Below are positions 1 to 64,000 of a stretch of 64,000 nucleotides of DNA, piece after piece. The notes below the pieces were generated by a model. It was not told the origin of the DNA and made no database searches. It saw only the letters and a program-made list of their open reading frames with translations. The first letter of the stretch is position 1; each line of letters starts with the position of its first letter. The translations under genes were made by a program, and so were the position numbers. This DNA is from a virus. Its lineage: Duplodnaviria; Heunggongvirae; Uroviricota; Caudoviricetes. Where the stretch lies: positions 3,450 to 67,449 of IMG/VR virus record IMGVR_UViG_2896028454_000001. The stretch is one strand, 5' to 3'.

Positions 1-117
1 GTACCGTCTGCGTCTGGACGACGGGGAGGCCGCCGGTTGGAGGTCGGTTCCCGCAGGGGAGTACGACCGGTGCCATGTCGGTGACCACTACCCGGACTGT
101 GCGCGGGACGGTGACTG

Positions 118-615
118 ATGAGTTGGGAGATCGTGCTCCCGGCCGGGTTGCCGATGATGAACGCCAACCACCGGCCACACCCGCTCCAGAAGGCCCGGGA
201 CACCGCGAAGGTGCGCACCGCCGCCCAGTACGCCGCTCTCTCCTCAGGGATGCCCCGCCTCGACCGGGCGTGGGTAATCGCGTACATCCACCCGAAGGCG
301 AACTACGCGAAGTGGGACCCGGGCAACTTCTACCCCATGGTCAAGGCGGCCTTGGACGGGGTGGTGGACGCGGGCCTGCTCGTGGACGACTCGCACGAGT
401 TCGTGTCCGGCCCGGACATGCGCCCGGCCCCGAAGGTCCCCAAGCTCGGCCAGTTGCGGTTGGTGTTCGCCGCCCCGTGGCGGTGCCGCTGTGGCCACGA
501 CGTGTTGGAGCACCTGGACGGCCCGTGCCACCGGCCGGCGTGCGGGTGCACCCAGTACCGGGAACCCGCTCCCACCCCGGGGGTTGGGGTGGCCGGGGTG
601 GGAGGTGCGGGGTGA
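118..615 (+). CDS. rusA: RusA-like Holliday junction resolvase
   Basis: Motif DPGNFYPMVKAALDGVVDAGLLVDDSHEF matches the RusA catalytic core (D.DN..K..DAL..AG...DD). N-terminus IVLPAGLPMMNANHR resembles RusA ITLPWPPSNNRYY. Confidence 0.7.
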   Translation: MSWEIVLPAGLPMMNANHRPHPLQKARDTAKVRTAAQYAALSSGMPRLDRAWVIAYIHPKANYAKWDPGNFYPMVKAALDGVVDAGLLVDDSHEFVSGPDMRPAPKVPKLGQLRLVFAAPWRCRCGHDVLEHLDGPCHRPACGCTQYREPAPTPGVGVAGVGGAG

Positions 616-896
616 GCAGCGTCCACACCACCCGGTTCGGGGAGTGCGCTTGCTGTGGGGTGGTGGGCCCGCTTACCTCCCGGGGCCTGTCCCGTTCCTG
701 CCACCGCCGGTACCAGCGGGTGGGGGAGCTGGGGGAGTGGCCGACCAGAGACGAGCTGATCGAGGAGGACATCCGCATGGTGGTCGCTACTGGGGTGTCG
801 TACCAGGTGGTAGCGGCCCGGTGTGGTGTGGCGGAGCGGACGGTGTTGCGGGTGGTGTCCCGGTGGGGGGCGGCGGGTTGGGAGGCCGCGGCGTGA
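612..896 (+). CDS. Small HTH-domain protein (hypothetical)
   Basis: GTG start overlaps the rusA stop (GTGA). C-terminal helix-turn-helix-like segment IEEDIRMVVATGVSYQVVAARCGVAERTVLRVV. Confidence 0.4.
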   Translation: MSSVHTTRFGECACCGVVGPLTSRGLSRSCHRRYQRVGELGEWPTRDELIEEDIRMVVATGVSYQVVAARCGVAERTVLRVVSRWGAAGWEAAA

Positions 897-898
897 AG

Positions 899-1159
899 TC
901 ATCCCTTGGTGACACGTCGGCCGGGGCCTCCGCGCTTCAGGGGTGGGATGCCACCGGCCTTTGCGATCGCTCGGATTTTGACGGGGCTCACGTCAGCGAG
1001 TTCGGCCAGTTCTTCGCGGTCTCGCGCGGGGTCCTGTTTGAGGAGTTCCAGGACGAGGTTGTCGATGTCGGTGCGGGCTTGGGCGGCGCCTTCGTCGTGG
1101 TGTTGGCGTCGTTTCACGGCTTCGCGGAGGGCGTCCACGGTGTTGGTGTCCTTTCGCAT
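899..1159 (-). CDS. Putative HTH transcriptional regulator (repressor or Cro-like), divergent from the early operon
   Basis: Minus-strand ORF with non-artefactual amino-acid composition. HTH-like ELAELADVSPVKIRAIAKAG. An AT-rich operator-containing region lies immediately upstream. Confidence 0.5.
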   Translation of the reverse strand: MRKDTNTVDALREAVKRRQHHDEGAAQARTDIDNLVLELLKQDPARDREELAELADVSPVKIRAIAKAGGIPPLKRGGPGRRVTKG

Positions 1160-1188
1160 GAGGGGAGTGTCCCACAGTCCTGATGGTA

Positions 1189-1239
1189 GCTTACGAAATC
1201 AAGTTTTGAAAGTGGATTGCGAAAGCTACTTTCGTAATC
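1189..1239. promoter_or_regulatory. Divergent promoter/operator region. Palindrome GATTGCGAAAG-cta-CTTTCGTAATC plus an extra half-site GCTTACGAAATC
   Basis: Read directly: an 11-bp inverted repeat with 3-bp spacer (one mismatch), plus an upstream half-site, in the only AT-rich stretch between the divergent genes 899..1159(-) and 1297..3009(+). Confidence 0.45.
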
Positions 1240-1296
1240 TAGTGTGGAGCCATCGGCAGGGCGCACCGCCCCGCCACCACCCGAAGGGACACCCCC

Positions 1297-3009
1297 ATGA
1301 CGCGCACCAACCCCCGCGACAACGACGACAACGAGCCCGTCAACTTCGAAGACGTCCAGATCGGCGACACCCTGACCTTCTGCAACCGCGACAACGGCTT
1401 CGGGGGCAGTGGTAACCGCATCAACCGCACCGGTGTCGTCACCGGCAAAACCGAAAAGACCGTCACCGTCAAGGTCACCGGCCATAACCCGCTCGCCGTG
1501 GGCGTGTTCACCCTCAACAGCCGGGGCCACGGCAAGGAGGTCACCTACGGCGCCACCGCCCGCCTGCGCGCCTCCACCTGGAACGACCGGCAGGTCCGCC
1601 GGGTCGAGGCCGAGCAGCCCGCCGACGAGCCGACCGCCGAGAGCTACGACGGCGAGTGGGGCGTCTTCAACGACGAGGGATGCACCTTCGTGGGCTCCCG
1701 CGCCGAGGCGGAGGCCCAGGCCGCCAAGGACCGCGCCGCAGATGACGGCCACTGGGCTGAGCTGATCAGCGTTCACCGGATCTGCCCCGACCACGAGGAG
1801 CAGCCCAAGGACGCGTGCGAGGAGTGCTTGACCTACGCCCAGGACGACGGAGCCGAGGAGGAGCCGGTGCACATGCGTGAGGGCAGCGGAACCCTGTGTG
1901 GCGAAACCGGCCCGGACACGGCAGGGACCGGTCACGTGAACTGCGAGGGGTGCCTGGACAAGCTCGCCGACGAGGCGGACCGTATCGCGCAGGGCATCAC
2001 CCTGTGCCCGGTGTACGACGTGCCGGACAGCGAGTGCGGGTGCTCCCTCCACGAGGACGCCGAGGAGTCCCCGGCGGAGGGCCGCGTCATCGCCCACCAG
2101 GGCACCGGTCGCGGCGTCGCCCCCGAGCACTCCGACAACCCCGCCGCCCGCGCCGCCATCGCTGTCCTGGCCGCCGCCGGGCTTTCCCTCGCCGATCTGC
2201 CCGAGACCTACGACCCTGACACCAGCACCGCGAACGGGTTCATGGTCGAGCCGCGCGACGGTGCCGAGGGTCCTGCGGGGGAGATGGTCTACGTCTACTA
2301 CCTGAACAACGGGCAGACCACCGACCCGTCTGGGGAGTTCCCCCGCGACGAGCTGCGCAACGCCCAGCGGGCACTTCGCGACGCCGGGTGGGGTGTGGAG
2401 CCGCGTATCTCCCGGTGCGTGCGGGCCTGCCAGGTTCACGAGGACCCGGCGCCGCAGCACGACCACAGCGTGGCGGAGGGAATCGTCCGCGCCGTTGAGC
2501 AGCGCAACGCCCCGGCGCCGCTGCCGAAGCGCACCCCTGGCGCCACCCGCATCCAAGACGCGGCCGACCGCCACCACGGAGTGGACCCCGACCGCGCCCG
2601 CAAGATCGCCGCCACGCTCGGCACCGCCGGATTCAACGCCCTCCAGTCCGCCGACGAGGACGGATACCTCACCGCCGGACACCCCGCGTCCCTGAAGGCG
2701 CTGGCCCGTGACGAACTGGTGGTGCAGGCCGAGCACCCGGCGGCCGGTGGTGGCCCACGCACGTACCGGATTACGGAACTGGGCCGTGTCGTGGCCCGCA
2801 TGAAGTCCGCCGCGCTGGCCGACCCCACCCCGGAGCCGAAGAAGCCCCGGGCGCACCGCATCCCCGTCAAGCACGCGGACACCCCGACCGGCCGCACCTA
2901 CACGGCCGCTTGCCGCGACTGCGACCACACCGTGGGCCCCTACGACATCCGCGCGATCGCGGAGGAGCGGGCCGCGTCGCACCGGTCCGCGACCGCACGC
3001 ACGACCTGA
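1297..3009 (+). CDS. Large hypothetical protein (570 aa) with several Cys clusters
   Basis: Long ORF with coding-like composition. CxxC-type clusters (CEECL, CEGCL, ECGC). No family recognised. Confidence 0.55.
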   Translation: MTRTNPRDNDDNEPVNFEDVQIGDTLTFCNRDNGFGGSGNRINRTGVVTGKTEKTVTVKVTGHNPLAVGVFTLNSRGHGKEVTYGATARLRASTWNDRQVRRVEAEQPADEPTAESYDGEWGVFNDEGCTFVGSRAEAEAQAAKDRAADDGHWAELISVHRICPDHEEQPKDACEECLTYAQDDGAEEEPVHMREGSGTLCGETGPDTAGTGHVNCEGCLDKLADEADRIAQGITLCPVYDVPDSECGCSLHEDAEESPAEGRVIAHQGTGRGVAPEHSDNPAARAAIAVLAAAGLSLADLPETYDPDTSTANGFMVEPRDGAEGPAGEMVYVYYLNNGQTTDPSGEFPRDELRNAQRALRDAGWGVEPRISRCVRACQVHEDPAPQHDHSVAEGIVRAVEQRNAPAPLPKRTPGATRIQDAADRHHGVDPDRARKIAATLGTAGFNALQSADEDGYLTAGHPASLKALARDELVVQAEHPAAGGGPRTYRITELGRVVARMKSAALADPTPEPKKPRAHRIPVKHADTPTGRTYTAACRDCDHTVGPYDIRAIAEERAASHRSATARTT

Positions 3010-3027
3010 CCCCCGCACACGACGGTA

Positions 3028-3058
3028 GGGCCGGTCTCAGGCGTAGAGAGACCGGCCC
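3028..3058 (+). terminator. Terminator-like hairpin GGGCCGGTCTC-N9-GAGACCGGCCC
   Basis: Perfect 11-bp inverted repeat immediately after the stop of 1297..3009. No U-tract, which is typical of high-GC terminators. Confidence 0.35.
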
Positions 3059-3094
3059 CACCACCCCCAACCTACCGAACTGAGAGGCCCCACC

Positions 3095-3697
3095 GTGTTC
3101 CGCACCTACAACCGACGCCCCGAAACCGTCGAGGGCATCAGCATCACCAACGACAACCTCACCCAGGCCGCCCAGTTCCTCACCGAACTCGGCTACGACG
3201 CCGCCCTGACCGAACCAAACAGCTACTTCAAGAAGCGGCACATCGTGGCGACCCTGCCCCGGAAGGGCGGCGGCCATAACACCCTCTACCTGTACAGCGG
3301 CCGGGTCCTCCTCCAGGACAGCGACAACACGTTCACGATCGCGAGCCAGGACGAGCACGACCACGAATACGCCCTGGCTGACCCCACCCCTGGGGCGAAC
3401 CCCGGGTTCGAGCACCTGCCCAAGGTCGCCGCCGCAGTCAAGATCCTCGCTGACGCCGGACACCAACCCGCACTCCTCGTGAGCCGGTACGGGGCGAACG
3501 ACCCGGCGCACAGCGTGACCCGGGGCGGGTTCCTGGTGCTGAGCTTCGCGCGCAAGCTCCTGATCCGCGCGGAGCAGGTGGACGACCCGGCCGCCCTGGT
3601 GGACGCCTACACGGCGGCGCTGGAGGCCGAGGGGTACACGGTCAAGCTCATCGACCGGTACCGGGTGCCGTACCTCGCGGTCACACCTCCCGAGTAA
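3095..3697 (+). CDS. Hypothetical protein (200 aa)
   Basis: ORF with balanced composition. GTG start after the terminator hairpin. Confidence 0.5.
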   Translation: MFRTYNRRPETVEGISITNDNLTQAAQFLTELGYDAALTEPNSYFKKRHIVATLPRKGGGHNTLYLYSGRVLLQDSDNTFTIASQDEHDHEYALADPTPGANPGFEHLPKVAAAVKILADAGHQPALLVSRYGANDPAHSVTRGGFLVLSFARKLLIRAEQVDDPAALVDAYTAALEAEGYTVKLIDRYRVPYLAVTPPE

Positions 3698-3822
3698 CCC
3701 CCGGGCCCCGGGGCGGAACCCACCCGCCCCGGGGCCACCCCACCACCCGCCCCAACTGCTGGGGTGCAACACCCCACCCCAGTTCACCGCGCACCCGCGC
3801 ACCCGCAGAAAGAAGTACCCCC

Positions 3823-4689
3823 ATGACCGACGCCCCGCTCGGAAAGAGCCGGAGCACCGAAACGAAGTACGCCCGTATCCCGCTGTGGCTCTTCGAGACT
3901 GGTGTGTCCCTCCAGGCCCTTGCCACCTACGCCTGGTTGCACGGCAAGTACGGGCACTTTGACCTGGTCATCCCCTCCTACAGGACACTCGCGAAGCAGC
4001 TCAAAGTCTCTCGCAGTTCGGTCATCGCCTACGTCAACGAGTTGCGCAATGTCGGCGCGATCGTCGCGATCGAGCGGTACAGCAACGGTGAGCGCACCAC
4101 GAACGAGTACGTCATCGCGTTCAACGAGCCGTTCACGGTGGTCAGCATTCCGACCACCTCTGACCAGGGTGGACCTGACGAAGGTGGTCAGGATATTGAT
4201 CAGGGGGGTCAGCCCGCTGACCCGGGTGGTCAGAATGCTGACCCGGGGTGGTCAGCCGGTTGTACTGCGGAAGAAGACGTAGTTGAAGAAGACGTAGTTA
4301 AGAAGACACCCAACAACCCGGCGTTGCCGGGTATGCCCCCCGACCCCGTCGAGCCTCCGAAGCCCGGCAGCGACGACGACCCCCAATGGGTGAAGTTCTG
4401 GGCCGCCTACCCCAACAAGGTCTCCAAGAAGCGAGCCCGCGCCTCGTTCGCCCAAGCGCTGAAGAAGGTCACCTTCGATGACCTCATGGTCGGCCTCCAC
4501 CGATACCTCACCGAGGACTACCGCCCTCTAGGCGGCTACGTGAAAGATCCTGCGGCGTGGCTGAACGGCGAGTGCTGGGCGGATGAGCCCCAACCTCCTC
4601 GCGGCGCCCCAAAGGCCGCTGGCGGCCCCTCCGCGGCTGTCCCCACTCACGACGACTGGAACACCGGAAAGGCCCAGGTCCAACTCTGA
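3823..4689 (+). CDS. Replication initiator-like protein with N-terminal winged-HTH; contains internal iterons
   Basis: N-terminal wHTH-like region (LAKQLKVSRSSVIAYVNELRNVGAIVAIER). Low-complexity linker encoded by the repeat DNA. Position directly upstream of the loader and helicase genes. Confidence 0.55.
   Translation: MTDAPLGKSRSTETKYARIPLWLFETGVSLQALATYAWLHGKYGHFDLVIPSYRTLAKQLKVSRSSVIAYVNELRNVGAIVAIERYSNGERTTNEYVIAFNEPFTVVSIPTTSDQGGPDEGGQDIDQGGQPADPGGQNADPGWSAGCTAEEDVVEEDVVKKTPNNPALPGMPPDPVEPPKPGSDDDPQWVKFWAAYPNKVSKKRARASFAQALKKVTFDDLMVGLHRYLTEDYRPLGGYVKDPAAWLNGECWADEPQPPRGAPKAAGGPSAAVPTHDDWNTGKAQVQL
4160..4256. repeat. Iteron cluster. At least 7 copies of GGTCAG/CTGACC (mostly as GGTGGTCAG) in about 100 bp inside the initiator gene
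   Basis: Read directly: GGTGGTCAG at about 4183, 4225, 4247; GGGGGTCAG at 4204; CTGACC at 4160, 4217, 4238. Confidence 0.5.
4273..4308. repeat. AT-richer tandem direct repeat GAAGAAGACGTAGTT x2 plus a partial copy (candidate DNA-unwinding element)
   Basis: Exact 15-bp tandem duplicate followed by AAGAAGAC, immediately 3' of the iterons. This is the lowest-GC stretch in the gene. Confidence 0.4.
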
Positions 4690-5276
4690 TGCACGACTAC
4701 GAACACGACCGCCGCGCCAAGCTCGCGGACTGGGAGAACACCAAGGCTGCAAACCGGCTCGCCCTCTGGGAGAACACCAAACAGCCCAAGGCGTTCGCCA
4801 AACCCGGCACCCTGCACCCCGACATCGCCGCCTGGTGCGACCGCTTCGCCGCAGGAGAGACCGGCAACCTCATCATCGCCGGGGGCATCGGTGTCGGGAA
4901 GACCTGGAACCTGTGGGCCATCGGCCGGTACCTGATCACCCGCCACCACTGGTTCGGCCGCATGGAAGTCGCGACCGCCTACGACTTCCACGTAGCCACC
5001 GAGGGGTTTAAAGCAGACCGAGACCAGCTCAACGTGTGGTCGTCCGCTCACCTGCTCGGCCTGGACGACGTCGGCGCCCAGACCGTGAACGAGCGGACAA
5101 AGGAGCACTACGCCGGGGTCATCAACACCCTGTCCGAGGACGAGCGACCGATCATCGCCACCACCAACGAGGAGAAGTTGGCCCCGTTCGTCGGCGACCG
5201 TGCCGCGTCCCGGCTCCGTGAAAACGCCACCTTCGTCACCATCACCGGATACGACCGCAGGAAGGCCCGCCAGTGA
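4689..5276 (+). CDS. DnaC/IstB-like AAA+ helicase loader
   Basis: Walker A GGIGVGKT and Walker B LLGLDDVG. Sits between the initiator and the DnaB-like helicase. Confidence 0.75.
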   Translation: MHDYEHDRRAKLADWENTKAANRLALWENTKQPKAFAKPGTLHPDIAAWCDRFAAGETGNLIIAGGIGVGKTWNLWAIGRYLITRHHWFGRMEVATAYDFHVATEGFKADRDQLNVWSSAHLLGLDDVGAQTVNERTKEHYAGVINTLSEDERPIIATTNEEKLAPFVGDRAASRLRENATFVTITGYDRRKARQ

Positions 5277-6607
5277 ACACCCCCACCGAGTTCCCGCACG
5301 ACATCCCCTCGGAGAAGGTCGTGCTGGGCCTGTGCCTGATCTCTAAACGCGCCCTGGAGGACGTGGCTGCCCACGGCCTGCTCCCGGAGGACTTCTACCG
5401 ACCTGCCCACCAGGCCATCTATGAGGCGGCCCGCCACCTGGTGGACATGGGCAAGCCGGTATCGGCGGAGTCGGTGAACGCCGAGCTGGCGCGCCGGGGC
5501 GAGTCGGTGGCGACCGGCGGCATCCTCACCCTGATCGAGTTGACAGAGAACACCCTGTCCCCGGCGACGGCCGTCTACTACGCCAACCTGGTCATCAACC
5601 AGGCCCGGCTACGGCGAGCCCTCCAAGGGGCCATCCGCGCCGCCCAGATCGCATCTGAGGGCCGCGGGGACGTCGATGAGCTGATCGGGATGATCGCCGC
5701 CGAGATGGAAGCGGCGACCGCCCCACGGGCCACCAACGACGACGAGTTCATGGCCCTCGGCGACATCATCCCCAACGTCGTGGACCTGCTGGAGAAACCC
5801 GACGAGGCCACCAACGCCGTCCCCCTGCCCTACGGAGACCTCGACGCCCTCACCGCAGGTCTCGAACCCGGGGAGGTCATGGTGGTGGCTGGCCGCCCCG
5901 GCACGGGTAAGACCACGTTCGCTCAGGACGCTGTCCGCCACGCCGCGATCCGCCACAACATCCCCTCCGTGTTCTTCAGCTTGGAGATGTCCAAGGAGGA
6001 GCTGACGCTGCGGGTCCTATGCGCCGAGTCGCGTGTGCCACTGCACACGATGAAGTCGCGCCTGCTGGACGAACCCGACTGGGAGCGCATCCGCGACGCC
6101 CGCAAACGCATCGCGGACGCCCCGCTGATGATCGACGCGAACCCGTACACCACCACCGCGCATATCCGCGCCCGCCTGCGTGGCATGGCCCGGCCCGCCC
6201 CCGGCAAGCCCGGCCCGGCCCGCCTCGTGGTCGTGGACTACCTCCAGCTGATGAAGCACCCCGGCCGGCCCGAAAACCGGCAGCAGGAAGTCTCCGACAT
6301 CTCGCGCGAGCTGAAGCTGATCGCGAAGGAGTTCGGGGTGGGCATCATCCTCCTGGCTCAGCTCAACCGCGGCCCCGAGCAGCGGCAGGACAAACGGCCG
6401 ATGGTGTCGGACCTGCGTGAGTCCGGCAGTGTGGAGCAGGACAGCGACATGGTCGTCCTGCTGTTCCGGGAGGACGTGTACGACAAGGAGTCGCCCCGGG
6501 CGGGGGAGCAGGACATCATCGTGGGCAAGCATCGGGGCGGCCCCACCGCTGAGGTGACCGTGGCGTTCCAGGGCCACTACTGCTGCGCTGTCGGGTTCGG
6601 TGACTGA
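5273..6607 (+). CDS. dnaB: DnaB-like replicative helicase
   Basis: N-terminal DnaB-type domain, Walker A GRPGTGKTTFAQD, VVVDYLQLM motif, RecA-like C-terminal domain (444 aa). Confidence 0.85.
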   Translation: MNTPTEFPHDIPSEKVVLGLCLISKRALEDVAAHGLLPEDFYRPAHQAIYEAARHLVDMGKPVSAESVNAELARRGESVATGGILTLIELTENTLSPATAVYYANLVINQARLRRALQGAIRAAQIASEGRGDVDELIGMIAAEMEAATAPRATNDDEFMALGDIIPNVVDLLEKPDEATNAVPLPYGDLDALTAGLEPGEVMVVAGRPGTGKTTFAQDAVRHAAIRHNIPSVFFSLEMSKEELTLRVLCAESRVPLHTMKSRLLDEPDWERIRDARKRIADAPLMIDANPYTTTAHIRARLRGMARPAPGKPGPARLVVVDYLQLMKHPGRPENRQQEVSDISRELKLIAKEFGVGIILLAQLNRGPEQRQDKRPMVSDLRESGSVEQDSDMVVLLFREDVYDKESPRAGEQDIIVGKHRGGPTAEVTVAFQGHYCCAVGFGD

Positions 6608-7416
6608 TGGCCGACCAGATCCCGCACGGCACCCCGTCCGGGTACTCGTACCACGGCTGCCGGTGCCGACCGTGCACAGACGCCCAGCTCAGGTACTGGA
6701 ACCGGCGTGAGTACATGATCCTCACCGGGCGGTGGAATCCGCACATCGCCACCGAGAAGGTGCGCGCCCACATCCTCACCCTGCGCGCCAAGGGCATCCC
6801 TGACCGGCGCATCGCAGAACTCGCCGATGTCGGGGCCACGTCGATCTACTACATCCTGCACCGCAACGGCGAGAAGACGTCCCGCCGGGTGGGTGAGGCG
6901 ATCCTGTCGGTCACCCACGACCCGGACCCGCCGCCGGAGAAGAAGGTTCCGGCGTGGGGCACCATCCGTCGCGCTCGGGCGCTCGCCGCGCTCGGGTGGT
7001 CCTCGGGTGAGATCGCTGAAGCCGCCGGGCTCACCCGGTCTGTGGTCCGCCACATCCTGCGTGGCCGCCCCCGGATGGTGCTGGCGGAAACGGCGACGGG
7101 CCTGGTCCGCGCGTACCGGAAGCTGGGCGGGGGCTTCGCCCCGGAGTCCCGAACCGCGAACCAGGTCCGAGATGAGGCGCGTGTGAAGGGGTGGCCGGCC
7201 CCGGCCGGGTGGGATGACCACTGGTTGGACCTGACCGAGGACGAGTTGGAGGCCGAGTTGGGGCGGGAGGTGGCGCGGATGGACATGGCGGAGCTGTCCC
7301 GGTGTTACAAGGCGTGGCGGGTGCGGGGGGAGTTGTCGCCGCTGGTGGTGGCCGCAGCGGCGGAGTACAACCGGCGTCGGGCGGATCAGGTACGGGCGCA
7401 GAGGGAGGCGGCGTGA
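6607..7416 (+). CDS. DNA-binding protein with an N-terminal Cys/His motif (GYSYHGCRCRPC) and HTH
   Basis: Motif GTPSGYSYHGCRCRPCTDAQLRYWNRREY. HTH-like IAELADVGATSIYYIL and IAEAAGLTRSVVRHIL. Confidence 0.5.
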   Translation: MADQIPHGTPSGYSYHGCRCRPCTDAQLRYWNRREYMILTGRWNPHIATEKVRAHILTLRAKGIPDRRIAELADVGATSIYYILHRNGEKTSRRVGEAILSVTHDPDPPPEKKVPAWGTIRRARALAALGWSSGEIAEAAGLTRSVVRHILRGRPRMVLAETATGLVRAYRKLGGGFAPESRTANQVRDEARVKGWPAPAGWDDHWLDLTEDELEAELGREVARMDMAELSRCYKAWRVRGELSPLVVAAAAEYNRRRADQVRAQREAA

Positions 7417-7793
7417 TGGCGCGGAGGGTGACAGGGCCGACGAAGGCCGTCCGGAACATGGTGTGGGAGCGGGACCGCGGGGCGTGCGCCTGGTGCGGCG
7501 GCCCGGTGGTGGAGGGGGACCACAGTCTCCAGCACCGGCGGGCGCGGGGGATGGGCGGCACCCGGAGGGCGGACGCGAACTCCCCGGCGAACCTGGTGTT
7601 GGTGCACGGGTCCGCGACGACGGGGTGTCATGGGCATATCGAAGCCCACCCGGGGGAGGCGGCTCGGCGGGGGTTTCGGCTCGGTCAGCTCGCGGACCCG
7701 GCGGACGTGCCGGTGTTGTACGCGGGGCGGGTGTGGGTCCGGTTGGATCATGCGGGGGGTTGGGTGGCTCAGAGTGGCGTACTGCCTGGGTAG
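7416..7793 (+). CDS. HNH endonuclease
   Basis: CAWCG...HSLQHRRARGMGG...NLVLVHG..CHGHIE matches the HNH core. Confidence 0.7.
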   Translation: MARRVTGPTKAVRNMVWERDRGACAWCGGPVVEGDHSLQHRRARGMGGTRRADANSPANLVLVHGSATTGCHGHIEAHPGEAARRGFRLGQLADPADVPVLYAGRVWVRLDHAGGWVAQSGVLPG

Positions 7794-7845
7794 ACAGGGG
7801 GGTACGTGAGAATCTGGCTGTGGTTTTCTATGTCCCAGTGCTGTA

Positions 7846-7869
7846 AATTCGTGTAAATTTACACGAATT
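7846..7869. promoter_or_regulatory. 24-bp perfect palindrome AATTCGTGTAAATTTACACGAATT (copy 1) upstream of ssb
   Basis: Read directly. A near-identical copy lies at about 21560. Followed by a conserved CTGATAGAGTGGGGGTACCCC segment and a GGAAGGGGAAACCTTCC hairpin. Confidence 0.5.
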
Positions 7870-7977
7870 CTGATAGAGTGGGGGTACCCCAACGGGAAGG
7901 GGAAACCTTCCCGGGGGACAGGGGGTGACCTGCGCAAACGGCGAATCAGGCACCCACGAGATAGAGAGGTTCCCCCT

Positions 7978-8502
7978 GTGGCAGGCGAAACCCAGATCAC
8001 CCTGGTCGGCAACCTGGTGGACGACCCGGAGCTTCGGTTCACCCCGGGCGGTCACGCCGTCGCGAACTTCCGTGTCGCGTCTACCCCCCGCACCTTCGAC
8101 CGGGACAAGGGCGAGTACGTGGACGGCGAGTCCATGTTCCTCACCTGCACCGTCTGGCGGCAGTACGCGGAGAACGTGGCCGAGTCCCTTCAGCGCGGTA
8201 TGCGCGTCGTCGTTCAGGGCCGCTTGAAGCAGCGGAACTACGAGAAGGACGGCCAGAAGCGGACCGTCTTCGAGATCGACGTGGACGAGGTCGGCCCGTC
8301 CCTGCGGTCCGCGACCGCGCAGGTGACGAAGAACCCGCGCGGCAACGGCAACGGGGGCGGCCAGCGCTCCCAGGGCGGCGGCTACGGCCAGCAGTCCGGC
8401 GGGTTCGGCGGTGGCCAGCAGCCCCCGACCCAGGACCCGTGGGCCGGTAACGGCGGCGGTCAGCCCAGCGGCGGTAGCTACTCGGACGAGCCCCCGTTCT
8501 AA
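7978..8502 (+). CDS. ssb: Single-stranded DNA-binding protein
   Basis: OB-fold N-terminus ([19 protein letters not shown]...), Gly/Gln-rich tail ending in the acidic DEPPF. Confidence 0.9.
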
Positions 8503-8508
8503 CGGCTT

Positions 8509-8542
8509 GGGGCGGGACCAATTGGCATAGCCCTCCCGCCCC
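8509..8542 (+). terminator. Terminator-like hairpin after ssb (GGGGCGGGA...TCCCGCCCC)
   Basis: 9-bp inverted repeat directly after the ssb stop. Confidence 0.3.
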
Positions 8543-8645
8543 GCCCGGGTGGGCGGTCACTCCCACACCGCCCACCCCCCGGCCGCCCCGGCCCCGCTCC
8601 CCGGGGCGGCCCCACCCCCACCCCTGCACCCTCCAGGAGAACCCC

Positions 8646-9050
8646 GTGAAGCACCCCAAGACCAAGGTCGTCGCCCGCCTCCGCCTCCTGGCCAAGCACG
8701 CCACCGAGCGCGCTGACCTGCGAGACAAGAAGCTCCACGAGGACCACTACGAAGCCCTGAACTGCCACCGTCAGGCCGCCCCGCAGGTGCGCGAACTCCT
8801 CACGGAGGCCGAGAACCTGTTGGCCGGGGAGCCCACCGCCGCCGACTTCGAGCAGGCCAAGGCCCTCATCCGCCGCGCCGAACGCGCGCTCAGCCTTCGC
8901 GAAATCCCGTCCCTCACTACCCACCGAGCCGACCGTGGCCGCGCCGAGGCGTTGGAGGCTGCCGCCTCTCTGCTGGAGGACTCCGAGGGCGACACCGTGA
9001 CCACGTCCGAGCTGGAGCGGTTCGGCATCCTCTCCTACCTGCGGGTGTAA
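8646..9050 (+). CDS. Hypothetical protein (134 aa)
   Basis: ORF with K/E-containing composition, GTG start. Confidence 0.5.
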   Translation: MKHPKTKVVARLRLLAKHATERADLRDKKLHEDHYEALNCHRQAAPQVRELLTEAENLLAGEPTAADFEQAKALIRRAERALSLREIPSLTTHRADRGRAEALEAAASLLEDSEGDTVTTSELERFGILSYLRV

Positions 9051-9053
9051 CCC

Positions 9054-9275
9054 GTGGCCGCCCGCACCAGGCCGCGCCCCCGCGCCGCCCGTGTCCGCCG
9101 GTCCTCGTTCACGACCTGCCTCGCGTGCGGGCGCCCCGCCTACTCGTGCCGCCGCGACGCCCGCCGGGCCGCCCGGATTACCCACCCCGACACCCGGCCT
9201 CGCGCGTTCCGGTGCCGGGAGGTGGACGGCCAGGGGTGGCACCACGGCCCCCGCCCTACCCCGCTGAACCCCTGA
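9054..9275 (+). CDS. Small hypothetical Cys-containing protein
   Basis: Fills the gap between 9050 and 9291. CLACGRPAYSCRRD motif. Arg-rich, so it could be a frame artefact. Confidence 0.25.
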   Translation: MAARTRPRPRAARVRRSSFTTCLACGRPAYSCRRDARRAARITHPDTRPRAFRCREVDGQGWHHGPRPTPLNP

Positions 9276-9290
9276 CAGGAGACCACCGCC

Positions 9291-9623
9291 ATGCCCGTCC
9301 TGAACGTCACCCCCGAACTCGCCGCCCAGCTCACTGCCGCCGGGTGGACCCCGCCCCCGGACGTTACGGGGATGCTCGCCCAGGAACTCGACGGCAGGCT
9401 TCTCGGCCACGGGGAGGGCGACACCTCCCCCGTGTACGTGCTGATCGAGCAGCACGGGGCGATGGTCATCGGCGTGGAGAAGGGCGTCTACGACGAGTGT
9501 GCCGCCGCCGGGGATCTGGCCGAGCTGTTCGACGACCGACCGGCCGATGTCCTGTTCACCTCGTACACGGTCCTGACCGCTGAGCAGATCGCCGCCGCCC
9601 GCGCCGCGAAGGACGAGGACTGA
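9291..9623 (+). CDS. Hypothetical protein (110 aa)
   Basis: ORF, balanced acidic composition. Confidence 0.5.
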   Translation: MPVLNVTPELAAQLTAAGWTPPPDVTGMLAQELDGRLLGHGEGDTSPVYVLIEQHGAMVIGVEKGVYDECAAAGDLAELFDDRPADVLFTSYTVLTAEQIAAARAAKDED

Positions 9624-9626
9624 CCT

Positions 9627-10007
9627 GTGGACGCCATTGAGAACGCCGCCCCGTACCCCACCAGCCCCGAAGACGCCACCGCTGACCGGATCATCGCGAA
9701 CCTGGCCGCGACCGCCCAGTTCCACCGGGCCCGCACCCTCGAACTCGAACGCCTCCACCTCACCGACGAGGCCGCGTACCACCAGAGCGCCGAGATCGTG
9801 GTGTGGACCACGACCGCCCTGCACTTCCTCTACGCCCTCCAGCGCGCCGACCCGGCCCGCGCCGACAAGGCCGCCCGCGAGGCGTTCGGAATGTGGAAGA
9901 ACCGGGACCTTCTCGCGTCCCTGCCGGACAACATCCTGCGCCTGCGCGGGTTCGACGCCTACCAGCTGATTCAGGCCGGTATCGCGTCTGTCGATGAGTC
10001 CCTGTAA
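9627..10007 (+). CDS. Hypothetical protein (126 aa)
   Basis: ORF, balanced composition. Confidence 0.5.
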   Translation: MDAIENAAPYPTSPEDATADRIIANLAATAQFHRARTLELERLHLTDEAAYHQSAEIVVWTTTALHFLYALQRADPARADKAAREAFGMWKNRDLLASLPDNILRLRGFDAYQLIQAGIASVDESL

Positions 10008-10086
10008 CCCCCCGTTCCGCCTGCCGTGCCTGCCGGGAACCGACCCCGGGCACGGCAGGCCCCACCCCCCAGAAAGGGACACCCCT

Positions 10087-10491
10087 GTGAGCGACCTGTT
10101 CGACCTCCTCGCCAACGAGTTCCCTGCCCTCCGCCGCGAACGAGAGATCACCGCCGCTGTAGCGAAGGCCACGACCCCCGTCGAGGTTGCCCGTGCCACG
10201 GTCACCATCAACCCGGATGGCACCCGCACCGTGCACCCCAGTGCCGCGCTCACTGTGCCCGCGCTGTTGGACGAGATCGACCGGCTCACCGCCCAGCTGC
10301 CCGCCCGGGATGACAAGTTCGCCGTCTGGTTGAAAACCCAGCGGGACGAGCAGATCACTTGGCCCCAGTGGCGGGCTCTTGACGGGCTGCTCGACCTGTA
10401 CCGGCTCCACGCCGACACCGGAACCCCGCTCGACCAGCACGCGTGCGAACCCCACTGCGCCGACTGCGCCAGCGGGAGCGGCCGTGAGTGA
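10087..10491 (+). CDS. Hypothetical protein
   Basis: GTG start chosen inside track ORF 9994..10491 after a GAAAGGGACACCCCTGTG RBS-like context. Confidence 0.45.
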   Translation: MSDLFDLLANEFPALRREREITAAVAKATTPVEVARATVTINPDGTRTVHPSAALTVPALLDEIDRLTAQLPARDDKFAVWLKTQRDEQITWPQWRALDGLLDLYRLHADTGTPLDQHACEPHCADCASGSGRE

Positions 10492-10744
10492 CACCACCGG
10501 ATGCGGCACCCCCGCCGGGGCCACTCGCCACCGCCGACACAAGACCCCCCTGTGCGACCCGTGCAAAATCGCGGAACGCGCCTACCGGGAGGGGTGGCGG
10601 CGCCGTAGCGGCATCAAACCCCGCCCGGTCAAGGCCGCACCCGGCCCCGCGTGCACCTGCGCCCCGTGCTGCTGCGACCACGGCGGCGACTACTGCCGAC
10701 AGGCCGGATGCCCCGCGTGCTGCCCCGCTGGGAGTGAGAGCTGA
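10484..10744 (+). CDS. Small protein with Cys motif (HRRHKTPLCDPCKIAERAYREGWRRR) and Cys-rich tail
   Basis: GTGAGTGA start/stop overlap with the upstream gene. The motif recurs in four other proteins in the window. Confidence 0.45.
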   Translation: MSDTTGCGTPAGATRHRRHKTPLCDPCKIAERAYREGWRRRSGIKPRPVKAAPGPACTCAPCCCDHGGDYCRQAGCPACCPAGSES

Positions 10745-11262
10745 TGCCCGTGGACACCGCCGCTGAGGCCCGCATGGTGGTCGCCGGGCGGGTCGCGGAC
10801 CCCACCACCCAGGAGGTCACCCCCGCAGAGCTGGAAGCCCTCCGCCCCCTCCTTGACGCCCTGGATCTGCTCCCCCGCCCCGAGACCCCGGACGAAGCCG
10901 AAGCCGAATCCGGGCCCGACACCACTAACCCGGTCAAGGAACCGATCGCCAACCCGGCCAAGGAACCGGCCGCCGTCCGGGACGAGTGCGGAACCCGCAA
11001 CGGCTACCAGCAGCATGTCCAGCTCGGCGAAGAAGCGTGTGAGGACTGCAAGGCAGCCAACCGGATCTACGCCTACGCCTGGTACCAGCGCAACAGGGCC
11101 AACCGCCGGGAGTTGGCCCCGTGCGGGACCGAAGCCGCGTACCAGCGGCACCGGCGGCGACGCGAGGAATGCCGGGAGTGCAAGGACGCGAACGCCCGGG
11201 CGGGCAGGGAGAAGCGGGCACGGCAGAGTGCCCGCCGAGCGCGCGACCGCGCCACCGCATGA
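10744..11262 (+). CDS. Protein with two copies of the G.GY..H...C..C..A..Y motif
   Basis: CGTRNGYQQHVQLGEEACEDCKAANRIYAYAWYQRNRANRR and CGTEAAYQRHRRRREECRECKDANARAGREKRARQ. Confidence 0.5.
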   Translation: MPVDTAAEARMVVAGRVADPTTQEVTPAELEALRPLLDALDLLPRPETPDEAEAESGPDTTNPVKEPIANPAKEPAAVRDECGTRNGYQQHVQLGEEACEDCKAANRIYAYAWYQRNRANRRELAPCGTEAAYQRHRRRREECRECKDANARAGREKRARQSARRARDRATA

Positions 11263-11312
11263 ACCCAGACCGCCCCACCCGAACCCACCCGCCTTTTGGA
11301 GAGGAGGCCCCC

Positions 11313-12107
11313 GTGCGCTTCTACCTCGGAACCCACCAACCCGACTGGCTTCACCACCTCAACCACCGGTGGTTCGAAGCCGACCAGGTCCCCCTGTTCG
11401 TGTCCCACCGCCGCCTCGCCGACCGCCGCACCCTGTTCCCCGCGAACGTCCCGTGGGCCCTCGACAGCGGCGGGTTCACCGAGCTGTCCATGTACGGCCG
11501 GTGGGTAACCACCCCCACGGACTACGCCCACCACGTCCGCCGGTACATGGACGAGATCGGCCGACTGGAGTGGGCCGCCCCGCAGGACTGGATGTGCGAG
11601 CCGGTGATGCTCGCCAAGACCGGCCTCACGGTCGCCCACCACCAGGCGCGCACCCTCGACAACCTGTTGGAGCTGCGCCACCTCGCCCCCGACCTGCCGT
11701 GGGTGCCCGTCCTCCAGGGGTGGGAGCCGGACGACTACCGGCGCCACGCCGACGCCTACCAGTCCGCTGGTGTCGACCTCACCACGGAACCCGTCGTCGG
11801 GTTGGGGTCGGTGTGCCGCCGCCAGTCCACCACCGCCGTGCACAGCCTGGTCGCTGAGCTGGCCGCTGCTGGGCTCCGGTTGCACGGGTTCGGGTTCAAA
11901 ACCCTTGGCCTCCGCAAGGTCGGGCATCTGCTCGCGTCCGCTGACAGCCTCGCTTGGTCGTTGAACGCCCGCCGTCGCCCCGCCATGGCCGAGTGCTTCG
12001 ACGCTCACGAGCACTGCGGGAACTGCCCCCGGTTCGCCACCCGGTGGCGCCGCCAGCTTCTCGACTCCCTCACCCCGCCCCCGGCCCCCTCCGCTTACGC
12101 GGCCTGA
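11313..12107 (+). CDS. tRNA-guanine transglycosylase superfamily protein, DpdA-like
   Basis: DSGGF catalytic-Asp motif (as in the TGT DSGGFQ). VPVLQGW, GLGSVCRR. C-terminal C-x5-H-x-HC-x2-C zinc-site-like motif (CFDAHEHCGNCP). Confidence 0.6.
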   Translation: MRFYLGTHQPDWLHHLNHRWFEADQVPLFVSHRRLADRRTLFPANVPWALDSGGFTELSMYGRWVTTPTDYAHHVRRYMDEIGRLEWAAPQDWMCEPVMLAKTGLTVAHHQARTLDNLLELRHLAPDLPWVPVLQGWEPDDYRRHADAYQSAGVDLTTEPVVGLGSVCRRQSTTAVHSLVAELAAAGLRLHGFGFKTLGLRKVGHLLASADSLAWSLNARRRPAMAECFDAHEHCGNCPRFATRWRRQLLDSLTPPPAPSAYAA

Positions 12108-12123
12108 CCCGAACAGGACCCCC

Positions 12124-12903
12124 ATGGACTCCCTCAGCCTCGCTGACCGCATGAAGACCTACGAGGCCGCCACCCGCCATATCCTCCCCGCCCAGACGTA
12201 CACCGTCGTCCGCGTTGACGGGCGGGCGTTCCACACGTTCCTCCGCCACGCTGACCGGCCGTTCGACGACGCGGTCATGGCCGCCATGGACGCCACCGCC
12301 GTCGCCCTCTGCAAGGACATCAGCGGGGCCCGGTTCGCCTACACCCAGTCGGACGAGGTCAGCGTCATCATGACCGACTTCGGGAACGCTGGCACACAGC
12401 CGTGGTTCGGCGGGGTCGTCCAGAAGATCGCGTCGGTTGCCTCCTCGGTGGCCACCGTGGCGTTCAACGCCGAGTACGGGCACCACTACGACGACGCGAC
12501 CGCCACGTTCGACGCGCGCGTGTTCACGCTCCCCACCGCGGCGGAGGTCGTGAACTACTTCGTGTGGCGGCAGCGCGACGCGGTCCGCAACGCCGTGTCC
12601 ATGGCTGCCCAGGCCGAGTTCTCCCACCGGCAACTCCACGGGGTGAACACCGCCCAGGCCCGCGAACTCCTCCGATCGCGCGGCATCGACTTCGACGCCT
12701 ACCCGGCCGGGGCCCGGTACGGCCGGTTGTGTGCTCGCGCCACCAGCGAACGCACCGTCACCTACACGGACAAGCGCGGGGTTGAGCACACCACCCGGGC
12801 CGTCCGCTCCCACTGGGAGACCATGCCCGCCCCGTCCTTCACCGCCGACCCGGGCGGGGATCTGGCCTCGTCCATCCCCGAGCCCGGCGACCACACCTCC
12901 TGA
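12124..12903 (+). CDS. Thg1-like protein (tRNA-His guanylyltransferase-like 3'-5' nucleotidyltransferase family)
   Basis: VVRVDGRAFH vs Thg1 VVRLDGRNFH. AYTQSDEVSVIM vs AYGQSDEYSFVF. DARVFTLPT...YFVWRQ vs DGRVVVYPS...YLSWRQ. Motifs are collinear with eukaryotic Thg1. Confidence 0.75.
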   Translation: MDSLSLADRMKTYEAATRHILPAQTYTVVRVDGRAFHTFLRHADRPFDDAVMAAMDATAVALCKDISGARFAYTQSDEVSVIMTDFGNAGTQPWFGGVVQKIASVASSVATVAFNAEYGHHYDDATATFDARVFTLPTAAEVVNYFVWRQRDAVRNAVSMAAQAEFSHRQLHGVNTAQARELLRSRGIDFDAYPAGARYGRLCARATSERTVTYTDKRGVEHTTRAVRSHWETMPAPSFTADPGGDLASSIPEPGDHTS

Positions 12904-12916
12904 TCGGAACCCCACG

Positions 12917-13162
12917 TTGGCCGCTTACACCCACCGCACCGTCCACACCATCACCGAGGAATGGGAGGTCCCTGCGGGCCCGTCCGGGGTCCCCATCGGC
13001 GAGTTCAGCCGCGCCCTCACCGCCGCGTCCCGCGTGTACCGGGACACCCACGGCCTAGACCACTACACGGCCTTGCCCGACGACGCCCTGTGGGTAGCCG
13101 GGCGGGAGGACGGGTCTGTGGTGATCAGTTTCCAGGCCCGCACCACGAACACCCTCGACTGA
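12917..13162 (+). CDS. Hypothetical protein (TTG start)
   Basis: Downstream part of track ORF 12731..13162 that does not overlap the Thg1-like gene. Confidence 0.35.
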   Translation: MAAYTHRTVHTITEEWEVPAGPSGVPIGEFSRALTAASRVYRDTHGLDHYTALPDDALWVAGREDGSVVISFQARTTNTLD

Positions 13163-13173
13163 AGGAGGCCCCA

Positions 13174-13485
13174 ATGCCCCACACCCACCCCGTTGACGCG
13201 TTCGGCCACCCCATCCACCCCGGCGACACCATCGTCACCACCGACAAGGGCGCCACCAACACCCCCGGCCTCGTACAGGGAAAGGTCACCCGGTTCACCC
13301 CTTCCGGTGACCTCGTGGAGTTCGAAGTCACCGAGTACGGGGCCGGTGTCTGCTCGACCTGGGGGAGCCCGGTTCGTAAGGCCCAGGTGCGCCGTGTCCA
13401 GGTGATCAAGGCAGCTGCGCAGGCCGCCGAGATCGAACGTGTCCTCGCGGAAGCGGAACAGGCTCTCGCCAGGGGCGTCTCGTGA
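13174..13485 (+). CDS. Hypothetical protein
   Basis: ATG after GGAGGCCCCA. Confidence 0.5.
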   Translation: MPHTHPVDAFGHPIHPGDTIVTTDKGATNTPGLVQGKVTRFTPSGDLVEFEVTEYGAGVCSTWGSPVRKAQVRRVQVIKAAAQAAEIERVLAEAEQALARGVS

Positions 13486-13682
13486 TCCGCCACACCCATG
13501 ACCCGGACACCCGCCCCGGCGACGCCGTGGACCTGCACATCCGCGGGTCTGTCGACCAGGTCGACCACACCGGGCGGCTCCTGGTCCGCTACCCCACCCA
13601 GGGTGGTTCGCACGCGTGGGTGTGGGTGGACCCCGCCCACGCCGGGGTTGGCGTGTCCGTCAGTAAGGAGGGGCCCCGGTGA
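13482..13682 (+). CDS. Hypothetical protein (66 aa)
   Basis: GTGA overlap with the upstream stop. Confidence 0.4.
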   Translation: MIRHTHDPDTRPGDAVDLHIRGSVDQVDHTGRLLVRYPTQGGSHAWVWVDPAHAGVGVSVSKEGPR

Positions 13683-13993
13683 GCCGCCGCAACCATCACC
13701 CCGCCCCGAACGAGCGGTTCGCGTGGGCTGTCCTCGGCCTGGCCGACCCCGCGACCGCCGAACGGGTCGACGCCACCCGCGCCCGCGAGCACGCCCGCGC
13801 CCTGGCCGACCGGGGTTGGGGGACACGGAGCATCGCGAAACGGGCCGGGGTGGGGCGTCGGGCGGTGCAGTCCCTGCTGAACGGGCGCACCGCGAAGGAA
13901 CCGCCATCACACCGGGTGCTGGAGACCACGGAAGCTCTCATTCTCGCGATCGACTTGGAGGAGGCGCCGCCGTGGCAGCAGAACACGTCGTGA
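13679..13993 (+). CDS. Putative HTH DNA-binding protein
   Basis: SIAKRAGVGRRAVQSLLNG helix-turn-helix-like segment. Confidence 0.45.
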   Translation: MSRRNHHPAPNERFAWAVLGLADPATAERVDATRAREHARALADRGWGTRSIAKRAGVGRRAVQSLLNGRTAKEPPSHRVLETTEALILAIDLEEAPPWQQNTS

Positions 13994-14075
13994 CCCTGCT
14001 CGTGCTCGTACTCCTGGCCGCGGCCGTCGTGCTGATGCTCCGCGATCGAGGATGACCGTGTGGCAGGCCGGCGGT

Positions 14076-14351
14076 CTACTCCTCCGGGGTTTTGCGGTTG
14101 GACTGGCCGAGCTTTCGGCCGCGGTTCTTCTTCCGCTGTTCCATCTCGGCGTCGGCCTTGGCGAGTATGGCGCGCTCCTCGGGGGTGCCGTGTTCGGCGA
14201 AGGCGTCGCGGATGAGCTGGTTGAGGTACGCAGATCGGGCGCCTTTGCCGTCTATGCCGGTGACGCGCTTGGCGATGGGGTCGAAGGCTTCCCAGACGTC
14301 GGCGTGTTCGCGGAACTGGCGGGGCTGGTTGGGGTTTTCGTCGGTGGCCAT
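14076..14351 (-). CDS. Putative small DNA-binding regulator (possibly ribbon-helix-helix); candidate binder of the TGTAGCTACA operators
   Basis: Minus-strand ORF with lysine-containing, protein-like composition. Lies immediately beside a triple-operator region and is divergent from the + genes. Confidence 0.5.
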   Translation of the reverse strand: MATDENPNQPRQFREHADVWEAFDPIAKRVTGIDGKGARSAYLNQLIRDAFAEHGTPEERAILAKADAEMEQRKKNRGRKLGQSNRKTPEE

Positions 14352-14372
14352 GGGGTCTCCCTGGGTTCGTTG

Positions 14373-14439
14373 TGTAGCTACACATCATGCCATGCCGGAA
14401 GTTGTGTAGCTACACTTCGTCTGATAAACTGTAGCTACA
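14373..14439. promoter_or_regulatory. Operator cluster 1: three copies of the palindrome TGTAGCTACA (two extended to GTGTAGCTACAC)
   Basis: Read directly at about 14373, 14405 and 14430, separated by CTTCGTCTGATAAAC, in the divergent intergenic region. Confidence 0.55.
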
Positions 14440-14486
14440 GAACATCGGGAGGGGAAGCCCGATGATCCCCACCAGGAAGGCCCACC

Positions 14487-14702
14487 ATGACCGCCACCCT
14501 CGCCGCCCCCGCCACCACCCTCCTCGTCCCCTTCGTCCTGACCGACGACCTTCCCGCTGACCTGGACAGCGACGGCAACGTGGTTTGCCGCGACTGCGGC
14601 ACCACCCTTCACACCACCCGCGCCCTGCTGGCCGTGTGGGTGGACGTGGACGCTGCCACCCACGACACCTACCGGGTGCTGGACACCCACCTGTGCGGGT
14701 GA
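14487..14702 (+). CDS. Hypothetical protein (71 aa)
   Basis: ATG after CCACCAGGAAGGCCCACC RBS context. Confidence 0.45.
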   Translation: MTATLAAPATTLLVPFVLTDDLPADLDSDGNVVCRDCGTTLHTTRALLAVWVDVDAATHDTYRVLDTHLCG

Positions 14703-14777
14703 ACCCCGCCGGGCCGCTCCCGCCCCGCTCCGGGGGCGGCCCCCACTAGACCACCCACCCACCTATCCATCCCGCTC

Positions 14778-15602
14778 ATGGAACGGAACACAGTGACCGA
14801 AACCCAAACCGCGCCGACCCCCGCGCCGAGCGCGAAGACGGCCCGCGACATTAGCGACGCTCTGCGCGAGCACTTCCCCGCTGAACTCGTCGGGAAGCTC
14901 CCCCGGATCACCTGTGGAGCTTGCTCTCAGAACAAAGGGCAGTGCGGTGATCACAGGAAGAAAAAGTGCGACGAGTGCGGCGTTTACACCACGCCCAAGC
15001 ACATTCACATCGACTTCGTCGGGCACGCCGACGTCACCAACCGCCTTCTGGACATCGACCCCGAATGGAATTGGGAGCCGTTCGCCACGGACGAGAACGG
15101 AATGCCCATCCTCGAACACGACCGGGCCGGGAACCCGGTCGGCCTGTGGATCAAGCTCACGGTCGGCGATGTCACCCGCATCGGTTACGGGTCGTGCCCG
15201 TCCGACCAGTTCGAGGCTGTAAAAGTCCTCATTGGTGACGCACTGCGCAACGCCGCTATGCGGTTCGGTGTGGCCCTGAACCTGTGGGCCAAGGGGGAGC
15301 GGCAGGACCCCACCGCAGAGAACGCCATCGCATCCGGCGGTAAGGCTGCCCGCCGTTTGCGCAAGGGCGAAGAGCCCGAACGGGTCACGGACCGGGACTG
15401 GATGTTGGCCATGTTCCAGCAGATCCAGGACGCTCAGAACGACGCGATGCTCATGGTTCTCGAAGGCGAATGCAAGACCAAGTACGACTCCCACGCGCTC
15501 ACGGTGCATGACGCGAAGAGCCTGCGCGCGGAGATCGACAAGCGCCGCCGGATGCTCGCGAAGGCCACCCAGGGTGAGGGGGTGGCTGCTGGTGCGGAGT
15601 AG
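14778..15602 (+). CDS. Putative Rad52-family single-strand annealing protein with an N-terminal zinc ribbon
   Basis: CGACS...CGDHRKKKCDECG zinc ribbon. The segment AAMRFGVALNLWAKG resembles the Rad52/Sak GxGRYLY region. Weak. Confidence 0.4.
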   Translation: MERNTVTETQTAPTPAPSAKTARDISDALREHFPAELVGKLPRITCGACSQNKGQCGDHRKKKCDECGVYTTPKHIHIDFVGHADVTNRLLDIDPEWNWEPFATDENGMPILEHDRAGNPVGLWIKLTVGDVTRIGYGSCPSDQFEAVKVLIGDALRNAAMRFGVALNLWAKGERQDPTAENAIASGGKAARRLRKGEEPERVTDRDWMLAMFQQIQDAQNDAMLMVLEGECKTKYDSHALTVHDAKSLRAEIDKRRRMLAKATQGEGVAAGAE

Positions 15603-16119
15603 TCCCGAGGAGATCCGCGCGGCCGTCCTGGCGTTGCTCAAAGGCGACGTGGAGGGCGAGTACGACAAGGCGCGCGCGGTCGTCGGGGCTGAGCTGATGG
15701 AGGGCGATCGTCACGGGATCGCCCTCCCGGGCCCGGACGGCGAACCGGTGAAGGTCGGCACCGTGCACCGGCCCGAGGACACCACGACGGTCCTGGTGGA
15801 CGAGCGCAAGGCGTTGGCGTGGCTCCAGGAGCACATGCCGCACGAGGTGGCCCCAGCGCCCCGGCCGGGGGCGTTGGAGCGCCTGCAAAAGGAGATCGAG
15901 CGGTACGGCGGCGTGCTGGTCCGCGGGGAGATTGTGCCGGTGGATTGGGCGGAGGTGCAGGTTAAACCTGCGGCGGCGCGGGTGTATCGGCCGACGAAGG
16001 GTGCGCAGAGGGAGGCGGCGAAGGCGGCGGTGTTCACGGCGTTTGAGCGTGGGGACTTGTCGTTGTCGGCGTTGCTGGCTCCGCAGTTGGAGGCGGGGGA
16101 GTCTCCCCCCGAAGTCTGA
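15592..16119 (+). CDS. Hypothetical protein
   Basis: GTG start overlapping the upstream stop. Confidence 0.45.
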   Translation: MRSSPEEIRAAVLALLKGDVEGEYDKARAVVGAELMEGDRHGIALPGPDGEPVKVGTVHRPEDTTTVLVDERKALAWLQEHMPHEVAPAPRPGALERLQKEIERYGGVLVRGEIVPVDWAEVQVKPAAARVYRPTKGAQREAAKAAVFTAFERGDLSLSALLAPQLEAGESPPEV

Positions 16120-16124
16120 TGTTG

Positions 16125-16159
16125 TGTAGCTACAAAACATCTGATAAAGTGTAGCTACA
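16125..16159. promoter_or_regulatory. Operator cluster 2: two TGTAGCTACA palindromes flanking CATCTGATAAAG
   Basis: Same palindrome and the same TCTGATAAA core spacer as cluster 1, upstream of gene 16255. Confidence 0.5.
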
Positions 16160-16254
16160 CAACGAGGAGCACTCTCGAAGTGCGGCGGGGGGCACGCGAC
16201 CCAACCACGACTCGCTCCCCCCGCCACCACCCCCCCGGCCAGGAAGGCACCCCC

Positions 16255-16467
16255 ATGACCACCAACGCCCAGAACACCCCCACGATCTACGACGTCAAGC
16301 CCGGCGACGTCGTCGCCATCATCGGCCACATGGGCGCCGAAACCGTCATCACCGCAACCAAGGCGTTCGAGCACGACAGCGCCATGCACCTCACCGACGA
16401 AACCGGGTGGAAGCACACCCTCTACGAGAACACCCGGTTCCGGTTCGTGCACCGCGCCCACCGCTAA
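16255..16467 (+). CDS. Hypothetical protein (70 aa)
   Basis: ATG after CCAGGAAGGCACCCCC. Confidence 0.45.
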   Translation: MTTNAQNTPTIYDVKPGDVVAIIGHMGAETVITATKAFEHDSAMHLTDETGWKHTLYENTRFRFVHRAHR

Positions 16468-16528
16468 CACCACACCCGGGGCCCCGCCACCGGGGCCCCA
16501 CCCCCTCACCCCCCGAACAGGAAAACCC

Positions 16529-16720
16529 GTGAAGCCGCTCCGCTACCTCGACCCCGACGCCAACAGCATCACCATCGCCCCCGACTACTTCACCCTCGAC
16601 AACGCCCAAGGCGAAGAAGTCGGCGGAGTGCGCACCCCCCAGGGCGCTGACGCTGTCGCGGTTGCCCGCGCGGTCCTGGACGCGGCCGGACTCACCTACC
16701 ACCTCACCATCAACCAGTAA
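16529..16720 (+). CDS. Hypothetical protein (63 aa)
   Basis: ORF, GTG start. Confidence 0.4.
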   Translation: MKPLRYLDPDANSITIAPDYFTLDNAQGEEVGGVRTPQGADAVAVARAVLDAAGLTYHLTINQ

Positions 16721-16732
16721 GGGGACCCCGCT

Positions 16733-17071
16733 GTGAACCTCTCCGACGTCGCCCGAGGCGCCACCTACACCGACACCCGGGGCAACACCTGGCACGCCAC
16801 CCTGACCGGTGACGGAAAACCGGCCCTGATCTCGGCGGGCAACCCGACCCTCCGCCGGTTCGAGGACGTGGAAGACGCGTGGGGCCCGCTGGTCCGGTCC
16901 TCGTTCACCGTCGCGGAGCTGACCGTGATCGCGGAGGCGTTGGCCACCCACCACGACGAGTGCGAACCGTTGGAAGGCGGCCCGGCCGCGACCCTGCGCC
17001 CCCGTGTGCGGTCGCTGCTGAAGCGGGCCAGCCCGGTCGAGCGGATGATCGCCAACACCCGCACCCCCTAA
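16733..17071 (+). CDS. Hypothetical protein (112 aa)
   Basis: ORF, GTG start. Confidence 0.45.
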   Translation: MNLSDVARGATYTDTRGNTWHATLTGDGKPALISAGNPTLRRFEDVEDAWGPLVRSSFTVAELTVIAEALATHHDECEPLEGGPAATLRPRVRSLLKRASPVERMIANTRTP

Positions 17072-17132
17072 CCCCTCGGGGCGGCCCCGCCGCCGGGCCG
17101 CCCCCGCACTCCCTGGAACGGAGCACACCACC

Positions 17133-17525
17133 ATGACCCCCGAACAGCTCACCCGCCAGTACATCGCCGCCTGCCACAAGGCGTACCAGGCATACGACAA
17201 CCGGCACGCCGAACTCCTCGCCGAGTGGGAAGCGAAGGGCTTCACGATCGTCTCCGGCGGCCAGACCGGAGCCGATTCGTGGGAGGTCACTGACTACCGC
17301 ACCGGGAAGGTCATCGCCCGAGGCCAGAACGGATACGACGAGTACCTGGCCGTCTCCGGCCGGGACGGAGCCCGGTGGGTGCACTACGACCACGCCACCG
17401 AGCCCCTGGACGACCACCTCTCCCACCCGCCCCACCCCGAGGATCTGCCGGACTCGCTGTGCGAAGCGCTCGCCCTGTGGGTGGACAACAACCCCGAGGA
17501 CGCCGCCGCGTTCTTGGAGTTCTGA
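17133..17525 (+). CDS. Hypothetical protein (130 aa)
   Basis: ORF, balanced composition. Confidence 0.5.
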   Translation: MTPEQLTRQYIAACHKAYQAYDNRHAELLAEWEAKGFTIVSGGQTGADSWEVTDYRTGKVIARGQNGYDEYLAVSGRDGARWVHYDHATEPLDDHLSHPPHPEDLPDSLCEALALWVDNNPEDAAAFLEF

Positions 17526-17534
17526 GGCACCGCC

Positions 17535-17720
17535 GTGGGGACTCACCGCAAGCCTGAACTTCGGCTGGAAGCCGCGACCCTCCGCGCGACCGGCCGCCAC
17601 CACACCGACCGGCCGTGCAGCCGCCGCCTCCTGGAGGACCTGCGCCGCACCCCGCCCCGCACCCTGTACACCCCCCGCCACGCACGACAGGAGACCACCA
17701 CCGATGACCACCGCCGCTGA
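17535..17720 (+). CDS. Hypothetical small protein
   Basis: Fills an inter-ORF gap. Arg-rich, so it could be an artefact. Confidence 0.25.
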   Translation: MGTHRKPELRLEAATLRATGRHHTDRPCSRRLLEDLRRTPPRTLYTPRHARQETTTDDHRR

Positions 17721-18132
17721 GAAGTGGGGCCCCGGCCCGTGGCAGGACGAACCCGACCGCGATCGGTGGACCGACGAGGACACCGGACTGTCCTGCCTGG
17801 CCATCCGCTTCCCCCGTACCGGCCACTGGAACGGATACGTCCAGGTCCCCGCAGGACACCCGTGGCACCGGGTCGACTTCTGGGACCTGCCCAAGGTGGA
17901 CGTGCACTGGGGCGTCAACTACGCCGACTGGGGGATCGACAGCGTCAAGGACGCCCCGGACCTCAACCAGTCGTGGTGGGTCGGGTTCTCCTGCGACCAC
18001 CTGGGTGACCTCACCCCCCAGGAGATCACCACCGACGAGTACGGGCTGCGTGAGGGCGTGTACCGGGACCTGCGGTTCGTGCGTGCCGAGATCACCCGCC
18101 TGGCCGAACAGATCAAGGAGAACCACCAGTGA
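17704..18132 (+). CDS. Hypothetical protein (142 aa)
   Basis: W/D-rich, protein-like composition. Confidence 0.5.
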   Translation: MTTAAEKWGPGPWQDEPDRDRWTDEDTGLSCLAIRFPRTGHWNGYVQVPAGHPWHRVDFWDLPKVDVHWGVNYADWGIDSVKDAPDLNQSWWVGFSCDHLGDLTPQEITTDEYGLREGVYRDLRFVRAEITRLAEQIKENHQ

Positions 18133-18542
18133 GCAGCAACAACGACCCGATCAGCATTGAGGAGTTCCGGAACCGGCACGGCCTCCCGGCCACTACCGAG
18201 TTCGCTCTGTCCCACTCCGGCGGCCGGGGGTACACCGTGTGGGTTCCCAGGAGCACGGACATCCCGCGCGGCTGGTCGTCGGCCGGGAGCTACACCGATG
18301 GTTTCCAGAAGCTCCGCCCGCACGGCAACTACCGGGAGGGCAAGGCCGCGGGCAACGACCTGGTCCACGCCGACATCCCCCGCGCGGAGGAGATCCACGC
18401 GAACCTCGCGGACGACATGGAGATCGCGGACAAGCTGCTCGCCGCCGCCGAGCGGATGGGCGCGATCGTTGTGACCCGCCGGGATGGTTCCCAGGTCGTG
18501 TTCACCCCCGCGCCGACGTCCCCGGGGGTGCGGTTCCCGTGA
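18129..18542 (+). CDS. Hypothetical protein (137 aa)
   Basis: GTGA overlap with the upstream stop. Confidence 0.5.
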   Translation: MSSNNDPISIEEFRNRHGLPATTEFALSHSGGRGYTVWVPRSTDIPRGWSSAGSYTDGFQKLRPHGNYREGKAAGNDLVHADIPRAEEIHANLADDMEIADKLLAAAERMGAIVVTRRDGSQVVFTPAPTSPGVRFP

Positions 18543-18727
18543 CGCTCTCCGAACTGGCCGCCGCGATCAACAAGGCCCTTGCGGCTCGCCCCGACATGGG
18601 TCGCATGGAAGTCGCTACCACCACCTACAGCCTGTTCGGCCCGCAGGAACCGACCCCGCTCGGAACCCTGGTCGGCATCCACATGGACGGCGACACCGCC
18701 GTCATCGTCCACCGGAGCACCCCGTGA
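18539..18727 (+). CDS. Hypothetical protein (62 aa)
   Basis: GTGA overlap. Confidence 0.35.
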   Translation: MTLSELAAAINKALAARPDMGRMEVATTTYSLFGPQEPTPLGTLVGIHMDGDTAVIVHRSTP

Positions 18728-19590
18728 ACCACACCCCAAGCATCGGCCCCATGTTCGCTGGTGACACCGCCGACCACCAGCTCACCATCCTGTTGGACCA
18801 GGGACCCCACAAGCACCTGCGCGCCCACACCGTCGACACGGACACCGGCCGCCCCCTGCACCTGTACTCAATCGACCTGGTCCTGTGGCCCGGACACGCC
18901 GCCATCTCCGGGGACCTGGACGGGTTCACCTTCAAGGGCGCCCCGGACATGCTGCCCCTGCTCCGCACCGCCACCGCCGGGGACATCTCCTGGTCCTACC
19001 TCGCGGAGAAAGTCGACGCCGGACGAGACAACATCACCGGGTTCTCCGAGCACGCGTTCCACGAGCACATCCGCGAACACGTCGCCCACGACATCCGGGA
19101 CCGGACCGCACCCCAGGGGATCGGCCGGGCCATCACCGCCCAGTTCCTCGACGGGTGGGCCGCGGACTCCTTCGACACCGAGGAGGCCGCCCGGTACGCG
19201 CTCCGCGATTTCGAGTACGAAGGTTACGAGTTCGTGGACACCGCAGAGTGGGATCTCACCAGCTACACGGCGGACTTCGAGCGGGCCGTCCTCGGTATCC
19301 AGCTCGTCATCCGCCTGTACGACCGGGAACTAGCAGCCCGCGCCACCACCCAGGCTGACCCCGCCCACTTGGGCGAGGAAGCCCACGACCGCCAGTGCCT
19401 GGTGGACGAGTACCGGGGCGGCTGGGTGATCAACCCCGCTACCACCGCGAGCATCCCCACCGGCCAGTGCCCCCTGTGCGGCACACCGACTGGGGGCCTC
19501 AGGGCGTGGGCGTCTCACATGGCCGGTCACCGGGGCGAGGCGCTGTCGTGGGTGGCCCGCTGGCAGGAAACCCACCCGCAGGCCGCTTGA
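18724..19590 (+). CDS. Hypothetical protein (288 aa)
   Basis: GTGA overlap. C-terminal CPLCGTP motif. Confidence 0.5.
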   Translation: MNHTPSIGPMFAGDTADHQLTILLDQGPHKHLRAHTVDTDTGRPLHLYSIDLVLWPGHAAISGDLDGFTFKGAPDMLPLLRTATAGDISWSYLAEKVDAGRDNITGFSEHAFHEHIREHVAHDIRDRTAPQGIGRAITAQFLDGWAADSFDTEEAARYALRDFEYEGYEFVDTAEWDLTSYTADFERAVLGIQLVIRLYDRELAARATTQADPAHLGEEAHDRQCLVDEYRGGWVINPATTASIPTGQCPLCGTPTGGLRAWASHMAGHRGEALSWVARWQETHPQAA

Positions 19591-19679
19591 CCCTCCACGC
19601 ACGAAGCGGGCCCGCCCGGGACGGAATCAGCGCCCCGGCCGGGCCCACCCAACTCACCACCTTACCGAGAGGCCACACC

Positions 19680-19985
19680 ATGACCCCCCAACAGGCCGCC
19701 GTGCGCGCCGCCACCCCGCACACCGACGAGATCGGCGAGCGGTACCGCGCCCTGAACCAGGCCCTGTCCGCCGCCGAAGAGGCTGGTGAGAGTACCGCGC
19801 CCGCCGTCCGCGCTCTCATCGTCATCATCGCTTCCGCCGTTGGTGGACTCGGCACCCTGTTCTTCTACCTCCTGAAGGGACCTCTTATGGACTGGGAACG
19901 TCACATCGCCGCGTTCGGCTTGTTCATCCTCGCCCCCGCCGTCGTCGTGTTCCTGGTGGTGCTCGCCGCGAAGGGCCTCCTGTGA
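19680..19985 (+). CDS. Small membrane protein (2 predicted TM helices)
   Basis: Hydrophobic segments LIVIIASAVGGLGTLFFYLL and FGLFILAPAVVVFLVVLAA. Confidence 0.45.
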   Translation: MTPQQAAVRAATPHTDEIGERYRALNQALSAAEEAGESTAPAVRALIVIIASAVGGLGTLFFYLLKGPLMDWERHIAAFGLFILAPAVVVFLVVLAAKGLL

Positions 19986-20362
19986 CCCGCCGTCGCCCGG
20001 CCGCCGGCCAACTCACCATCGGCCACGCCGACCCGTCCTATGAGGAGGTGCGCCGGACCGTGCTCGCCCAGGTCCGCGAGGCGTGGGAGGAGCTGGAAGA
20101 AGCCCGCCGGTGGGCCAACTACAACCGCCGCGACTTCGGGGCGAAGGACCGGCTGGCCCGCGCCGAAGTCCGGTGGGCCATCGTCACCGACCAGGAACCC
20201 AACCCTGCCTACCTCGCCATGGGGTACCGGCACGGGTGGCTGACCGGCCTGGAACACCTCGCCCCACCCAACCCCGCCCGGACCGCCCCCGCACCCCTGA
20301 ACCCGTCCATCGCCCGAGCCATGGCCTACCTCGAAGAAGCCGAAAGAGAGACCACACCATGA
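19982..20362 (+). CDS. Hypothetical protein (126 aa)
   Basis: GTGA overlap with the upstream stop. Confidence 0.45.
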   Translation: MTRRRPAAGQLTIGHADPSYEEVRRTVLAQVREAWEELEEARRWANYNRRDFGAKDRLARAEVRWAIVTDQEPNPAYLAMGYRHGWLTGLEHLAPPNPARTAPAPLNPSIARAMAYLEEAERETTP

Positions 20363-20487
20363 GCCCCAACCCCGGCCACCAAGCCGCCGCCGAAACCCGC
20401 ACCACCAACCTCAACCTCTGAACCCGCCCAGTGGGGCACCCACAACCCGGGTGCCCCACCCAGACCCCTCACTGGCCCGGAGCCCCT

Positions 20488-20739
20488 GTGAACCTCGCTG
20501 GCCGTACCCGCGCTGACATCGACGCGCTCCTCACCGAACGAGACACCGACATCGCCACCCTCACCCAAGCCGCCGACATCGCCGACACCCGCCGCCTGTT
20601 CGACCTCGCCGACCACTGCCGAAAGTGGGCAGCGAACCCACCCAACCCCGCCGGGGGCACCCCGATCGGGTACCTCCTCGCCCTCACCTACGCGGACCTT
20701 CTCGTCCACGGCCACACCCCCCAGGAGCACACCCCATGA
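20488..20739 (+). CDS. Hypothetical protein (83 aa)
   Basis: GTG start inside track ORF 20431..20739. Confidence 0.4.
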   Translation: MNLAGRTRADIDALLTERDTDIATLTQAADIADTRRLFDLADHCRKWAANPPNPAGGTPIGYLLALTYADLLVHGHTPQEHTP

Positions 20740-21515
20740 CCCTGATGACCGGGTTCGACCTGGAAACCACCGGGAAGGACCCCGAAACCGCGCGCATCGT
20801 CGAGTACGGGTTCGCGCACGTCGGCGGCGGCCAACCTTCCGAGTTCGTGGAGGAACGTGTCAACCCGGGGGTTCCGATCCCAGCCGAGGCCGCCCAGGTC
20901 CACGGCATCACCGACGAGATGGTGGCCGCCGCCATGTCGGCCGAGGCCGCGGTGACCCGCATTGTGCGGACCATCGCTGGGGTGCTCGCTGAGGGCCGGT
21001 TGCTGGTCGGCCACAACATCGTGTACGACCTGACCGTGTTGGACCGGGAGTGCCGCCGCCACCTCGGGGAGGGGTTGGAGTCCCTGTTGGGGGTGCCGGT
21101 CCGCCCGGTGGTGGACACGTTGGTGTTGTCCAAGCACCTGGACCCGTACCGCAAGAGGGTGTCGGACAAGCAGGGTGCTCACCAGTTGCGTACCTGTGTG
21201 GAGAAGATGGTGACCCCCCGGTGGCCGTCTGTGGTGTGGGACGAGGGGGAGGCGCACGGGGCCCTGTACGACTGTCGCATGGCGTTGTATGTGGCCGCGG
21301 CCGTGTTGGCTCTCCCGAAGCTGTCCAACCTGGGCCTGGGGGAGTTGCACGATGCCCAGGTGGGGTGGAAGGCCGCTCAAGCCGCCGGGTTCCAGACCTA
21401 CCTTCGCAACCCGGCGAAAGCGGGGGACAGCTACGACCCGGGCGCGGTAGTGGACGGCAGGTGGCCGGTTGTTCCGGCTGAGCCCCGGCAGGAGGCGTTG
21501 TTGGGGAGGGGGTGA
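20736..21515 (+). CDS. DnaQ-like 3'-5' exonuclease (DEDDh)
   Basis: Exo I FDLETTG. Exo II LVGHNIVYDL. Exo III HGALYD. Confidence 0.75.
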   Translation: MTLMTGFDLETTGKDPETARIVEYGFAHVGGGQPSEFVEERVNPGVPIPAEAAQVHGITDEMVAAAMSAEAAVTRIVRTIAGVLAEGRLLVGHNIVYDLTVLDRECRRHLGEGLESLLGVPVRPVVDTLVLSKHLDPYRKRVSDKQGAHQLRTCVEKMVTPRWPSVVWDEGEAHGALYDCRMALYVAAAVLALPKLSNLGLGELHDAQVGWKAAQAAGFQTYLRNPAKAGDSYDPGAVVDGRWPVVPAEPRQEALLGRG

Positions 21516-21559
21516 GGGGGTGGTGGGGTGTGGGCGGTGTCCCGCACCCCATCACTGTA

Positions 21560-21583
21560 AATTCGTGTAAATTTACAAGAATT
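21560..21583. promoter_or_regulatory. 24-bp palindrome AATTCGTGTAAATTTACAAGAATT (copy 2, one mismatch) upstream of the HAD/RNA-ligase operon
   Basis: About 55 nt are shared with the copy at 7846, including the downstream GGGGGTACCCC palindrome. Confidence 0.5.
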
Positions 21584-21640
21584 CTGGTAGGATGGGGGTA
21601 CCCCCGGAAGGGGCGAAACCCCTGAATCCGAGGAGTCCCC

Positions 21641-22261
21641 GTGCCCCCTTTCCCTCGTGCTGTCTGTCCTGGTTGTGGCGAGGACATCGCGGTCAACCGG
21701 GGCGGGCGTCTCCGCGTTCACGGCCGTCTGCCCTACGACGGGTGCCCCGGGTCCAGCAGGTACGCCCGGCCTCTGCTGTTCCTGGACGTGGACGGGCCCT
21801 TGAACCCGCACTACATGGGCAAGAACAAGTCCCGCCGGTTGGGTTACCAGCGGGACTGGATCAACGGGTTCGACGTCCGTCTGAACCCCTCCCACGGCCC
21901 CGCCCTCCTCGGCCTCCCTGTGGATCTGGTGTGGGGCACCACGTGGGAGCACGACGCGAACAAGCTGATCGGCCCCGTCATCGGGCTGCCCGAACTGCCG
22001 GTGTGCGAGTGGTCGAAGACCGAACCGAAAGGCATCGACCGGCGGGTGTATTACAAAACCCCCGACCTGGTCGATTACGCCGAAGACCGGCACCGGCCGT
22101 GGATCTGGGTGGACGACGAGATCGGCGACGCCGACCGCGAATACGCCGCCGGGGCCGCGACCGTCCCCACCCTCCTCCACCGGGTGGACCCCCGCGAAGG
22201 GCTCACCACCGACGACTTCACCGCGATCACCGCGTGGGTCCACAACCTCAACAACCCCTGA
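21641..22261 (+). CDS. HAD-superfamily phosphatase (polynucleotide 3'-phosphatase-like)
   Basis: Motif I FLDVDGPL. Motif IV WIWVDDEIGD. N-terminal CPGC...C zinc ribbon. Confidence 0.55.
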   Translation: MPPFPRAVCPGCGEDIAVNRGGRLRVHGRLPYDGCPGSSRYARPLLFLDVDGPLNPHYMGKNKSRRLGYQRDWINGFDVRLNPSHGPALLGLPVDLVWGTTWEHDANKLIGPVIGLPELPVCEWSKTEPKGIDRRVYYKTPDLVDYAEDRHRPWIWVDDEIGDADREYAAGAATVPTLLHRVDPREGLTTDDFTAITAWVHNLNNP

Positions 22262-22272
22262 AACGGAACCCC

Positions 22273-23061
22273 ATGACACTCCTCGAAACCCTCAACCGCA
22301 GGCTGCTGAACAGCGCCACCCAGTACCCGAAGATGCCCACCTACCACAAGCTCGAACGCGGCCTGCTCACCGATGACCGCAACACCGTGTTCCCCGCCCA
22401 CCAGCCCGTCATCATCACGGAGAAGGTCAACGGTGCGTCCGCCCGCGTGGTGGTGGACTCCTCCGGGGACCTGTTCATCGGCTCCCGCCATGAACTCCTG
22501 TACGCCCTCGGCGACCGCATCCCGAACCCGGCCGAGAACATCGTCCACACCCTCCGCGACATCGCCCGGGACCTGCCCCGCCCCGGCGACGGGCTGGCCG
22601 TGTACTTCCTGGAGGTGTACGGCAGCGGCATCGGGTCCGCGTGGAAGCAGTACACCGGCCGCAAGGGCGAGTACGGGGCCCGCCTGTTCGACGCCGCGAT
22701 GATCCCCGCCGACGCCCTGGAGGGCACGGCCGAGCAAATCGCCGCATGGCGCGAGCAGGGCGGCCAGAAGTTCGCGACGGAGAAGGAACTGGCCGGAATC
22801 ACCCTGGTGTCGGACATCCCCCTCACCCCGCGCATCGCGACGATCCCTGGGGCCGGAGTGCCCGCGACCATCGCGGAGATGCACCCGTACCTGTGCGTGG
22901 TCGCCGGGGAGACCCGGGTCGCCCTGGACGAGGACGGTTTCGGCAACGCGGAAGGGATCGTGCTCCGCACCCCGGACCGGTCCCACATCGTCAAGGTCCG
23001 GCACAAGGACTACGAGCACACCGCGAAGGCCCGCGCCCGCGCCCGTGCGAAGGCCGCCTGA
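22273..23061 (+). CDS. ATP-dependent RNA ligase-like nucleotidyltransferase (Rnl2-like)
   Basis: Motif I ITEKVNGAS (KxNG lysine nucleotidyltransferase motif). Motif IV-like EGIVLR. Motif V-like IVKVRHKD. Confidence 0.55.
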   Translation: MTLLETLNRRLLNSATQYPKMPTYHKLERGLLTDDRNTVFPAHQPVIITEKVNGASARVVVDSSGDLFIGSRHELLYALGDRIPNPAENIVHTLRDIARDLPRPGDGLAVYFLEVYGSGIGSAWKQYTGRKGEYGARLFDAAMIPADALEGTAEQIAAWREQGGQKFATEKELAGITLVSDIPLTPRIATIPGAGVPATIAEMHPYLCVVAGETRVALDEDGFGNAEGIVLRTPDRSHIVKVRHKDYEHTAKARARARAKAA

Positions 23062-23128
23062 CCCCCACCCCCCGGGGCGGCCGTAGGGAAGACGGCCGCC
23101 CCCCGGACCAGAAGCGAGAACACCCCCT

Positions 23129-24442
23129 GTGATCACCATCAAGGACCTCTTCGCCGGTGGCGGCGGCACCACCACAGGCGCCCGCAAGGTGCCTGGCGTC
23201 AAGGTCAGCATGGCCGTCAACCACTGGCCGCTGGCCGTCGACACCCACAACCTGAACCACCCCGACACCGGCCACGACTGCGTCGACATCTCCCAAGTCG
23301 ACCCCCGCCGGTACCCGACCACGGACATCCTGTGTGCGTCTCCGGAGTGCACGCAGCAGACCAGGGCGCAGGGCGTGGCCCGCACCGCCCGGCAGGCGTT
23401 CGACCTGTTCAGCACCGACGAGATGGACGCCGCTGAACGCTCCCGCGCCACCATGTGGGACGTACTGCGGTTCACGGAGGTGCACGCCTACCGGTACATC
23501 ATCGTGGAGAACGTCATCGACGTCCGAGGCTGGGCGATGTGGCCCGCGTGGGCGCTGGGCCTGGGCTGTCTCGGCTACGAGTTCCGGTACATCAGCCTCA
23601 ACAGCATGTTCGCTGGGGCTTTCGGCGCCCCGGCAGCCCAGTCCCGCAACCGGGGTTACGTCGTCGCGTGGAAGAAGGGCGAGCGCGCCCCGGATTTCAA
23701 CGCGTGGCTGCGCCCCTACGCGGACTGCCCCGTTCACAAGCGTGTGCAGGCCATCCAGGCGTTCAAGAACGGTCGCGAGTACGGCGAGTACGGGCCCCAG
23801 TACATCTGGCGGTGCCCCCGCGTGGAGTGCCGTAACACCCAGGTCCACCCGAAGGTGCGCCCGGCCGCCGACATCATCGACTGGTCCATCCCCACCCCAC
23901 GCATCGGCGACCGCACCACCCCGCTCGTGGAGAACACCATGCGCCGGGTCCGGGACGGGGTCGCCACCTACGGCCGCCCGGCCGAGGACGGCACCCACCT
24001 GCCGCCGTTCATGACCGAACTCCGGGGCGGCGGGTCCAAGCACCGGCCCATGGCGTCCCCGCTGTCCACCGTCACCGCTGGCGGCAACCACCACGCCATC
24101 ACCGTCCCCGACATGATCTACCCGTACTACGGCAACTCGGCTCTCCAGCCCGCCGCCCGGCCGCTGCCCACGGTCACGACGGTGGACACCTGCGCGCTCC
24201 TGCAAGGCGGGGTCATCCGCGACATCAACGACCTGCGGTACCGGATGCTCAAACCGCACGAGTACGCCGCCGCCCAGGAGTTCCCGGCGGACTACCGGTG
24301 GCCGGTTACGTCGAGCAAGAAGCTCGTCCGGATGATCGGGAACGCGGTGTCCACGAACGCGGCCCGTGACCTGGTGGGCATGGTCGCCGCCCAGATGGAC
24401 CCGAGCATCGTTCCGACGTGGGGGATGGGGTTGGCCGCATGA
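23129..24442 (+). CDS. DNA (cytosine-5)-methyltransferase
   Basis: FAGGGG motif I, SPEC (PC motif), IVENV motif VI, target-recognition domain region, C-terminal motifs. Confidence 0.85.
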   Translation: MITIKDLFAGGGGTTTGARKVPGVKVSMAVNHWPLAVDTHNLNHPDTGHDCVDISQVDPRRYPTTDILCASPECTQQTRAQGVARTARQAFDLFSTDEMDAAERSRATMWDVLRFTEVHAYRYIIVENVIDVRGWAMWPAWALGLGCLGYEFRYISLNSMFAGAFGAPAAQSRNRGYVVAWKKGERAPDFNAWLRPYADCPVHKRVQAIQAFKNGREYGEYGPQYIWRCPRVECRNTQVHPKVRPAADIIDWSIPTPRIGDRTTPLVENTMRRVRDGVATYGRPAEDGTHLPPFMTELRGGGSKHRPMASPLSTVTAGGNHHAITVPDMIYPYYGNSALQPAARPLPTVTTVDTCALLQGGVIRDINDLRYRMLKPHEYAAAQEFPADYRWPVTSSKKLVRMIGNAVSTNAARDLVGMVAAQMDPSIVPTWGMGLAA

Positions 24443-24798
24443 GCCGCCGTGTGATTGTGACCGGCGGCCGGGATTACACCGACCAGAACACCGTTGCCCG
24501 GACACTCCAGTCCCTCTACCTCGCGCCGCTCTCCCCGGGCAACCCGCCCACGCTCGTCCACGGAGGCGCGCCCGGGGCTGACCGCCTGGCCGCCAAGTAC
24601 GCCCACGCCCACTACTGGCCAGTCCATGAATTCCCCGCGAACTGGCGGAGACACGGCCCCGCGGCCGGGCCGATCCGTAACCAGCAGATGGCGGATGCCG
24701 GGGCTGACCTGTGCATCGCGTTCCCCGGCGGCCGTGGCACCGCTGACATGGTGTCCCGGGCGAAGGCCGCAGGCATCCCCGTCCGCCTGGTGCCGTGA
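24439..24798 (+). CDS. DUF2493/SLOG-family (YspA-like) protein
   Basis: VIVTGGRDYTD ... LVHGGAPGAD pattern typical of the SLOG-type family in actinophages. Confidence 0.5.
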   Translation: MSRRVIVTGGRDYTDQNTVARTLQSLYLAPLSPGNPPTLVHGGAPGADRLAAKYAHAHYWPVHEFPANWRRHGPAAGPIRNQQMADAGADLCIAFPGGRGTADMVSRAKAAGIPVRLVP

Positions 24799-25085
24799 TG
24801 GGTGACCCGCTGCCCGGGATGCCCACCCCAACCCCCCGCCCCCGGCCGTCGTTGGCCGACTACCCGGCCCGCATCCGCGTGTACGGCGGCCGGAACACCC
24901 ATGCCGCCCGTACCGAACTCGCACGCCCTGGTTCAGCACGGGAGTGGACGCACCGGACCGCCTGTGACCGGGTATCCGACGCCGGGTCCGCCTCCCGCCT
25001 CCGAGACCACCTGCTTGACCCTGACACCCCTGTCACCTGCAAAGCGTGCACGAACGCCCTCACCCCCAAGGAGCCCACCCCGTGA
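24795..25085 (+). CDS. Hypothetical protein (96 aa)
   Basis: GTGATG start region overlapping the upstream stop. Confidence 0.4.
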   Translation: MMGDPLPGMPTPTPRPRPSLADYPARIRVYGGRNTHAARTELARPGSAREWTHRTACDRVSDAGSASRLRDHLLDPDTPVTCKACTNALTPKEPTP

Positions 25086-25660
25086 CGAAGCTCGTGTTCG
25101 TCGACACCGAGACGACCGGTCTGAACCCTCGCGTTCACCACCCGTGGGAGGTGGCCGTGATCGTGGAAACCCCCGGGGAGGAGCTGGTGGAGAAGCGGTG
25201 GTTCCTGCCCGTGGACCTCACCCACGCTGACCCGAAGGCGTTGGAGATCGGCGGGTTCTGGGACCGGTACCCGCAGGGCACCGGGATCGTCAAGGGGCGC
25301 CTGGGGGAGCCGCGTGTGGTCGCCTGCACGTTGGCCCGCATCCTCGCCGGGGCGGTCGTGGTCGGCTCCAACCCCGCCTTCGACCAGGCGATGCTGACCC
25401 CGCTGTTGGCCGCGCACGGGCAGGTGTGGGCCGCCCACTATCGGATGGTCGACGTGATCACCCTCGGGGCCGGGGCCATGTACGCCGACGACGCTTTCCC
25501 TGTGATCCCCGGTGACCCGCACGCTCTCCCGTTCTCCACGACCCGGATCAGTGAGGTGTTCGGGATCAATCCCGACGACTACGACCGGCACACCGCGTTG
25601 GGTGACTGCTACTGGTCAAAGGCACTGTTTGAAGCGATCACGAAGAGGGGCGCCGAGTGA
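25082..25660 (+). CDS. DnaQ-like 3'-5' exonuclease (second copy)
   Basis: FVDTETTGL exo I motif. DEDD-like spacing. Confidence 0.7.
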   Translation: MTKLVFVDTETTGLNPRVHHPWEVAVIVETPGEELVEKRWFLPVDLTHADPKALEIGGFWDRYPQGTGIVKGRLGEPRVVACTLARILAGAVVVGSNPAFDQAMLTPLLAAHGQVWAAHYRMVDVITLGAGAMYADDAFPVIPGDPHALPFSTTRISEVFGINPDDYDRHTALGDCYWSKALFEAITKRGAE

Positions 25661-26208
25661 AGGACGATGGGCGGTTCAGGGAAAGCTGGAAGACTTCGAA
25701 CAATGGGTGCTGGGAATGGTGCGGAAGGCTGAGCGATAAAGGGTACGGGTGGTTCTGGGACTCGGCTAACAAGAAGCATGTAAAGGCACACCGGTGGAGC
25801 TATGAGTCATCCGTGGCCGCTATCCCCGAGGGTCTTGAAATCGACCACCTGTGCCGTAACCGTGCGTGTGTGAACCCTGGGCACCTCGAACCCGTGACCC
25901 ACGCCGAAAACGTGCGCCGCGCCAAGTACCTGAAGACAGAATGCGTTGCTGGCCACCCTCTTCCTGTTGTGGAGTCGGGAAGCCGAGAGTGCCAGGAATG
26001 TGCTCGTGAGCGAAAGCGCGCGTACAAGGCCCGCCAAAAAGCGAAGCAGCCCCCCAAGGAGAAGAAGCTCCCTCCCCACGGGCGAGGCAGATATGCCCAC
26101 CACGGTTGTCGGTGCGACATCTGTTGCGAGGCGGAGAAGTCCTACAAGCGAGCTTGGCGGGAAAAGCAAGCCGTCGCCATCACCCGAACGGAGACCACCG
26201 GTGCCTGA
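25657..26208 (+). CDS. HNH endonuclease with a C-terminal HGCRC motif
   Basis: HVKAHRWSYE...GLEIDHLCRNRACVNPGHLEPVTHAEN is the HNH core. C-terminal HHGCRCDICCEAEKSYKRAWREKQ matches the recurrent Cys motif. Confidence 0.7.
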   Translation: MKDDGRFRESWKTSNNGCWEWCGRLSDKGYGWFWDSANKKHVKAHRWSYESSVAAIPEGLEIDHLCRNRACVNPGHLEPVTHAENVRRAKYLKTECVAGHPLPVVESGSRECQECARERKRAYKARQKAKQPPKEKKLPPHGRGRYAHHGCRCDICCEAEKSYKRAWREKQAVAITRTETTGA

Positions 26209-26470
26209 ACTCGTCCTGATGTGGTCGGCCGCGGTCATCCTCGTCGCGGTCGCCGTCGCCGCCCTCGCTGGCGCCGCGTTCATGGTCGCCGCGACCGTCC
26301 ACGGCTACCTGAACCGGTACCGGGTCCGCGGCCTCACCCGTGAGCAGATCGGGGAGTGCCGCAACCTCGCCGCCCAGTTCCGCAGGCAGAACGGCACCGC
26401 GAACGGGCCCGTGTCCCCGCCCGTGGACCCCGTCAACCAGCCCAAGCACCACACCGACGACGAGGTCTGA
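26201..26470 (+). CDS. Small membrane protein
   Basis: GTG start. TM segment LVLMWSAAVILVAVAVAALAGAAFMVAA. Confidence 0.4.
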   Translation: MPELVLMWSAAVILVAVAVAALAGAAFMVAATVHGYLNRYRVRGLTREQIGECRNLAAQFRRQNGTANGPVSPPVDPVNQPKHHTDDEV

Positions 26471-26473
26471 CCG

Positions 26474-26647
26474 GTGGCTGATGCCCGCATGCCCGGCCGT
26501 GTGGCACCCGACTGGTGCCCCCAGTGCCGGGCCACCCCCGGCCCTGACTGCCCCACGGTGGGGCGCACCCCCCGGCAGGTCCGCCGGACCGAAGCCCGCC
26601 AGACCACCGCACTGATCCGTGAGGAGACCACCCCCGATGAGACCTGA
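26474..26647 (+). CDS. Small zinc-ribbon-like protein (57 aa; not in the ORF track)
   Basis: Hand-translated: VADARMPGRVAPDWCPQCRATPGPDCPTVGRTP... Fills the gap. Stop overlaps the next ATG. Confidence 0.3.
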   Translation: MADARMPGRVAPDWCPQCRATPGPDCPTVGRTPRQVRRTEARQTTALIREETTPDET

Positions 26648-27179
26648 GACCCGCGCCTACCTGAAGGCGAACAAACCCTCCGAGTTCTTCAGCGGCGACG
26701 TCCTCCGCGACTGCATCAAGGTCACCGCGTCGGTCAAGGGCGGGGTGCTCGTGGTCGTGGACGACTACCCGACCGGGGCCGCCCACCCCCTCACCCGCGC
26801 TGAGACGGTGCGGCTCCGCGACTGGCTGAACACCCACCTCGGCGACACCGCCCCCATGACGAAGGGTCACTCGAACGAACCGGTCAACCTCGCTCCCATC
26901 CGCGAGCGCCTTACCCTCGTCGCGCACTTCGGCACCGACTGGGAAACCGCCCCCGATGATGACACCCACGACTGGCACATCACCTACCCCAGCGAGCGTG
27001 AGGACGCCGGCCTTGTCGCGACCGTCCCCGACTACGGCGAGCACATCGCGGAGCTGATCGTGAACGCGCCTCGCGACCTGGCCGCACTGGTCGGTGAGGT
27101 GCAGCGGCTCAGGGCCGAACTCGCAGATAAGGAGATGACTCAGCCGCGCGCCCGGCCGGGCCGACCCGCCAAGAACTGA
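26637..27179 (+). CDS. Hypothetical protein
   Basis: ATG start MRPETRAYLKANKPSEFF. Confidence 0.5.
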   Translation: MRPETRAYLKANKPSEFFSGDVLRDCIKVTASVKGGVLVVVDDYPTGAAHPLTRAETVRLRDWLNTHLGDTAPMTKGHSNEPVNLAPIRERLTLVAHFGTDWETAPDDDTHDWHITYPSEREDAGLVATVPDYGEHIAELIVNAPRDLAALVGEVQRLRAELADKEMTQPRARPGRPAKN

Positions 27180-27252
27180 CCACCCGGGCCCGCACCCGGG
27201 CCGCCGCGCTCGCTGCTGCTGGCCAACACCCCCTTTTCACCCTGGAGACCCC

Positions 27253-27810
27253 ATGACCCCCACCCGTGTGACCCTCGCCCCCGTGGCGGTGACCGCCATC
27301 CAGTACGACGGCATCAACACCCCCTCCGTGGATCAGATCCGCGCCCTGGTCGAAGCATCCACCGACCGGCGACCCGCTTTCCTGCCCGACACCCACGTTG
27401 AGCAGGCCCGCGTCTACCTGGCGGAACAGCGGGCGTGGGTGGCCCTGTACGCGGGGCACTGGGTGGTCGAGCTGCCGTCCGGGGCGTTGGTGGTGCTGTC
27501 CTCGGAGGCGCTGGCCAGCATCCGCCCCGCCGCCACTTCCTACGACCAGTACGACCACATCCGTCCCGGCCGCCTGTTCGCCGACCTGGACCGCCGATCG
27601 TCCACGGTCCTCAAGGTGCAGGGGTACGTGGACCCGGCCACCGGCATGGTGCGGGTGTCGGACGTGCACGGGAAGCGGGAGCGGCCGATCAAGGCGTCGT
27701 CGCTGCGCCCGTCCGCGACCAAGCCGAACGGTGACCGGTACCGGTCCGGGTTCGCGCTGGTCGAGCGTCTTCCCGCCCGCGCCCGGCTCACCGGAAAGGA
27801 CCAGACCTGA
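27253..27810 (+). CDS. Hypothetical protein (185 aa)
   Basis: ORF, balanced composition. Confidence 0.5.
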   Translation: MTPTRVTLAPVAVTAIQYDGINTPSVDQIRALVEASTDRRPAFLPDTHVEQARVYLAEQRAWVALYAGHWVVELPSGALVVLSSEALASIRPAATSYDQYDHIRPGRLFADLDRRSSTVLKVQGYVDPATGMVRVSDVHGKRERPIKASSLRPSATKPNGDRYRSGFALVERLPARARLTGKDQT

Positions 27811-28106
27811 TGGCGTTCAAGACCGTCACCTTCGCCGCGATCCTGTGCGACAACACCCGGTGCCCCAACCACGTCGAGGAGCTGATCACCGAGGACGAAA
27901 CCCGGGACTGGCCCACCCGACTGGACCCGTCGTTCCACCGGTACCTCACCTCGGAAGGGTGGTTCATCTCCCGGGACCACACGGTGTGCCCCGACCACGC
28001 CCAGGAGGTGGAGGCCGCGGCGGTGGCGGAGATGCAGGCCCGGTTGGACCGGGAAGCGGTGGAAGCCACCCACGAGCCGCTGTTCGACTTGGAGGTTCAC
28101 GTCTGA
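27810..28106 (+). CDS. Hypothetical protein (98 aa), Cys-containing
   Basis: ATGA overlap. CDNTRCPNH...CPDH. Confidence 0.45.
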   Translation: MAFKTVTFAAILCDNTRCPNHVEELITEDETRDWPTRLDPSFHRYLTSEGWFISRDHTVCPDHAQEVEAAAVAEMQARLDREAVEATHEPLFDLEVHV

Positions 28107-28546
28107 TGGGGAAGATGACCGACGAACAGTGGGCTGCCCGGCAGGCCCAGGGGGAGGCTGAGCGGGACATCATCCGCCGTGCCGCCCGTCGTCTCCGCGA
28201 ACTGGCGGCCGGGGCCCCCGAAGGCCCGTACACCCTCGACCCGCACACCCAGCCCGATGGTGGCCGGTGGCTGTTGGGACCGGACGGAGACCCCATCGCC
28301 ACCGTGAACTGGTGGTCCGGCGGGGTGGTGGACGGCACCGGGAGCGCCGACCAGACCGGCCGCCACCTCGCGGTGTGGGGCCGGGAGGCCGCGACCGTAA
28401 CCGCCGCCCTGCTGGAAGGGCTTGACGTGGGGATGGGCATGTGGGCGCCGTTCCACGACCATGAGCACGGTTACGCCCCGTGGGCCTCCGCTTTGGCTCT
28501 GTCCCGCCGCATCCTCAGCGAACCCCAGGAGACCCCCGGTGTCTGA
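28106..28546 (+). CDS. Hypothetical protein (146 aa)
   Basis: ATGA overlap. Confidence 0.5.
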   Translation: MGKMTDEQWAARQAQGEAERDIIRRAARRLRELAAGAPEGPYTLDPHTQPDGGRWLLGPDGDPIATVNWWSGGVVDGTGSADQTGRHLAVWGREAATVTAALLEGLDVGMGMWAPFHDHEHGYAPWASALALSRRILSEPQETPGV

Positions 28547-29033
28547 CCGTCTGTGCCCGACCCACCCTGACAGCTACCGGGTGGGTGGGATGTGCCCGCT
28601 GTGCCCGATCCCGTACACCCCCACCACTCTGGCCGCTGAGCCTGCCGTGTGCCGGTCGCCCCGGTGCCCCCGGCCGGGGGTCAACAGCGCCGGGTACTGC
28701 TGTGCCGGGTGTGCCCGCTCGGATCGGTTCGGCGGGAGCCGGTTGCACGGGGTCCGGTGCGAGGAGGCCAACCCCGGGGTGGAGGAGACCACCGGCCGGT
28801 CCCTCCGCGACCGTGCCGTGGCCGCCGCCCTCACCATCCCCATCCGCCTCGGACCCGCCACCATCCGCAACGCCCAGGCCGGGCACACCACCACCCGCCT
28901 GTCCGGTGGGGAAGCTGACGATGTTGTTGCCGCGGTGGCAGAGGTCTTCCTCCAAGCGGTCGCGGACGAGCCCGGCATCCCCGACTACGCCCACGAGGCT
29001 CTGGCGCGGGCGCTGCGAGGAGATGACGACTGA
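28539..29033 (+). CDS. Cys-rich hypothetical protein
   Basis: CPTHPDSYRVGGMCPLCP...CRSPRCPRPG...GYCCAGCARS. Confidence 0.45.
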   Translation: MSDRLCPTHPDSYRVGGMCPLCPIPYTPTTLAAEPAVCRSPRCPRPGVNSAGYCCAGCARSDRFGGSRLHGVRCEEANPGVEETTGRSLRDRAVAAALTIPIRLGPATIRNAQAGHTTTRLSGGEADDVVAAVAEVFLQAVADEPGIPDYAHEALARALRGDDD

Positions 29034-30250
29034 TGGACCTGCGAGACCGGATCGCCGAGCAGGACCAGGAGATCAAAGCCCAGGCCGCCCGCATCCGCGC
29101 GTTGGAGGCTGAGCTGGCCATCGCCCAGGCCGCCGGGGCCGACCCCGACGACACCCTGTTGACCGGTATCGGTGGTGGCCCGGGGGAGACCACGGTCCAT
29201 CTCCGCCCTCCGGAGAAGCTGATGCGCGCCATCATCGCGTCCCTGATCGCCAAGCTCGACAGCGCACCCAACTACGTGGAGATCGAAGCCGCCCACCCCG
29301 CCTATCCGGGCCGGTACACGGTGACGGTCCAACGCGCGGAAGGGAAGTCCCCCCACACTCTCCGCATGGAAGCCGAGGAACGGGCCCGTACTGCCCGGGA
29401 GGACGGCCGCCGGGAAGGCATGGCTGAACTCGTCGCGCACCTGGAGGACGTGGCCGCCGAAGCCCGCACCGGCCGGGACGCCGGATACCCCGAAGAAGCA
29501 GCGGGGATGGGCCCCACCCGGTGGTGTCTGGTCACGGACCGGTCCCACCAGCTCGCCCGCAGGTACGCGGACGGGAAGGGGGTCTCGGTGCCGGACGCGA
29601 CCGCCCGCGCCCAAGAGGTGGAGGCGGAGCTACGCCGGGAGCAGGGCCGCCATGCCTCCGAAGTGCTCGGCCTGAAAGCTCAGATGGCCGGGCACCTGAT
29701 CGCCGCCCGCGAAGAGCAGACCGAACTCCTGGCCGCCGCCCGCCGCCGGGAACTCGCCCTCGTGGACAGGTTGCGCCGCCGCGGCGAACACCTCCACACC
29801 CTGAAGGCCAACACCCGGGAAGCCGAGCCCGCACCGGCCGCCCCTGCCGCCACCGACGCGAAGGAAAGGACCATGCAGACCCCCGCCGACCCCGAGCTTT
29901 ACATCGACACCATCGCCGACACCCTCAGGAAGGCAGGCGCCGCCATCGCTGACTGCTGGGCACAGAAGGACGCCGCTCTCAACGACGACGGCGACCTGAT
30001 GTGGGAAGGGTTCATCGGTTTCAAGTTCGACGCTGACGACCCCGACGAACACCCGGACGAGGTGGGGTTCGCGTGGAATCAGCGTGACGGGTGGCAGCAC
30101 CTGACCGGGCCGCGCACGGACTTCGGCCCGTTCAACAACATCCGCGACATGGGCTTGGCCGTGGACGCCCCCGTGAATGAGGTGGTGTCCGCCATCCTCA
30201 CCGCGCTCGGTGTGGACGACCCGGCCGGAACCGTACCCCTCCTCCTCTGA
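29033..30250 (+). CDS. Hypothetical coiled-coil protein (405 aa)
   Basis: N-terminal heptad-like IAEQDQEIKAQAARIRALEAELAIAQAA. Confidence 0.55.
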   Translation: MDLRDRIAEQDQEIKAQAARIRALEAELAIAQAAGADPDDTLLTGIGGGPGETTVHLRPPEKLMRAIIASLIAKLDSAPNYVEIEAAHPAYPGRYTVTVQRAEGKSPHTLRMEAEERARTAREDGRREGMAELVAHLEDVAAEARTGRDAGYPEEAAGMGPTRWCLVTDRSHQLARRYADGKGVSVPDATARAQEVEAELRREQGRHASEVLGLKAQMAGHLIAAREEQTELLAAARRRELALVDRLRRRGEHLHTLKANTREAEPAPAAPAATDAKERTMQTPADPELYIDTIADTLRKAGAAIADCWAQKDAALNDDGDLMWEGFIGFKFDADDPDEHPDEVGFAWNQRDGWQHLTGPRTDFGPFNNIRDMGLAVDAPVNEVVSAILTALGVDDPAGTVPLLL

Positions 30251-30295
30251 CGCCTTCGCCTGGGGTGCTTGGTTGGCGCCCCGGGCTCACCACAA

Positions 30296-30967
30296 TCACA
30301 AGTAAGTGATAGGACCATGCGGCCAAGGAACCGTCGCGAGCGGGTTGCGGCGTTCCCGCACCCACCGGCCCTGGGTGCGTACCAGCCTGTACCGCCACCA
30401 CCCTTCGCCTTCTCGTCGCCTTGGACGCAAGCTCCGCCAGTACCAACGCCAGTGCTGGTGCTCCCGGTACCTGCGCAAGCTGATCCGCTCACCGTGTTCA
30501 CGTAGAGGTCGCAGCGTTGTCCACACCACTTCCAGGTACGGTTCCTCCTTTTGTTCCTCCAACGACGGCACCTGGCAGTTGATCTCCAACGGATCGCCCC
30601 CTGGCATCATCATCGACTGGGTGACGCTTCGGATTCCTTCCGGTGCTTCTACGTGGTACACCCCGACCGGGCGTAGCCGAACATCACGAGCCGGGATGTC
30701 TCCTTCGCAGAACACCTTGATCGTCATGCCGTAGGGGTCTTTCTCGTGGTCTACCTTCTGGGCTCTTCCACCCTTGGGTGGCGTGCTCCACCGGTCCCGG
30801 CTGATGCTGAACCGCCAGGTGTGCCCTGGTCGGTCTAACCACTCCCACCGGGCGACGGTGACGGCTGCGACTGCCGCGATGGCGGAGAAGACCAGCGCGC
30901 TGATGTTGACGGTGTCCATGCCCACGAACGTAGTGGCGGGGGTGGACATTCGGGCGGGATCGGGCAT
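30296..30967 (-). CDS. Membrane-anchored hypothetical protein encoded in a low-GC island (insert of apparent foreign origin)
   Basis: Only sizeable minus-strand ORF in a region of about 55-58% GC. N-terminal TM ISALVFSAIAAVAAVTVA. True start and extent uncertain. Confidence 0.4.
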   Translation of the reverse strand: MPDPARMSTPATTFVGMDTVNISALVFSAIAAVAAVTVARWEWLDRPGHTWRFSISRDRWSTPPKGGRAQKVDHEKDPYGMTIKVFCEGDIPARDVRLRPVGVYHVEAPEGIRSVTQSMMMPGGDPLEINCQVPSLEEQKEEPYLEVVWTTLRPLREHGERISLRRYREHQHWRWYWRSLRPRRREGEGWWRYRLVRTQGRWVRERRNPLATVPWPHGPITYL

Positions 30968-31201
30968 CTGGTTGCGCCTGGGGCGGGCACGCTAACCGGG
31001 AAACATGGTGTGACCTGCGAAAAGGGTCAACCTGTCCAGGTCGGGTGGAACAATCGAACGCATGAGCGAAACACCCCCTGGGAACAGCCGGATCACACCC
31101 GGCCCACCCCCCACACGGGTACCCCACCGGTCGGGTTCTGTGGACCGTGCTGCCCGTGTTCACCGCGTCCGCGATCATGCACCCCAACCGGGGGTGTGAC
31201 C

Positions 31202-31363
31202 ATGGCCCCCACCACGGACCGGCGAGACCTCATCGCCACCAACATCACCACGTTCGGGATCGGCCTCACCATCGCGGCGATCTTCATGCAGGCGTGGCCT
31301 TCGTTCCTGCTGGCCCTCTTCTTCTTCGCCGTGGCGACCGTCGTGCACTGGCGAGGCCGCTGA
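31202..31363 (+). CDS. Small 2-TM membrane protein
   Basis: MAPTTDRRDLIATNITTFGIGLTIAAIFMQAWPSFLLALFFFAVATVVHW. Confidence 0.3.
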   Translation: MAPTTDRRDLIATNITTFGIGLTIAAIFMQAWPSFLLALFFFAVATVVHWRGR

Positions 31364-31620
31364 TGGGTCTGCTCATCCTCACCGTCCTGGCCCTGGCCGG
31401 GGTTGTTGTCGGGCTCGCGGTGTGGGGCCACCACACCAGCCGCACCCGCGACCGCGCGAAGCTCCGCGACCTCAAAGCCGGTGACATCGAACGCCGCGCC
31501 GCCCTCCGCCTCCTCGCGACCATCCGCAACCACGCCTCCACCGCCGACCAGGCCGGCAACCCCCTCGGCGGGGAGATCACCCACCTCATCGACGCGTTCC
31601 ACCGCGACCCCTCCCACTAG
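31363..31620 (+). CDS. Small membrane protein (N-terminal TM)
   Basis: MGLLILTVLALAGVVVGLAVWG... Confidence 0.4.
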   Translation: MGLLILTVLALAGVVVGLAVWGHHTSRTRDRAKLRDLKAGDIERRAALRLLATIRNHASTADQAGNPLGGEITHLIDAFHRDPSH

Positions 31621-31634
31621 GAAGACCACCCCTG

Positions 31635-32519
31635 ATGACCGTTCGCCGCACCACCACCATCGTTGCTGCCGTTGCTCTCGCGCTCGGCCTCACCGCGTGC
31701 ACCACCAGCGTCGAACCCGACGAACTCGGCATCGAGTATGACGCCGGTCTGTTCTCCTCCACCACGTTCGACGGGTGCGTGAACTCCGGGACCCGCGTCT
31801 ACTACGGGCCGGGCGACGACGTCGTGAAGTACCCCGGCGGGCAGCGCACGTTCGCGTTCAACAACTCGGAGGACAACCCCGGGGAGATGGGCGCGGAGAC
31901 CGTCGTCACCCAGGACGGCATGGAGATGACCGTGTCCGGGGTCGCGACGTTCCAGCTGAACCCGGACTGTGGCACCCTCCAGCAGTTCCACGAGGCGATC
32001 GGCCGCAAGTACGACGCCCACAAGACGGAGGGGTGGGAGCGGATGCTGAAGGCTTACGTCGGTGAGCCGCTGAGGCGGGCCCTGGACGACGCCTCCACCG
32101 AGTTCGAGTGGCGGGACCTGTACACCTCGGACGAGGCCAAGGCGGAGTGGGAGACCCGTGTTGGGGAGCTGCTGAAGGTCTACGTCGCGGAGATGGGAGG
32201 CGGCGACTTCTTCATCGGCGCCACGTACACCGGCGGGGAGGACGAGGACCCGGGGTCGCCGACCCTCACCCTTCAGCGGCCGGTCCCGCCCGGCAACGTG
32301 CGCGAGGCGATGACGGAGGCGCACCGGATCGCGCAGGAGATCGAGAACACCGAGTCGGCGGCGGAGCTGGCGGAGAAGGAGGCGGAGGCGATCGCTCCGC
32401 TGGTGGATCTGCTCGGCGCGGACGCTTACGTGCTGTGGGAGGCGATCAAGGCTGGTGACGTGGACGTGGTCGCGATCAGCCCGGGTGCGGGTGTGGGTGT
32501 GACCCCGGGGCGGGACTGA
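31635..32519 (+). CDS. Lipoprotein, possibly SPFH/band-7-like
   Basis: Signal peptide with lipobox LALGLTAC. Central region with SPFH-like composition. Confidence 0.45.
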   Translation: MTVRRTTTIVAAVALALGLTACTTSVEPDELGIEYDAGLFSSTTFDGCVNSGTRVYYGPGDDVVKYPGGQRTFAFNNSEDNPGEMGAETVVTQDGMEMTVSGVATFQLNPDCGTLQQFHEAIGRKYDAHKTEGWERMLKAYVGEPLRRALDDASTEFEWRDLYTSDEAKAEWETRVGELLKVYVAEMGGGDFFIGATYTGGEDEDPGSPTLTLQRPVPPGNVREAMTEAHRIAQEIENTESAAELAEKEAEAIAPLVDLLGADAYVLWEAIKAGDVDVVAISPGAGVGVTPGRD

Positions 32520-33112
32520 TGGGCCACGTGGTGGTGACCAACCCGCAGATGGTGTCGGTGTTGCAGCAGGCCATCCTCAACGCCGACGCCACCGCGCGGA
32601 CGTTCCGCCCGGGGTGGGGGTGGGTTGGCCCCCGCACTGCGAAGGCCCTGTTCCCGTACCGGTGGGGCCCCGACTTCGATCGGATGCTGGCCGAGACGGT
32701 GGGGGTGTGCTCCACCTGTTGGACCGTGTTCTGCCGCCAGTACGACATGGGATGCAGGCTGGCCCGGCTGTTCGGCTACAACGCCCGGACCCGCGCGTTG
32801 CGCACCGCTCACGTGGAGCCCGGCGTGTACCGGCCCTACCGTCCTGGCCGCTCGGATCTGACCCCACCCGAACCCGGAACCGAACCCGCTGGGTCGGAGC
32901 CGGGGTGTGACCGGTGCGGGGCGCTCGAACACCTGGGGTGGTGCATCGACGTGGAGGGCCGAACGTCCCGGCTGTGCCCCACCCACCTGCTGGCGGAGAA
33001 GGAACGCGCCTACGCCCGCCGCATGGCCGAACTGGGGGTGCGCACCGACATCCGCCGGTTCATCTCCACCCTCCCCCCGCACGCCTACTGGCACCTGCCC
33101 GACATCTGCTAG
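32519..33112 (+). CDS. Hypothetical protein (197 aa)
   Basis: ATGA overlap. CDRCG...C motif. Confidence 0.5.
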   Translation: MGHVVVTNPQMVSVLQQAILNADATARTFRPGWGWVGPRTAKALFPYRWGPDFDRMLAETVGVCSTCWTVFCRQYDMGCRLARLFGYNARTRALRTAHVEPGVYRPYRPGRSDLTPPEPGTEPAGSEPGCDRCGALEHLGWCIDVEGRTSRLCPTHLLAEKERAYARRMAELGVRTDIRRFISTLPPHAYWHLPDIC

Positions 33113-33122
33113 GAGCACCGCG

Positions 33123-33512
33123 TTGAGAGTCCGCTACCAGTGCCCCATCGACTCATGCCCGTGGACACACACCGAGGACCACAGTCCGCACACGGTGGCC
33201 ATGGTCAACCTGCTGGCGTCCACCTCGAACACGTACCGGATGGTCGAGTTCGAGCTGGCGGCCCACCTCGGCACCCACAACCTCCGCGAGTGGGCGCGAG
33301 AGGTGGCCCGCCTGAAGAAGGAACTCCGGGAAGCCCGGAAGGAGCGCACGTTCGCTGGGTTCCGCCTGGAGACCAGCGACCAGATCCCGCCCGGCGCCGT
33401 GCTCGTGCTCCCCCCGCCCGTCCCGGCCGCCCACCAGGACCCCGGCGCCGAGTACGTGAACGGCCGGCCGGTGTCCGGGATGGCCGTGATCAAGGTCGGT
33501 GAGCCCCAGTGA
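33123..33512 (+). CDS. Hypothetical protein (TTG start)
   Basis: AGGAG RBS 7 nt upstream of the TTG. Confidence 0.4.
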   Translation: MRVRYQCPIDSCPWTHTEDHSPHTVAMVNLLASTSNTYRMVEFELAAHLGTHNLREWAREVARLKKELREARKERTFAGFRLETSDQIPPGAVLVLPPPVPAAHQDPGAEYVNGRPVSGMAVIKVGEPQ

Positions 33513-33922
33513 CCCCCCGCCCCTGCATCATCCCCGCCTGCACCTGGACCCCATCCCCGCGCACACCCCGGACGGACACCTTGGAGGCCCGCGCCACCGC
33601 GCACATCCTCACCGACCTCGACAGGATCGCCCACCAACTCACCCACGACCGGGACGAGTACGCGAACGCGGTCCTCCGCGCCGCCCCCGCCCCGGTTGTG
33701 GACACCGACCAGGCCAGCAACCCCCTGTTGTTCGTGTGCCCGCTCGGTGGCTGCGCCTGGAACCACCAGGTGGACACCGCCGACCGGGGGTGGTGGCGGT
33801 CGCTGCTCACTGGGGACACGTTGGCGCATGTCGAGCGTGGCCACCGCCGGTACCGGGCCCATGTGTCCGGGCACCTGCGCAGCGAACTCGCCGGGTACCT
33901 GCGCGCCCACGCCACCCGCTAA
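33509..33922 (+). CDS. Hypothetical protein (137 aa)
   Basis: GTGA overlap. Confidence 0.45.
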   Translation: MTPRPCIIPACTWTPSPRTPRTDTLEARATAHILTDLDRIAHQLTHDRDEYANAVLRAAPAPVVDTDQASNPLLFVCPLGGCAWNHQVDTADRGWWRSLLTGDTLAHVERGHRRYRAHVSGHLRSELAGYLRAHATR

Positions 33923-33964
33923 CCCCCTGCTGCCCTTCACCCCGCACACCTGGAAGACCCCGCC

Positions 33965-34261
33965 ATGCCCTACGTGATCCGCCCCCGCCCCCTGCCTGCC
34001 CACCTCCACACCGACTGGTTGCACACCGTGTACGACGTCACCGAACCCGGCACGACCAAACCGGTGCCCTTCGGGGTGCACACCAGCCCGGGGCGGGCGC
34101 TCGCCCACCGGGACTGGTTGGGCAAGCAGGCCGCGGCTGCCCGGGAGGTCGAAGAGCGGGAGGCGGAGGAGGAGCTGGCGAAGGTTCGGGCTCGGGTCAA
34201 GGCGAGGGACCGCCAGGAAGCCGAGCAGGCCGCGGAGACGAAGGAGACGAAGACCCCGTGA
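33965..34261 (+). CDS. Hypothetical protein (98 aa)
   Basis: ORF. K/E-rich C-terminus. Confidence 0.45.
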   Translation: MPYVIRPRPLPAHLHTDWLHTVYDVTEPGTTKPVPFGVHTSPGRALAHRDWLGKQAAAAREVEEREAEEELAKVRARVKARDRQEAEQAAETKETKTP

Positions 34262-34971
34262 CCGTCACCCTGTACCCGTGCGGGCGCGGCCACCGCTGCG
34301 TCCAAGCCTCGATCGACCCCGACACCCGCGAACGCCACCCGGCCCGCACCCCGCACACGTTCTGCGACACCGACGCCGAGCACATCGCCCAGACCATCCG
34401 GGACCTACCCGTGGTGTACCGCGAACTCCGCGAGGTGTACGGCGACCAACCCCAGGGCGCCGCCGATGACGTGCGCGTGCACACCTCGAAGGTCGACCCG
34501 TCCATCCCTGTCCGTGAGGACCTGGACGCCCTGTTGACCGAGATCGAGACGACCGTGTTCGCCTACGAGGACCGTGTCCGCCAGGTCCTCGGCATGGGCC
34601 CGGCCCCCCGGGTGTCGTGGGCGCACCGGGCGGCCCGGGTTGAGCAGGCGTGCACCCTGTTGGCCGGACGGGTGGTGGTCCTCACCGACCTGCCCATGGA
34701 GTGGATGGCCATCGACGGGTCGCACGACGAACGCGGTGGTTTGGATGCCGGGCTGGACCTGCTCGATGTGCACCGGCGGGCGGACCGGGCCGGGGGGAAG
34801 CAACCGGCCCGGTATGTGGTGCCGGTGGTGTGCCCGGCCTGCCATCTCCCTGCGGGGGTGACCCGTGAGGCGGGGAAGGACGGGGCCACCTGTATGTGCG
34901 GGTACGTGATCGGTGAGGACGAGTACCGGAAGCTCACCGCTGAGCTGGCCGACGTGGCGAAGGCGGTGTGA
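34258..34971 (+). CDS. Hypothetical protein (237 aa)
   Basis: GTGA overlap. Cys cluster CPACH...CMCG. Confidence 0.5.
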   Translation: MTVTLYPCGRGHRCVQASIDPDTRERHPARTPHTFCDTDAEHIAQTIRDLPVVYRELREVYGDQPQGAADDVRVHTSKVDPSIPVREDLDALLTEIETTVFAYEDRVRQVLGMGPAPRVSWAHRAARVEQACTLLAGRVVVLTDLPMEWMAIDGSHDERGGLDAGLDLLDVHRRADRAGGKQPARYVVPVVCPACHLPAGVTREAGKDGATCMCGYVIGEDEYRKLTAELADVAKAV

Positions 34972-35447
34972 CAGTGGCCTGGTGCGGGGCGCGGGCGGTG
35001 TTCTGGCCGGAGGCGGAGGCGTGCGACGCCGTGTGTGGTTTGACGGTGCACGAGAGTACGGTCCACAGAGATCATGCGTTGGGCGAATGGGATGAGGCTG
35101 ATCTGGTGACCGTTCATGGGGAAGAGAGTGCGATGGATGATCTGGTGGTGTGGTTGCGCAGCGTCTTGGACGCTGACGGGAAGGCCGCAGGGGTGTTCCG
35201 CAGGGTGTCCTTGTGGACTGAAGCTGAAGCTGATGTTGACACTGATGAGGCCCGTGAGCGCTACCTGAAGATGGTGACTCCTGAACAGGCCCTTGCGGAT
35301 ATCGCAGCGAAGCGGGCCGTGCTCGACCTGTGGGACCTTGCCCGGCTCTCTCCTCACAGCGAGTCTTACGGGGCCCTCACTGAGGCTGTGCGTGCCATCG
35401 CGGGCGGGTACCGGCACCGGCCCGGATGGAATCCCGCGTGGGGGTGA
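34968..35447 (+). CDS. Hypothetical protein (159 aa)
   Basis: GTGA overlap. Confidence 0.5.
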   Translation: MTVAWCGARAVFWPEAEACDAVCGLTVHESTVHRDHALGEWDEADLVTVHGEESAMDDLVVWLRSVLDADGKAAGVFRRVSLWTEAEADVDTDEARERYLKMVTPEQALADIAAKRAVLDLWDLARLSPHSESYGALTEAVRAIAGGYRHRPGWNPAWG

Positions 35448-35809
35448 CCGGGCCCATCCCGGGGGAGTGGCTGGACGCGGCGTACTACGACCGCACCCGG
35501 GAACAACAAGCCGCGGTCGCCGACGTCCAGGAACAGCTTGGAGTGTGGCCGCCGGACGGGTTGCCGGGCCCGGCCACCTGGGCGGCGTGCCAGGAGCATC
35601 CGGCCGGCGTCCGGTTGGCGGCCAGGATCACGGGCATCCTCACCGGGGCGTGCGCGCACGACGGGGCGGTGCCGGTGGAGACTGTGGGGACGGTGCTGGA
35701 CCCGCCGGAAACCGTGGCGTGGCTGTGCCCTGGGTGTGATGCCCAGCTCCCCGCAGCGTGGGCGCGAGAGGCCCTCAAGAACGCTAGGGATGGAGAAGCC
35801 CCTACCTGA
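35444..35809 (+). CDS. Protein with a putative peptidoglycan-binding (PG_binding_1-like) motif
   Basis: VADVQEQLGVWPPDGLPGPATWAA resembles the PG-binding repeat. Confidence 0.4.
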   Translation: MTGPIPGEWLDAAYYDRTREQQAAVADVQEQLGVWPPDGLPGPATWAACQEHPAGVRLAARITGILTGACAHDGAVPVETVGTVLDPPETVAWLCPGCDAQLPAAWAREALKNARDGEAPT

Positions 35810-35825
35810 ACACGGTAGGGGCTTC
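35795..35825 (+). terminator. Terminator hairpin GAAGCCCCTACC-N7-GGTAGGGGCTTC
   Basis: Perfect 12-bp stem at the end of 35444..35809, before a gene-poor gap. Confidence 0.45.
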
Positions 35826-36004
35826 AGCGCGGGCCTGTAGACCACAGGCAGCCCGCTACGAGGTGCGGGGCACGGGGGTTCGCGGTGGCGAAGGTCTGAC
35901 GGGACACAACCAATCGCGAACCCTCTCTCTCGTTGGTTCATTGTACACCTGGTTGCACACCTGGCAGGAGCGAGGGGCCGGTGGTGGCACCCTCGCCTCG
36001 TAGC

Positions 36005-36238
36005 ATGGAATCCATGAGTGCTGACGTGTTCCGGGTGTCCCGGGTGGTGGGCCCTGAGGGGTCGGCTGTGGCGAAGTTGTACGGGGAGGCGGCGGGTGCG
36101 GTGTTCACCCAGGCTGAGCCGTTGGAGGTGCCTGCGGAGTGGTTGACGCGGTCGGGTGTGCCGTTGTCGGAGGTGGCTGATCGGCGGTGGGCGTTGTCGG
36201 CGGAGGGTTGGGTGCCGGTGGAGCGGGTGTCGTTTTGA
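36005..36238 (+). CDS. Hypothetical protein (77 aa)
   Basis: ATG MESMSADVF. Confidence 0.4.
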   Translation: MESMSADVFRVSRVVGPEGSAVAKLYGEAAGAVFTQAEPLEVPAEWLTRSGVPLSEVADRRWALSAEGWVPVERVSF

Positions 36239-36246
36239 GGTTGGGG

Positions 36247-36276
36247 TTGCACCACGGTTAGAGTTCGTGCTTTAAT
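36247..36276 (+). promoter_or_regulatory. Cassette promoter copy 1 (TTGCAC-N18-TTTAAT with GGTTAGAGTTCGTGC core)
   Basis: Member of the 9-copy family TTGCAM-N3-GGTTAGAGTTCGTGY-AATAAT. Confidence 0.5.
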
Positions 36277-36281
36277 TGTGT

Positions 36282-36305
36282 GTGTCGGGAAGGGAAGCCC
36301 GACAC
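36282..36305 (+). promoter_or_regulatory. 5' stem-loop, AAGGGAAG loop (GTGTCGGG/CCCGACAC stem)
   Basis: Covarying stem, invariant loop. Confidence 0.5.
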
Positions 36306-36326
36306 CAACCACCAGAAAGGCACACC

Positions 36327-36707
36327 ACCGTGAGCGAGACCATCCGCAACGAGATGCACGACAAGCTCGAAACCACCCTGACCATCATCGCCGCCGCGTT
36401 CGCCCGCGTGAACATCCGCATCGGCGACCCCACCCGCATCGACCTGGACCACGACATCCACCACTGGCAGCAGGCCGTGTGGGAGTCCACGAAGGACCTG
36501 GCCAACCTGAACACCGGCCACGCCTGGACGTCCACGATCGGCCTGGAGGACGCCGCCAGCCGGTGGGTGCACGCGGCCACCGCCTACACCGCCTACCGGC
36601 ACCTGTCGGCCGAGTTCAACGAGGGCCTGTTCTGGGAGCACATGGCGCCGTGCGAGTCCGCGCTGAGCCTCCTGGTCGACGGGGCGCGTTGGACGGTTCG
36701 GGGTTGA
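36327..36707 (+). CDS. Hypothetical protein (cassette gene 1)
   Basis: GTG after CCACCAGAAAGGCACACCACC. Confidence 0.5.
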   Translation, partial: TVSETIRNEMHDKLETTLTIIAAAFARVNIRIGDPTRIDLDHDIHHWQQAVWESTKDLANLNTGHAWTSTIGLEDAASRWVHAATAYTAYRHLSAEFNEGLFWEHMAPCESALSLLVDGARWTVRG

Positions 36708-36743
36708 TCCTGCGGGGTCCGGGTGGTTGCTCGGGCCCCAGCT

Positions 36744-36772
36744 TGCCCCCGGGTTAGAGTTCGTGTAATATT
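36744..36772 (+). promoter_or_regulatory. Cassette promoter copy 2
   Basis: TTGCCC-ccg-GGTTAGAGTTCGTGT-AATATT. Confidence 0.45.
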
Positions 36773-36776
36773 GGGG

Positions 36777-36799
36777 GTGTTGGGAGGGAAGCCCAACAC
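36777..36799 (+). promoter_or_regulatory. 5' stem-loop (GTGTTGGG-AGGGAAG-CCCAACAC)
   Basis: Same family. Confidence 0.5.
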
Positions 36800-36823
36800 C
36801 CCCGCCACGAACGGAGCACCACC

Positions 36824-37225
36824 ATGAACCCCAACCCCTGGGCCGCCAGCGACCGCCACGCCGAAACCGAGGCCGACCGCCTCACCTGGCTCTGGGGAGT
36901 CCTGTACTACGACATCCAAGACATGCTGGTGTGCCTCCCCAGCCCGGTGCGTATTCCTGCGCTCCCTCCTGGCGTAGGGCACGTCGCCGCCGACACCCTC
37001 ACCGCCGTCCGCGACGACCTGTACGACCAGAACATCCCCAACGACATCCGACAGCTCGCCGACACGGCCCTCACCGACGCCGTGCTCGCCCTCAAAGCCA
37101 CCGGGGCCGAACGCCGCCACCTCACCGAGGAAGCACAGGCCCGCACCCGCGCGGTGGTCGCCTACCTCGGCGTTGGGCCCGAAGACTTCGGAGTCCCTGA
37201 CACCCTGGAGGAAATGACGACCTGA
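36824..37225 (+). CDS. Hypothetical protein (cassette gene 2)
   Basis: ATG after the hairpin and RBS. Confidence 0.5.
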   Translation: MNPNPWAASDRHAETEADRLTWLWGVLYYDIQDMLVCLPSPVRIPALPPGVGHVAADTLTAVRDDLYDQNIPNDIRQLADTALTDAVLALKATGAERRHLTEEAQARTRAVVAYLGVGPEDFGVPDTLEEMTT

Positions 37226-37242
37226 CCAGGCCAAACACGAAA

Positions 37243-37276
37243 AACGCCCGCCCCCGGAACCCCGGTGGCGGGCGTT
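37243..37276 (+). terminator. Terminator hairpin AACGCCCGCC-N14-GGCGGGCGTT, flanked by an A-tract
   Basis: 10-bp stem, preceded by AAAAA. Confidence 0.45.
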
Positions 37277-37400
37277 GAAGCAGAAACGGGGCGGCCTCTA
37301 CGGCGTCTAGCGCCGAAGACCAGGCCGAAGCCCGGAAATGGGAAGTCCGGCCGCCCCTCCCACCAGTTAGCAAAGGCCACTAGCGCCCCTACACCCTGGA

Positions 37401-37967
37401 ATGGAAGCCATGATACAGCAGCCGTTGACTCTCATCGACTACGCTCGCACCCGCCAGCTCGACCCCGCGAAACTCCTGGCCGAGTTCACCGACAACCCCG
37501 ACGCCCTCCCCGAACCCCAGGGTGAGCAGGCCGGGCAACCCACCTACGACCCCGACCAGCTCGACCGGGCGCGCGGCGTCACCACCCTCGCCGGGTTCGC
37601 GACCCTCCGAGGATGGGACCTGGACGACGTCCGCCGGTGGGACAAGCGGCAACCCGACCTGTGGCCGGAGTCGGTGGGGAGCGTGTACACCGGGCAGGCC
37701 GGGAAGCCGTGGAAGCTGTACCCGCTCGGTGCCCTGGACGTGGTGGCCGCGGCCGAGTCGGTGCGGCGCGGCCGGGAGCCCAAGCCTGAGGGGTTGGTGA
37801 CCATGGACGAGTTCGCGGACAAGATGGGAGTGTCCCGGGCGATGGTGAAGAACAAGTGGCGGGTCCAGCACCGGGACATCTGGCCGGAGCCCGCGGGGAA
37901 GCGGGGGCGCCAGCACCTGTATGAGGAGGAGGGGTTGATGCGGGTGTTCCGGGCCGCGCGGGGGTGA
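37401..37967 (+). CDS. Hypothetical protein, possible HTH (188 aa)
   Basis: DEFADKMGVSRAMVKNKW helix-turn-helix-like. Confidence 0.45.
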   Translation: MEAMIQQPLTLIDYARTRQLDPAKLLAEFTDNPDALPEPQGEQAGQPTYDPDQLDRARGVTTLAGFATLRGWDLDDVRRWDKRQPDLWPESVGSVYTGQAGKPWKLYPLGALDVVAAAESVRRGREPKPEGLVTMDEFADKMGVSRAMVKNKWRVQHRDIWPEPAGKRGRQHLYEEEGLMRVFRAARG

Positions 37968-38043
37968 CCTGGGGGTTGGTTGTTGGAGTGTGTGGGTTGG
38001 GGCCGGCGCGGTGGGCGTCGGCCCTTTTTGTTGGGTGGTCGAC

Positions 38044-38073
38044 TTGCACTCTGGTTAGACTTCGTGCAATAAT
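38044..38073 (+). promoter_or_regulatory. Cassette promoter copy 3 (TTGCAC ... AATAAT)
   Basis: GACTTGCACtctGGTTAGACTTCGTGCAATAAT. Confidence 0.5.
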
Positions 38074-38084
38074 GGTCATGTCAG

Positions 38085-38106
38085 GGCGGGGAAGGGAAGC
38101 CCCGCC
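38085..38106 (+). promoter_or_regulatory. 5' stem-loop (GGCGGGG-AAGGGAAG-CCCCGCC)
   Basis: Same family. Confidence 0.5.
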
Positions 38107-38130
38107 GACGCCCACCAGAAAGGCCACACC

Positions 38131-38436
38131 ATGACCATCACCCCGCACACCCCCGACACCAACCGCCTCACCGTCGAGACCAACCTGACCACCACCGTCG
38201 CCACCGCCCTCGACATCCCCACCACCAGCGTCCAGGCCGCCTACTTCGCCGCCGCGGGCCGCGCCATCATCACCATCCCCGTCACCACCAGTTCGCAGGT
38301 GGAGCGCGTCAGCAGCAAGGCCAGTCAGGCGCTGACCGAGACCGGGTTCGGCGCCCACTTCTTCAACAACGACGACCAGGGCGGCGCGCTGGGCCGCACC
38401 GACTACCGGGCGCAGATCGTCGTCAACGTCCGCTGA
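38131..38436 (+). CDS. Hypothetical protein (cassette gene)
   Basis: ATG after CCACCAGAAAGGCCACACC. Confidence 0.5.
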   Translation: MTITPHTPDTNRLTVETNLTTTVATALDIPTTSVQAAYFAAAGRAIITIPVTTSSQVERVSSKASQALTETGFGAHFFNNDDQGGALGRTDYRAQIVVNVR

Positions 38437-38450
38437 TCCACCACCCACCA

Positions 38451-38480
38451 GGGGGTGCGGGAAGGGAAGCCCGCACCCCC
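38451..38480 (+). promoter_or_regulatory. Stem-loop (GGGGGTGCGGG-AAGGGAAG-CCCGCACCCCC) without the promoter element
   Basis: Intra-operon copy. Confidence 0.5.
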
Positions 38481-38502
38481 GACCCCCAGAAAGGCTCTCA
38501 CC

Positions 38503-38892
38503 ATGACCACCCGCACTGTTGAGAACGAGTTCGGCATGAAGATCACCCCCGACACGTCCCTGTCCACCCTGGTCCTGATGGCCCGTCTCATGGCGGAGAT
38601 GGCGGCCGAGGTGATCATCGACAAGGTCGGCACCCCCTACCGGTTCCCCGCTGCGGATCAGGTGTCCTACGGCCAGCACGTGCACATCATGGCCGACACC
38701 GAGCGCTACCTTCGCCGCCGGGCCGGGAACCGGTCCTACACGGACACGTTCGTGTGGAACGCGATACAGGCCGCGAAGGTGGCGCGTGACTACGCGGAGC
38801 GGGCGGGCAGGTCCGGGAACGCGAAGGACCGTGCGCGGGTGTGGCGGGCGTACCTGGACGCGGCGCGGTGGTCGCGTTTGGCCCGGATGTAG
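38503..38892 (+). CDS. Hypothetical protein (cassette gene)
   Basis: ATG after CCCAGAAAGGCTCTCACC. Confidence 0.5.
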   Translation: MTTRTVENEFGMKITPDTSLSTLVLMARLMAEMAAEVIIDKVGTPYRFPAADQVSYGQHVHIMADTERYLRRRAGNRSYTDTFVWNAIQAAKVARDYAERAGRSGNAKDRARVWRAYLDAARWSRLARM

Positions 38893-38902
38893 GGGGGTGG
38901 GG

Positions 38903-38924
38903 GAGGGGTGGAAAATTCCCCTCC
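38903..38924 (+). terminator. Terminator-like hairpin GGAGGGG-TGGAAAATT-CCCCTCC followed by a T-rich tail
   Basis: Directly upstream of a cassette promoter. The same arrangement is seen at about 41723 and 45667. Confidence 0.4.
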
Positions 38925-38932
38925 CTTTCCGC

Positions 38933-38962
38933 TTGCACTCTGGTTAGAGTTCGTGCAATAAT
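38933..38962 (+). promoter_or_regulatory. Cassette promoter copy 4
   Basis: TTGCACtctGGTTAGAGTTCGTGCAATAAT. Confidence 0.5.
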
Positions 38963-38975
38963 AGAGACATCGCAA

Positions 38976-38993
38976 GGGGGAAGGGAAGCCCCC
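38976..38993 (+). promoter_or_regulatory. 5' stem-loop (GGGGG-AAGGGAAG-CCCCC)
   Basis: Same family. Confidence 0.5.
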
Positions 38994-39015
38994 GAACGGA
39001 CCACCAGGAGGAAAC

Positions 39016-39204
39016 ATGACCGGCATCGAGCGCCCCACCACCCTCGACGGCACCGAGTACGACTTCTTCTCCCCCGCCTCCCGCCGCTACATGTCCAAGA
39101 AGGCCGGTGTCGCTTCCGGGGTCAAGCGCAAGGCCCGCCGCCGCGACCGCCACAACCGCAAGGCCGCCGCCCGCGCCTACCGCCTCGGACGCGCCGACTG
39201 GTAA
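39016..39204 (+). CDS. Small basic protein (62 aa)
   Basis: ATG after CCACCAGGAGGAAAC. KRKARRRDRHNRKAAARAYR basic tail. Confidence 0.45.
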   Translation: MTGIERPTTLDGTEYDFFSPASRRYMSKKAGVASGVKRKARRRDRHNRKAAARAYRLGRADW

Positions 39205-39281
39205 CCCGCCCGGCCGCCCCCACCCCGCCCGGGGGCGGCCACCCTCCCCCCACCCACCAGCACCACCAGGAAGGCCCCACG

Positions 39282-39629
39282 ATGACCACCACCGGTCTGA
39301 TCACCCACACCGCCGACAGCATCCGCCGCTCCTACGCATGGGAGCTCATGGAAGAAGCCCGCCGCCAGCACAACGCCGCCCTCCGCGACCTGAACTACGC
39401 CCGCGCCCAGTACCGCACCCACGGCGGCGCGGAGAACGCCGCCGCCGTCCGCGAAGCCGACCGCCGATACCTGCTCACCCTCCGCGCCACCAACCACCAC
39501 GACGGCGAAGTTGCGTCCCTGTGCATGCGTGACGGGCTCGACCCCGACGCCGTGATCCCCGAGGTGGACGACAACTGCCCCACCTGCCACACCGAGGTTC
39601 ACGCCACCGGGTGCGCCTGCACTGACTGA
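39282..39629 (+). CDS. Hypothetical protein with C-terminal CPTCH...CAC zinc motif
   Basis: ATG after CCACCAGGAAGGCCCCACG. Preceded by a different hairpin (GCCGCCCCC...GGGGGCGGC). Confidence 0.5.
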   Translation: MTTTGLITHTADSIRRSYAWELMEEARRQHNAALRDLNYARAQYRTHGGAENAAAVREADRRYLLTLRATNHHDGEVASLCMRDGLDPDAVIPEVDDNCPTCHTEVHATGCACTD

Positions 39630-39643
39630 CCATCGCACGCCCC

Positions 39644-39669
39644 GGGGGCGGGAAGGGAAGCCCGCCCCC
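39644..39669 (+). promoter_or_regulatory. Stem-loop (GGGGGCGGG-AAGGGAAG-CCCGCCCCC)
   Basis: Same family. Confidence 0.5.
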
Positions 39670-39691
39670 ACCCACCAGAAAGACCACCACG

Positions 39692-40180
39692 ATGCCCAAC
39701 ACCCCCGCCGCCCGCGCCGAGTACCTGCGCCCCGAGTACGTCGGCCGCGACGGCGAACTGATCAGCTTCACTGACGCCGCCCGCCGCGCCGGGATCACCA
39801 GCGGTGCCCTTGCCAACTGGCGTCGCCGCCACGACGACTTTCCGAAGGTCGCGAAGCTCGTCCACTTCGGACCCAACCGCGCCCAGAAGTTCATCCCGAC
39901 CGCCGAGTTCGACGCGTTCACGGCCCGCCAGCAGCAGGGACGCCCCCGCCAGTACACCGGCCGCCGCCGCTCTTCCGCTGAGGTGGCTTCCGAGGAGCTG
40001 CGCTATTACACGGCCCGTGTAGAGGCTTTGGAAACCCGCGAGTCCGTCCTTGCCGCGAAGTTGGCCGAGACCGGCAACGCCACCGACGCGGCGAAGCTGG
40101 CCAAGACCCGTGAAGCCTTGGAGAAGGCGCGCGCCCGCGAGGTTGAGGCGGTTGACCGGCTCGCCTCCCTGATCTTCTAA
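39692..40180 (+). CDS. Putative HTH DNA-binding protein (162 aa)
   Basis: ISFTDAARRAGITSGALANWRRRHDDFPK helix-turn-helix-like. C-terminal coiled coil. Confidence 0.45.
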   Translation: MPNTPAARAEYLRPEYVGRDGELISFTDAARRAGITSGALANWRRRHDDFPKVAKLVHFGPNRAQKFIPTAEFDAFTARQQQGRPRQYTGRRRSSAEVASEELRYYTARVEALETRESVLAAKLAETGNATDAAKLAKTREALEKARAREVEAVDRLASLIF

Positions 40181-40192
40181 CCCGCCCCACCA

Positions 40193-40220
40193 GGGGGCGC
40201 GGAAGGGAAACCGCGCCCCC
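40193..40220 (+). promoter_or_regulatory. Stem-loop (GGGGGCGCGG-AAGGGAAA-CCGCGCCCCC)
   Basis: Same family, one loop substitution. Confidence 0.45.
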
Positions 40221-40244
40221 ACCCACCACCAGAACGGGAACCCG

Positions 40245-40592
40245 ATGCCGAAGCACCGCTACGACGAGACCTCAGTCCGCAACGCACTCGCCGTCGTCGT
40301 TGCCGACCACCCCGCAGACCACTTCGACCACAGGTCCACCGCGCCCGTAGCCGGGTGCCGATACATGAGCGCAGGCAAGCCCCAATGCGTCGTTGCGCAC
40401 GTCATGGTGCGCTTGGGAGTTAATCCCCGGACCGTGGCCCAGCTCGACAAGGAAGCCGATGGCGGGACGCCTGTCCGGCTGGTCGACTCCCGACACCCCA
40501 TCCTCAAGAGGTTCAGCCCTGAAGCTCTTGCGCTACTCGCAAGCTGGCAGTGGGCGCAGGACCGGGGTTACGGCTGGGACGAACTGACCTAA
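40245..40592 (+). CDS. Hypothetical protein (115 aa)
   Basis: ATG after CCACCAGAACGGGAACCCG. Confidence 0.5.
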   Translation: MPKHRYDETSVRNALAVVVADHPADHFDHRSTAPVAGCRYMSAGKPQCVVAHVMVRLGVNPRTVAQLDKEADGGTPVRLVDSRHPILKRFSPEALALLASWQWAQDRGYGWDELT

Positions 40593-40614
40593 CCACCAAC
40601 CGAACGGCAGTACA

Positions 40615-40640
40615 GGGGCGCGGAAGGGAAGCCGCGCCCC
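40615..40640 (+). promoter_or_regulatory. Stem-loop (GGGGCGCGG-AAGGGAAG-CCGCGCCCC)
   Basis: Same family. Confidence 0.5.
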
Positions 40641-40670
40641 GACCACCACCCATCAGGAAGGCACCACCCC

Positions 40671-41387
40671 ATGGACACCCACAACACCACCATCACCCGC
40701 GACAACACCGTGGACGCCTACAACGAACTCGACTACGCCGAGACGAACCTTGCGATCGCAACCGAGCTGCTGGCCGCACCGAACCCGTTCGAGGAACGCG
40801 ACCAGGCCGACGACATCCGGGCATGGTTCGAGGCCCGCGACGCGCACCGGGCCGCCCTGGTCGAGGTGGCCGTCTGCACGAACCTGTTCGGTGAGGAGTG
40901 CTCGGACGCCGGGTTGGACCTGGCCGAGGAGGTTGCGGAGTTCACCGACCGGGAGCTGATCGACTGTGCCCCCGAGGTGCCGGATGTGCCGGAGTTCTGG
41001 CCGCCGCGTGAGGGGGATGTGTGGATGACCAGTCAGGGGCGGACGTGGGTGGTGGACGGCGCGGACATGGTGGCGGAGGACACGGGGGAGGGGGCGGCGC
41101 GGAGGTGGGTTGCGTGGTTCCAGGGTGACGGGCCGGTGTTGCTGTGGCGTGGGGGTGGGTGCTTCCTGTGGGTGCCGGTGTTGCGGGAGCGGTTCCCGGT
41201 GGGTGCGCGGGTGACGGGCCCTGTGGGGCAGCAGGGGACGGTTGCGGAGCCTCCGGCGGAGGAGGCTGGGTCGGGTGTGGTGGGCCCGTGGTGGCCGTCT
41301 GGCGGGGTGCTGGAGGGGTCGCATGTGTGGGTGGTGGTGGACGGTGAGGAGTCGGGGGTGTGGGCTCCGGTGTCGCATCTGGGGTAG
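40671..41387 (+). CDS. Hypothetical protein (238 aa)
   Basis: ATG after CATCAGGAAGGCACCACCCC. Confidence 0.5.
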   Translation: MDTHNTTITRDNTVDAYNELDYAETNLAIATELLAAPNPFEERDQADDIRAWFEARDAHRAALVEVAVCTNLFGEECSDAGLDLAEEVAEFTDRELIDCAPEVPDVPEFWPPREGDVWMTSQGRTWVVDGADMVAEDTGEGAARRWVAWFQGDGPVLLWRGGGCFLWVPVLRERFPVGARVTGPVGQQGTVAEPPAEEAGSGVVGPWWPSGGVLEGSHVWVVVDGEESGVWAPVSHLG

Positions 41388-41439
41388 ACGGGTGCGCCGG
41401 GCCTGGTGGGAACAGAGTCCGTTTTAGTCCTGGTTTGGG

Positions 41440-41469
41440 CTTGCCGACCGGTTAGAGTTCGTGTAATAT
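41440..41469 (+). promoter_or_regulatory. Cassette promoter copy 5
   Basis: TTGCCGaccGGTTAGAGTTCGTGTAATATT. Confidence 0.45.
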
Positions 41470-41472
41470 TAT

Positions 41473-41506
41473 GGGTGTTGGGAGGGAAGGGAAGCCCGAC
41501 CAACAC
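41473..41506 (+). promoter_or_regulatory. Stem-loop with duplicated loop motif (AGGGAAGGGAAG)
   Basis: GGTGTTGG...CCAACACC stem. Confidence 0.45.
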
Positions 41507-41537
41507 CCACCACGAACCCTGACCGAAAGGACCCCAC

Positions 41538-41714
41538 ATGGCCGCCACCCGCACCGCCACCCCGACCGCCGCCCCCGTCATCGTGGCCGAGGTCGACGAC
41601 TTCTGCCCCGAGTGCGAGGAAGCGCAGGCGGAGGGTTACAGCGGGTGCGGTGAGTGCGGCGCCCCCGACGAGCGGTGGGAGGTGACCACCCCCTCCGAGG
41701 TGTGGGAGGTGTAA
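41538..41714 (+). CDS. Small zinc-ribbon protein (58 aa; not in the ORF track)
   Basis: Hand-translated MAATRTATPTAAPVIVAEVDDFCPECEEAQAEGYSGCGECGAPDERWEV. Confidence 0.4.
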   Translation: MAATRTATPTAAPVIVAEVDDFCPECEEAQAEGYSGCGECGAPDERWEVTTPSEVWEV

Positions 41715-41722
41715 CCCCGCCC

Positions 41723-41745
41723 GCCGGGGGGTGAAATTCCCCCCG
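41723..41745 (+). terminator. Terminator-like hairpin CCGGGGGG-TGAAATT-CCCCCCGG
   Basis: 8-bp stem after the stop of the zinc-ribbon gene. Confidence 0.4.
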
Positions 41746-41753
41746 GCTTCGAC

Positions 41754-41783
41754 TTGCAAAGCGGTTAGAGTTCGTGCAATAAT
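41754..41783 (+). promoter_or_regulatory. Cassette promoter copy 6
   Basis: TTGCAAagcGGTTAGAGTTCGTGCAATAAT. Confidence 0.5.
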
Positions 41784-41792
41784 AAGGACATC

Positions 41793-41812
41793 GGCGGGAA
41801 GGGAAGCCCGCC
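41793..41812 (+). promoter_or_regulatory. Stem-loop (GGCGGG-AAGGGAAG-CCCGCC)
   Basis: Same family. Confidence 0.5.
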
Positions 41813-41832
41813 CCAACCACCAGGAGAACCAC

Positions 41833-41940
41833 ATGGCCACCACCGACCAGCTCAACGACTACGACGACGACCAGGCGTATGGCCCCGAGTGGGAGTGTGA
41901 CGACTTCTGCGACGCCAACCCCACCTGGTGCATTCACTAG
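41833..41940 (+). CDS. Tiny acidic Cys-containing protein (35 aa)
   Basis: MATTDQLNDYDDDQAYGPEWECDDFCDANPTWCIH. Confidence 0.35.
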   Translation: MATTDQLNDYDDDQAYGPEWECDDFCDANPTWCIH

Positions 41941-42001
41941 CGCCCCCGGGGGCCGGAACCCACCGGCCCCCACCCCCACCCCACACGGAAGGCCGACCCC
42001 G

Positions 42002-42199
42002 ATGACCTGGAACCAGCTCCCCGCCGACGCCCGCCACCTGATCGCCCGTGGCCACGACCACATGATGGCCGCCGCCGGACTCGCCCTCCCCGACCGTGAC
42101 CCCGAAGCGGTTGCCGAATGGGACCGCGCCCGCGCCCTGTTCGACCAGGCGTGCGAGGTGTTCGGTATCACCCCGGACGAAGCCCTCGACCACCTGTAA
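42002..42199 (+). CDS. Hypothetical protein (65 aa)
   Basis: ATG after ACGGAAGGCCGACCCCG. Preceded by a hairpin with a different loop. Confidence 0.4.
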   Translation: MTWNQLPADARHLIARGHDHMMAAAGLALPDRDPEAVAEWDRARALFDQACEVFGITPDEALDHL

Positions 42200-42227
42200 C
42201 CCCGGGGGCTCCGGCCCCCACCCCCGG

Positions 42228-42246
42228 GCCGGGAGGGAAGCCCGGC
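42228..42246 (+). promoter_or_regulatory. Stem-loop (GCCGGG-AGGGAAG-CCCGGC)
   Basis: Same family. Confidence 0.45.
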
Positions 42247-42273
42247 ACCCCACCACCAGAAAGACACCCCGCC

Positions 42274-42984
42274 ATGGACGACCGCACCGCCGACCGCATC
42301 GACCGATACACCGAGTACGCCGCCAAGGCCCGCGGCCGCGCCCGCGCCGCCTACGCGGCCGGAGACACCCACTCCGGGCGGTTCGCCGGGGGACAACCCA
42401 TCCTCCGCGGCCACCACTCCGAGAAGTCCGCCCGCCGCGCCCGAAACCGGTCCGACGCCGCCATGCGCCGCGCCATCGAAGCCGAGAGGGCCGCGAAGTA
42501 CTGGGAGCACAAGGCCAACGCCGCGCGCCGCCGGGAGGAGCAGAAGCACAACCCCGGGGTGATCCAACGCCGTATCGTCCGCCTGGAGGCCGAGCAGCGC
42601 GAGATCACCCGCCGCCGCGCCGACGCCAAGGGCAACGCCGAGTACGCCGCCCAGCTCGACGCCCGCGCGGACGAAGTCACCGCCCAGCTGGCGGAGAACA
42701 GGGCCGAGCTCGCCGAGTCGGGGACGAAGGTGTGGGGGAAAGCCGACTTCGCCCGGGGCGACTTCGTGTTCTGCGACGGCATGTGGTGGGAGACGAAACG
42801 GGTCAACGCCCGGTCGGTGACGGTCGCCGCGGTGGTCGGGTTCACCCACGCCCGTGCCCGGGTTGGCGGGAAACGGGTGTACCGGCTGGCGGACAACCCT
42901 TACGACTGGACGGACACGATCCCGTACACGAAGGTCACCGGTCGCATGTCGGCCGCTGATATGGCCGCGCGGCTCGCAGGGTAG
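42274..42984 (+). CDS. Hypothetical protein (236 aa), helical basic middle region
   Basis: ATG after CCACCAGAAAGACACCCCGCC. Confidence 0.5.
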   Translation: MDDRTADRIDRYTEYAAKARGRARAAYAAGDTHSGRFAGGQPILRGHHSEKSARRARNRSDAAMRRAIEAERAAKYWEHKANAARRREEQKHNPGVIQRRIVRLEAEQREITRRRADAKGNAEYAAQLDARADEVTAQLAENRAELAESGTKVWGKADFARGDFVFCDGMWWETKRVNARSVTVAAVVGFTHARARVGGKRVYRLADNPYDWTDTIPYTKVTGRMSAADMAARLAG

Positions 42985-43085
42985 GGGCGGCCCCGGCGCA
43001 CCCCGGTTAGGGTTCGGTTTCTTTCTCTGGTCGGGGTGTGTGGGGTCGTCTTCGAGGGTGCGCCATTTTTGCTTGTTGATCCGAC

Positions 43086-43115
43086 TTGCAAACTGGTTAG
43101 ATATCGTGCAATAAT
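43086..43115 (+). promoter_or_regulatory. Cassette promoter copy 7
   Basis: TTGCAAactGGTTAGATATCGTGCAATAAT. Confidence 0.5.
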
Positions 43116-43150
43116 AGGGGTGTTGGTCGGCGGAATCCCGCCCCAACAAC

Positions 43151-43170
43151 CCGGGGAAGGGAAGCCCCGG
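43151..43170 (+). promoter_or_regulatory. Stem-loop (CCGGGG-AAGGGAAG-CCCCGG)
   Basis: Same family. Preceded by a second long imperfect hairpin at 43117-43152. Confidence 0.5.
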
Positions 43171-43198
43171 CCCACCCGCCACCAGAACGGAACCCACC

Positions 43199-44401
43199 AT
43201 GACCCTCACCCACGAAGACGCCCGTCTCCTCACCGGCCTCGAAGTCGCCACCACCCGCGCCACCCTCACCAACGCGCTCACCACCGTGGCCGTCGCCATC
43301 CACACCCGCCCCGCCGTCCCCATCCTCGCCGGGGTCCACCTGACCGGCGACGCGGACGGCACCCTCACCCTGACCGGGTTCGACTACGACACCGCCGTCA
43401 CCGTCACCCTCCCCGGCGTGGCCACCAACCCCGGCCGGGTTGTCCTCTCCCACGCAGAGCTGGCCGGGCTGCTCGCCGCGACCGCGAAGGGCACACCCGC
43501 GAAGAAGGCCGGGGCCGCGCCCGTGGTCTTGGCCCAGAACGGCAACAAGCCGACCTTGACCGTGGACGGGTACACCCTGCCGGTCGCGGACTACCCCGTG
43601 GACGAGTACCCGACCCTGCCCACGGCGCCCGCGCCCACGCTCACCGTCGACGCGGCCACGTTCGCGGCGGAGGTGGCCCGTGTGGTGCCCGCCGCCGGAG
43701 GGGCCGACGACATCCCCCAGTTGGTGAACGTCCAGTTGGAGACGTACACCAGGGGCGCCTTGTGCCTTACCGCCACCGACCGGTACCGGATCGCTCAGGC
43801 CACCATCCCGGGCACCCGCGCCCCCCGCGCCCCCCGCGCCGACCTCGGCCAGGTCGTGCGCGTCAACGCCGCACTGGTCGGCAAGGTCACCAAGCACCTG
43901 AAGGGGGACACCGTCACCGTTGGGGTGCACGGGGACATGGTCATGCTGGCCAGCGGGCCCGTCACGGTGGTCACCCGCACCAGCGAGGATGAGTTCCCGG
44001 CCGTGGAGAAAGCCATCCCCACCACCATCCCCATGTCGGTGACCGTGGATCACAAGGCGGTGGCCGCCGCGATCACCAAGGCGGGCAACATCCTGGCGGC
44101 GAAGGGTGAACGGGGCCTGTCGGTGGGTATCACCGTCAACCCGGGGTCGGTGGCGGTCGCTCCGGACCTGCCCGGTGTCCTCGCCCCGCAGATCACCGCT
44201 GACACGTCCGATGCGGACGGTGAGGTGTCCGTCTACTTCAACCCGAAGTTCCTCGCGGCGGCGGTGGGAGCGTTCAAGAGTGAGGACACGGTGACGTTCC
44301 ACCTGGACACGCCGACCCGCCCGGTCGTGGTGACCGGCGGTGGGCACACCGTCAAGTCCGCGCCCTACCGCCACCTGGTGCAGCCGATCAGGGTCCACTA
44401 G
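43199..44401 (+). CDS. DNA polymerase III beta sliding clamp-like protein
   Basis: N-terminus LTNALTTVAVAIHTRPAVPILAGVHLTGDADGTLTLTGFDYDTAV matches the DnaN N-terminal domain. 400 aa, consistent with three clamp domains. Confidence 0.7.
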   Translation: MTLTHEDARLLTGLEVATTRATLTNALTTVAVAIHTRPAVPILAGVHLTGDADGTLTLTGFDYDTAVTVTLPGVATNPGRVVLSHAELAGLLAATAKGTPAKKAGAAPVVLAQNGNKPTLTVDGYTLPVADYPVDEYPTLPTAPAPTLTVDAATFAAEVARVVPAAGGADDIPQLVNVQLETYTRGALCLTATDRYRIAQATIPGTRAPRAPRADLGQVVRVNAALVGKVTKHLKGDTVTVGVHGDMVMLASGPVTVVTRTSEDEFPAVEKAIPTTIPMSVTVDHKAVAAAITKAGNILAAKGERGLSVGITVNPGSVAVAPDLPGVLAPQITADTSDADGEVSVYFNPKFLAAAVGAFKSEDTVTFHLDTPTRPVVVTGGGHTVKSAPYRHLVQPIRVH

Positions 44402-44479
44402 CCCCCCGAGCGCGCGCGGCCCCGCCCCGCTCGGGGCCGCGCCCCCGCCCCCTCCCCGCACCAGAACAGGACCCCCGTC

Positions 44480-45256
44480 ATGCGCACCCTCACCGAACTC
44501 CCGCCCGTCGTCCACAAGCCCGGGGACACGATCCTCGCCCGGCACTGGTTCCGGTGGGCCCCCGCGACCATCCTCGAAACTGTGGACCGGCCCGCGACGA
44601 ACCTCGCCGGGGAACCGACCGGCGGCCAGTTGCGCGGGTACATCGTCCGGTTCCTGCCCGGTGGTCTGGTGGACTCCCGGCTCACCACCGAGGTCAAGGA
44701 GTTCCCCCGACTCGACCCGGCCCGGTACCCGCTCCGGCAGACGCGCGCTCTGGTCGCCGCGTTCCGCACCTTCCCGGCGGTGTTCCCGACCACCGGCCCC
44801 GAGCGGGTGCACCCGGCGACGTTGCGCGCGTTGGCCCGCCGCGGGTTCGCCGCCCAAGCGCCGGGCGGGGTGTGGGAGGCAACCCGGGCGGGGCGTGACG
44901 CGTTCCTGGCGCTGGTGCCGGTTACGGCGGCGTGGGAGTTGGTGAGGGCGGACCTGCCCGCGGACGGTGACCTGTACGAGGCCGCTGGGCGGTGGGTGGG
45001 GGTGATCGGTGACGCGCAGGCGCGGGTGCGTGAGGTGGCGGCCGAGGCGGGGGAGTTCATCCCGCACCTGGTGACGGTGGCCCGGGTGGAGAACGTGAGC
45101 CGGGGGTGGTCGTCGAACGGGGCGCATGAGCGGTGGATCAGTCGGCCTGTGTGGTGGGTGCGGTGTCATACGTGCGGGCATGTGGTGGCGGTTGACGGTA
45201 CGGCTGGGGCTGCGCGGGCGCGGGGGGAGAGGGCGGCGCATCTGGTGGTGGGGTGA
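44480..45256 (+). CDS. Hypothetical protein (258 aa)
   Basis: ORF. Confidence 0.5.
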   Translation: MRTLTELPPVVHKPGDTILARHWFRWAPATILETVDRPATNLAGEPTGGQLRGYIVRFLPGGLVDSRLTTEVKEFPRLDPARYPLRQTRALVAAFRTFPAVFPTTGPERVHPATLRALARRGFAAQAPGGVWEATRAGRDAFLALVPVTAAWELVRADLPADGDLYEAAGRWVGVIGDAQARVREVAAEAGEFIPHLVTVARVENVSRGWSSNGAHERWISRPVWWVRCHTCGHVVAVDGTAGAARARGERAAHLVVG

Positions 45257-45263
45257 TCCCGAT

Positions 45264-45293
45264 TTGCCAACTGGTTAGAGTTCGTGTAATAAT
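45264..45293 (+). promoter_or_regulatory. Cassette promoter copy 8
   Basis: TTGCCAactGGTTAGAGTTCGTGTAATAAT. Confidence 0.5.
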
Positions 45294-45295
45294 AA

Positions 45296-45333
45296 GGGTG
45301 TTGGGGCGGAAGGGAAGCCGCCCCAACATCACC
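45296..45333 (+). promoter_or_regulatory. Stem-loop (..TTGGGGCGG-AAGGGAAG-CCGCCCCAA..)
   Basis: Same family, extended stem. Confidence 0.5.
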
Positions 45334-45352
45334 CCACCAGAAAGGCCACCCC

Positions 45353-45655
45353 ATGTCCGTCAACTTCAACAACGGCACCGACTGCGTCAACTTCTCCAAC
45401 ACCAACGCGGTCGCCGTCCTGCGGGCCCTCGGCATCGAGCCGTTCGACGAGTGCGGCGACCTGTACGGCCAGATGGGCGGCGCGGAGTTCCGCGAGCGGG
45501 TCATGCTTGCCCTGGCCACCGACGCGCAGGTGGCTTCCCCCGGGTTCGAGGACCGGGGGTGGGCGCACGTGGGCCGGTCGGCGACGTACATGCAGGAGAG
45601 GCTTCCCGAGTTGGCGGAGCTGTCGCGGGGGGCGGGGGAGGTGTGGTGGGGGTGA
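45353..45655 (+). CDS. Hypothetical protein (100 aa)
   Basis: ATG after CCACCAGAAAGGCCACCCC. Confidence 0.5.
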   Translation: MSVNFNNGTDCVNFSNTNAVAVLRALGIEPFDECGDLYGQMGGAEFRERVMLALATDAQVASPGFEDRGWAHVGRSATYMQERLPELAELSRGAGEVWWG

Positions 45656-45666
45656 CCCCGCCCGCC

Positions 45667-45689
45667 GGGGGCGGGAAGTTTTCCGCCCC
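45667..45689 (+). terminator. Terminator-like hairpin GGGGGCGGGAA-GTT-TTCCGCCCC
   Basis: Hairpin after the stop, before a promoter copy. Confidence 0.4.
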
Positions 45690-45693
45690 TGGC

Positions 45694-45723
45694 TTGCAAG
45701 CCGGTTAGAATTCGTGTAATAAT
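45694..45723 (+). promoter_or_regulatory. Cassette promoter copy 9
   Basis: TTGCAAgccGGTTAGAATTCGTGTAATAAT. Confidence 0.5.
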
Positions 45724-45732
45724 AGAGGCATC

Positions 45733-45756
45733 GGGGGCGGAAGGGAAGCCGCCCCC
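45733..45756 (+). promoter_or_regulatory. Stem-loop (GGGGGCGG-AAGGGAAG-CCGCCCCC)
   Basis: Same family. Confidence 0.5.
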
Positions 45757-45778
45757 CACCACCAGAAAGGACCCGCCC

Positions 45779-46006
45779 GTGACCACCACCAACCTCCCCC
45801 TCGCCGACATCGAAGCCATCAACACCCTCCCCCGCCAGGCCCTCCTCGACATCGGCGAAGCCGTCGACCTCATCGGAGAGGTCACCGAAGACATCGCCGA
45901 AGGCTTCGGCGACCCCAACGACCTCACCGCCTACACCAACCGCCTCCACCTCCTCTGTGCCGAGAACAACATCAACCCCGCCGCCGCCCTCTACACCTTC
46001 GCCTAA
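45779..46006 (+). CDS. Hypothetical acidic protein (75 aa)
   Basis: GTG after CCACCAGAAAGGACCCGCCC. Confidence 0.5.
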   Translation: MTTTNLPLADIEAINTLPRQALLDIGEAVDLIGEVTEDIAEGFGDPNDLTAYTNRLHLLCAENNINPAAALYTFA

Positions 46007-46131
46007 CACCCACCAGGGGCCGGGCAACGCCCCGGTCCCACTGGCACACTGGCACCCGCTCTCTTGTCCCCGCGTTGCGGGGGAGGCCCACCCGGGCCCA
46101 CACCACCCGAACCACGACACGGAGGACCCCC

Positions 46132-46650
46132 ATGTCCAACCACCGCACCGAACCCGCCGCCCGACACCACGCCTACATCGAGTTCATCGACCGCCGCCCC
46201 GAGGAGGCGGTTGAGGAGGTCGTCTACTCGCTTCTCAGCTACACCCCCGGCGTCGGGCTGATCAGCCGGTCGCTGGACGTCCAGCACTTGCGGAGGACCA
46301 TCACTGACAACAAGTTCGACACCCGGTGGGCTCACGAACGCCCCGCGCCGCGACGCCGGGAGATCCCCGTCGTGACCTACGTGGGAGCGGTCGACTACGC
46401 CATGCGAGTCGGAACCGCCCCCCACCACCACACCGCCGAGGAGGTGGAGGAAGCCTACGCTGACGCCCTCCGCAACATGGAGGAGAACGACGTCGCGTTC
46501 GGGGTGAGCGTCACTCGCCTGCCTGGGAACAACCCCGACTCCGACCGGCCCGGCTGGGACCCGGAGGGCTTCATCCGCATGGTGGAGCTGTACCGGAACC
46601 CGCATGACCGGGATGGGATTCACGACGCTGACGACCTCGGCCGTGAGTAG
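46132..46650 (+). CDS. Hypothetical protein (172 aa)
   Basis: ATG after ACGGAGGACCCCC. Confidence 0.5.
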   Translation: MSNHRTEPAARHHAYIEFIDRRPEEAVEEVVYSLLSYTPGVGLISRSLDVQHLRRTITDNKFDTRWAHERPAPRRREIPVVTYVGAVDYAMRVGTAPHHHTAEEVEEAYADALRNMEENDVAFGVSVTRLPGNNPDSDRPGWDPEGFIRMVELYRNPHDRDGIHDADDLGRE

Positions 46651-46798
46651 GAAACCGCAGTGATGCCGGGCGGGTGTCAGGCCCGCCCGGTAACGTCACT
46701 ACCACATGGCACCCCGCACGGGGTGAGGATCGAAACGCACTCTCGGCCCCCCGGGCGGTTGGGCCCGGGGGGCACACCACCCAACCGAGAGGCACACC

Positions 46799-47068
46799 AT
46801 GACCACCTACACGTACACCATCGACATCAGCGACGACGGCGACACCTGGATGATGGAGAACGACGACGCCACCGGCACCGAGGAATCCCCCCTCACCCCT
46901 GACCGGTTCGCGCGCGTCGTCCTGGACAACCGTCTCGCCGACCTCGCCACGGAAACCGACATCGACGGTAACTCGGTCCAGCCCGGCCACATGCGGGTGT
47001 CGGTGTGGGAAGGGCCGAGTATCGGCGACGTGGAGGACCCCGCGGCGCAGGCGTTCGCCGGGGAGTAA
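46799..47068 (+). CDS. Hypothetical acidic protein (89 aa)
   Basis: ATG after CGAGAGGCACACC. Confidence 0.45.
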   Translation: MTTYTYTIDISDDGDTWMMENDDATGTEESPLTPDRFARVVLDNRLADLATETDIDGNSVQPGHMRVSVWEGPSIGDVEDPAAQAFAGE

Positions 47069-47169
47069 CCCCGGGCTGGGGCCCTGACCCCGCCCTCTTA
47101 TCGCCCCTTCGAGGGGTCACCGGCCGTCCAATCCTGGGCGGCCGGCCAACCACCCTTTGGAGGAGACCC

Positions 47170-47826
47170 ATGTCCGAGAACACCCCTGACACGGTCGTGT
47201 ACTTCTACCACCAGCACGGGCCCACCATCGACGGCCGCCGTGTCGACTGGAACCCGCCGGTGGGGCTCGGTGTCGTTCACGACTACTTTGACCCGGCCCC
47301 GGAGCGGTTGGACGACAAGTTCGGGGCCTGGGAGAGCCGCCCGGGGTTCGCCGTCCCGGCCGGGCACTGGTCGCGGTGGCGGGCGATCCCGAGGGACACC
47401 GCCCCCAGGGACAAGGACACCCGCGGCCGGTTCCCGCGCTTGGAGGTGGACATGGCCGACGCCCCCGAGTTCCTGGCCCGGTTGCGGCAGGACATGCAGT
47501 TCGCTGAGATGTACAACCGGGACACCACCCCGGACGTGGAGGTGCCGCCGCTGTACACGGCCGCGCTGGCGTGGTTGGCGGACGGGGAGACCGACCCGGT
47601 GATGTGGGCGCGGATGGTGCGCCACGCTGTCGCCTGCGGGGTGCCCCACCCTCGGGTCGCCCGGGAGCTGGGTGTGGACCTGGCCGAGGTGTACGCGGTG
47701 GTGTCGGACCCGTGGCGGGATGACCACTTGGCCGCTGCTGCTCGACACCGCGCGGCGGGGATGGTGGAGGACGCGGAGGCGGAAGAGGCGTTGGCGCGGG
47801 ACGCGGAGCGGGCCATGTCCCGGTGA
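47170..47826 (+). CDS. Hypothetical protein (218 aa)
   Basis: ATG after GGAGGAGACCC. Confidence 0.5.
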   Translation: MSENTPDTVVYFYHQHGPTIDGRRVDWNPPVGLGVVHDYFDPAPERLDDKFGAWESRPGFAVPAGHWSRWRAIPRDTAPRDKDTRGRFPRLEVDMADAPEFLARLRQDMQFAEMYNRDTTPDVEVPPLYTAALAWLADGETDPVMWARMVRHAVACGVPHPRVARELGVDLAEVYAVVSDPWRDDHLAAAARHRAAGMVEDAEAEEALARDAERAMSR

Positions 47827-47870
47827 AGGCTGCCGGGCGCGGGTGGTGTGGTTGCCGCCCGCGCCCGGGA

Positions 47871-48389
47871 TCAGGCCCCTTGGGCTTCGGTCTGGTCCTG
47901 GAATGCCTCGACCTCCGCGCGGATCTGCTGGAGTTCCGCGATCCGCTCGTCGATCCGCTCGGGGGAGAGCTGGGTGCCTTCGTAGGTGAGGGGGTCCCAA
48001 CCGGTGACGATCAACCCGTCCTGTCCGAAATCTTCAGCGACGAGGTATCCAAGCTTCTGAAGCTCCGCACGCATGGCTTTCTGTGCGTCCCCGAAACAGC
48101 GGTAGCTCTTCGGGGACCACAAGGAGGTATCGGTTGCGTGGATGACGCCTCGAATGATCAGGCCGCCACGGGTGAGTTTCGCCTCCGTGATCTCCTGGTC
48201 GGTCTTGCGGTAGCCGTAGCCGACGTCGGCTGCTTCGAGCGCTGTGAGGCAGATGCTCTTCACCTCTTCGACGTCAGCGCGGGTGATTCGTACCTGACGT
48301 TCGCGTTGCGCCTGGGCAGCATCCACCTGGATGTGCCTGAAGTGGGCTTGCTGCTGAAGTTCTTCACGAGAAGGGCCGAACAGTCCCAT
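47871..48389 (-). CDS. Hypothetical protein (172 aa), minus strand
   Basis: Protein-like composition in a locally lower-GC stretch. Divergent from the Xis-like gene. Confidence 0.5.
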   Translation of the reverse strand: MGLFGPSREELQQQAHFRHIQVDAAQAQRERQVRITRADVEEVKSICLTALEAADVGYGYRKTDQEITEAKLTRGGLIIRGVIHATDTSLWSPKSYRCFGDAQKAMRAELQKLGYLVAEDFGQDGLIVTGWDPLTYEGTQLSPERIDERIAELQQIRAEVEAFQDQTEAQGA

Positions 48390-48490
48390 CCGTGTCTCCC
48401 GGAAAGTTGGGGTGGTTGATGGGGGTCACGGTAGTGACTGGCCGGTCGGTGCGGGGGCGGTTTCGTGGATTCGACCGCCAAACAATATGA

Positions 48491-48545
48491 TCGAACTCAC
48501 GTTCGACAATGCTCCGCTGATCATGTACCATGAGTGTCAGCGGAG
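48491..48545. promoter_or_regulatory. AT-rich divergent control region with palindromes TCGAACtcacGTTCGA and CTCCGCTGA-(TCATGTACCATGA)-TCAGCGGAG
   Basis: Read directly. Nested inverted repeats in the intergenic region between 47871..48389(-) and 48601..48858(+). Confidence 0.4.
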
Positions 48546-48600
48546 AAACTATGCCCTCAGCCACCAGGTTGGGGGCATTTGTCGTTTCGGGAGACCCCAG

Positions 48601-48858
48601 ATGCGCCCCGTACCCCTGACCAACGGCAACCTGATCAACGCCGACCAGGCCGCCCAGCTCCTCGGTAAGAGCGCGCGCACCGTCCGCGCCTACACCACCC
48701 GCGGCCTCCTGCTCGCCAACGGGGAACGCTGGTACCTGCCCGTCGCCGGGCTCGACCACCGGGGCGTGCAACTGTTCAACCTGGCCGACATCCGCACGGC
48801 CGCGCAGGCTGTCCAGGAGCGCGGCCGGTCCAACAAGCGGGTTCTGGTGGCCGCATGA
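48601..48858 (+). CDS. Excisionase/MerR-like HTH DNA-binding protein
   Basis: INADQAAQLLGKSARTVRAYTTRGLL is a Xis/MerR-type HTH. Confidence 0.45.
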   Translation: MRPVPLTNGNLINADQAAQLLGKSARTVRAYTTRGLLLANGERWYLPVAGLDHRGVQLFNLADIRTAAQAVQERGRSNKRVLVAA

Positions 48859-48930
48859 GCCTGTACGAGCAGCTGTTGCAGTTCCTCGAACTGGACGCGT
48901 ACCTGGACGACTGGGCGATCCCCAACCCGG

Positions 48931-49021
48931 GGGAGTGCGCCGGAGATGGAGCGCCGGAGCTGGCTGTAACCCAGTGACCCCTTTCGCGGGTTAGGAGGTT
49001 CGAGTCCTCCCACTCCCACCA
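48931..49021 (+). tRNA. tRNA-Tyr (anticodon GTA), class II with long variable arm, encoded CCA
   Basis: Hand-folded. Acceptor GGGAGTG/CACTCCC. D-arm CCGG/CCGG with GG. Anticodon stem GCTGG/CCAGT. Loop CT-GTA-AC. T-arm GGAGG-TTCGAGT-CCTCC. About 91 nt. Coordinates +/- 1. Confidence 0.6.
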
Positions 49022-49042
49022 CCCCGCCCACACGCGGGGCCT

Positions 49043-49118
49043 ATGCGGGTAGCTCAACTGGTAGAGCAGCCGCCTCCAAAGCGGCCGGTTGCGGGTTCGA
49101 ACCCTGCCCCGTATGCCA
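49043..49118 (+). tRNA. tRNA-Trp (anticodon CCA), encoded CCA
   Basis: Hand-folded. Acceptor ATGCGGG/CCCGTAT (one G-U pair). D-arm GCTC-AACTGGTA-GAGC. Anticodon stem GCCGC/GCGGC. Loop CT-CCA-AA. T-arm GCGGG-TTCGAAC-CCTGC. 76 nt. Confidence 0.75.
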
Positions 49119-49233
49119 CCCCGGCCCTCACTGGTCGGAGGAACCCCCACCCCGGGAACCATGGCCTACCCCGGGGAAGTGGCCTGGGGTCCGCCCACGG
49201 AAACGGGGCAACCCCGGGCCGCGCACCACCCCG

Positions 49234-49389
49234 TTACAGGGCCTCCGCGCTGAGACTGTCGAACATCGACTCCGCGTCCTCGAACTCCTCGGTCAGGCCC
49301 GCAGCGATCTGCCCGCTCGCCTCCCGCTCCCCCTGCTGCCACTCAGGGGTCCAGAACCATGCCTGATCTTCGGGCACGCTGTCCTCCAT
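49234..49389 (-). CDS. Small acidic hypothetical protein (51 aa)
   Basis: C-terminal, protein-like part of track ORF 49234..49659(-). MEDSVPEDQAWFWTPEWQQGE... Confidence 0.25.
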   Translation of the reverse strand: MEDSVPEDQAWFWTPEWQQGEREASGQIAAGLTEEFEDAESMFDSLSAEAL

Positions 49390-49777
49390 TCGTCTACTGC
49401 TTCCCGAAGGGGTTACCCCTCCGGGATCGGGCCCGTACCGCACTTCCCATCCACTAGTCCCGGCGGGGACGGTGCGGGCCCACACACAGACGGCCCCAAC
49501 CGCCCCCACGGGGGCAGTTGGGGCCGCTGCTGTGAAGGCTAGCGATCCACCCGGCCGCATTTCGCGGATGCCACCAGACGGACTCCACACCGCGATCGTA
49601 GCGCACGCAACCCCCGGCCCCCGCCCCACCACAGACCCGCCCAGCAGACCACCAGGCACACCACATCACCCAAAACGGCCTGCGCTCGTTTGTCTGCTGG
49701 GCAACCACACGTGCCCCGGCCTCGAAGCTCCACGCTCCTCAGGGGTGAGCGCGTCGAGCTCGGCCGGGGCACACCCT

Positions 49778-50293
49778 CTACTTGCGCAACACCTTCTCCA
49801 TGCGCGCTTTCCGTTCCGCGTGCTCGGCCTCGGTGATCTCACCGTCCGCCAACATACGATCCAGCTCGCCGAACGCGTCCTGCGCGGCCTGCGCGAGCTT
49901 ACCCCCCGGGGCGCCCACGGCCTTGTCCCGCCAGGTGCCCACCGGCCCCCCGCCCGGGTTGAGGACCGCCTGCTCCAACTCGCGGGCACCGGATATCACC
50001 TTGAACGTCCGGTCGCCCCCAGCGGTGTGAAGGGTGATCTTCCCGCGCCCGCGGTCAACCCCAGCGACGGGCAACGCCACCGACGACGTCGAGGTGCGGC
50101 CGAACATGCCGGCGGACACGAACAGCAGGCGCCGGTTCGTGGCCACAGCGACACCGTTTTTCCCGTCTAGGTTGACGGCCCCGGCGGCGTTCACGGTCTC
50201 GTCCGCGCCCAGCTCGGTTTCAGCGGCGGCCAACGCCTTCTTCAGGAGAGCGAACCCGCCTACCCCTGTGGCCCGTTCGAGGTCTTCACGCAC
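49778..50293 (-). CDS. Bacterial PH-domain-like protein with a C-terminal SHOCT motif
   Basis: C-terminal LADGEITEAEHAERKARM matches the SHOCT pattern (L..G.I...E...K...L). Central beta-rich region. Confidence 0.45.
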   Translation of the reverse strand: MREDLERATGVGGFALLKKALAAAETELGADETVNAAGAVNLDGKNGVAVATNRRLLFVSAGMFGRTSTSSVALPVAGVDRGRGKITLHTAGGDRTFKVISGARELEQAVLNPGGGPVGTWRDKAVGAPGGKLAQAAQDAFGELDRMLADGEITEAEHAERKARMEKVLRK

Positions 50294-50353
50294 AGCTTCA
50301 CGCCCTTCCTGGGGGATACCGAGTCCCCATGATCTACCACCGCAACCCCTGGA

Positions 50354-50605
50354 ATGAACTGGAGGCCCGAAGTGGCCAACCCCAACAGGAAACCCAACCG
50401 GCTGCTCGGCACACCGCAGGCGCAGGCCATGTTCGAAGTTCAGGAGCGGTGGGGGCAGGCCCTAGCCGCGTTCACCGGCATGGTCGAGCAGACCCGCCGG
50501 GCCGGGTTCACAGAGTCGCAGGCGCGGTCGATCGTCGCGGCCACCCTCGTCCAGGAAGTCGCCACGTCGAAGTTCGTCCGCGACCCTGAGGACGGCGACC
50601 AGTGA
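50354..50605 (+). CDS. Hypothetical protein (83 aa)
   Basis: ORF divergent from 49778..50293. Confidence 0.4.
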   Translation: MNWRPEVANPNRKPNRLLGTPQAQAMFEVQERWGQALAAFTGMVEQTRRAGFTESQARSIVAATLVQEVATSKFVRDPEDGDQ

Positions 50606-51003
50606 GCACCGCGTCCACCCTGGGCCGGTACCGGGACGAACTCGTGGCCGCAGGGTTCACCCGCGAGGAAGCCCTAGACCTGGTCGGGCACGCCGCTCCG
50701 ATGGACGTTGCCGACGTGGCCGCCACCCCGGCACCGGAGAGCCACAACATCGGCCCGGACGCGCTGCGCATCGTCGTGCTCGCCGGGAACCGTGAAGAGG
50801 CTGAGCGGTGGAAGAGCGGCCAGTTCCTCCGGAACCGGATCGACTCCCCGGACCGGTTCGTCCTCGCGGCCGGGGACAGCAGCACTCTGCTGGGCCTGTC
50901 CGGGCCGCTGGCCGTGATGACCCTGCCCGGGTTCTACCGGCTGCCCGCGGAGAAGCGCGTGGATCTGGAGGCCATGATCCGCCGCGCGAACGCCATGGTG
51001 TAA
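50602..51003 (+). CDS. Hypothetical protein (133 aa)
   Basis: GTGA overlap. Confidence 0.45.
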   Translation: MSTASTLGRYRDELVAAGFTREEALDLVGHAAPMDVADVAATPAPESHNIGPDALRIVVLAGNREEAERWKSGQFLRNRIDSPDRFVLAAGDSSTLLGLSGPLAVMTLPGFYRLPAEKRVDLEAMIRRANAMV

Positions 51004-51089
51004 CCGACCGTAGTTGCTAGCCCCGGGATGGCTCTGACCTGCCGGGGTTTTCGTATACCCACAGTCACCAAACCCCTGGAGGCACCCCC

Positions 51090-51377
51090 ATGCGCCCCGC
51101 CGACATCGACCACCGGTACAAGTACCACCCCTCCAACACCCCCGACGCCATCACCGCCCACGAGACCGTCCGAGGCGGCGCCCTCAGCCTCGCCCACCTC
51201 ATCAACACCCACGTCCCGGACGGCCCGGACAAGGACCTGTCCCTGAACGCCCTGGACGACGTCCTGTTCCGCGCGAACGCCGGGATCGCCCGAGGAGGGG
51301 GCCGTTCGCATAGCGGCCCGTGCCGGTGCAACCCCCGCCTGCGCACCAAGACCCTGGACGAGGCCACCGATGGCTGA
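51090..51377 (+). CDS. Hypothetical protein (95 aa)
   Basis: ORF. Confidence 0.45.
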   Translation: MRPADIDHRYKYHPSNTPDAITAHETVRGGALSLAHLINTHVPDGPDKDLSLNALDDVLFRANAGIARGGGRSHSGPCRCNPRLRTKTLDEATDG

Positions 51378-51744
51378 CACCCCCGACTGGCAGGCCCTCA
51401 CCCTGGCCCGCCTCACCGACACCGACCCCGACGAGGTCGACACCACCGACCGGGATGCGTGGATGCTCGCCTACGCCACCCTGAACGCCCGCCACGGCGA
51501 GGTGAACCCTCCCGAGGTGCTGGCGGGCCTGGCGAGCCGAGTGGAGTCCTGCGAACGGTCTCTGGACACGGTGGTGAGGACCAACGAGATGACGTTCAAG
51601 GCCATTGGGGACCAGTTCGACAGCATCTGGGCCGCCCTCAAGAGCGCCCACGACTTCCAGATGAAGACCGTGGGCGCCCTCACCAAGAAGCGCCGGCCCC
51701 CTGCCAGCGACGCCGCGAACACCACCCTGGGGGCTGGCACGTGA
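51370..51744 (+). CDS. Hypothetical protein (124 aa)
   Basis: ATGGCTGA overlap. Confidence 0.45.
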   Translation: MADTPDWQALTLARLTDTDPDEVDTTDRDAWMLAYATLNARHGEVNPPEVLAGLASRVESCERSLDTVVRTNEMTFKAIGDQFDSIWAALKSAHDFQMKTVGALTKKRRPPASDAANTTLGAGT

Positions 51745-52331
51745 CCGCGATCGTCGGCCTGGTCCACGACGGCCGGGTGCACCTGGGCGGTGACGCCGCC
51801 GCTGTTGCCGGGTACACGTTGGAGGTCCGCAAGGACCCGAAGGTGTTCACCCACCCCCAGCGGGAGCCCGGGAAGGCGGAGCAGCCGGACTTCTGGGCGT
51901 TCGGGTACACCACCAGCTTCCGCATGGGGCAGATCCTCCAGTACGGGTTCACCCCGCCCGTCCTCACCCCCAACGACGACCTGGACCGGTTCATGCGCAC
52001 CACCTTCGTGGACGCCCTCCGGTCCGCGTTCAAGGCCGCCGGGTGGGCTCGGGTCGACTCGGGGGTGGAGGAGACCGGCCAGTTCCTCGTAGGGGTCCAC
52101 GGGCGTCTGTTCGTCGTGGACGCCGACTACCAGGTGGGGGAACCCGTCGACGGGTACGCCGCCGTGGGGTGCGGGCAGGCACTCGCGACCGGCGCCCTGC
52201 ACGCCACCCGGGCGCTCGACCAAGACCCGGAGGACCGTGTCCGCACCGCGTTGGAAGCCGCCGCCTACCACTCGGCTGGTGTGTGCGGCCCGTTCACGCT
52301 CGTGGCCACCACGGGGGTGGACGGTGGCTGA
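51741..52331 (+). CDS. Hypothetical protein (196 aa), possible Ntn-hydrolase-like N-terminus
   Basis: GTGA overlap. N-terminal VTAIVGLVHDGRVHLGGD. Weak. Confidence 0.4.
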   Translation: MTAIVGLVHDGRVHLGGDAAAVAGYTLEVRKDPKVFTHPQREPGKAEQPDFWAFGYTTSFRMGQILQYGFTPPVLTPNDDLDRFMRTTFVDALRSAFKAAGWARVDSGVEETGQFLVGVHGRLFVVDADYQVGEPVDGYAAVGCGQALATGALHATRALDQDPEDRVRTALEAAAYHSAGVCGPFTLVATTGVDGG

Positions 52332-52335
52332 CCGG

Positions 52336-52629
52336 ATGCCCCTCTCCCAGCTGACCGCCGAGTACACCACCGGCGACGGAAGCACCTGGGAGCACGAACG
52401 CGCCCGCCTGGAGGAGATCCACCCCGGCAAGCTGGCCCGCATCCGCGCCGAGATCCTGGCCGGTCACTTCCCGCCCGTGCCGTTGGACCACGACGAGAAA
52501 CGCGCCGTGGACGGCCACCACCGGATCGTCGCGGCCCTCCAGCTCGGTGTCCTGGTCGTGCCCGTCGTGGACGCGTGGGCCGACACGGCGTGGATGGGCC
52601 ACCCCTCGGTGTGGGGTGCTGATGGGTGA
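52336..52629 (+). CDS. ParB-like nuclease domain protein
   Basis: PVPLDHDEKRAVDGHHRIVAALQLG contains the ParB/Srx DGHHR motif. Confidence 0.5.
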   Translation: MPLSQLTAEYTTGDGSTWEHERARLEEIHPGKLARIRAEILAGHFPPVPLDHDEKRAVDGHHRIVAALQLGVLVVPVVDAWADTAWMGHPSVWGADG

Positions 52630-52810
52630 CCTTCGTATCGGCCGGCCCGCCCAGTGGGAGGCCCCGCCGCAGCAGCTCACGGTGGAGCAGACCCGCCGTT
52701 TGAACGCCACGGGCGCGTTCGGGTTGCCCCCGGACGCGCCCGCCCACCCCTTCAAGGCCCTCCTACCCGCGGGGCCCTGCTGTCCGCGAGGTGCCCCTGA
52801 TGGCCGATGA
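52622..52810 (+). CDS. Small hypothetical protein
   Basis: ATGGGTGA overlap. Composition marginal. Confidence 0.25.
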   Translation: MGDLRIGRPAQWEAPPQQLTVEQTRRLNATGAFGLPPDAPAHPFKALLPAGPCCPRGAPDGR

Positions 52811-53108
52811 CGTGTACCGGGAGCGGGCCCGCCTCGCCGCTTACGTGGCGGCACGCCACCCCTCCCGCTTGGCTTACAACGACCCCGACGAACCCGACTG
52901 GCCGGTGTTGTACGTCGACACCCCTGCCGGGCAACTCACCTGGCACCTGAACCCCGCTGACCTCGACCTGGTCGCCCACGTCCCGATCGTCGCCCCTGAC
53001 GACCCGGCCGCCCGGTGGGACGGTCACACCACCCCGGAGAAGTACCGCCGCCTGGCCGCGCTCACCACAGGGTTGGCGGCCCGCACCCCTCGGAAGGATC
53101 ACCCCTGA
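52800..53108 (+). CDS. Hypothetical protein (102 aa)
   Basis: ORF. Confidence 0.45.
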   Translation: MADDVYRERARLAAYVAARHPSRLAYNDPDEPDWPVLYVDTPAGQLTWHLNPADLDLVAHVPIVAPDDPAARWDGHTTPEKYRRLAALTTGLAARTPRKDHP

Positions 53109-53659
53109 TGCCGACCCTGCCCGACACCGAACCCGCGCTCGTGGACGCCCTCAACGCTCTCGGCGACACCTACGGCCCCCTCGGTGTGGCGCTGGCTGCC
53201 GCCCACCTGTCCGACCCCAAGGTGGTCGCCCGCCGTCTCACGAACCCGGACGAGCCCACACCGCCGCCTCTGGACGGTGACGCACCAGCCCCGACCACCA
53301 CGGCCGCCCTGTTCACCGGCTACTACCGGGAGCTGGTCGCTGGTGGGATGCCCCGAGACCTCGCGAAGCAGCTCGTGGCCACGGCCGCCACCCACGACCG
53401 CCACCCGCACGTCCACCCCGCCGCGCTGGCCGCCGCCAACGCAACCCGGGAGCGTGCGCTGGCCTCGGCCCCCGAGCCCGTGAAGACGCCCGTCCGCAAG
53501 AGGGCCCCGAAGCCGAAGGGCATGGGCCCCCACCCGTCCGCGCGGGAACGCCGCGGCCCGCTGATCGACCTGAACATCCAGGGGACTCCTCACCCGGCCC
53601 GGTCCGCTCGCCGTGTGGGTGAGGCCCTGAGCGACGCCATGCTGAGGGAGCGCTGGTGA
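53108..53659 (+). CDS. Hypothetical protein (183 aa)
   Basis: ATG overlapping the upstream stop. Confidence 0.45.
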   Translation: MPTLPDTEPALVDALNALGDTYGPLGVALAAAHLSDPKVVARRLTNPDEPTPPPLDGDAPAPTTTAALFTGYYRELVAGGMPRDLAKQLVATAATHDRHPHVHPAALAAANATRERALASAPEPVKTPVRKRAPKPKGMGPHPSARERRGPLIDLNIQGTPHPARSARRVGEALSDAMLRERW

Positions 53660-54033
53660 CCGACCACCCCACAGTGCCCGCCGCATGGCGCACCCCCGGC
53701 CTCACCCCGGAGAACATCCCGCTCGGCCCCCTGTACCCCACCGTCCAGCTCACCACGGACCACGGCGACCACACCGTCACCCGGAACGGGTACATCGACC
53801 CGACCAGCGTCCACCTGGACGAGAACAACCGGCTCGTATGCACCGTCCACGTCGAGACCCTGCCCGGGGAGCAACAGCCCTCCGAGCTGGTCACGTTCGC
53901 GTCGATCGGCCCGTCCGGGTTCGCCCCCGACACGGAGCAGCCTTCCGGGACTGTCGCGCACACCTTCGCCCTCACCGGGCCCGCCGCGGACAGGATCGCC
54001 GGGCCAGTCTCCGTGGGAGAGGAGCAGCCCTGA
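53656..54033 (+). CDS. Hypothetical protein (125 aa)
   Basis: GTGA overlap. Confidence 0.45.
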   Translation: MTDHPTVPAAWRTPGLTPENIPLGPLYPTVQLTTDHGDHTVTRNGYIDPTSVHLDENNRLVCTVHVETLPGEQQPSELVTFASIGPSGFAPDTEQPSGTVAHTFALTGPAADRIAGPVSVGEEQP

Positions 54034-54218
54034 TGGTCGAGGTGTTCATCGCCCCGCCGGGGACCGACCCCACCGAACCCGGGTGGTCGTGGCTCGGCAC
54101 CACAGAGGACCAGGCCAGTCAGCGGCCCTTCACCCTCCGACGAGTCGCCGCGGTGTTCGACGTCCCCCTGAACCTCATCACCCCTGAGGAGACCACTCCT
54201 GATGGCCCGACCCCCTGA
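54033..54218 (+). CDS. Hypothetical protein (61 aa)
   Basis: ATGGTCGAG start after TGATG overlap. Confidence 0.35.
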   Translation: MVEVFIAPPGTDPTEPGWSWLGTTEDQASQRPFTLRRVAAVFDVPLNLITPEETTPDGPTP

Positions 54219-54429
54219 GACGTACACCGTCATCGGCCGGTTCTCTGTGGCCCTCGGCCGCCGGTTCCTGCCCTTCCGGCTCGGCCGGTACCCGGTCACG
54301 GTCCCGCTCATCCCCGACCCGAACCGGCCCGGTCACCTCAAACCCGGGGACCACCGGCCCGCCCTTGCGAAGGCCCTACGCCGTATGGCGGACGACCTCG
54401 ACGCTCTCGCTCGGGAGGAACCGACCTGA
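54202..54429 (+). CDS. Hypothetical protein (75 aa)
   Basis: ORF. Confidence 0.35.
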   Translation: MARPPETYTVIGRFSVALGRRFLPFRLGRYPVTVPLIPDPNRPGHLKPGDHRPALAKALRRMADDLDALAREEPT

Positions 54430-54671
54430 TGGCTCACCCCATCGGCACGGTCTCCCTGAACGGCGACCGCGTCACCCTCGACACCCCGGCCGGGGAGTAC
54501 ATCATCGACCGCGGCACTCTCACCGCCCCGGTGGGGGAGGATGCCGCCCGCCGGGTGTTGGCCGGCCCCATGCTCCCGAAGGCGGCGACGCTGCTCCGGG
54601 AGGCCGCTGACCACCTGGACGCCCTGCACACCGAACGCATGGAGCGGCTACCTCACCGGCGGGGGTGCTGA
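54429..54671 (+). CDS. Hypothetical protein (80 aa)
   Basis: ATGA overlap. Confidence 0.4.
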   Translation: MAHPIGTVSLNGDRVTLDTPAGEYIIDRGTLTAPVGEDAARRVLAGPMLPKAATLLREAADHLDALHTERMERLPHRRGC

Positions 54672-55063
54672 TGGCCCGCCTTGAACGCCTCCCCGACCCG
54701 CCCACCCACACCCTCCACCTCACCGGCACCGAGCTGTACGCTCTCGGCCGGGCACTCTGGGCCGGGGTCCGAGACACGGACACACCCGACAACGTCCGCG
54801 CCGCCCAGGCCGGGATCATGCTCGCCATGGAAAGCCCCACCTTCCACGAACGCACCGCGACCCTCCTGGAGGATGCTGGCGCCCCGCTGCCCCCGGACGG
54901 CGAACGCACCTGGTGCACCCTTGTTCTAGGCCCCGCGAACGGCCTCAGGGTGTACGTCACCCCGAAGGACCAGGAGGTGTTTGCGCGACCGCTGGTCGAC
55001 GGTAGGAAGCACCGGTACGTCCGCAACCCTGACAACCCGGCCGTGTTCACCCACCAGGGGTGA
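54671..55063 (+). CDS. Hypothetical protein (130 aa)
   Basis: ORF. Confidence 0.45.
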   Translation: MARLERLPDPPTHTLHLTGTELYALGRALWAGVRDTDTPDNVRAAQAGIMLAMESPTFHERTATLLEDAGAPLPPDGERTWCTLVLGPANGLRVYVTPKDQEVFARPLVDGRKHRYVRNPDNPAVFTHQG

Positions 55064-55089
55064 CAAAGGACGCCCCACGGCCACGCGGA

Positions 55090-55437
55090 TCATCCCGACA
55101 TGGGTGACAACCACCCGAGAAGAGACACCACGAGCGCGGCCACCGCAATACCAATGCTGATCCATGTCCGGACCCGGTTTGCTCGGTTCTCCCGGCGGGC
55201 TTCCACCATGTCAGCTTCGGCCTTCTCCCGAGCAGCGCGCTCGCTGTCCCTCTGGGCCAACAGCAACGCAACCGACGCTCGGGTCTCGTCTGACGCGCCG
55301 TCCAAGCTGATCACCCCAGCACTGGTCACAACCTGCTTGACCGGGTTCTTCGGCCTCACAGACACATCGACGCTCCCCCCGAACCCCACGCGGGCGGCGG
55401 CGCTACCGGTGCGCTGCTCCTGGGCTTCGTCACTCAC
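55090..55437 (-). CDS. Minus-strand membrane protein (C-terminal TM)
   Basis: GTG start with GGAGG RBS on the minus strand. C-terminal WISIGIAVAALVVSLLGWL. Confidence 0.4.
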   Translation of the reverse strand: MSDEAQEQRTGSAAARVGFGGSVDVSVRPKNPVKQVVTSAGVISLDGASDETRASVALLLAQRDSERAAREKAEADMVEARRENRANRVRTWISIGIAVAALVVSLLGWLSPMSG

Positions 55438-55504
55438 ACGTACCTCCTTCTGGTTGAGGGTGGGACGGCACCCGCCTGGTACAGGTTCCGGAAGGGGGTG
55501 GCCG

Positions 55505-55888
55505 TTGCCTTCCCGCCCCCGACAGCCATGCAAGACCCCCGGCTGCCCGGAGAAAGCCCGACCCGGCAAACCCACCTGTACCGAATGCCGAACCCGCACG
55601 AACCGGGACCTGAGACAACGCCGCGGCCACTCCACCGCCCAGGGGTACGGCAGAGGTCACCGGCAACGGTTCCGCCCCGGGGTGTTGAAGCGGGACCGCA
55701 TCTGCCGCATCTGCAAGAAGGCCGAGGCCACCATCGCTGACCACCACCCGCTGGACCGCAAGACGCTGGTGGCCATGGGGTTGGACGCCGACAACCCCGA
55801 GTACGGGCGGGGCCTGTGCGAACCCTGCCACAACCGGTACACCGCCTCCACGAACCCGGGGGGCTGGTACAAGGGCGCCCCCTGGTAA
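55505..55888 (+). CDS. HNH endonuclease (third copy) with N-terminal zinc finger
   Basis: CKTPGCPEKARPGKPTCTEC. HSTAQGYGRGHRQRF...ICRIC...DH...CEPCH is the HNH core. TTG start after GGAAGGGGG. Confidence 0.55.
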   Translation: MPSRPRQPCKTPGCPEKARPGKPTCTECRTRTNRDLRQRRGHSTAQGYGRGHRQRFRPGVLKRDRICRICKKAEATIADHHPLDRKTLVAMGLDADNPEYGRGLCEPCHNRYTASTNPGGWYKGAPW

Positions 55889-56005
55889 CCCCACCCCCCT
55901 ACCAGGGGCACCACCCCCCGGGCACCCCACCCACCCCGGGGTCACCCCGCACCCAACCCCCGCAGCCCGGGGACACCACCCGCCGAGAGGGGAGGAGAAC
56001 ACCCC

Positions 56006-56536
56006 GTGCGCCACCCCTGCCCCACCCCCGGGTGCCCCCACACCACCCCCACCCGAACCACCCGGTGCGACCACTGCACCCGACGCACAGGACGAGCACA
56101 CCGCATCACCCTCGTCTGCGGGCCACCCTGCGCCGGGAAGAACACCTACGTCACCCAGCACGCCCAACCCGGCGACCTGGTCGTAGACCTCGACGCCCTC
56201 TACCGCGCGATCAACGCCAACCCCACCCGGGCCGACCACGACCAACCCGCCAGCCTCACCCCCTTCGCCCTCGACGCCCGCGACACCATCCTCCACCGGC
56301 TACTCCACGGCGACCACAACCTCCGCGCCGCCTGGATCATCCACTCCGCACCCAACCCAGCGACGCGAGCCGAATGGAAAGCTCGCGGCGCAAAAGTCGT
56401 GATGATCAACGCGAGCCTGGACACGCTCACCCACAGGGCACACCGGCAGCGCCCCACCGCATGGGTTGATCACATCCACGACTGGCACCGCCGCTACCAG
56501 CCCGGCCACGTCGACCAGACAGTCACCACCGGGTAA
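56006..56536 (+). CDS. P-loop NTPase, polynucleotide-kinase-like (AAA_33-type) with N-terminal zinc ribbon
   Basis: Walker A LVCGPPCAGKNTYV followed by DLVVDLD. N-terminal CPTPGCPH...CDHC. Confidence 0.5.
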   Translation: MRHPCPTPGCPHTTPTRTTRCDHCTRRTGRAHRITLVCGPPCAGKNTYVTQHAQPGDLVVDLDALYRAINANPTRADHDQPASLTPFALDARDTILHRLLHGDHNLRAAWIIHSAPNPATRAEWKARGAKVVMINASLDTLTHRAHRQRPTAWVDHIHDWHRRYQPGHVDQTVTTG

Positions 56537-56735
56537 CCACCCCCACCACCCCACCCCCACACAACCCGCCCCGTAAAACCGCAGGTCAAAGCCCGAACCC
56601 CACCCCGGCACCCCACCCAAGGGGGGAGGGGGGTTCAAATCGCTCTGACCTGGGATAACGCCGGGCGCGCGGGTGACTCTCTGAGCACGCCGACGAGTTT
56701 CCCGAAAAATATCCGGCCGGAAGGAGGTGGCGGCC

Positions 56736-57227
56736 GTGGGCAAGCGAGGCCCCCGCGAGAAACCCACCTCCCTCAAGCTCCTCGACGGCACCCGCCGCGA
56801 CCGGATCAACACCGACGAACCCCTCCCCGGGCAGGGCACCATCGCCCCGCCCGGGTGGCTGGTCGCTCTCCACAACCAGGCCGACCCCGCGTCCCCCTAC
56901 GAAACCGCCCTGGACGTGTGGAATCGGCTCGCCCCCGACCTCGAAGCGAAGATGGTCCTCACCCCATGGGATGTCGACACGTTCGCGGTGTGGTGCGACG
57001 CCGTTGTCCGCCACCGCGAAGCCGTTGACGAGATCACCCAGTACGGGGTCATGGTCGTCGGCCAGAAGGGCGAGCGGGTCAAAAACCCGGCCGTCCAGAT
57101 CGCCCGCGACTACGCGGAGACGATGACCCGCATCGGTGCCCGCTTCGGCCTCACCCCCTCGGACCGTGCCGGTCTGAAGATCGACCGGGAGGAGGTCAGG
57201 GGTGGAGCCGAACGATTCCTCTCCTGA
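56736..57227 (+). CDS. Terminase small subunit (P27-family-like)
   Basis: KGERVKNPAVQIARDYAETMTRIGARFGLTPSDRAGL is typical of the P27 small terminase family. Immediately upstream of the large terminase, with overlap. Confidence 0.7.
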   Translation: MGKRGPREKPTSLKLLDGTRRDRINTDEPLPGQGTIAPPGWLVALHNQADPASPYETALDVWNRLAPDLEAKMVLTPWDVDTFAVWCDAVVRHREAVDEITQYGVMVVGQKGERVKNPAVQIARDYAETMTRIGARFGLTPSDRAGLKIDREEVRGGAERFLS

Positions 57228-58914
57228 CCTGCCCGCGTGCTCCTGGACCCATGACGGCCTGACCTGCCCCGAGCAGGGCAACCACTTCTGTACCCCGCGC
57301 GCGAACCACGCCCAGGGGTTCATCGAAGAGGTCCTGGTGCACACCAAGGGCACCTACGCGCGCAAGCCGTTCATCCTCACCGACTGGCAGCGCGACGACA
57401 TCGTCCGGCCCTTGTTCGGGCAGGTTCGCTGGTCCGACGAGTACCAGGACTACGTCCGCCAGTACTCCACGGCGTGGATCGAACTGGCCCGCAAGAACGG
57501 CAAGTCCGAGATCCAGGCCGCGATCATGCTGTACCTGCTCGTGGCGGACGGTGAGGAAGAAGCCGAACTGTACGGGTGCGCCCGCGACCGCGACCAAGCC
57601 AGCCTGGTGTTCAACGTCGCCAAGCGCATGGTGCAGCTCTCACCGGTGCTGTCGCGCCGGTTGCAGGTCAAGGACGCCAACAAGCGCATCGTGGACCCGA
57701 AAACCGCGTCGTTCTACCAGGTGATCGCCGCCGACGCGGCCGGAGCCCTGGGCTACAACCCGCACGGGGTTGCGGCCGACGAGATCCTGGCGTGGCGCAA
57801 GCGGGACCTGTGGGACGCCATGGAGACCGGTATGGGTTCGGGGGCCCGCCGACAGCCGTTGATGATCGCGGCGACCACCGCAGGCAACGACCCGACCAGC
57901 TTCGCGGCGAACATGCACAACGAGATGCAGCGCATCTTCGACATGCCGGACCGGTCGGCGCACACGTTCGTGTACCTGCGCAACACCCCGGAGGACGCGG
58001 ACCCGTGGGATGAGGCGACGTGGAAGATCGCGAACCCCGCCCTGGGGGACTTCCTGTCGATCGAGAAGTTCCGGCAGGCCGCATCGGACGCACGGAACGC
58101 CCCGGAGAAGGAGAACGCGTTCCGCCAGTTCCGTCTCAACCAGTGGGTGCGCCAGTCCACCCGGTGGATGCCCATGCACCTGTACGGGGAGAATCCCGGC
58201 GAGGTGTGGTCCCACCCGGACCAGGCGCGCGAGGAGCTGGCGGGCCGGGAAGCCTACGGCGGCCTCGACCTGTCCGCGAAGTTCGACCTGACCGCGTGGT
58301 GTGTGCTCCTTCCCCCGGAGGAGAAGGGCGGCCCGGTCGATGTGCTGTGGCGGTTCTGGTTGCCCGAGGACGCCTTGCCGAAGCTCGACGAGGAGAACGA
58401 CGGCGCGTTCACCCGGTGGGCTGAACAGGGCTGGTTGACCATCACCGAAGGCAACATCATTGACTACGACCGGGTGTACGAGGACATCGGCGAGGACGGC
58501 GAACACTTCGCGTTCCGTGCCGCGCACGCCGATGAGTGGTCGATGTGGCCGGTCATCAACAAGGTCGCGGACCTTACCGGCCTGGACCCGGAAGAGGGCG
58601 AGATCGTCGCGTACAAGAACACCTACGACCGGATGACGCCGGGGTTGAACGAGGTCATGGCGTTGGTGAAGACCCGCCGGTTCGCGCACCACGGCAACCC
58701 GGTCGCGTCGTTCTGCTTCGACAGTGTCGAGGTGCGGCGCGCCCCGTACAACCCGGACCTGATCCGCCCGGACAAACCGGAGCGGGACAAGTCCGGGAAG
58801 CGCATCGACGGTGTTCCGGTGGCGGCGATGGCCGCGAACGCGATGGTCCTCAACGCCGACACCGGCGAGGGTTACCGGTCCGCTTACGAAGACCGCGGCC
58901 TCACCGTCGCCTAA
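57202..58914 (+). CDS. Terminase large subunit
   Basis: 570 aa. ATPase region then nuclease region with conserved acidic residues. Standard position before portal. Confidence 0.9.
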   Translation: MEPNDSSPDLPACSWTHDGLTCPEQGNHFCTPRANHAQGFIEEVLVHTKGTYARKPFILTDWQRDDIVRPLFGQVRWSDEYQDYVRQYSTAWIELARKNGKSEIQAAIMLYLLVADGEEEAELYGCARDRDQASLVFNVAKRMVQLSPVLSRRLQVKDANKRIVDPKTASFYQVIAADAAGALGYNPHGVAADEILAWRKRDLWDAMETGMGSGARRQPLMIAATTAGNDPTSFAANMHNEMQRIFDMPDRSAHTFVYLRNTPEDADPWDEATWKIANPALGDFLSIEKFRQAASDARNAPEKENAFRQFRLNQWVRQSTRWMPMHLYGENPGEVWSHPDQAREELAGREAYGGLDLSAKFDLTAWCVLLPPEEKGGPVDVLWRFWLPEDALPKLDEENDGAFTRWAEQGWLTITEGNIIDYDRVYEDIGEDGEHFAFRAAHADEWSMWPVINKVADLTGLDPEEGEIVAYKNTYDRMTPGLNEVMALVKTRRFAHHGNPVASFCFDSVEVRRAPYNPDLIRPDKPERDKSGKRIDGVPVAAMAANAMVLNADTGEGYRSAYEDRGLTVA

Positions 58915-59528
58915 TCCGCCGGTACGAGGATGGATCGGAGCATCGCACCGGCCGGGGTCAGAACGAACCGGTCGCCTTCCTGCGTGTACGCGAAGCCCTT
59001 CAACGCGGTGTCGGGCACCTGCTCGGCCGTGTCGTCCTGGAACGCGTCCAGCTCGGCACGGTGGGGGAGTACCGGCATCTGGTTGATGGGCATGTTCACC
59101 GGCCCGTCCTGCCACGCCCACACGCTCACCATCGGACGTAGCTCTTGGAGAGCGCCGGCCGCGTGGAGCACGTGTGCGTCCAAGCTGCCACCGTCGTTGG
59201 GCACGTTGATGGTGATCGGCCAACGCGGCGTGTGATCGTGCAGCAACCGCAGGAGCGCGCCCATTTGCCGCCATGGCCCGTTGGTGAACTCGGCCAGATC
59301 GAGCAACACCAGCGACCTCAGGTCGATGGTCGGGCCGAGGTGGGTGTCAGGAGTGATCTCGTGTAGGACCTGCTCGGGTTCCTCGCCTTTGTGTGCCAGG
59401 AACGTCTCCATGGCGGTGTCCTTGTCGGCTGCCCCGTTCACCCCAACCACAATTAGGGGTTCTGCGGGGGCCACGGCCACCATTGGGACGCCGGACTTTT
59501 CGTTCACCAGCATCACATGGACTGACAA
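58911..59528 (-). CDS. Hypothetical protein (205 aa), minus-strand insert
   Basis: Protein-like composition. Convergent with the terminase gene. Confidence 0.5.
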   Translation of the reverse strand: MSVHVMLVNEKSGVPMVAVAPAEPLIVVGVNGAADKDTAMETFLAHKGEEPEQVLHEITPDTHLGPTIDLRSLVLLDLAEFTNGPWRQMGALLRLLHDHTPRWPITINVPNDGGSLDAHVLHAAGALQELRPMVSVWAWQDGPVNMPINQMPVLPHRAELDAFQDDTAEQVPDTALKGFAYTQEGDRFVLTPAGAMLRSILVPAD

Positions 59529-59647
59529 CAGGGGCCTCCGCTCACAGGGGTTTCAGGGGGTTCCAGAGTCCTTCTCGGACAGTAGCGGACCCCACCAGCG
59601 CCCACCACCGGTTCGGCCAGTCCAGGCCGCTTTCTAGAACCGCGGGC

Positions 59648-60232
59648 TCACTGTCGCGTGACGAACCGGCCTTTGCCTCGCACGACCGTGACGAGCCCGG
59701 CCCCTTCCAACGCCGCGAAGGCGTGCCGGGCCGTCATCCGCGACACCCCGTACTCACGCTGAACATCCGCCTCGGACGGCAGCGCGTCATCCGGGGCCAG
59801 CTCCCCGCTGGTGATCCGCCTCCGTAGATCACGGGCGATCACCCGGAACGGTGCGCTCGCCTTCACCGGCAACTCCCCGCGCTCCTGGGCGGTGCACACC
59901 ACACGGCCCGAACCCGGGCGAGCCCGAACCCGGCGGTCCTTCTCCAACTCCGCCAGCGCCCGCCGAACGGTCGTGCGCGACACCCCGAACTCGGCCATCA
60001 ACGCCGACTCGGACGGGACCGGGGCCCCTGGGGTGAGCTGCCCCGACTCGATCCGGGCGGTCAGCTCCTTAGCGATCGCCCTGTAGGTGCCCCACTCCGC
60101 CCGCTGCCCCGACACGCTCATGCGCCCAACGTACCGGGCCAACCCAACCAGAGAAGGGGGGTGGCCCGCGTTGTTTGCCTGGCTCCGCCTGCTCCTCCGC
60201 CGTGAGGTCGTCGTGAACCTCCACGACGGCAC
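59648..60232 (-). CDS. Tandem GntR-type winged-HTH transcriptional regulator (no effector domain)
   Basis: Two copies of the GntR HTH signature: ALMAEFGVSRTTVRRALAELEKDRRV and ADVQREYGVSRMTARHAFAALEGAGLV. Confidence 0.6.
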   Translation of the reverse strand: MPSWRFTTTSRRRSRRSQANNAGHPPSLVGLARYVGRMSVSGQRAEWGTYRAIAKELTARIESGQLTPGAPVPSESALMAEFGVSRTTVRRALAELEKDRRVRARPGSGRVVCTAQERGELPVKASAPFRVIARDLRRRITSGELAPDDALPSEADVQREYGVSRMTARHAFAALEGAGLVTVVRGKGRFVTRQ

Positions 60233-60386
60233 GGGATTCCGCGGGGTCCTCTACCGCAAGGCCGGTGGCCTCGTGGAACTCCGCAACGCCGAACGCCTCG
60301 AACCCGGCCTGCCACCGGCCCAGTGTGACGGGGCGGTCGTCCTCGAACGGTCCCAGATCCTGTTCTGGCAGGTGGTGCCGTCGTGA
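60171..60386 (+). CDS. Small hypothetical protein upstream of portal (TTG start)
   Basis: AGAAGGGGGG RBS 8 nt upstream of the TTG. ATGA overlap with portal. Confidence 0.35.
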   Translation: MFAWLRLLLRREVVVNLHDGTGFRGVLYRKAGGLVELRNAERLEPGLPPAQCDGAVVLERSQILFWQVVPS

Positions 60387-62380
60387 GCATCATCGTGTCC
60401 GGCGGGAAACTCGAACAGGTCCGCGACCACGGCGGGTACACGCTCCCGGCCGCGATCCAGCTCGGCAACACCTGGGTGGAGTACGGGCAGATCTTCGACG
60501 CCCAACCGCAGGTGCAGACCGTGGTGTCGTTCCTGGCGCGCAACATCGCCTCGTTGACGTTGCACGCCTACGAACGCCGGTCCGACACCGACCGGGCCCG
60601 GCTCACTGACCACCCGCTCCCGAAGGTGCTCCGCAACCCGCTCCCCGGGCGGAAGCTCACCAGGTACCAGCTGTTCTACCGGATCGTCGCTGACCGGGCC
60701 ATCTACGACGACGCGTTCGTGGTCAAGCTCCGCGACGGCAACGGGAAGGTCATCGGCCTGCTGCCGGTACCCCGCCCGTGGGTGACCCCCGACAAGGGGA
60801 CGTGGATCGAACCCGCCGAGTACGTGGTGGCCGGGACCGTGCGTGTCCCGGCTGAGGACATGATCCACCTGCACGGGTACGCCGTCGACTCGCTGTGGCA
60901 CGGCACGTCCCCGATGGGGGCGCTCAGGAACATCCTCCTGGAGGAGTACGAGGCGAACCGGCACCGCCAGCAGATGTGGCGGAACGGGGCCCGCACCTCC
61001 GGGTTCATCCAGCGCCCGCAGATGAAGGGCAAGGACTGGTCGGAGGAGGCCCGCACACGGTTCCAACGCGAGTTCCGTGACCTGTACACCGGGGAAGGCG
61101 CAGACGCCGGAGGGGTGCCGGTCCTGGAAGACGGGATGACCTACGTCCCGGCCGGGCTCGACCCGCGGGCAGCCCAGTACATCGAGGCGCGCAAGCTCAC
61201 CCGCGAAGAGGTCGCCGCCGCTTACCACATCCCGCCCCCGTTGGTGGGCATCCTCGACCACGCCACGTTCTCCAACATCCGTGAGCAGCACAAACAGCTG
61301 TACCAGGACACGTTGGGCCCGTGGCTGGTCGACATCGACGAGGCGTTGGAGATCCAGCTCGTCCCCGAACTCGCGGACCCCGACCTGGTGTACCTGGAGT
61401 TCGACATCCGGTCGAAGCTGAACGGTGCGTTCGAGGAACGGGCCGCCGCCGCATCGTCGGCTGTGGGTGCCCCGTGGATGACCGTGAACGAACAGCGGGC
61501 GTTGGACAACCTGCCCGCCATCCCCGGCGGGGACGAACTGATCACCCCGCTCAACGTGACCAAGGGCGGGCAAGCGTCCCCCCGCGACTCGGCGCCGGAC
61601 CCAGCGGACACCGCGAAGACGACCAACCCGCCCCGGGTGAAGGCCCGCACCGTCCACCTGAAGATGGCCCCGCCCGAACACGCGGTGAACCAGGCGGAGA
61701 AGGAGCTGGCCCGGTTCTTCGACCGGCAGGCCCGCTCCCTCAGTTCCCTGCTCGGCGCTGCGAAGGCCCGCGGGCACCTGACCAAGGAGTCCGCGGCCTC
61801 GGTGAACTGGGACCGGTGGGAGGGCGAACTGGCCCTGGTCCTGACCCAGGTCAACCTGGCCACCGCCGCGCAGGCCGCTCGCGCCGCGTTGGAGGAGATG
61901 GGTGCCGACCCGGCCGACTACGACCCGGAGGCCACCGCGTTGTGGCTGATGGACAACGCGGCTGCGCAGGCACAGGCGACCACGGACACCTCCCGTATCC
62001 AGGTCGAGGAGGCGTTGGACGCGGAGGACCCGGCGGAGGCGTTGAAGGCCCTGTTTGCGGCGTGGGGGACGTCCCGTGCCGCTGAGTTGGCGCACCGCCA
62101 CACCCAGCACATCACCGGCTATACGTCGGTGAAGGAAGCCCGCAAGGTGTTCGGGTCCTCAGCGCGGAAGACGTGGCGGACCACGTCCCGCAACCCCCGG
62201 TCTTCGCACGTGCGGATGAACGGGCAGACCGTGCCGATCGACAGCAAGTTCTCTAACGGCGGCCGGTGGCCCGGCGACAGCCTGTTGTCCGCCCGTGAGG
62301 CCGCGAAGTGCAAGTGCATGTTGTCGATCACCGGCATCCCCGAAACCGACGATCCCGGCACCGTGCCGGACGAGGAGTAA
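60383..62380 (+). CDS. Portal protein
   Basis: 665 aa. Position after terminase. Conserved central portal region and acidic C-terminus. Confidence 0.85.
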   Translation: MSIIVSGGKLEQVRDHGGYTLPAAIQLGNTWVEYGQIFDAQPQVQTVVSFLARNIASLTLHAYERRSDTDRARLTDHPLPKVLRNPLPGRKLTRYQLFYRIVADRAIYDDAFVVKLRDGNGKVIGLLPVPRPWVTPDKGTWIEPAEYVVAGTVRVPAEDMIHLHGYAVDSLWHGTSPMGALRNILLEEYEANRHRQQMWRNGARTSGFIQRPQMKGKDWSEEARTRFQREFRDLYTGEGADAGGVPVLEDGMTYVPAGLDPRAAQYIEARKLTREEVAAAYHIPPPLVGILDHATFSNIREQHKQLYQDTLGPWLVDIDEALEIQLVPELADPDLVYLEFDIRSKLNGAFEERAAAASSAVGAPWMTVNEQRALDNLPAIPGGDELITPLNVTKGGQASPRDSAPDPADTAKTTNPPRVKARTVHLKMAPPEHAVNQAEKELARFFDRQARSLSSLLGAAKARGHLTKESAASVNWDRWEGELALVLTQVNLATAAQAARAALEEMGADPADYDPEATALWLMDNAAAQAQATTDTSRIQVEEALDAEDPAEALKALFAAWGTSRAAELAHRHTQHITGYTSVKEARKVFGSSARKTWRTTSRNPRSSHVRMNGQTVPIDSKFSNGGRWPGDSLLSAREAAKCKCMLSITGIPETDDPGTVPDEE

Positions 62381-62387
62381 CCACACG

Positions 62388-63296
62388 ATGATGCGCACGA
62401 AGTCCGTGCCCGTCCAGATCAAGGCCGCGGGGGAGCACGAGGGCACCGAGAACGGTGTTGTCGAGGCGATCGTCGCGACCTACGACAAGGACTCGGTGGG
62501 GGACAAGATCGCCCCCGGGGCGTTCACGAAGACCCTGGAGGAGTGGGCGGCGTCCAAGGACCCCATCCCGTTCATCTGGTCGCACGACTGGTCCAACCCC
62601 GACGCGCACATCGGCGTGATCGAGGAGGCCAAGGAAACCAGTGAAGGGCTGTGGATCAAGGCCCGCGTCGACCTGGAGGAGCCGTTCGCCGCGAAGGTGT
62701 ACCGGCTGTTGAAGGGCCGCCGGGTCAAGCAGTTCAGCTTCGGCTACGAGGTCAAGGAAGGCGCCTACGTCGACCTGAAGAACGACGATGGTTCCTACTC
62801 GGGGTTCTACGAGCTGCGGGAGCTGAAGCTGTTCGAGGCCGGCCCCTGCCTGGTCGGCGCGAACCAGAACACGAGCCTCGGCGTGGTGAAGGCCGCGGAC
62901 ACCGGTCTCACGGAGGACCGGGTGCGGGCGATCGTCGCTGAGGTGCTGGCTTCCAAGTCCACCCCGGACCCGGAACCCGCCCCGACCGGCCCTGACCCGG
63001 AACCGGAACCCGCCCCGGAACCCACCGGCCCGGCCACCGCGGACCCCGAACCCGCCCCGGAACCCGAGCCCACCCCGGACACCCCCGGATGGGACACCAT
63101 CACCACCGCCCTCGCGGCGCTCTCCGACCAGGTCAAGCACCTCACCGACCAGCTCGCCCAGCAGCCCACCCCGGCACCGGAACCGGCCGCCACCGACGAC
63201 GCCCCCACGGGTAAGTCGGCCGCGCCCGAACCCCCGGCCCCGGACCCGCTGCGCGCCCAGCTCGCCGACCTGACCGCCAACCTGGCCGACCTGTAA
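62388..63296 (+). CDS. Prohead (head maturation) protease, HK97/S78-like, with a Pro/Glu-rich C-terminal extension
   Basis: ELKLFEAGPCLVGANQNT matches the L.EVSLV..PAN motif region. Position between portal and capsid. C-terminal PEPAPEP repeats. Confidence 0.7.
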   Translation: MMRTKSVPVQIKAAGEHEGTENGVVEAIVATYDKDSVGDKIAPGAFTKTLEEWAASKDPIPFIWSHDWSNPDAHIGVIEEAKETSEGLWIKARVDLEEPFAAKVYRLLKGRRVKQFSFGYEVKEGAYVDLKNDDGSYSGFYELRELKLFEAGPCLVGANQNTSLGVVKAADTGLTEDRVRAIVAEVLASKSTPDPEPAPTGPDPEPEPAPEPTGPATADPEPAPEPEPTPDTPGWDTITTALAALSDQVKHLTDQLAQQPTPAPEPAATDDAPTGKSAAPEPPAPDPLRAQLADLTANLADL

Positions 63297-63403
63297 CCCA
63301 CCCCGAAACCCACACCATGCAGGCCACACCAGCCCCGCCACCCTCCCGGGTGTGCCCGGCCCCCGGTGCCGCCTCGCTCCTTCCCACGGAACGAGGAAAA
63401 CCG

Positions 63404-64000
63404 TATGTCCCGGAAGACCCTGGACGAACTGAAGACCGAACTCCAGGTCCACGCCAAGGCCGCCTCCGACATCAGCGACGCCGCCGACGCCGCGGGCCGC
63501 GACTTCACCGACGACGAGCGCGCCACCGTCCAGCGCCACATCGAGGCGGGCGTGGAACTCGCCAAGCAGATCAAGGCCCGGCAGGGAGACAACGCTCTCC
63601 GCGACGCCCTGAAGGAATTCGAAGGCGTCGAGTACGAGCCCGGCGGTGAGCGCCAGGAGCCGCGCGGCAAGAACGACCTGGGCGGTAAGAGCCTGGGTGC
63701 GCACTTCACCGAGTCGGCCGAGTTCAAGGACCTGCTCGCCCAGAAGACCGGCCAGCACTTCAACTCCAACCAGCGCATCAACTCCCGCCCGGTGGCGTAC
63801 AAGGACCTGCTGACCGGCGGCGACCGCACCAGCGCGGGTGGCCTGGTCCGCCCCGACTACCGGGGCCTCCAGCTCGGTTTGGACCCGTTCATGCGCCCGC
63901 TCACCATGCGGGACCTGGTGACCGGGGCGACCACCACCTCGGACACCATCGAGTACACGTACATCGACGCTGTCACGAACCGGGCCGAGTTCGTCGCGGA
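63404..64000 (+). CDS. Major capsid protein (HK97 fold), 5' partial; runs off the window end
   Basis: N-terminal coiled-coil delta-like region LDELKTELQVHAKAASD. Position after the protease. No stop within the window. Confidence 0.65.

Follow-up and report, generated by a model that had tools for sequence, protein, structure and literature searches.

Small ribbon-helix-helix (RHH) repressors such as Arc and Mnt, encoded by the immI region of Salmonella phage P22, bind operators that overlap back-to-back promoters and exert negative autoregulation. A comparable arrangement was found here in phage DNA, within an analysed stretch of 64 kb (the window), where a minus-strand gene for a 91-aa protein lies beside repeated copies of a short palindrome. 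We consider it probable, at about 0.72, that this protein is an autoregulated RHH repressor that binds five operators built on the palindrome GTAGCTAC, silences two rightward promoters (P1 and P2) and damps its own promoter (P_rhh). Like Arc and Mnt, it would be a small phage RHH protein with operators on divergent promoters and, as proposed here, autoregulation. However, there is no significant sequence relationship (hhalign against Arc and Mnt sequences gave no significant match), Arc binds as a tetramer to one 21-bp operator rather than to five separate 8–10-bp palindromes, and the present protein is extended by a third helix and a basic tail. Nothing downstream of P1 or P2 matched the antirepressor of P22 immI in Pfam or PHROGs; only an annealing protein could be assigned there.

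Three other systems bear comparison. MetJ recognizes an 8-bp palindromic metbox (AGACGTCT), with one dimer per box and the boxes repeated, and by analogy one RHH dimer is likely to occupy each 8-bp palindrome here. Metboxes are directly adjacent and MetJ needs S-adenosylmethionine, whereas gaps of 25–36 bp separate the present sites, which belong to a phage, and nothing points to a cofactor. The closest detectable sequence relationship, reached through a distant family member (P0123) and hhalign, is with ParG of TP228, omega of pSM19035 and ParB of pCXC100, which resemble the present system in the flexible N-terminus that precedes the strand, in the use of several repeated sites and, as proposed here, in autoregulation. 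Their arrays consist of 4- or 7-bp repeats, in contrast to palindromic 8–10-mers on non-partition promoters, and no partner ATPase was found here. Lambda CI/Cro provides the third parallel: a regulator gene and a divergent early promoter are separated by three operators, with a second operator cluster at a distance (2.4 kb in lambda, 1.7 kb here) and, if our proposal is right, the same overall logic of repression and autoregulation. Unlike CI, which combines a helix-turn-helix with an S24 cleavage domain, the 91-aa protein matched neither HTH_3 nor Peptidase_S24 and has a predicted RHH topology; P1 and P2 point in the same direction, the second cluster has two sites, and no Cro-type second protein for the same sites is evident. 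The OL/OR logic suggested by an earlier sequence-only reading is therefore apt for the tripartite operator and the distant second cluster but fails for want of a divergent PL/PR pair.

The 10-mer TGTAGCTACA occurs in the 64 kb as five exact copies, O1 (14373..14382), O2 (14405..14414), O3 (14430..14439), O4 (16125..16134) and O5 (16150..16159), with none outside two clusters. The expected number is 0, as none of 100 dinucleotide-preserving shuffles yielded any copy, and allowing up to two mismatches added only two sites, at 8473 and 18285, which is chance level. The first cluster, O1–O3, lies between ORF 14076–14351 (−) and ORF 14487–14702 (+), while O4 and O5 form the second, 1.7 kb downstream and 5' of the ORF at 16255. 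Three copies extend to the 12-mer GTGTAGCTACAC (14372–14383, 14404–14415 and 16149–16160), and the copy at 14430 extends to a 12-bp palindrome, CTGTAGCTACAG. The sequence-only reading had reported these five copies, their division between the clusters, the three 12-bp extensions and a frequency above random; all were confirmed, and the genome-wide search it called for, run on the 64 kb, returned no sixth exact copy. The clusters share a 46-bp module with 85% identity (14398–14443 and 16118–16163). TCTGATAAA, which had been singled out as a common core, indeed has just two exact occurrences, at 14420 and 16140, but it represents promoter spacer plus −10 and not operator. Across lineages the conserved core of the candidate operators is the 8-mer GTAGCTAC, which is also present as a lone copy at 8474.

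AGCT forms part of this core, and a C5 cytosine methyltransferase is among the phage gene products. Both would suit a restriction or methylation target, one form of the view that the palindromes are a product of chance or a structural repeat (a mobile-element remnant, for example) with no regulatory role. We give that view almost no credence: as well as the shuffling result, the site positions are conserved across distant lineages, the 10-mer as RNA cannot fold into a stable hairpin, and the window shows no depletion of AGCT (observed/expected 1.6). The comparative data effectively refute it. A switch that responds to methylation by the phage's own C5 enzyme was considered separately and dropped, since AGCT is neither depleted nor otherwise special.

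Two sigma-70-type promoters are predicted on the plus strand: P1 (14402..14430), with −35 TTGTGT (14402–14407), a 17-bp spacer and −10 TAAACT (14425–14430), and a second copy, P2 (16122..16150), with −35 TTGTGT (16122–16127), the same spacer length and −10 TAAAGT (16145–16150). Judged by their common pattern, TTGTGT-17-TAAA[C/G]T, they are co-directional copies of one promoter, each with one palindrome over the −35 (O2 or O4) and one over the expected start site (O5 for P2; O3, which abuts the −10, for P1). Back-to-back with P1 we place a putative weak promoter on the minus strand, P_rhh (14384..14412), with −35 TAGCTA (14407–14412) inside O2, a 17-bp spacer and −10 CATGAT (complement of 14384–14389); it is weakly defined, and no other part of the model is as uncertain. 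The 135-bp divergent region contains P1 and the presumed P_rhh, with O2 common to both and overlapping both −35 elements, and O1, the palindrome proximal to the RHH gene, would cover the leftward start site, 22 bp from the start codon.

A strict consensus scan flagged no promoter in the region, and missed P1 because TTGTGT matches TTGACA at only three of six positions. In our judgement this negative scan is outweighed by promoter geometry that is conserved across lineages. TTG[T/C]GT-N17-TAnnnT is kept in 10 of 10 lineages, with −10 positions 3–5 variable; equally constant are a TTG directly abutting the O2 core on its 5' side, TAnnnT as the 5' flank of O3 and an O3–O2 spacing of 25–26 bp. The O2–O1 spacing varies across lineages (19–36 bp), as do the flanks of O1, and an xAnnnT hexamer is found 2–7 bp upstream of O1 in eight lineages (CATGAT, TACGAT, CAGGCT, GAGAAT, CAAACT, TACAAT, TAGAAT and GAAACT). 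One lineage (L001) has a canonical TTGACA-17-TAGTAT at the position equivalent to P1, and two (L007 and L014) have a satellite promoter with two operators, 1.2–1.4 kb from the main cluster. A 5'-UTR hairpin, CATCGGG-aggggaag-CCCGATG (14443..14464, plus strand), follows P1; it is one of 13 phage-wide copies with a constant loop and matched no Rfam family. The same hairpin sits 3' of a second promoter family in the phage, and this mirrored placement supports rightward transcription from P1.

The 25-bp spacing within a palindrome pair resembles a −35/−10 distance and TTGTGT is a poor host-type −35, so the palindromes could conceivably be promoter-recognition elements for a phage sigma factor or RNA polymerase, or the RHH protein could act as an activator. 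Several features make this highly unlikely. TTG and TAnnnT are conserved at the canonical 17-bp spacing independently of the palindrome, O1 has neither, and in L001 the sites fall in the spacer and downstream of the canonical promoter. Dimeric regulators, unlike sigma factors, typically recognize perfect dyads, and a site over +1, as predicted here, is a classic place for a repressor. We infer repression rather than activation, as we do the start sites themselves.

The predicted P1 operon, on the plus strand, starts with a gene for a 71-aa product (14487..14702; GC3 0.93) that has no Pfam, PHROG or PADLOC match. This is followed by a gene for a Rad52-like single-strand-annealing protein (14778..15602; PHROG 3290, E 8e-46), homologues of which in L005 and L006 contain Pfam Rad52_Rad22 and which has tblastn matches to mycobacteriophage SSAPs. 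The third ORF (15574..16119) encodes 181–203 aa depending on the choice of start and matched no family in Pfam, PHROG or PADLOC. P2 precedes a plus-strand gene for a 70-aa product (16255..16467; GC3 0.96), with no match in Pfam or PHROGs, and a long run of plus-strand genes lies 3' of it. Control of a recombination module had been proposed from the position of the annealing gene between the clusters. That gene does belong to the P1 operon, but P2 is predicted to drive the operon that follows the recombination genes, which would make the regulon wider than the Rad52-like module. The RHH gene (14076..14351, minus strand; GC3 0.87) is monocistronic and convergent with the genes upstream. Megablast against deposited phages and plasmids gave no nucleotide match.

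The 91-aa protein is identical to WP_160051199.1 from Nocardiopsis sp. FR26. It belongs to a family of 187 representatives from actinobacterial phages and prophages that has no name in domain libraries; the protein itself matched no Pfam (even at E 10), NCBIfam, PHROG or PADLOC model, and a tblastn search of 50,697 deposited phages, with two family members as queries, gave no match. Topology and weak transitive homology suggest an RHH protein, whose fold at the atomic level is a model-based assignment. The alignment of 26 members shows a TKPRQ[FI]RV strand, then W.AY..VC.RLG and TTRAEDLNAHIR, in the order strand, helix A, G-TTR turn, helix B, helix C and basic tail. The elements that define an RHH, an N-terminal strand and two helices with a short G-x-[ST]-type turn, are all present. 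An AlphaFold2 monomer modelled with the alignment has residues 1–16 extended, helices at 17–31 and 38–54 separated by a loop, and a third helix, with pLDDT above 90 in the core, while minimal relatives of 46–56 aa comprise the RHH core alone. Profile comparison gave a weak match to the RHH antitoxin EndoAI (E 0.043), and one distant family member (P0108) had weak matches to RelB/DinJ and to a PHROG annotated as 'Arc-like repressor'. P0123 scores above the Pfam ParG threshold, and hhalign against ParG gave an in-register alignment across the entire core (E 0.019).

This relationship raises the question of partition, with the protein as a ParG-like centromere binder, the palindromes as the centromere of an extrachromosomal prophage and any transcriptional effect secondary. 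ParG is the nearest recognizable family by transitive homology, the closest homologue is named 'Centromere-binding protein ParB C-terminal domain-containing protein' in UniRef, and related elements form separate contigs of ~104 kb in Nocardiopsis isolate assemblies. RHH centromere binders, ParG and omega among them, also repress transcription. Even so, partition is a highly unlikely explanation of this locus. The ParG model (PF09274) does not match the 91-aa protein or its two close homologues at E 10, no ParA/ParF-type ATPase lies beside the gene in nine annotated loci (ParA, CbiA and AAA_31 in Pfam), and none of ParA type was detected among 39 window proteins scanned with Pfam. The RHH gene stands alone as a transcription unit, and there are only 3+2 sites, each on the −35 or +1 of a non-partition promoter. 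Moreover, the family members of L007 and L020 are in prophages integrated in chromosomes of 9–10 Mb, and those of L019 and L022 adjoin integrases; a search of the window itself found no integrase. A dual role, in which the protein is both master switch of a new group of ~104-kb Nocardiopsis temperate phages and a ParG-like centromere binder, is also improbable, although slightly less so. If it were true, the clusters 1.7 kb apart could pair or loop and aid segregation of an extrachromosomal prophage with an unlinked or unrecognized ATPase.

The repressor reading draws support from the company that gene and sites keep. In 10 independent actinobacterial phage or prophage lineages, at 25–40% protein identity, three GTAGCTAC-type sites always precede the gene. 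Wherever the family gene encodes a strand of the PRQ[FIV]R type or a related one (14 loci), three sites lie in the ~135 bp upstream; three sites also precede the gene in L019, and the proximal site is 21–61 bp from the gene in every lineage. All five sites persist in the two Nocardiopsis elements closest to this one, while the spacers have drifted. A metagenome search that started from the DNA sites alone found the gene 3–81 bp from the site pair in 13 of 30 high-GC loci, rising to 11 of 12 with full promoter geometry (the twelfth contig ends at the gene start), compared with 0 of 90 low-GC loci with a site pair. Sites, promoter geometry, conservation and strict association with the gene family are thereby established. 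The three sites per lineage and the promoter positions support the multi-operator repressor system first proposed for this DNA, and the choice of the adjacent 91-aa protein as candidate binder draws support from its RHH topology, the sites upstream of its gene and the DNA-first search.

We infer that dimers bind GTAGCTAC from its dyad symmetry and from the gene–site association. Another protein could instead be responsible, either a host factor or one of the further regulators encoded in the window (13679–13993, with weak HTH-type PHROG matches, and a GntR-type protein at 59648–60142), and the RHH gene would then merely be regulated. L001, where the 11.8 kb examined has four sites but lacks a family gene, points the same way. 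We regard this as very unlikely: amid differing gene content the RHH gene is the sole constant neighbour of the sites across lineages, searching from the DNA recovers it, and the sites change or vanish where the β-strand has changed. Nor would a host factor account for both an identical core in at least six genera and the variants specific to single lineages.

On the preferred reading, dimers of the RHH protein would occupy O1–O5, with O2 on both −35 elements, O3 over the P1 start and O1 over that of P_rhh. As the protein accumulates on these operators it would exclude RNA polymerase from P1 and P2, silencing both the operon of the annealing protein and the long one that follows, and would damp P_rhh in a negative autoregulatory loop. 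Our best guess for its place in the life cycle, held at even odds, is a repressor of early genes expressed from the prophage; a Cro-like or temporal shut-off regulator is a less probable but plausible alternative. Lysogeny in these phages might be held by an RHH repressor and not by a CI-type protein, a less far-reaching reading than the dual role but still a new one. A literature search returned nothing relevant on the motif, on RHH repressors of actinophages or on Nocardiopsis phages. What emerges is a well-conserved but conventional genetic switch. It provides a nameless protein family with a precise predicted DNA target and a testable function, and maps by prediction two early promoters and a likely autoregulated one in a large Nocardiopsis phage.

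The GTAGCTAC repressor–operator pairing is kept across at least six actinobacterial genera, and the family also holds natural specificity variants of the operator core, GTATCTAC and GTAACCAC. A changed β-strand accompanies three copies of GTATCTAC in L010, three copies of GTAAC[C/T]AC in L022 and the lack of any such site in L021. L009 has a changed strand (TTPIRV) yet retains GTAGCTAC, and because of this exception strict co-variation of strand residues with operator bases was dropped. An operator core conserved across genera, with variants, opens the possibility of compact orthogonal repressor–operator pairs, with which genes could be controlled in Streptomyces and further actinomycetes of high GC content, and the family offers a natural series for how RHH strands read DNA.

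The palindrome TGTAGCTACA occurs exactly five times within the window, at 14373, 14405 and 14430 (O1, O2 and O3; cluster 1) and at 16125 and 16150 (O4 and O5; cluster 2), just as the sequence-only reading had proposed. None of 100 dinucleotide-preserving shuffles of the window gave a single copy, which argues against occurrence at random frequency, and no copies beyond the five were found in the 64-kb window; a search allowing two mismatches returned just two extra sites, the chance level. Three of the five copies do extend to a longer, 12-bp form, GTGTAGCTACAC. The clusters share a 46-bp module (14398–14443 and 16118–16163, 85% identity), laid out in both as GTTGTGTAGCTACA-N5-TCTGATAAA-N-TGTAGCTACA-N-AAC, with TCTGATAAA present only at 14420 and 16140 in the window. 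A methylation role for the palindrome core was dropped, as AGCT is not depleted in the window. A single exact GTAGCTAC core (GGTAGCTACT) lies at 8474–8481, near the 3′ end of gene 7978–8502; with approximately 0.5 such 8-mers expected per 64 kb by our own base-composition estimate, it may mean nothing.

Read rightward, both clusters contain TTGTGT and TAAA[C/G]T separated by 17 bp, with one palindrome over the first hexamer and the other starting at the final T of the second. These hexamers were not flagged by a strict consensus promoter scan of the region, because TTGTGT agrees with TTGACA at only three positions. We compared ten independent lineages encoding a homologue of the small protein beside cluster 1 (25–40% identity), drawn from genomes of Nocardiopsis, Actinocorallia, Actinosynnema, Actinomadura, Nonomuraea, Pseudonocardiaceae and Jiangellaceae, as well as viral and metagenome contigs. 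In all ten, TAnnnT lies directly 5′ of the site distal to the homologue's gene (T1, A2 and T6 invariant, positions 3–5 variable), TTG lies directly 5′ of the middle site, and these two sites are spaced 25–26 bp apart. The proximal site, in contrast, has variable flanks and lies 19–36 bp from the middle site, which allows a promoter with a 17-bp spacer to be told apart from an operator with the core GTAGCTAC. The textbook arrangement, TTGACA-g-TGTAGCTACA-ccggcg-TAGTAT-agg-TGTAGCTACA, is seen in one IMG/VR contig (L001). We regard this comparative evidence as decisive over the strict scan in favour of a predicted promoter. The core that the earlier reading had noticed between the palindromes is thus indeed common to both clusters, but reads as promoter spacer plus −10 given the ten-lineage pattern and the L001 form. 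The palindromes do not fit as sigma-recognition elements themselves, since TTG and TAnnnT are conserved separately from them and the third site lacks both.

In the resulting model, O2 (14405–14414) overlaps the −35 of the rightward promoter P1 and O3 (14430–14439) covers its expected start site, while P2 (16122–16150), with O4 and O5, repeats P1 ahead of the gene at 16255. Reading leftward, eight lineages have an xAnnnT hexamer that precedes the proximal site by 2–7 bp (CATGAT in the window; in others TACAAT, TAGAAT and TACGAT), and its −35 position falls within O2, which therefore looks common to two back-to-back promoters. O2 would then serve both P1 and a leftward promoter for the regulator gene, with O1 (14373–14382) over the position where transcription of the regulator gene is proposed to start; no part of the model is less certain than this putative leftward promoter. 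P2-like satellites lie 1.2–1.4 kb from the main cluster in an Actinocorallia prophage (L007) and a Pseudonocardiaceae MAG (L014), where the intervening genes are not those of the window. A further lineage (L069 1785–2745 and L141 4072–5035) has four sites, in two pairs, in the divergent region and a satellite pair approximately 900 bp off; its family protein lies further from the rest (E 2e-8 in L141). The approximately 95-nt P2 leader (16160–16254, to the start codon at 16255) is better conserved in three Nocardiopsis elements than the end of the preceding coding sequence, and might contain an RNA element or regulatory site.

Independent support for rightward transcription from P1 comes from a constant-loop hairpin, G-AAGGGAAG-C, with 13 plus-strand and no minus-strand copies in the window. 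Its stems of 3–11 bp are fully compensatory, and the copies are mostly 36–52 nt ahead of a start codon. One (14443–14464; all stem ends are approximate) directly follows P1; the others are at 36283–36304, 38085–38106, 38451–38480, 38976–38993, 39644–39669, 40193–40220, 40615–40640, 41484–41497, 41793–41812, 43151–43170, 45299–45328 and 45733–45756. Most lie 3′ of a second, unrelated promoter-like family (36.2–45.7 kb), in the same relative position as after P1. This family comprises nine copies of CTTGC[A/C]-N5-GGTTAGAGTTCGTG-[C/T]AATAAT (36242–36275, 36738–36783, 38039–38084, 38928–38973, 41436–41481, 41749–41794, 43081–43126, 45259–45304 and 45689–45734), each upstream of a gene and usually with a hairpin next. 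Its hexamers enclose an invariant 14-mer, which points to either a dedicated sigma factor or another regulator distinct from the first. The hairpin, for which an Rfam search gave no family match, is possibly a boxB/nut-like protein-binding site or a 5′-UTR stabiliser. The first element of this second family is preceded by 1.36 kb (34971–36330) that lacks high-GC3 ORFs and shows reversed GC skew, which may be a genome end or attachment region; if the two sequences are collinear, coordinate arithmetic places the end of the 104-kb CT-R113 contig nearby.

The product of 14076–14351(−), a 91-aa protein proposed to be a ribbon-helix-helix (RHH) repressor, had been named as the candidate binder, and association tests in both directions support this. 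At each locus with a common-type family gene, the roughly 135 bp upstream of it contain three GTAGCTAC-type sites. Conversely, when metagenomes were searched with the bare DNA pattern GTAGCTAC-N17-GTAGCTAC, a family protein was encoded 3–81 bp from the site in 13 of 30 high-GC loci, rising to 11 of the 12 that show the promoter geometry in full; the twelfth contig stops exactly at the expected gene start. The 90 low-GC loci had neither a family gene nor the promoter geometry. That a different protein binds the palindromes is unlikely, because no gene other than the RHH gene is constantly found next to the sites. Changes in the predicted DNA-contacting β-strand tend to accompany changes in the sites, although the correlation is not perfect: a KAKPIRV member (L010) has three GTATCTAC sites, a TRNIRV member (L022) has three GTAAC[C/T]AC sites at the usual spacing and a QTRFRV member (L021) has another inverted repeat instead, whereas a TTPIRV member (L009) retains GTAGCTAC. 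By analogy, one symmetric dimer per 8-bp palindrome would fit. In L022, GTAAC[C/T]AC occupies the middle sites and GTAGCTAC is unchanged at the proximal one. Here (139–290, a metagenome contig) and in Amycolatopsis (L008, 5860–5990), the family gene lies beside an FtsK/SpoIIIE-type gene or tyrosine integrase; the repeats number four to five and are degenerate or altered, and the two related elements, instead of being phages, may be integrative conjugative elements.

The 91-aa protein has no demonstrable membership of any named family: it had no match in Pfam (even at E 10), NCBIfam, PHROGs or PADLOC, tblastn of the family protein against deposited phages gave none, and a literature search found no mention of motif or family. 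Profile searches showed the family to be small, with 28 clusters in a set of 5.8 billion proteins and 187 representatives among 1.84 billion. The alignment runs from a conserved TKPRQ[FI]RV segment through a helix (W.AY..VC.RLG), a G-TTR turn, a second helix (AEDLNAHIR..I..HG) and a third to a basic RKGGRPPK tail. AlphaFold2, given this alignment, predicted an extended N-terminus, helix, loop, helix and third helix (core pLDDT above 90, residues 20–70), the predicted topology of an RHH monomer without its strand partner. Sequence ties to recognised RHH-fold members are weak but consistent: the best PDB match of the profile was the antitoxin EndoAI (E 0.043), one distant member scored above the Pfam gathering threshold for ParG, hhalign against ParG aligned the full core in register (E 0.019), and another distant member weakly matched RelB/DinJ and an 'Arc-like repressor' PHROG. 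The conserved C-terminal ERRARKGGRPPK tail of most members (alignment A5) is AT-hook-like (an RGRP-type minor-groove motif); Nocardiopsis proteins have KKNRGRKLG instead (window protein residues 70–91), and their loop joining helices A and B carries an insertion of five residues.

The ParG link, together with a UniRef label of 'centromere-binding protein ParB C-terminal domain', raises the possibility of a centromere binder in a partition system. However, no ParA-type ATPase adjoins the gene in nine annotated loci or is present among 39 window proteins scanned, the RHH gene is monocistronic, the sites occupy promoter positions of non-partition genes, and some family genes reside within integrated prophages or have integrases as neighbours. 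The system thus differs from ParF/ParG, whose defining tests it fails, as it does those of a CI/Cro switch. As a repressor–operator switch, it resembles P22 Arc/Mnt in protein type and back-to-back promoter logic, MetJ, in which one symmetric dimer binds each metbox, in its apparent geometry of one dimer per 8-bp palindrome, and lambda in its three-plus-remote operator layout. By these analogies it would work like classic phage repressor–operator systems: well conserved, cleanly organised and directly testable, if in principle unsurprising.

Under this model P1 would control genes for a 71-aa protein, the annealing protein and a 181-aa protein, and P2 a long series of small genes that extends as far as an exonuclease, RNA ligase and methyltransferase. 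The elements are temperate or carried: family elements are found in isolate genomes, with integrases near the gene in L019 and L022 and chromosomal copies in L007 and L020. Nearly all window genes are on the plus strand, the 91-aa protein gene being one of only five on the minus strand, and in a one-strand phage such a minus-strand island is typical of prophage-expressed genes. A prophage-expressed repressor of the early operons is therefore favoured over a regulator acting like Cro or as a temporal shut-off. The family gene comes first in the operon that continues to terminase in L007 and L018.

The window (69% G+C) encodes DnaB, a β-clamp, a C5 methyltransferase, RNA ligase, a Thg1-like enzyme, a single-strand-annealing protein, large terminase, portal and prohead protease, and therefore derives from a large actinobacterial phage; a nucleotide search against deposited phages and plasmids gave no match. 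An identical 91-aa protein is present in Nocardiopsis sp. FR26, and homologues with 84–90% identity in two other Nocardiopsis assemblies, on contigs of approximately 82–104 kb. These closest relatives keep all five sites while the spacer bases drift. A DpdA-like gene (assigned by homology to the closest Nocardiopsis elements, L005/L006), a Thg1-like tRNA-His guanylyltransferase, RNA ligase, tRNA-Tyr and tRNA-Trp (11313–12903, 21592–23061 and 48931–49118) look like a set of phage genes for repairing tRNA or modifying DNA/RNA. Finally, a protein with two GntR-type winged-helix domains (59648–60142(−); PF00392, E 2e-39, two stretches) is encoded between large terminase (57202–58914) and portal (60383–62380), adjoining a minus-strand ORF (58911–59528), an unusual location for a regulator.

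Follow-up and report, generated by a model that had tools for sequence, protein, structure and literature searches.

Phage T4 repairs tRNA with Pnkp, in which a 5'-kinase is fused to a phosphatase, and with the RNA ligase Rnl1, Rnl2 being its second ligase. Jumbo phages carry standalone 'Swiss-army-knife' (SAK) HADs, ATP-grasp RNA ligases, PNK, RlaP, Thg1, and tRNAs (Iyer et al., 2021, Viruses 13:63, PMC7824862). The standalone SAK-family HADs of these phages were proposed to be linear 3'-phosphatases that work with ATP-grasp RNA ligases, Thg1, and tRNAs, and clusters of tRNA and repair genes in phages were interpreted as a response to host attack on tRNA (PMC7824862). As for the ligases, the Rnl2 family is defined by a nucleotidyltransferase (NTase) domain followed by a family-specific C-terminal domain, and Rnl2/Rnl5-type enzymes seal nicks in duplexes (PMC7261155).

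Here we describe a HAD phosphatase-RNA ligase cassette in the window, that is, the whole 64,000-nt stretch of DNA that was analysed. We consider it somewhat probable (roughly 55%) that the cassette repairs breaks in RNA, for instance in cut tRNAs, and that a Thg1-like protein and two tRNAs of the window serve the same end. Jumbo phages were known before to combine standalone SAK HADs and RNA ligases with Thg1 and tRNAs (PMC7824862). The cassette is a further actinophage case in the catalogue of phage RNA-repair equipment, and it leaves current concepts unchanged.

Source element and layout of the cassette

An 'RNA ligase family protein' encoded on a 253-kb contig of Nocardiopsis sp. FR26 has the same sequence as the ligase (100% identity), and the window belongs to a large element, phage or prophage-like, of this strain. 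The phage character of the element rests on TerS/TerL, DnaB, SSB, a sliding clamp, and DpdA; a search of the phage database for near-identical DNA gave no match. The cassette is set among DNA replication/modification genes (exonucleases, C5 methyltransferase), and the gene order exo-HAD-ligase-MTase-YAcAr was also found in loci L002 and L003. A proposed relationship between the YAcAr SLOG protein of the window and a DUF4326 protein adjoining a Nodularia phage ligase was dropped, as BLASTP gave no similarity.

The bicistronic cassette (21556-23102) consists of a putative operator/promoter, the gene for the HAD_SAK_2 phosphatase, the gene for the minimal PF09414 RNA ligase, and a hairpin. Its features and the second copy of its upstream element are as follows.

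7846..7890, + strand: repeat of the upstream element (palindrome, -10-like box, GGGGGTACCCC), ahead of the gene for SSB (7978..8502)
21560..21583, + strand: 24-nt AT-rich, operator-like palindrome, AATTCGTGTAAATTTACAAGAATT; it overlaps the presumed promoter at the -35/spacer position
21588..21604, + strand: -10-like hexamer TAGGAT (actinomycete TAGRRT type), then the GGGGGTACCCC palindrome; common to both copies
21641..22261, + strand: HAD-superfamily phosphatase of the HAD_SAK_2 family (PF18143), GTG start, 206 aa
22273..23061, + strand: minimal ATP-dependent RNA-ligase-like nucleotidyltransferase (PF09414), ATG start, 262 aa
23074..23102, + strand: GC-rich hairpin after the ligase stop, 11-bp stem and 7-nt loop

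The two genes run in the same direction, and the HAD stop codon is separated from the ligase start by 12 nt. The sequence features from which an operon behind a duplicated palindromic control element had been proposed are all present where they had been placed. The compact pair, with an element upstream and a hairpin downstream, is common to three related Nocardiopsis elements, and the pattern AATTCGTGTAAATTTACA[A/C]GAATT matched the window twice (21560-21583 and 7846-7869), against 0 matches expected by chance. The palindrome of the cassette has one mismatch relative to the perfect palindrome at 7846-7869, and the direct repeat TGTAAATT occurs twice inside the palindromic element. Each palindrome is embedded in a block of ~50 nt that also holds TAGGAT/TAGAGT and GGGGGTACCCC, and the two copies differ at only four positions. 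The gene behind the second copy matches PF00436 (99 bits). L002 and L003 have palindromes of other sequence at the equivalent position.

Because a generic sigma-70 consensus scan of 20.5-25.8 kb gave no canonical promoter, we only infer the promoter function of the AT-rich element, from where it lies, its -10-like box, and the existence of a second copy. The hairpin (-29.9 kcal/mol, a fold with a z-score of only -1.9) has no T-run and may act as a terminator or stabilise the mRNA 3' end; L002 and L003 have a hairpin at the equivalent position, in which the stem sequence differs and the pairing is kept.

The HAD phosphatase and the RNA ligase

The HAD gene is preceded by the Shine-Dalgarno sequence GAGGAG (21630-21635). 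The motifs on which its original assignment rested, motif I FLDVDGPL (aa 47-54) and motif IV WVDDEIGD (aa 156-163), are part of a complete set of four catalytic motifs (I DxD, II S/T, III K/R, IV DD/ExD), and residues D49, D51, T100/T101, K139, D158, and D159 are invariant or near-invariant in 29 homologues. The match of the protein to HAD_SAK_2 (E 1.3e-5, 26.0 bits) lies just below the Pfam gathering score of 27.5; for each of the 27 aligned homologues, PF18143 was the sole family matched (best E 4.1e-8). An N-terminal CxxC..H..C extension (aa 9-35) is specific to the phage lineage. The AF2 model (pLDDT 88.9) has the Rossmannoid HAD core fold. The family comprises more than 2500 proteins, mostly chromosomal and standalone, in actinobacteria; RNA-repair context was absent from the one example inspected (L006).

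The ligase, predicted as a KxNG-motif protein beside the HAD, does carry this motif (TEKVNG) and matches PF09414 RNA_ligase over profile positions 2-170 of 171, its 36.3 bits (E 8.3e-9) exceeding the 27 bits that Pfam requires. Motifs I (K51), Ia, III (E114), IIIa (F139 D140), IV (E227 G228), and V (K241) are invariant among 30 homologues, the invariant residues being E50-K51-x-x-G54, G70-S71-R72, E114/G117, F139-D140, E227-G228-x-V-x-R232, and K241. In the AF2 model (pLDDT 93.8), a single helix (244-261) comes after the NTase domain, whose end is near residue 243, and no OB domain or other appended domain was found. Only ~44 residues precede motif I, so an N-terminal OB-fold domain of the Rnl5 type is absent. 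Since the C-terminal domain after the NTase domain is missing, the protein is not architecturally an Rnl2. Sequence searches of the PDB with the HAD and the ligase, as single sequences or profiles, gave nothing significant. In Foldseek, the top matches of the ligase are all RNA ligases (NgrRnl, 5e-8; T4 Rnl2; Rnl3; REL1); DNA ligases appear from rank 30 with E 8.7e-5 or weaker, and the top 50 include no capping enzyme. The original claim would have fallen with a DNA ligase or capping enzyme at this place, and motifs and structure do not refute it.

These matches bear on a reading in which the ligase belongs to DNA metabolism, sealing DNA or RNA-DNA hybrid nicks in phage replication/repair and effectively serving as the DNA ligase of the phage. 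The setting of exonucleases, C5 methyltransferase, and SSB-type promoter would suit it, as would the duplex-nick sealing of Rnl2/Rnl5-type enzymes (PMC7261155), and no DNA ligase was found among the scanned proteins, which are part of the proteins of the window. We nevertheless regard it as very unlikely: all DNA ligases have an OB domain (PMC7261155) and this protein has none, RNA ligases rank above DNA ligases structurally by at least three orders of magnitude in E-value, and the homologues keep company with Ro, Thg1, RlaP, and tRNA arrays, not with replication genes.

The ligase family (319 species hits, 1225 clusters) is widespread in cellular genomes and occurs in Actinobacteria, Planctomycetes, Cyanobacteria, and their phages. 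Among its top 150 representatives, almost all are single-domain, one 625-aa member has an intein, one 607-aa member has an unannotated extension, and none is a fusion ('Rosetta stone') with a HAD or kinase.

Genomic company and other RNA-related genes

The context of the ligase family was surveyed at ~130 related loci. The commonest partner is a Ro-like protein, which adjoins the ligase homologue in Streptomyces phage JustBecause, 7 Dactylosporangium species, L091, and 2 Planctomycetes. HAD_SAK_2 lies within 10 kb of a ligase homologue in 4 independent lineages. Thg1 adjoins a ligase homologue in L022 (20-nt gap) and is near one in L104 and L096, RlaP adjoins one in L102, and those of L095, L098, and L089 are embedded in tRNA arrays; for the majority of ligase homologues, no partner is conserved. 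An apparent 560-aa Thg1-ligase fusion ORF in L022 was dropped: the two matches do not share a frame, and that of Thg1 ends at 9980. Because the ligase family recurs beside Ro-like proteins, HAD_SAK_2, Thg1, and RlaP and within tRNA arrays, the predicted RNA-repair theme and its link to Thg1 and tRNAs are well founded.

Whether the HAD takes part in this theme is a separate matter. The two genes may be mere neighbours, with the HAD acting on nucleotides or DNA 3'-phosphate ends in a replication/recombination module and the ligase acting independently on RNA. Such an arrangement would fit the DnaQ-like exonucleases that adjoin the HAD both here and in JustBecause, where 33 kb separate the HAD from the ligase. 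It would also fit the closest HAD homologue (P0042, 76% identity), which has no adjoining ligase, the frequency of a HAD within 10 kb of the ligase (8 of 106 loci), and the operator common to the cassette and the SSB gene. The 33-kb distance, the P0042 case, the common operator, and the replication/modification setting also count against the preferred RNA-mending reading, as do the HAD score below the Pfam gathering threshold, the lack of specific similarity to T4 Pnkp, the mainly chromosomal, standalone nature of the HAD family, the many ligase homologues with no conserved neighbour, and the failure to find a credible 5'-kinase or cyclic phosphodiesterase in the window. The 12-nt spacing and bounded cassette kept in three elements argue against mere neighbourhood, as do the proximity repeated in four independent lineages, the position of the S. 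synnematoformans HAD in an Rnl1-RlaP-Pnkp gene run beside a tRNA, and the match of all HAD family members to the RNA-repair-associated HAD_SAK_2 model only. On balance, we consider mere neighbourhood unlikely.

Other RNA-related genes of the window, and one candidate for such a gene, are as follows.

12124..12903, + strand: Thg1-like 3'-5' nucleotidyltransferase (tRNA 5'-end repair/maturation); PF04446, 99.4 bits; phrog_4717, 241 bits
48931..49021, + strand: tRNA-Tyr (GUA) with a long variable arm; ARAGORN
49043..49118, + strand: tRNA-Trp (CCA); ARAGORN, and Rfam tRNA with 62.1 bits
56006..56536: P-loop ORF; AAA_33, 30.3 bits (weak); phrog_4581, 114 bits

The Thg1-like gene precedes the ligase gene (22273) by 9.4 kb. 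In Rfam, the tRNA-Tyr was detected with 32.9 bits only, as the tRNA clan member tRNA-Sec. An Rfam match to YrlA (Y-RNA-like) over the two tRNAs had 22.7 bits, where the gathering score is 69, and we read it as tRNA-likeness, not as a Y RNA.

Although the predicted Thg1-like protein and two phage tRNAs are indeed present, the predicted kinase did not survive. The P-loop ORF had been taken for an RNA 5'-kinase, and this candidate was dropped, the match to phrog_4581 ('terminase small subunit', head and packaging) being far stronger than that to AAA_33. Its family is labelled inconsistently, as PNK or TerS, and its homologues adjoin terminases even in 17-kb actinophages without RNA-repair genes. 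A tblastn search of the window with a bona fide Pnkp (L131) gave no homologue; when a Pnkp elsewhere in the FR26 genome was sought with that of S. synnematoformans as query, the best 120 of 2659 matches were all from Streptomyces. Rnl1, RlaP, and Ro homologues, RtcB, a CCA-adding enzyme, and a credible 5'-kinase or cyclic phosphodiesterase were likewise not found in the window. Since the proposed kinase belongs to a packaging family and the window yielded no Pnkp, Rnl1, RlaP, or Ro, the original suggestion of an 'unusually complete' toolkit is unsupported; the Streptomyces element described below is much fuller.

Neither NCBIfam nor PADLOC had a model, in the latter case a defence-system model, that matched the HAD, the ligase, the P-loop protein, or the Thg1-like protein, and no defence or anti-defence model matched the HAD or the ligase. 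The last result would fit a cassette that does RNA housekeeping, such as maturation/quality control of phage tRNAs or structured RNAs or Ro/Y-RNA-type surveillance, regardless of host immunity. The breadth of the ligase family in cellular genomes and the frequency of its Ro-like partner, which includes Dactylosporangium chromosomes without phage context, point the same way. Against this stand the lack of a Ro homologue in the window and the clustering of phage-borne copies with tRNA arrays and repair enzymes, a pattern read in the literature as a response to host attack on tRNA (PMC7824862), and we regard housekeeping as quite unlikely.

Proposed mechanism and comparison with known systems

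In the preferred reading, the mending of broken RNA ends, the DxD nucleophile of the HAD (D49/D51) would strip the 3'-phosphate from the broken end and possibly resolve a 2',3'-cyclic phosphate. The ligase would form a Lys51-AMP adduct, adenylylate the 5'-phosphate end, and join it to the healed 3'-OH, the likely substrate being duplex or otherwise structured RNA, for instance a nicked tRNA. The Thg1-like enzyme, by rebuilding 5'-ends, and the two phage tRNAs, as replacements, may keep translation running under tRNA attack. The 5'-kinase step, for which the window has no gene, would come from the host or from outside the window, or be needless for breaks that already have a 5'-phosphate. The layout of the genes, the motifs and folds of the two proteins, the kept gene order, and the genomic company of the families were observed; the substrates, the order of reactions, and the counter-defence role are inferred, the last being plausible in view of the literature (PMC7824862). 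If the reading is true, a phage may carry partial heal-and-seal chemistry with the host supplying the remainder, and the compact ligase may find use as a reagent.

A bolder version, which we regard as unlikely, is that the ~255-aa ligases without an appended domain constitute an RNA ligase structural class distinct from Rnl1-6. In these Nocardiopsis phages they and the Cys/His-tagged HAD_SAK phosphatase would make up a heal-and-seal pathway that is self-sufficient and needs no kinase, acting on breaks with 3'-phosphate and 5'-phosphate or relying on Ro/Thg1 partners elsewhere. The cassette also draws attention to two abundant families, PF09414 ligases of the bare-NTase type and HAD_SAK_2 phosphatases of actinobacteria, whose function is directly testable given their recurrent partners (Ro, Thg1, RlaP, and tRNA arrays).

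Like T4, the phage encodes a HAD-type DxD phosphatase and a lysine-adenylylating, ATP-dependent RNA ligase, and the predicted logic is the same: the 3' end is healed and then sealed. Unlike in T4, the HAD belongs to HAD_SAK_2 and has no HAD_PNKP match, kinase domain, or specific similarity to the T4 Pnkp phosphatase, and the ligase is not an Rnl1 (PF09511). With the jumbo-phage repertoire (Iyer et al., 2021), the window shares a SAK-type standalone HAD, PF09414 ligase, Thg1, and tRNAs and the functional prediction. It holds a reduced subset, in which PNK, RlaP, RtcB, and a CCA-adding enzyme were not found; the N-terminal Cys/His motif of the HAD and the tight bicistronic unit are further differences.

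Structurally, the best matches of the ligase are Rnl5 (Naegleria NgrRnl, Deinococcus DraRnl) and Rnl2 (T4 Rnl2, trypanosome REL1), with Foldseek E of 5e-8 to 4e-6 and TM of ~0.5. It shares NTase motifs I-V with these nick-sealing enzymes, and the top match, NgrRnl, covers the NTase part. However, sequence identity is only 9-16%, and the present protein is a bare NTase domain of ~255 aa with neither the N-terminal OB domain of Rnl5 nor the C-terminal domain of Rnl2.

Counterparts in Streptomyces elements occur in JustBecause, where the 'RNA ligase' gp136 adjoins the Ro-like gp135, and in a prophage-like element of S. synnematoformans (contig BAAAPF010000003). Their ligases are 39-46% identical to ours, and the HAD is 46% identical to JustBecause gp71 and 51% to the S. 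synnematoformans homologue; the latter element also has a Thg1 (55% identity) and a C5 methyltransferase (48% identity). Unlike here, HAD and ligase do not adjoin in either: the ligase partner is Ro in JustBecause and Thg1 in S. synnematoformans, and the JustBecause HAD lies near a DnaQ-like exonuclease and a helicase. The S. synnematoformans element carries the fuller kit, with Rnl1-RlaP-Pnkp, HAD_SAK_2, tRNAs, and Thg1-ligase in a 22-kb co-directional stretch.

Gene content and the HAD phosphatase

The ligase ORF has a 100% identical counterpart in Nocardiopsis sp. FR26, an 'RNA ligase family protein' encoded on the 253 kb contig VWVX01000002.1, where window position 22273 corresponds to position 143834. 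The window has a G+C content of 69% and carries nearly all of its genes on the plus strand. It encodes a DnaC-like loader, a DnaB helicase, an HTH protein, SSB, a single-strand annealing protein, a sliding clamp, DpdA, Thg1, small and large terminase subunits, two DnaQ/RNase_T-type exonucleases, a C5 DNA methyltransferase, and a YAcAr SLOG protein, together with two tRNAs. This gene content marks it as a large phage or prophage-like element. A phage database search found no near-identical phage; among deposited phages, the nearest that encode homologues of both cassette proteins were JustBecause and Kela, two Streptomyces phages of 184 kb (39% identity for the ligase, 46% for the HAD protein).

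Features of the cassette region (window coordinates)
20733-21515, DEDDh (RNase_T/DnaQ-like) exonuclease
21560-21583, 24-nt palindrome 5' of the HAD gene
21630-21635, Shine-Dalgarno sequence GAGGAG
21641..22261, plus strand, HAD phosphatase, GTG start, 206 aa
22273..23061, plus strand, ligase, ATG start, 262 aa
23074-23102, 11-bp GC hairpin past the ligase stop codon
23129..24442, C5 methyltransferase
24418..24798, YAcAr SLOG protein
25046-25660, DEDDh exonuclease

The two HAD motifs of the original prediction, FLDVDGPL and WVDDEIGD, are both present in the first ORF of the cassette. Its match to Pfam HAD_SAK_2 ('HAD domain in Swiss Army Knife RNA repair proteins') spans the whole profile (E 1.3e-5, 26.0 bits, 1.5 bits below the gathering score), and all 27 of the 27 aligned homologues match this family and no other. 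Residues 9-35 (window 21665-21745) carry a CxxC...H...C motif (C9, C12, H27, C35) that is kept in the four phage-lineage HADs and missing from the chromosomal family. The motif may form a zinc knuckle; this N-terminal region was modelled at low confidence (pLDDT 54-69), and its sole match was a faint one to DUF7560. The public gene calls in three Nocardiopsis genomes (P0043, P0044, and P0045; 153 or 147 aa) begin at an internal Met past motif I, and therefore lack both the catalytic DxD and a Pfam assignment. The real gene is the longer, GTG-initiated ORF, which has a strong Shine-Dalgarno sequence and a conserved N-terminus (window 21641-21815).

The two DEDDh exonucleases are paralogous and stand on either side of the cassette region. 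The upstream one, a possible proofreading subunit for DNA or trimmer of RNA 3' ends, keeps its place just 5' of HAD in the related Nocardiopsis elements L002 and L003, and its JustBecause counterpart is three genes from HAD. The DpdA homologue (11121-12107; 285 bits), a 7-deazaguanine DNA modification enzyme, lies directly 5' of the Thg1-like gene (12124-12903). With DpdA, the C5 methyltransferase, and the YAcAr SLOG protein all present, heavy modification of the phage DNA is probable.

Candidate control elements around the cassette

The region 5' of HAD is an AT-rich island within the 69% G+C genome. Four nucleotides past the palindrome is TAGGAT, which fits the TAGRRT form of actinomycete -10 boxes, followed by GGGGGTACCCC. 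The duplication that had been proposed for the palindromic element was confirmed: this block of about 50 nt occurs twice in the window, 5' of SSB (7842-7890) and 5' of HAD (21554-21604), where chance would give zero matches to the palindrome. The two copies differ at only four positions, and the palindrome is perfect in the first, which has the SSB gene directly 3' and an HTH protein directly 5'. That protein (HTH_23+HTH_3; 6607..7416) is a candidate regulator. A generic sigma-70 scan found no promoter. Judged by position, one type of block appears to drive the SSB operon as well as the HAD-ligase cassette.

The order exonuclease-HAD-ligase-methyltransferase-YAcAr is maintained in L002 (strain CT-R113) and L003 (N. 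terrae). Both retain the hairpin past the ligase gene, with different stem sequences and intact pairing, and at the equivalent place both have a palindrome with a -10-like box after it. Their palindromes, AATTAGCGCTAATT in L002 (9305-9324) and CCAAAAATACCGGTATTTTTGG in L003 (9318-9339), are unrelated in sequence. Such position-kept, sequence-divergent palindromes would fit an operator with an element-specific regulator.

The ligase and its genomic partners

The ligase start codon is 12 nt beyond the HAD stop. The protein passes the PF09414 RNA_ligase threshold (36.3 vs 27 bits), which places it by sequence in that family, and all nucleotidyltransferase motifs are invariant across 30 homologues: K51 (TEKVNG), GSR, E114, F139-D140, E227-G228, and K241. 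Its AlphaFold model is confident (pLDDT 93.8, pTM 0.90), and the top PDB structural matches are all RNA ligases, namely NgrRnl (Rnl5, Naegleria; 5e-8), T4 Rnl2, the Rnl3 enzymes of Pyrococcus, Palaeococcus, and Methanobacterium, and trypanosome REL1. The alternative raised in the original prediction, that the protein is a DNA ligase or a capping enzyme, was not borne out by this ranking: DNA ligases first appear at rank 30 with E of about 1e-4 or weaker, and the top 50 PDB matches contain no capping enzyme.

All DNA ligases have an OB domain after the nucleotidyltransferase domain, and the six RNA ligase families characterised so far are each marked by a flanking domain of their own (PMC7261155). 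The present ligase has neither, with about 44 residues before motif I and one helix after motif V. An exhaustive profile search recovered 1225 cluster representatives, 636 of them at E < 1e-30; the 150 best are nearly all 245-275 aa in length, and the few long members carry an intein or unannotated tails. One of these, P0169 (625 aa), has a Hint/LAGLIDADG intein shortly past motif I. The protein thus belongs to PF09414 and is predicted to function like an RNA ligase; by its architecture it is neither an Rnl2 nor an Rnl5 enzyme.

The recurrent neighbours of the ligase family are all components of RNA repair or RNA surveillance. Ro-like (TROVE) proteins form the largest non-self cluster of the neighbour analysis. 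Their gene is immediately 3' of the ligase homologue in JustBecause, and divergent, about 350 nt 5', in the chromosomes of seven Dactylosporangium species (L054, L056, L057, L058, L068, L078, and L080; about 8170-9660, minus strand); the pairing also occurs in the viral contig L091 and two Planctomycetes. It recalls Rsr-RtcB operons, although the ligase differs. Thg1 is adjacent to the ligase homologue in the S. synnematoformans locus L022 (20-nt gap), 2 kb away in L104, and 8 kb away in L096; in the window it is 9.4 kb 5' of the ligase gene. RlaP adjoins the homologue in L102, and a CCA-adding-type PolyA_pol domain was seen nearby once. In L095, the homologue sits inside a 37-tRNA array (one tRNA 248 nt 5', another 57 nt 3'), and similar tRNA settings were found in L098, L089, and JustBecause. 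These Ro, Thg1, RlaP, and tRNA-array contexts give good support to an RNA substrate, probably tRNA.

A functional link between HAD and ligase is plausible but not firm, since the evidence points both ways. For it, the close, bounded arrangement is kept within one lineage, and among 106 loci a HAD_SAK_2 homologue lies within 10 kb of a ligase homologue in four independent lineages: that of the window, L039 (same strand, 1.2 kb), L028 (in the order WhiB, ligase, Dam methylase, HAD), and L031/L037/L052 (opposite strand). The S. synnematoformans HAD homologue is in one co-directional run with Rnl1, RlaP, and a true Pnkp, and adjoins a tRNA-Leu. Against it, the ligase family has no dominant partner, and the HAD family (>2500 members) consists mostly of standalone chromosomal genes; the single chromosomal locus inspected had an unrelated context. 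No ligase gene adjoins the closest HAD homologue (76% identity), and JustBecause has 33 kb between the two genes, with HAD near a DnaQ-like exonuclease and a helicase.

The dispersed toolkit and known repertoires

The cassette had been placed within a dispersed, unusually complete tRNA-repair toolkit. Of its proposed members, Thg1 (99 bits) and both tRNAs are real. The ARAGORN tRNA-Tyr (48931-49021; 91 nt, long variable arm) falls below the Rfam tRNA gathering score and reaches no more than 32.9 bits with the tRNA-Sec model; both tRNAs are covered by a weak match to YrlA (Y-RNA-like; 22.7 bits).

The proposed P-loop kinase-like member, ORF 56006..56536, is not credible as the toolkit kinase. 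It passes AAA_33 marginally (30.3 vs 27 bits), against 114 bits for phrog_4581 ('terminase small subunit', head-and-packaging category), and lies immediately 5' of TerS and TerL. Its actinophage homologues, labelled variously 'polynucleotide kinase', 'terminase small subunit', and 'HNH endonuclease', are at genome ends beside terminases, including in the 17-kb phage McGonagall. When genuine Rnl1, RlaP, Pnkp, and Ro proteins were used as tblastn queries, the window gave no match. The window thus holds a subset of the kit rather than an unusually complete one. Streptomyces chromosomes very often encode Pnkp homologues (the best 120 of 2659 matches were all from Streptomyces), so a 5'-kinase could conceivably be supplied by the host.

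In the related, prophage-like S. synnematoformans element (contig BAAAPF010000003; L022 9198-10777, L131 1020-8543), the RNA-repair region is far fuller than that of the window. The 22 kb 5' of its adjacent Thg1 and ligase homologues include, on the same strand, an Rnl1-antirepressor-RlaP-Pnkp cluster, a HAD_SAK_2 homologue, and tRNAs.

Overall, the original observation stands; of its interpretation, the RNA-repair theme is supported, whereas the kinase and the completeness are not. For jumbo phages, Iyer et al. (Viruses 2021, PMC7824862) describe a repertoire in which ATP-grasp RNA ligases act together with polynucleotide kinases and with two families of HAD phosphatases, one PNK-fused and the other standalone ('Swiss-army-knife'), alongside sporadic Thg1 and tRNA provisioning; the repertoire is read as an answer to attacks by the host on the translation apparatus. 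RNA-repair equipment of this type is therefore already described, and the cassette is a further, new instance in an actinobacterial phage. Particular to it are its tight packaging as a bicistronic unit, the Cys/His extension at the HAD N-terminus, confined to the phage lineage, and the bare-nucleotidyltransferase architecture of the ligase, which has no solved or characterised representative.

Follow-up and report, generated by a model that had tools for sequence, protein, structure and literature searches.

The locus considered here raises a simple question: why should one gene be read leftward, and differ in composition, in a phage region whose genes are otherwise read rightward, and what might its product do? 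The window, by which we mean the whole 64,000-nt stretch of DNA analysed, has nearly all of its genes on the plus strand, and their products include DnaB, DpdA, a DNA methylase, the pol III beta clamp, a large terminase, a portal protein and a prohead protease. The reversed gene, termed gene X below, had been described as the sole long minus-strand ORF of its stretch, and indeed, from about 14.4 kb to 47.9 kb, where genes otherwise run on the plus strand, no credible minus-strand gene is seen apart from this ORF, whose longest form is 30296..30967.

The product of gene X is a 100% match to P0001, a hypothetical protein on a 253-kb contig of Nocardiopsis sp. FR26, and relatives of the window phage are found on large contigs of other Nocardiopsis isolate assemblies. 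Because the phage and its relatives sit on large contigs of bacterial isolate assemblies, we regard the window as most likely the prophage of a temperate phage belonging to a novel, highly mosaic Nocardiopsis group, in which some window genes are common only to the related contig L001 and others only to the related contig L020. No integrase was found in the 64-kb window. The phage appears to be only distantly related to known phages: the window portal protein is 44% identical to those of the nearest GenBank phages, which infect Arthrobacter, and GenBank phages gave no match to megablast with region 30260-31010 or to tblastn with X. Scans of IMG/VR with the X family and with the flanking protein, and of JGI metagenomes with the flanking protein, likewise returned no match. 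The features of the locus on which the argument depends are as follows, in window coordinates.

29033..30250, plus strand: upstream backbone gene of 405 aa, homologues of which mark the same position in L001, L020, L021 and L022.
30258..30286, plus strand: GC-rich terminator-like hairpin with a 12-bp stem, a 5-nt loop and no U tract.
30287..31009, no strand assigned: putative inserted cassette of about 723 bp, comprising gene X and about 40-90 nt of 5' flank, absent at the equivalent L020 site.
30296..30919, minus strand: gene X coding sequence, 207 aa as in the NCBI annotation of P0001 (ORF list and 100% match).
30949 (217 aa) and 30967 (223 aa, the longest ORF, 30296..30967), minus strand: alternative starts of gene X (ORF list).
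30356..30823, minus strand: predicted Ig-like beta-sandwich of X (residues 33-188).
30851..30910, minus strand: predicted transmembrane helix of X (residues ~4-23 of the 207-aa form; hydropathy and AlphaFold2).
31010..31078, plus strand: leader and start of the next rightward gene, CCTGCG...GTCGGGTGGAACAATCGAACGC ATG AGC GAA ACA CCC CC.
31062..31199, plus strand: 45-codon ORF, its translation compared with those of L020 and L001.
31202..31363, plus strand: 53-aa ORF with two hydrophobic segments (GC3 0.93), outside the insert.
31363..31620, plus strand: 85-aa single-pass membrane protein whose start overlaps the preceding stop (TGATG), homologous to the 85-aa gene of L020.
31635..32519, plus strand: SPFH/Band-7 lipoprotein of 294 aa with lipobox LTAC (PF01145, 2.4e-9; phrog_200, 1.9e-23).

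The compositional anomaly that first drew attention to this region is real, and it is milder and less singular than had been proposed. Region 30260-31010 has a GC content of 63.8% (63.2% in the minus-strand ORF) and falls to 60.0% in its lowest 300-nt window, so that the 55-58% initially given for it is too low; the window as a whole averages 69.3% (sd 2.5% for 700-nt windows). The region thus lies about 2 SD below the mean, and only 2.4% of 700-nt windows are as low. The deviation is clearer by codon than by plain GC: gene X has a GC3 of 0.745 against 0.889±0.033 in 72 confident genes (z = -4.3) and a CAI-like index of 0.48 against 0.73±0.06 (z = -3.9), the reference genes for both measures having been pre-selected for GC3 > 0.8. 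The dip is one of about six in the window, with five further patches equally low or lower at 3.8-4.6, 14.8-15.6, 25.4-26.3, 35.0-35.4 and 47.8-48.9 kb.

We also observe that GC dips in the window generally mark accessory or mobile genes. The patch at 25657-26208 (GC3 0.70) encodes an HNH_3 homing-endonuclease-like protein (4.4e-12), and other ORFs of low GC3 lie at 3823-4689 (HTH_36), 34968-35447 (DUF6221), 47871-48389 (minus strand, no match) and 48412-48858 (HTH_17-like).

Long spurious ORFs are abundant in high-GC genomes, and neither a Shine-Dalgarno sequence nor, in a sigma-70-type scan, a promoter was recognised for gene X. It could be argued on these grounds that X is no more than a frame left open by chance in DNA of high GC content, and the GC dip a non-coding spacer. 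We rejected this reading, whose probability we consider negligible: conservation in the X family extends to members of about 26% identity, in which Trp, Gly and Pro residues are still invariant, its fold is predicted with high confidence, and the gene is under purifying selection, with a dN/dS of 0.09-0.25 (dS being near saturation) and a pN much lower than pS. Six close homologues are 37-100% identical to X. As to where the gene begins, family conservation starts at MDTV, which corresponds to the annotated start at 30919; the start at 30949 is also possible, because the preceding MSTPATTFVGM resembles the MSNPxxTFLIM of P0002 and P0003, the two closest homologues.

Whether this real gene was inserted is best addressed by comparison with related phages, which had been suggested as a check on the foreign origin of the region. 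L020 and other relatives were gathered by a search with the upstream 405-aa protein. L020 is colinear with 24.8-37.3 kb of the window at 70-85% nucleotide identity, SPFH cassette included, and is without X; its gene order runs from the upstream-gene homologue and hairpin to a small membrane gene, the 85-aa gene and the Band_7 gene. In L020 the upstream stop is followed by the hairpin (GCCCGGGGG-CTCAACAA-CCCCCGGGC), CCTGCG, 46 nt and the ATG GAC GAA ACA CCC that opens a 70-aa membrane protein. The corresponding hairpin of the window has its end at 30286, but the CCTGCG is met only at 31010, where it is followed by 48 nt and ATG AGC GAA ACA CCC. The putative insert that this alignment delimits, about 30287-31009, nearly coincides with the interval 30260-31010 singled out in the preliminary description. 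A tblastn search of L020, L021 and L022 with X gave no match (best E 0.8), whereas in L001 (N. codii) and L010 the gene occupies the site that it has in the window, is likewise reversed and is accompanied by equivalent hairpins; in the short contig L011, X is present and faces away from most of its neighbours.

The sequences that border the cassette seem to belong to the phage rather than to the insert. The hairpin at 30258-30286 has a dG of -26.1 kcal/mol (z = -3.1) on the plus-strand transcript and is weaker on the minus strand, that of X; it is also present at the empty site of L020 and in L001 and L010, and can be taken as a backbone feature. A scan of the locus for the intrinsic-terminator consensus, which requires a T run, found none. 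Alignment shows the leader at 31010-31078 to be shared by the window with L001 and L010, and in part with L020; it is unique in the window, with no further copy of the block, and no Rfam family was matched between 29.9 and 31.8 kb. Visual inspection of the insert ends for a target duplication or for inverted repeats at the termini revealed nothing beyond a weak 6/10 match, and we claim no transposon-like structure for the cassette.

Gene X shares its site in three mosaic relatives at an amino acid identity of only 57-74%, and for this reason the insertion, if it is one, would be old. The same observations could be read to mean that X is an old backbone gene, deleted in L020, L021 and L022, whose composition reflects an odd amino acid content and weak expression: site and orientation are identical in the window, L001 and L010, X is as diverged as the flanking backbone genes (44-77%), and in so mosaic a group the gain or loss of X is not polarised by phylogeny. 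The empty site of L020 is nevertheless clean, with the hairpin followed directly by the leader and the spacing almost unchanged (46 as against 48 nt), and GC3, as a property of synonymous sites, is not explained by amino acid content. The distribution of the family outside these phages also bears on the matter. X homologues are limited to mobile elements of Nocardiopsis, Streptomonospora, Streptomyces and Kitasatospora, among them phages, AICEs and linear plasmids, and beyond the phages they occur in the following contexts.

L002-L005: AICE-type elements with X, carrying an integrase, a TraA-like protein and a NUDIX protein.
L014: AICE-type element with X, carrying an integrase, Xis, Rep and FtsK/TraB.
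L006-L009 and L019: integrative elements of another type with X, carrying HTH, AAA_25 and WYL genes.
Plasmids with X: the Streptomyces linear plasmid pFRL2, where X lies beside rep genes, and an S. globosus plasmid.
L013 and L015: small islands with X.

An all-against-all comparison of neighbouring genes found X to be the sole gene common to the different element types, which led us to reject the idea of a conserved partner gene that travels with it. In all five other contexts tested the GC content of X is below that of its flanks (in L001, for example, 57.7 against 70.4%). Being the only gene shared between element types and of lower GC than what surrounds it, X moves as a single-gene unit among actinomycete mobile elements. 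That homologues occur in unrelated element types without shared neighbours, and that their GC3 is everywhere below that of the flanking DNA, makes an ancestral backbone gene improbable; the composition of X and the distribution of its family argue for gain instead. A scan of species-representative genomes returned four loci only. No enrichment beside recognised defence genes was detected, and the hints of such genes near X are loose: a WYL regulator in L006, a Cas6e-like gene in L010 and a restriction-modification gene 10 kb away in L013.

Morons are defined as extra DNA of deviant GC content with expression signals of its own, the prototype being gene 15 of HK97 (PMC3594210). In practice, X is extra DNA between genes that are adjacent in a related phage (L020), and its base composition differs from that of its surroundings (63.2 against 69.3% GC; GC3 0.745 against 0.889), from which we take the X cassette to be a phage moron by the practical definition. 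Like X, HK97 gene 15 is extra DNA between two backbone genes relative to a related phage, and is a single gene set apart from the surrounding operon (in the case of X, as its orientation suggests) with a small inner-membrane product; X differs in having an actinomycete host and in residing also on plasmids and AICEs. A moron also has a promoter and a terminator of its own, by which it can be expressed while the prophage is repressed; in the case of X the sigma-70 scan recognised no promoter, and the only hairpin at hand is that of the backbone, weaker on the strand of X. The empty site in the colinear L020, the lower GC content and the status of X as sole shared gene among mobile elements together bear out the suspicion of a foreign insert, and we hold with high confidence that X is a real gene and an inserted moron.

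What kind of protein this moron encodes can be described in some detail. A profile search of 1.84 billion cluster representatives recovered 39, 31 of them with E < 1e-10; most are about 190-240 aa long with the same layout, a few shorter matches cover part of the profile, and few further members came from another protein search, word-indexed, with the profile of the family. The membrane anchor that had been proposed for the N-terminus is seen as one hydrophobic helix both by Kyte-Doolittle hydropathy (up to 2.19 for residues 4-23) and in the AlphaFold2 model (helix 3-28). After it, at the predicted membrane interface, lies a W-x-W-x-D-R-P motif that is near-invariant among 33 sequences, and residues 33-188 are modelled as a beta-sandwich of twelve strands. 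The AlphaFold2 prediction, made from the 33-sequence alignment, has a pLDDT of 89.8 and a pTM of 0.78, and the five models agree, all with at least 85. X is basic, its pI being about 10, and contains 12 Trp residues and 14% Arg. Its invariant residues are P31, W133, W157, W159, G184 and W186, and further family motifs are E-I/V-x-W-x-x-x-R-P-x-R-x-x-G-x-R, W-R-W-x-W-R-S-L-R and R-T-x-G-x-W-V.

No named family accommodates this protein. Pfam, PHROG, PADLOC and NCBIfam models gave no significant match to X or to 33 family members, the only PADLOC-DB 2.0 results for the latter being two single matches at chance level (E = 0.035 and 0.043). A sequence-profile search of the PDB found no match, and comparison of the predicted fold returned only generic beta-sandwiches, with weak matches in BFVD and none that was informative. 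X is hence a very small, unnamed protein family missing from Pfam, PHROGs, NCBIfam and PADLOC.

The orientation of X in the membrane matters for any functional proposal. The mean number of Lys and Arg residues across the family is 0.13 in the N-terminal tail and 2.8 in the 15 residues that follow the helix, and the C-terminal domain carries a family-wide net charge of +8.9. By the positive-inside rule, a tail so poor in Lys/Arg and a C-terminal flank so rich in them predict an N-out/C-in insertion, and X probably has its sandwich on the cytoplasmic face. Ig-like sandwiches are commonly extracytoplasmic, and one member of the family has been automatically named 'Secreted protein' by UniRef; the hydrophobic N-terminus could accordingly be a signal or type II anchor that places the sandwich outside, where it would act at the surface, for instance by masking a receptor in the manner of Ltp- or Cor-type exclusion. 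We judge this quite unlikely. All 24 members with short N-tails have no positive charge before the helix, and a conserved Arg-containing motif and a strongly basic domain come after it. X lacks the marks of proteins secreted by Sec or Tat and of lipoproteins, with its positive charges behind the helix, no twin-arginine motif, no lipobox, no signal-peptidase (A-x-A) site and no Cys near the helix.

With the sandwich predicted to face the cytoplasm, we propose the following pathway. A single-gene cassette of about 720 bp lies, reversed, in the short spacer between the terminator hairpin of the backbone and the leader of the next rightward gene. Given its reverse orientation, X would be transcribed separately from its neighbours, and probably also from a resident lysogenic or integrated element. 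Its sandwich, hanging on the cytoplasmic face of the membrane, would interfere at that inner face with incoming foreign DNA or with the machinery for its entry or translocation, and the outcome would be superinfection or entry exclusion, or possibly a membrane-based abortive defence, with no partner gene needed. The rationale for a role in conflict is that excluding or aborting competitors is the sole interest common to phages, AICEs and linear plasmids that one membrane protein could serve. Our best overall explanation, to which we lend somewhat less than even credence, is an inserted moron encoding a membrane-tethered protein that is most likely a factor in conflict between elements; that X is specifically a stand-alone exclusion or defence factor in such conflicts, a plausible idea already raised in the preliminary description together with counter-defence, is put forward tentatively, from context and analogy.

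The main rival to exclusion holds that the basic domain, tethered to the membrane, binds DNA or lipid and serves maintenance or the modulation of the host. X would then still be a mobile moron, serving its own element or altering host physiology as an accessory membrane protein; it would be, for example, a tether of element DNA or of a host protein to the membrane, a modulator of the envelope or of division, or a kil-like or host-takeover factor. A basic domain rich in Trp and Arg and predicted to be cytoplasmic is compatible with the binding of nucleic acid or anionic lipid, X lies near replication genes in pFRL2 and in AICEs, and no defence-family signal was found for it with PADLOC. Yet the machineries of replication and transfer in phages, in AICEs and in linear plasmids are unrelated, so that a common maintenance role is less obvious than exclusion, and no conserved partner or target gene travels with X. 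We regard the accessory role as a serious though rather doubtful alternative.

Exclusion, the reading we prefer, has several precedents. In actinobacteriophages, Charlie provides a case of a single membrane protein, expressed from the prophage, that excludes DNA injection (PMC6426606), and P22 SieA is a further precedent for exclusion by a membrane protein (PMC10883804). Like these two, X would be a stand-alone membrane protein of a phage that appears to be temperate, without a partner gene; unlike that class, it has no detectable similarity to GenBank phage proteins by tblastn. [quoted passage not shown] Another parallel is Mpr (multicopy phage resistance) of M. smegmatis, a membrane-anchored protein (about 24 kDa) in which the C-terminal domain derives from phage and whose defence against D29 needs membrane localisation (PMC12596739). 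Mpr shares with X an actinobacterial host, a mass of about 24 kDa and an N-terminal anchor, and its C-terminal domain has homologues in temperate phages. In L006 and L009 a DUF4352 gene lies two genes away from X. X itself is not a DUF4352 protein, an assignment we rejected as none of the 33 members matched PF11611 and hhalign gave a probability of 0.3% against the DUF4352 protein of L006; this separates X from Mpr, as does the lack of a counterpart of the N-terminal nuclease region of Mpr.

Conjugative elements offer a second kind of comparison. Entry-exclusion proteins of the TraS and Eex types are small inner-membrane proteins, produced from a resident conjugative element, that block the entry of related DNA. 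They act against conjugation by type IV secretion, whereas translocation in the AICEs of actinomycetes relies on TraB proteins resembling FtsK; AICEs and conjugative-type plasmids are among the elements that carry X, and L014 has FtsK/TraB. One could go further and suppose that X is the first of a new family of exclusion or defence factors, each a single protein, that actinomycete phages, AICEs and linear plasmids have in common. A Trp/Arg-rich Ig-like domain, held at the cytoplasmic face of the membrane by a reverse signal-anchor, would catch foreign DNA on its way in, or the machinery that translocates it, and so protect against both phage injection and conjugative entry of the TraB type. 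We consider this extended proposal unlikely as it stands. X matches none of the known anti-phage defence families represented in PADLOC-DB 2.0.

If X does exclude or defend, it would be a compact, single-gene, membrane-based system from actinomycetes, antibiotic producers in which phage and plasmid biology limits strain engineering, and a rare case of one gene common to phages, integrative conjugative elements and linear plasmids. Function aside, the locus gives a clean, textbook example of a moron for which the empty site is defined, and X defines a small and well-modelled family that combines a transmembrane helix, the WxWxDRP motif and a Trp/Arg-rich beta-sandwich. What is new is this protein family, the kind of element, a moron, being already familiar. 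X is at present one of many uncharacterised accessory genes of phages, and its importance is therefore modest.

The genes downstream of the insert have a history of their own. Small membrane proteins and a lipoprotein had been noted at 31202..32519, and the membrane ORFs and the lipobox are confirmed, with the lipoprotein now recognised as a member of the SPFH/Band-7 group; the 85-aa protein at 31363..31620 had no significant Pfam match. The SPFH lipoprotein is 73% identical in amino acid sequence to the L020 copy (L020:10215-11099) and is absent from L001. Since it is present in L020, which is without X, and absent from L001, which has X, the SPFH cassette lies outside the X insert and varies independently of it. 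Distant SPFH homologues annotated as 'band-7-like membrane protein' occur in Corynebacterium, Rhodococcus and cluster L-like Mycobacterium phages. The ORF at 31062..31199 looks like a degraded copy of the gene for a 70-77-aa membrane protein in L020 and L001, with about 19 N-terminal residues conserved and a C-terminal 'LPVFTASAIMHPNRG' in another frame; the gene thus appears broken in the window, whether as the remnant of a frameshift or deletion or through an error of sequencing, and is followed by the 53-aa ORF with two helices (31202-31363), a different gene.

In L010, a phage-like Logan contig (SRR31646599), a Cas6e/CasE-like gene (PF08798, E = 9.6e-14) lies across the leader from X and is followed by a 126-aa zinc-ribbon/GerE-like ORF and a 305-aa ORF with a faint Csf1 match; this stretch (L010:1057-2950) may be a phage-borne type IV-like CRISPR module. 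The first codons of the Cas6e-like gene (MTEAPP) match those with which a small membrane gene, unrelated to it, begins at this position in both the window and L001, and the sharing of MTEAPP by unrelated genes suggests a recombination junction within these codons.

Other parts of the window also carry features of interest. A DpdA homologue at 11121-12107 (PF23859, 6e-85) suggests that the phage DNA is modified with a 7-deazaguanine derivative, and a DNA methylase is encoded at 23129-24442. Adjacent tRNA-Tyr (GTA) and tRNA-Trp (CCA) genes lie at 48931-49118, adjoining a low-GC region. A leftward ORF of 171 aa at 49778-50293 (minus strand), with weak matches to bPH_3 (bacterial PH) and SHOCT, is possibly a membrane-associated accessory gene. 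Finally, two leftward genes at 58911-60232 (minus strand), a 205-aa ORF without a Pfam match and a GntR-family regulator (PF00392, 3.5e-39), form another reversed insert, unusually placed between the large terminase (57202-58914) and portal (60383-62380) genes.
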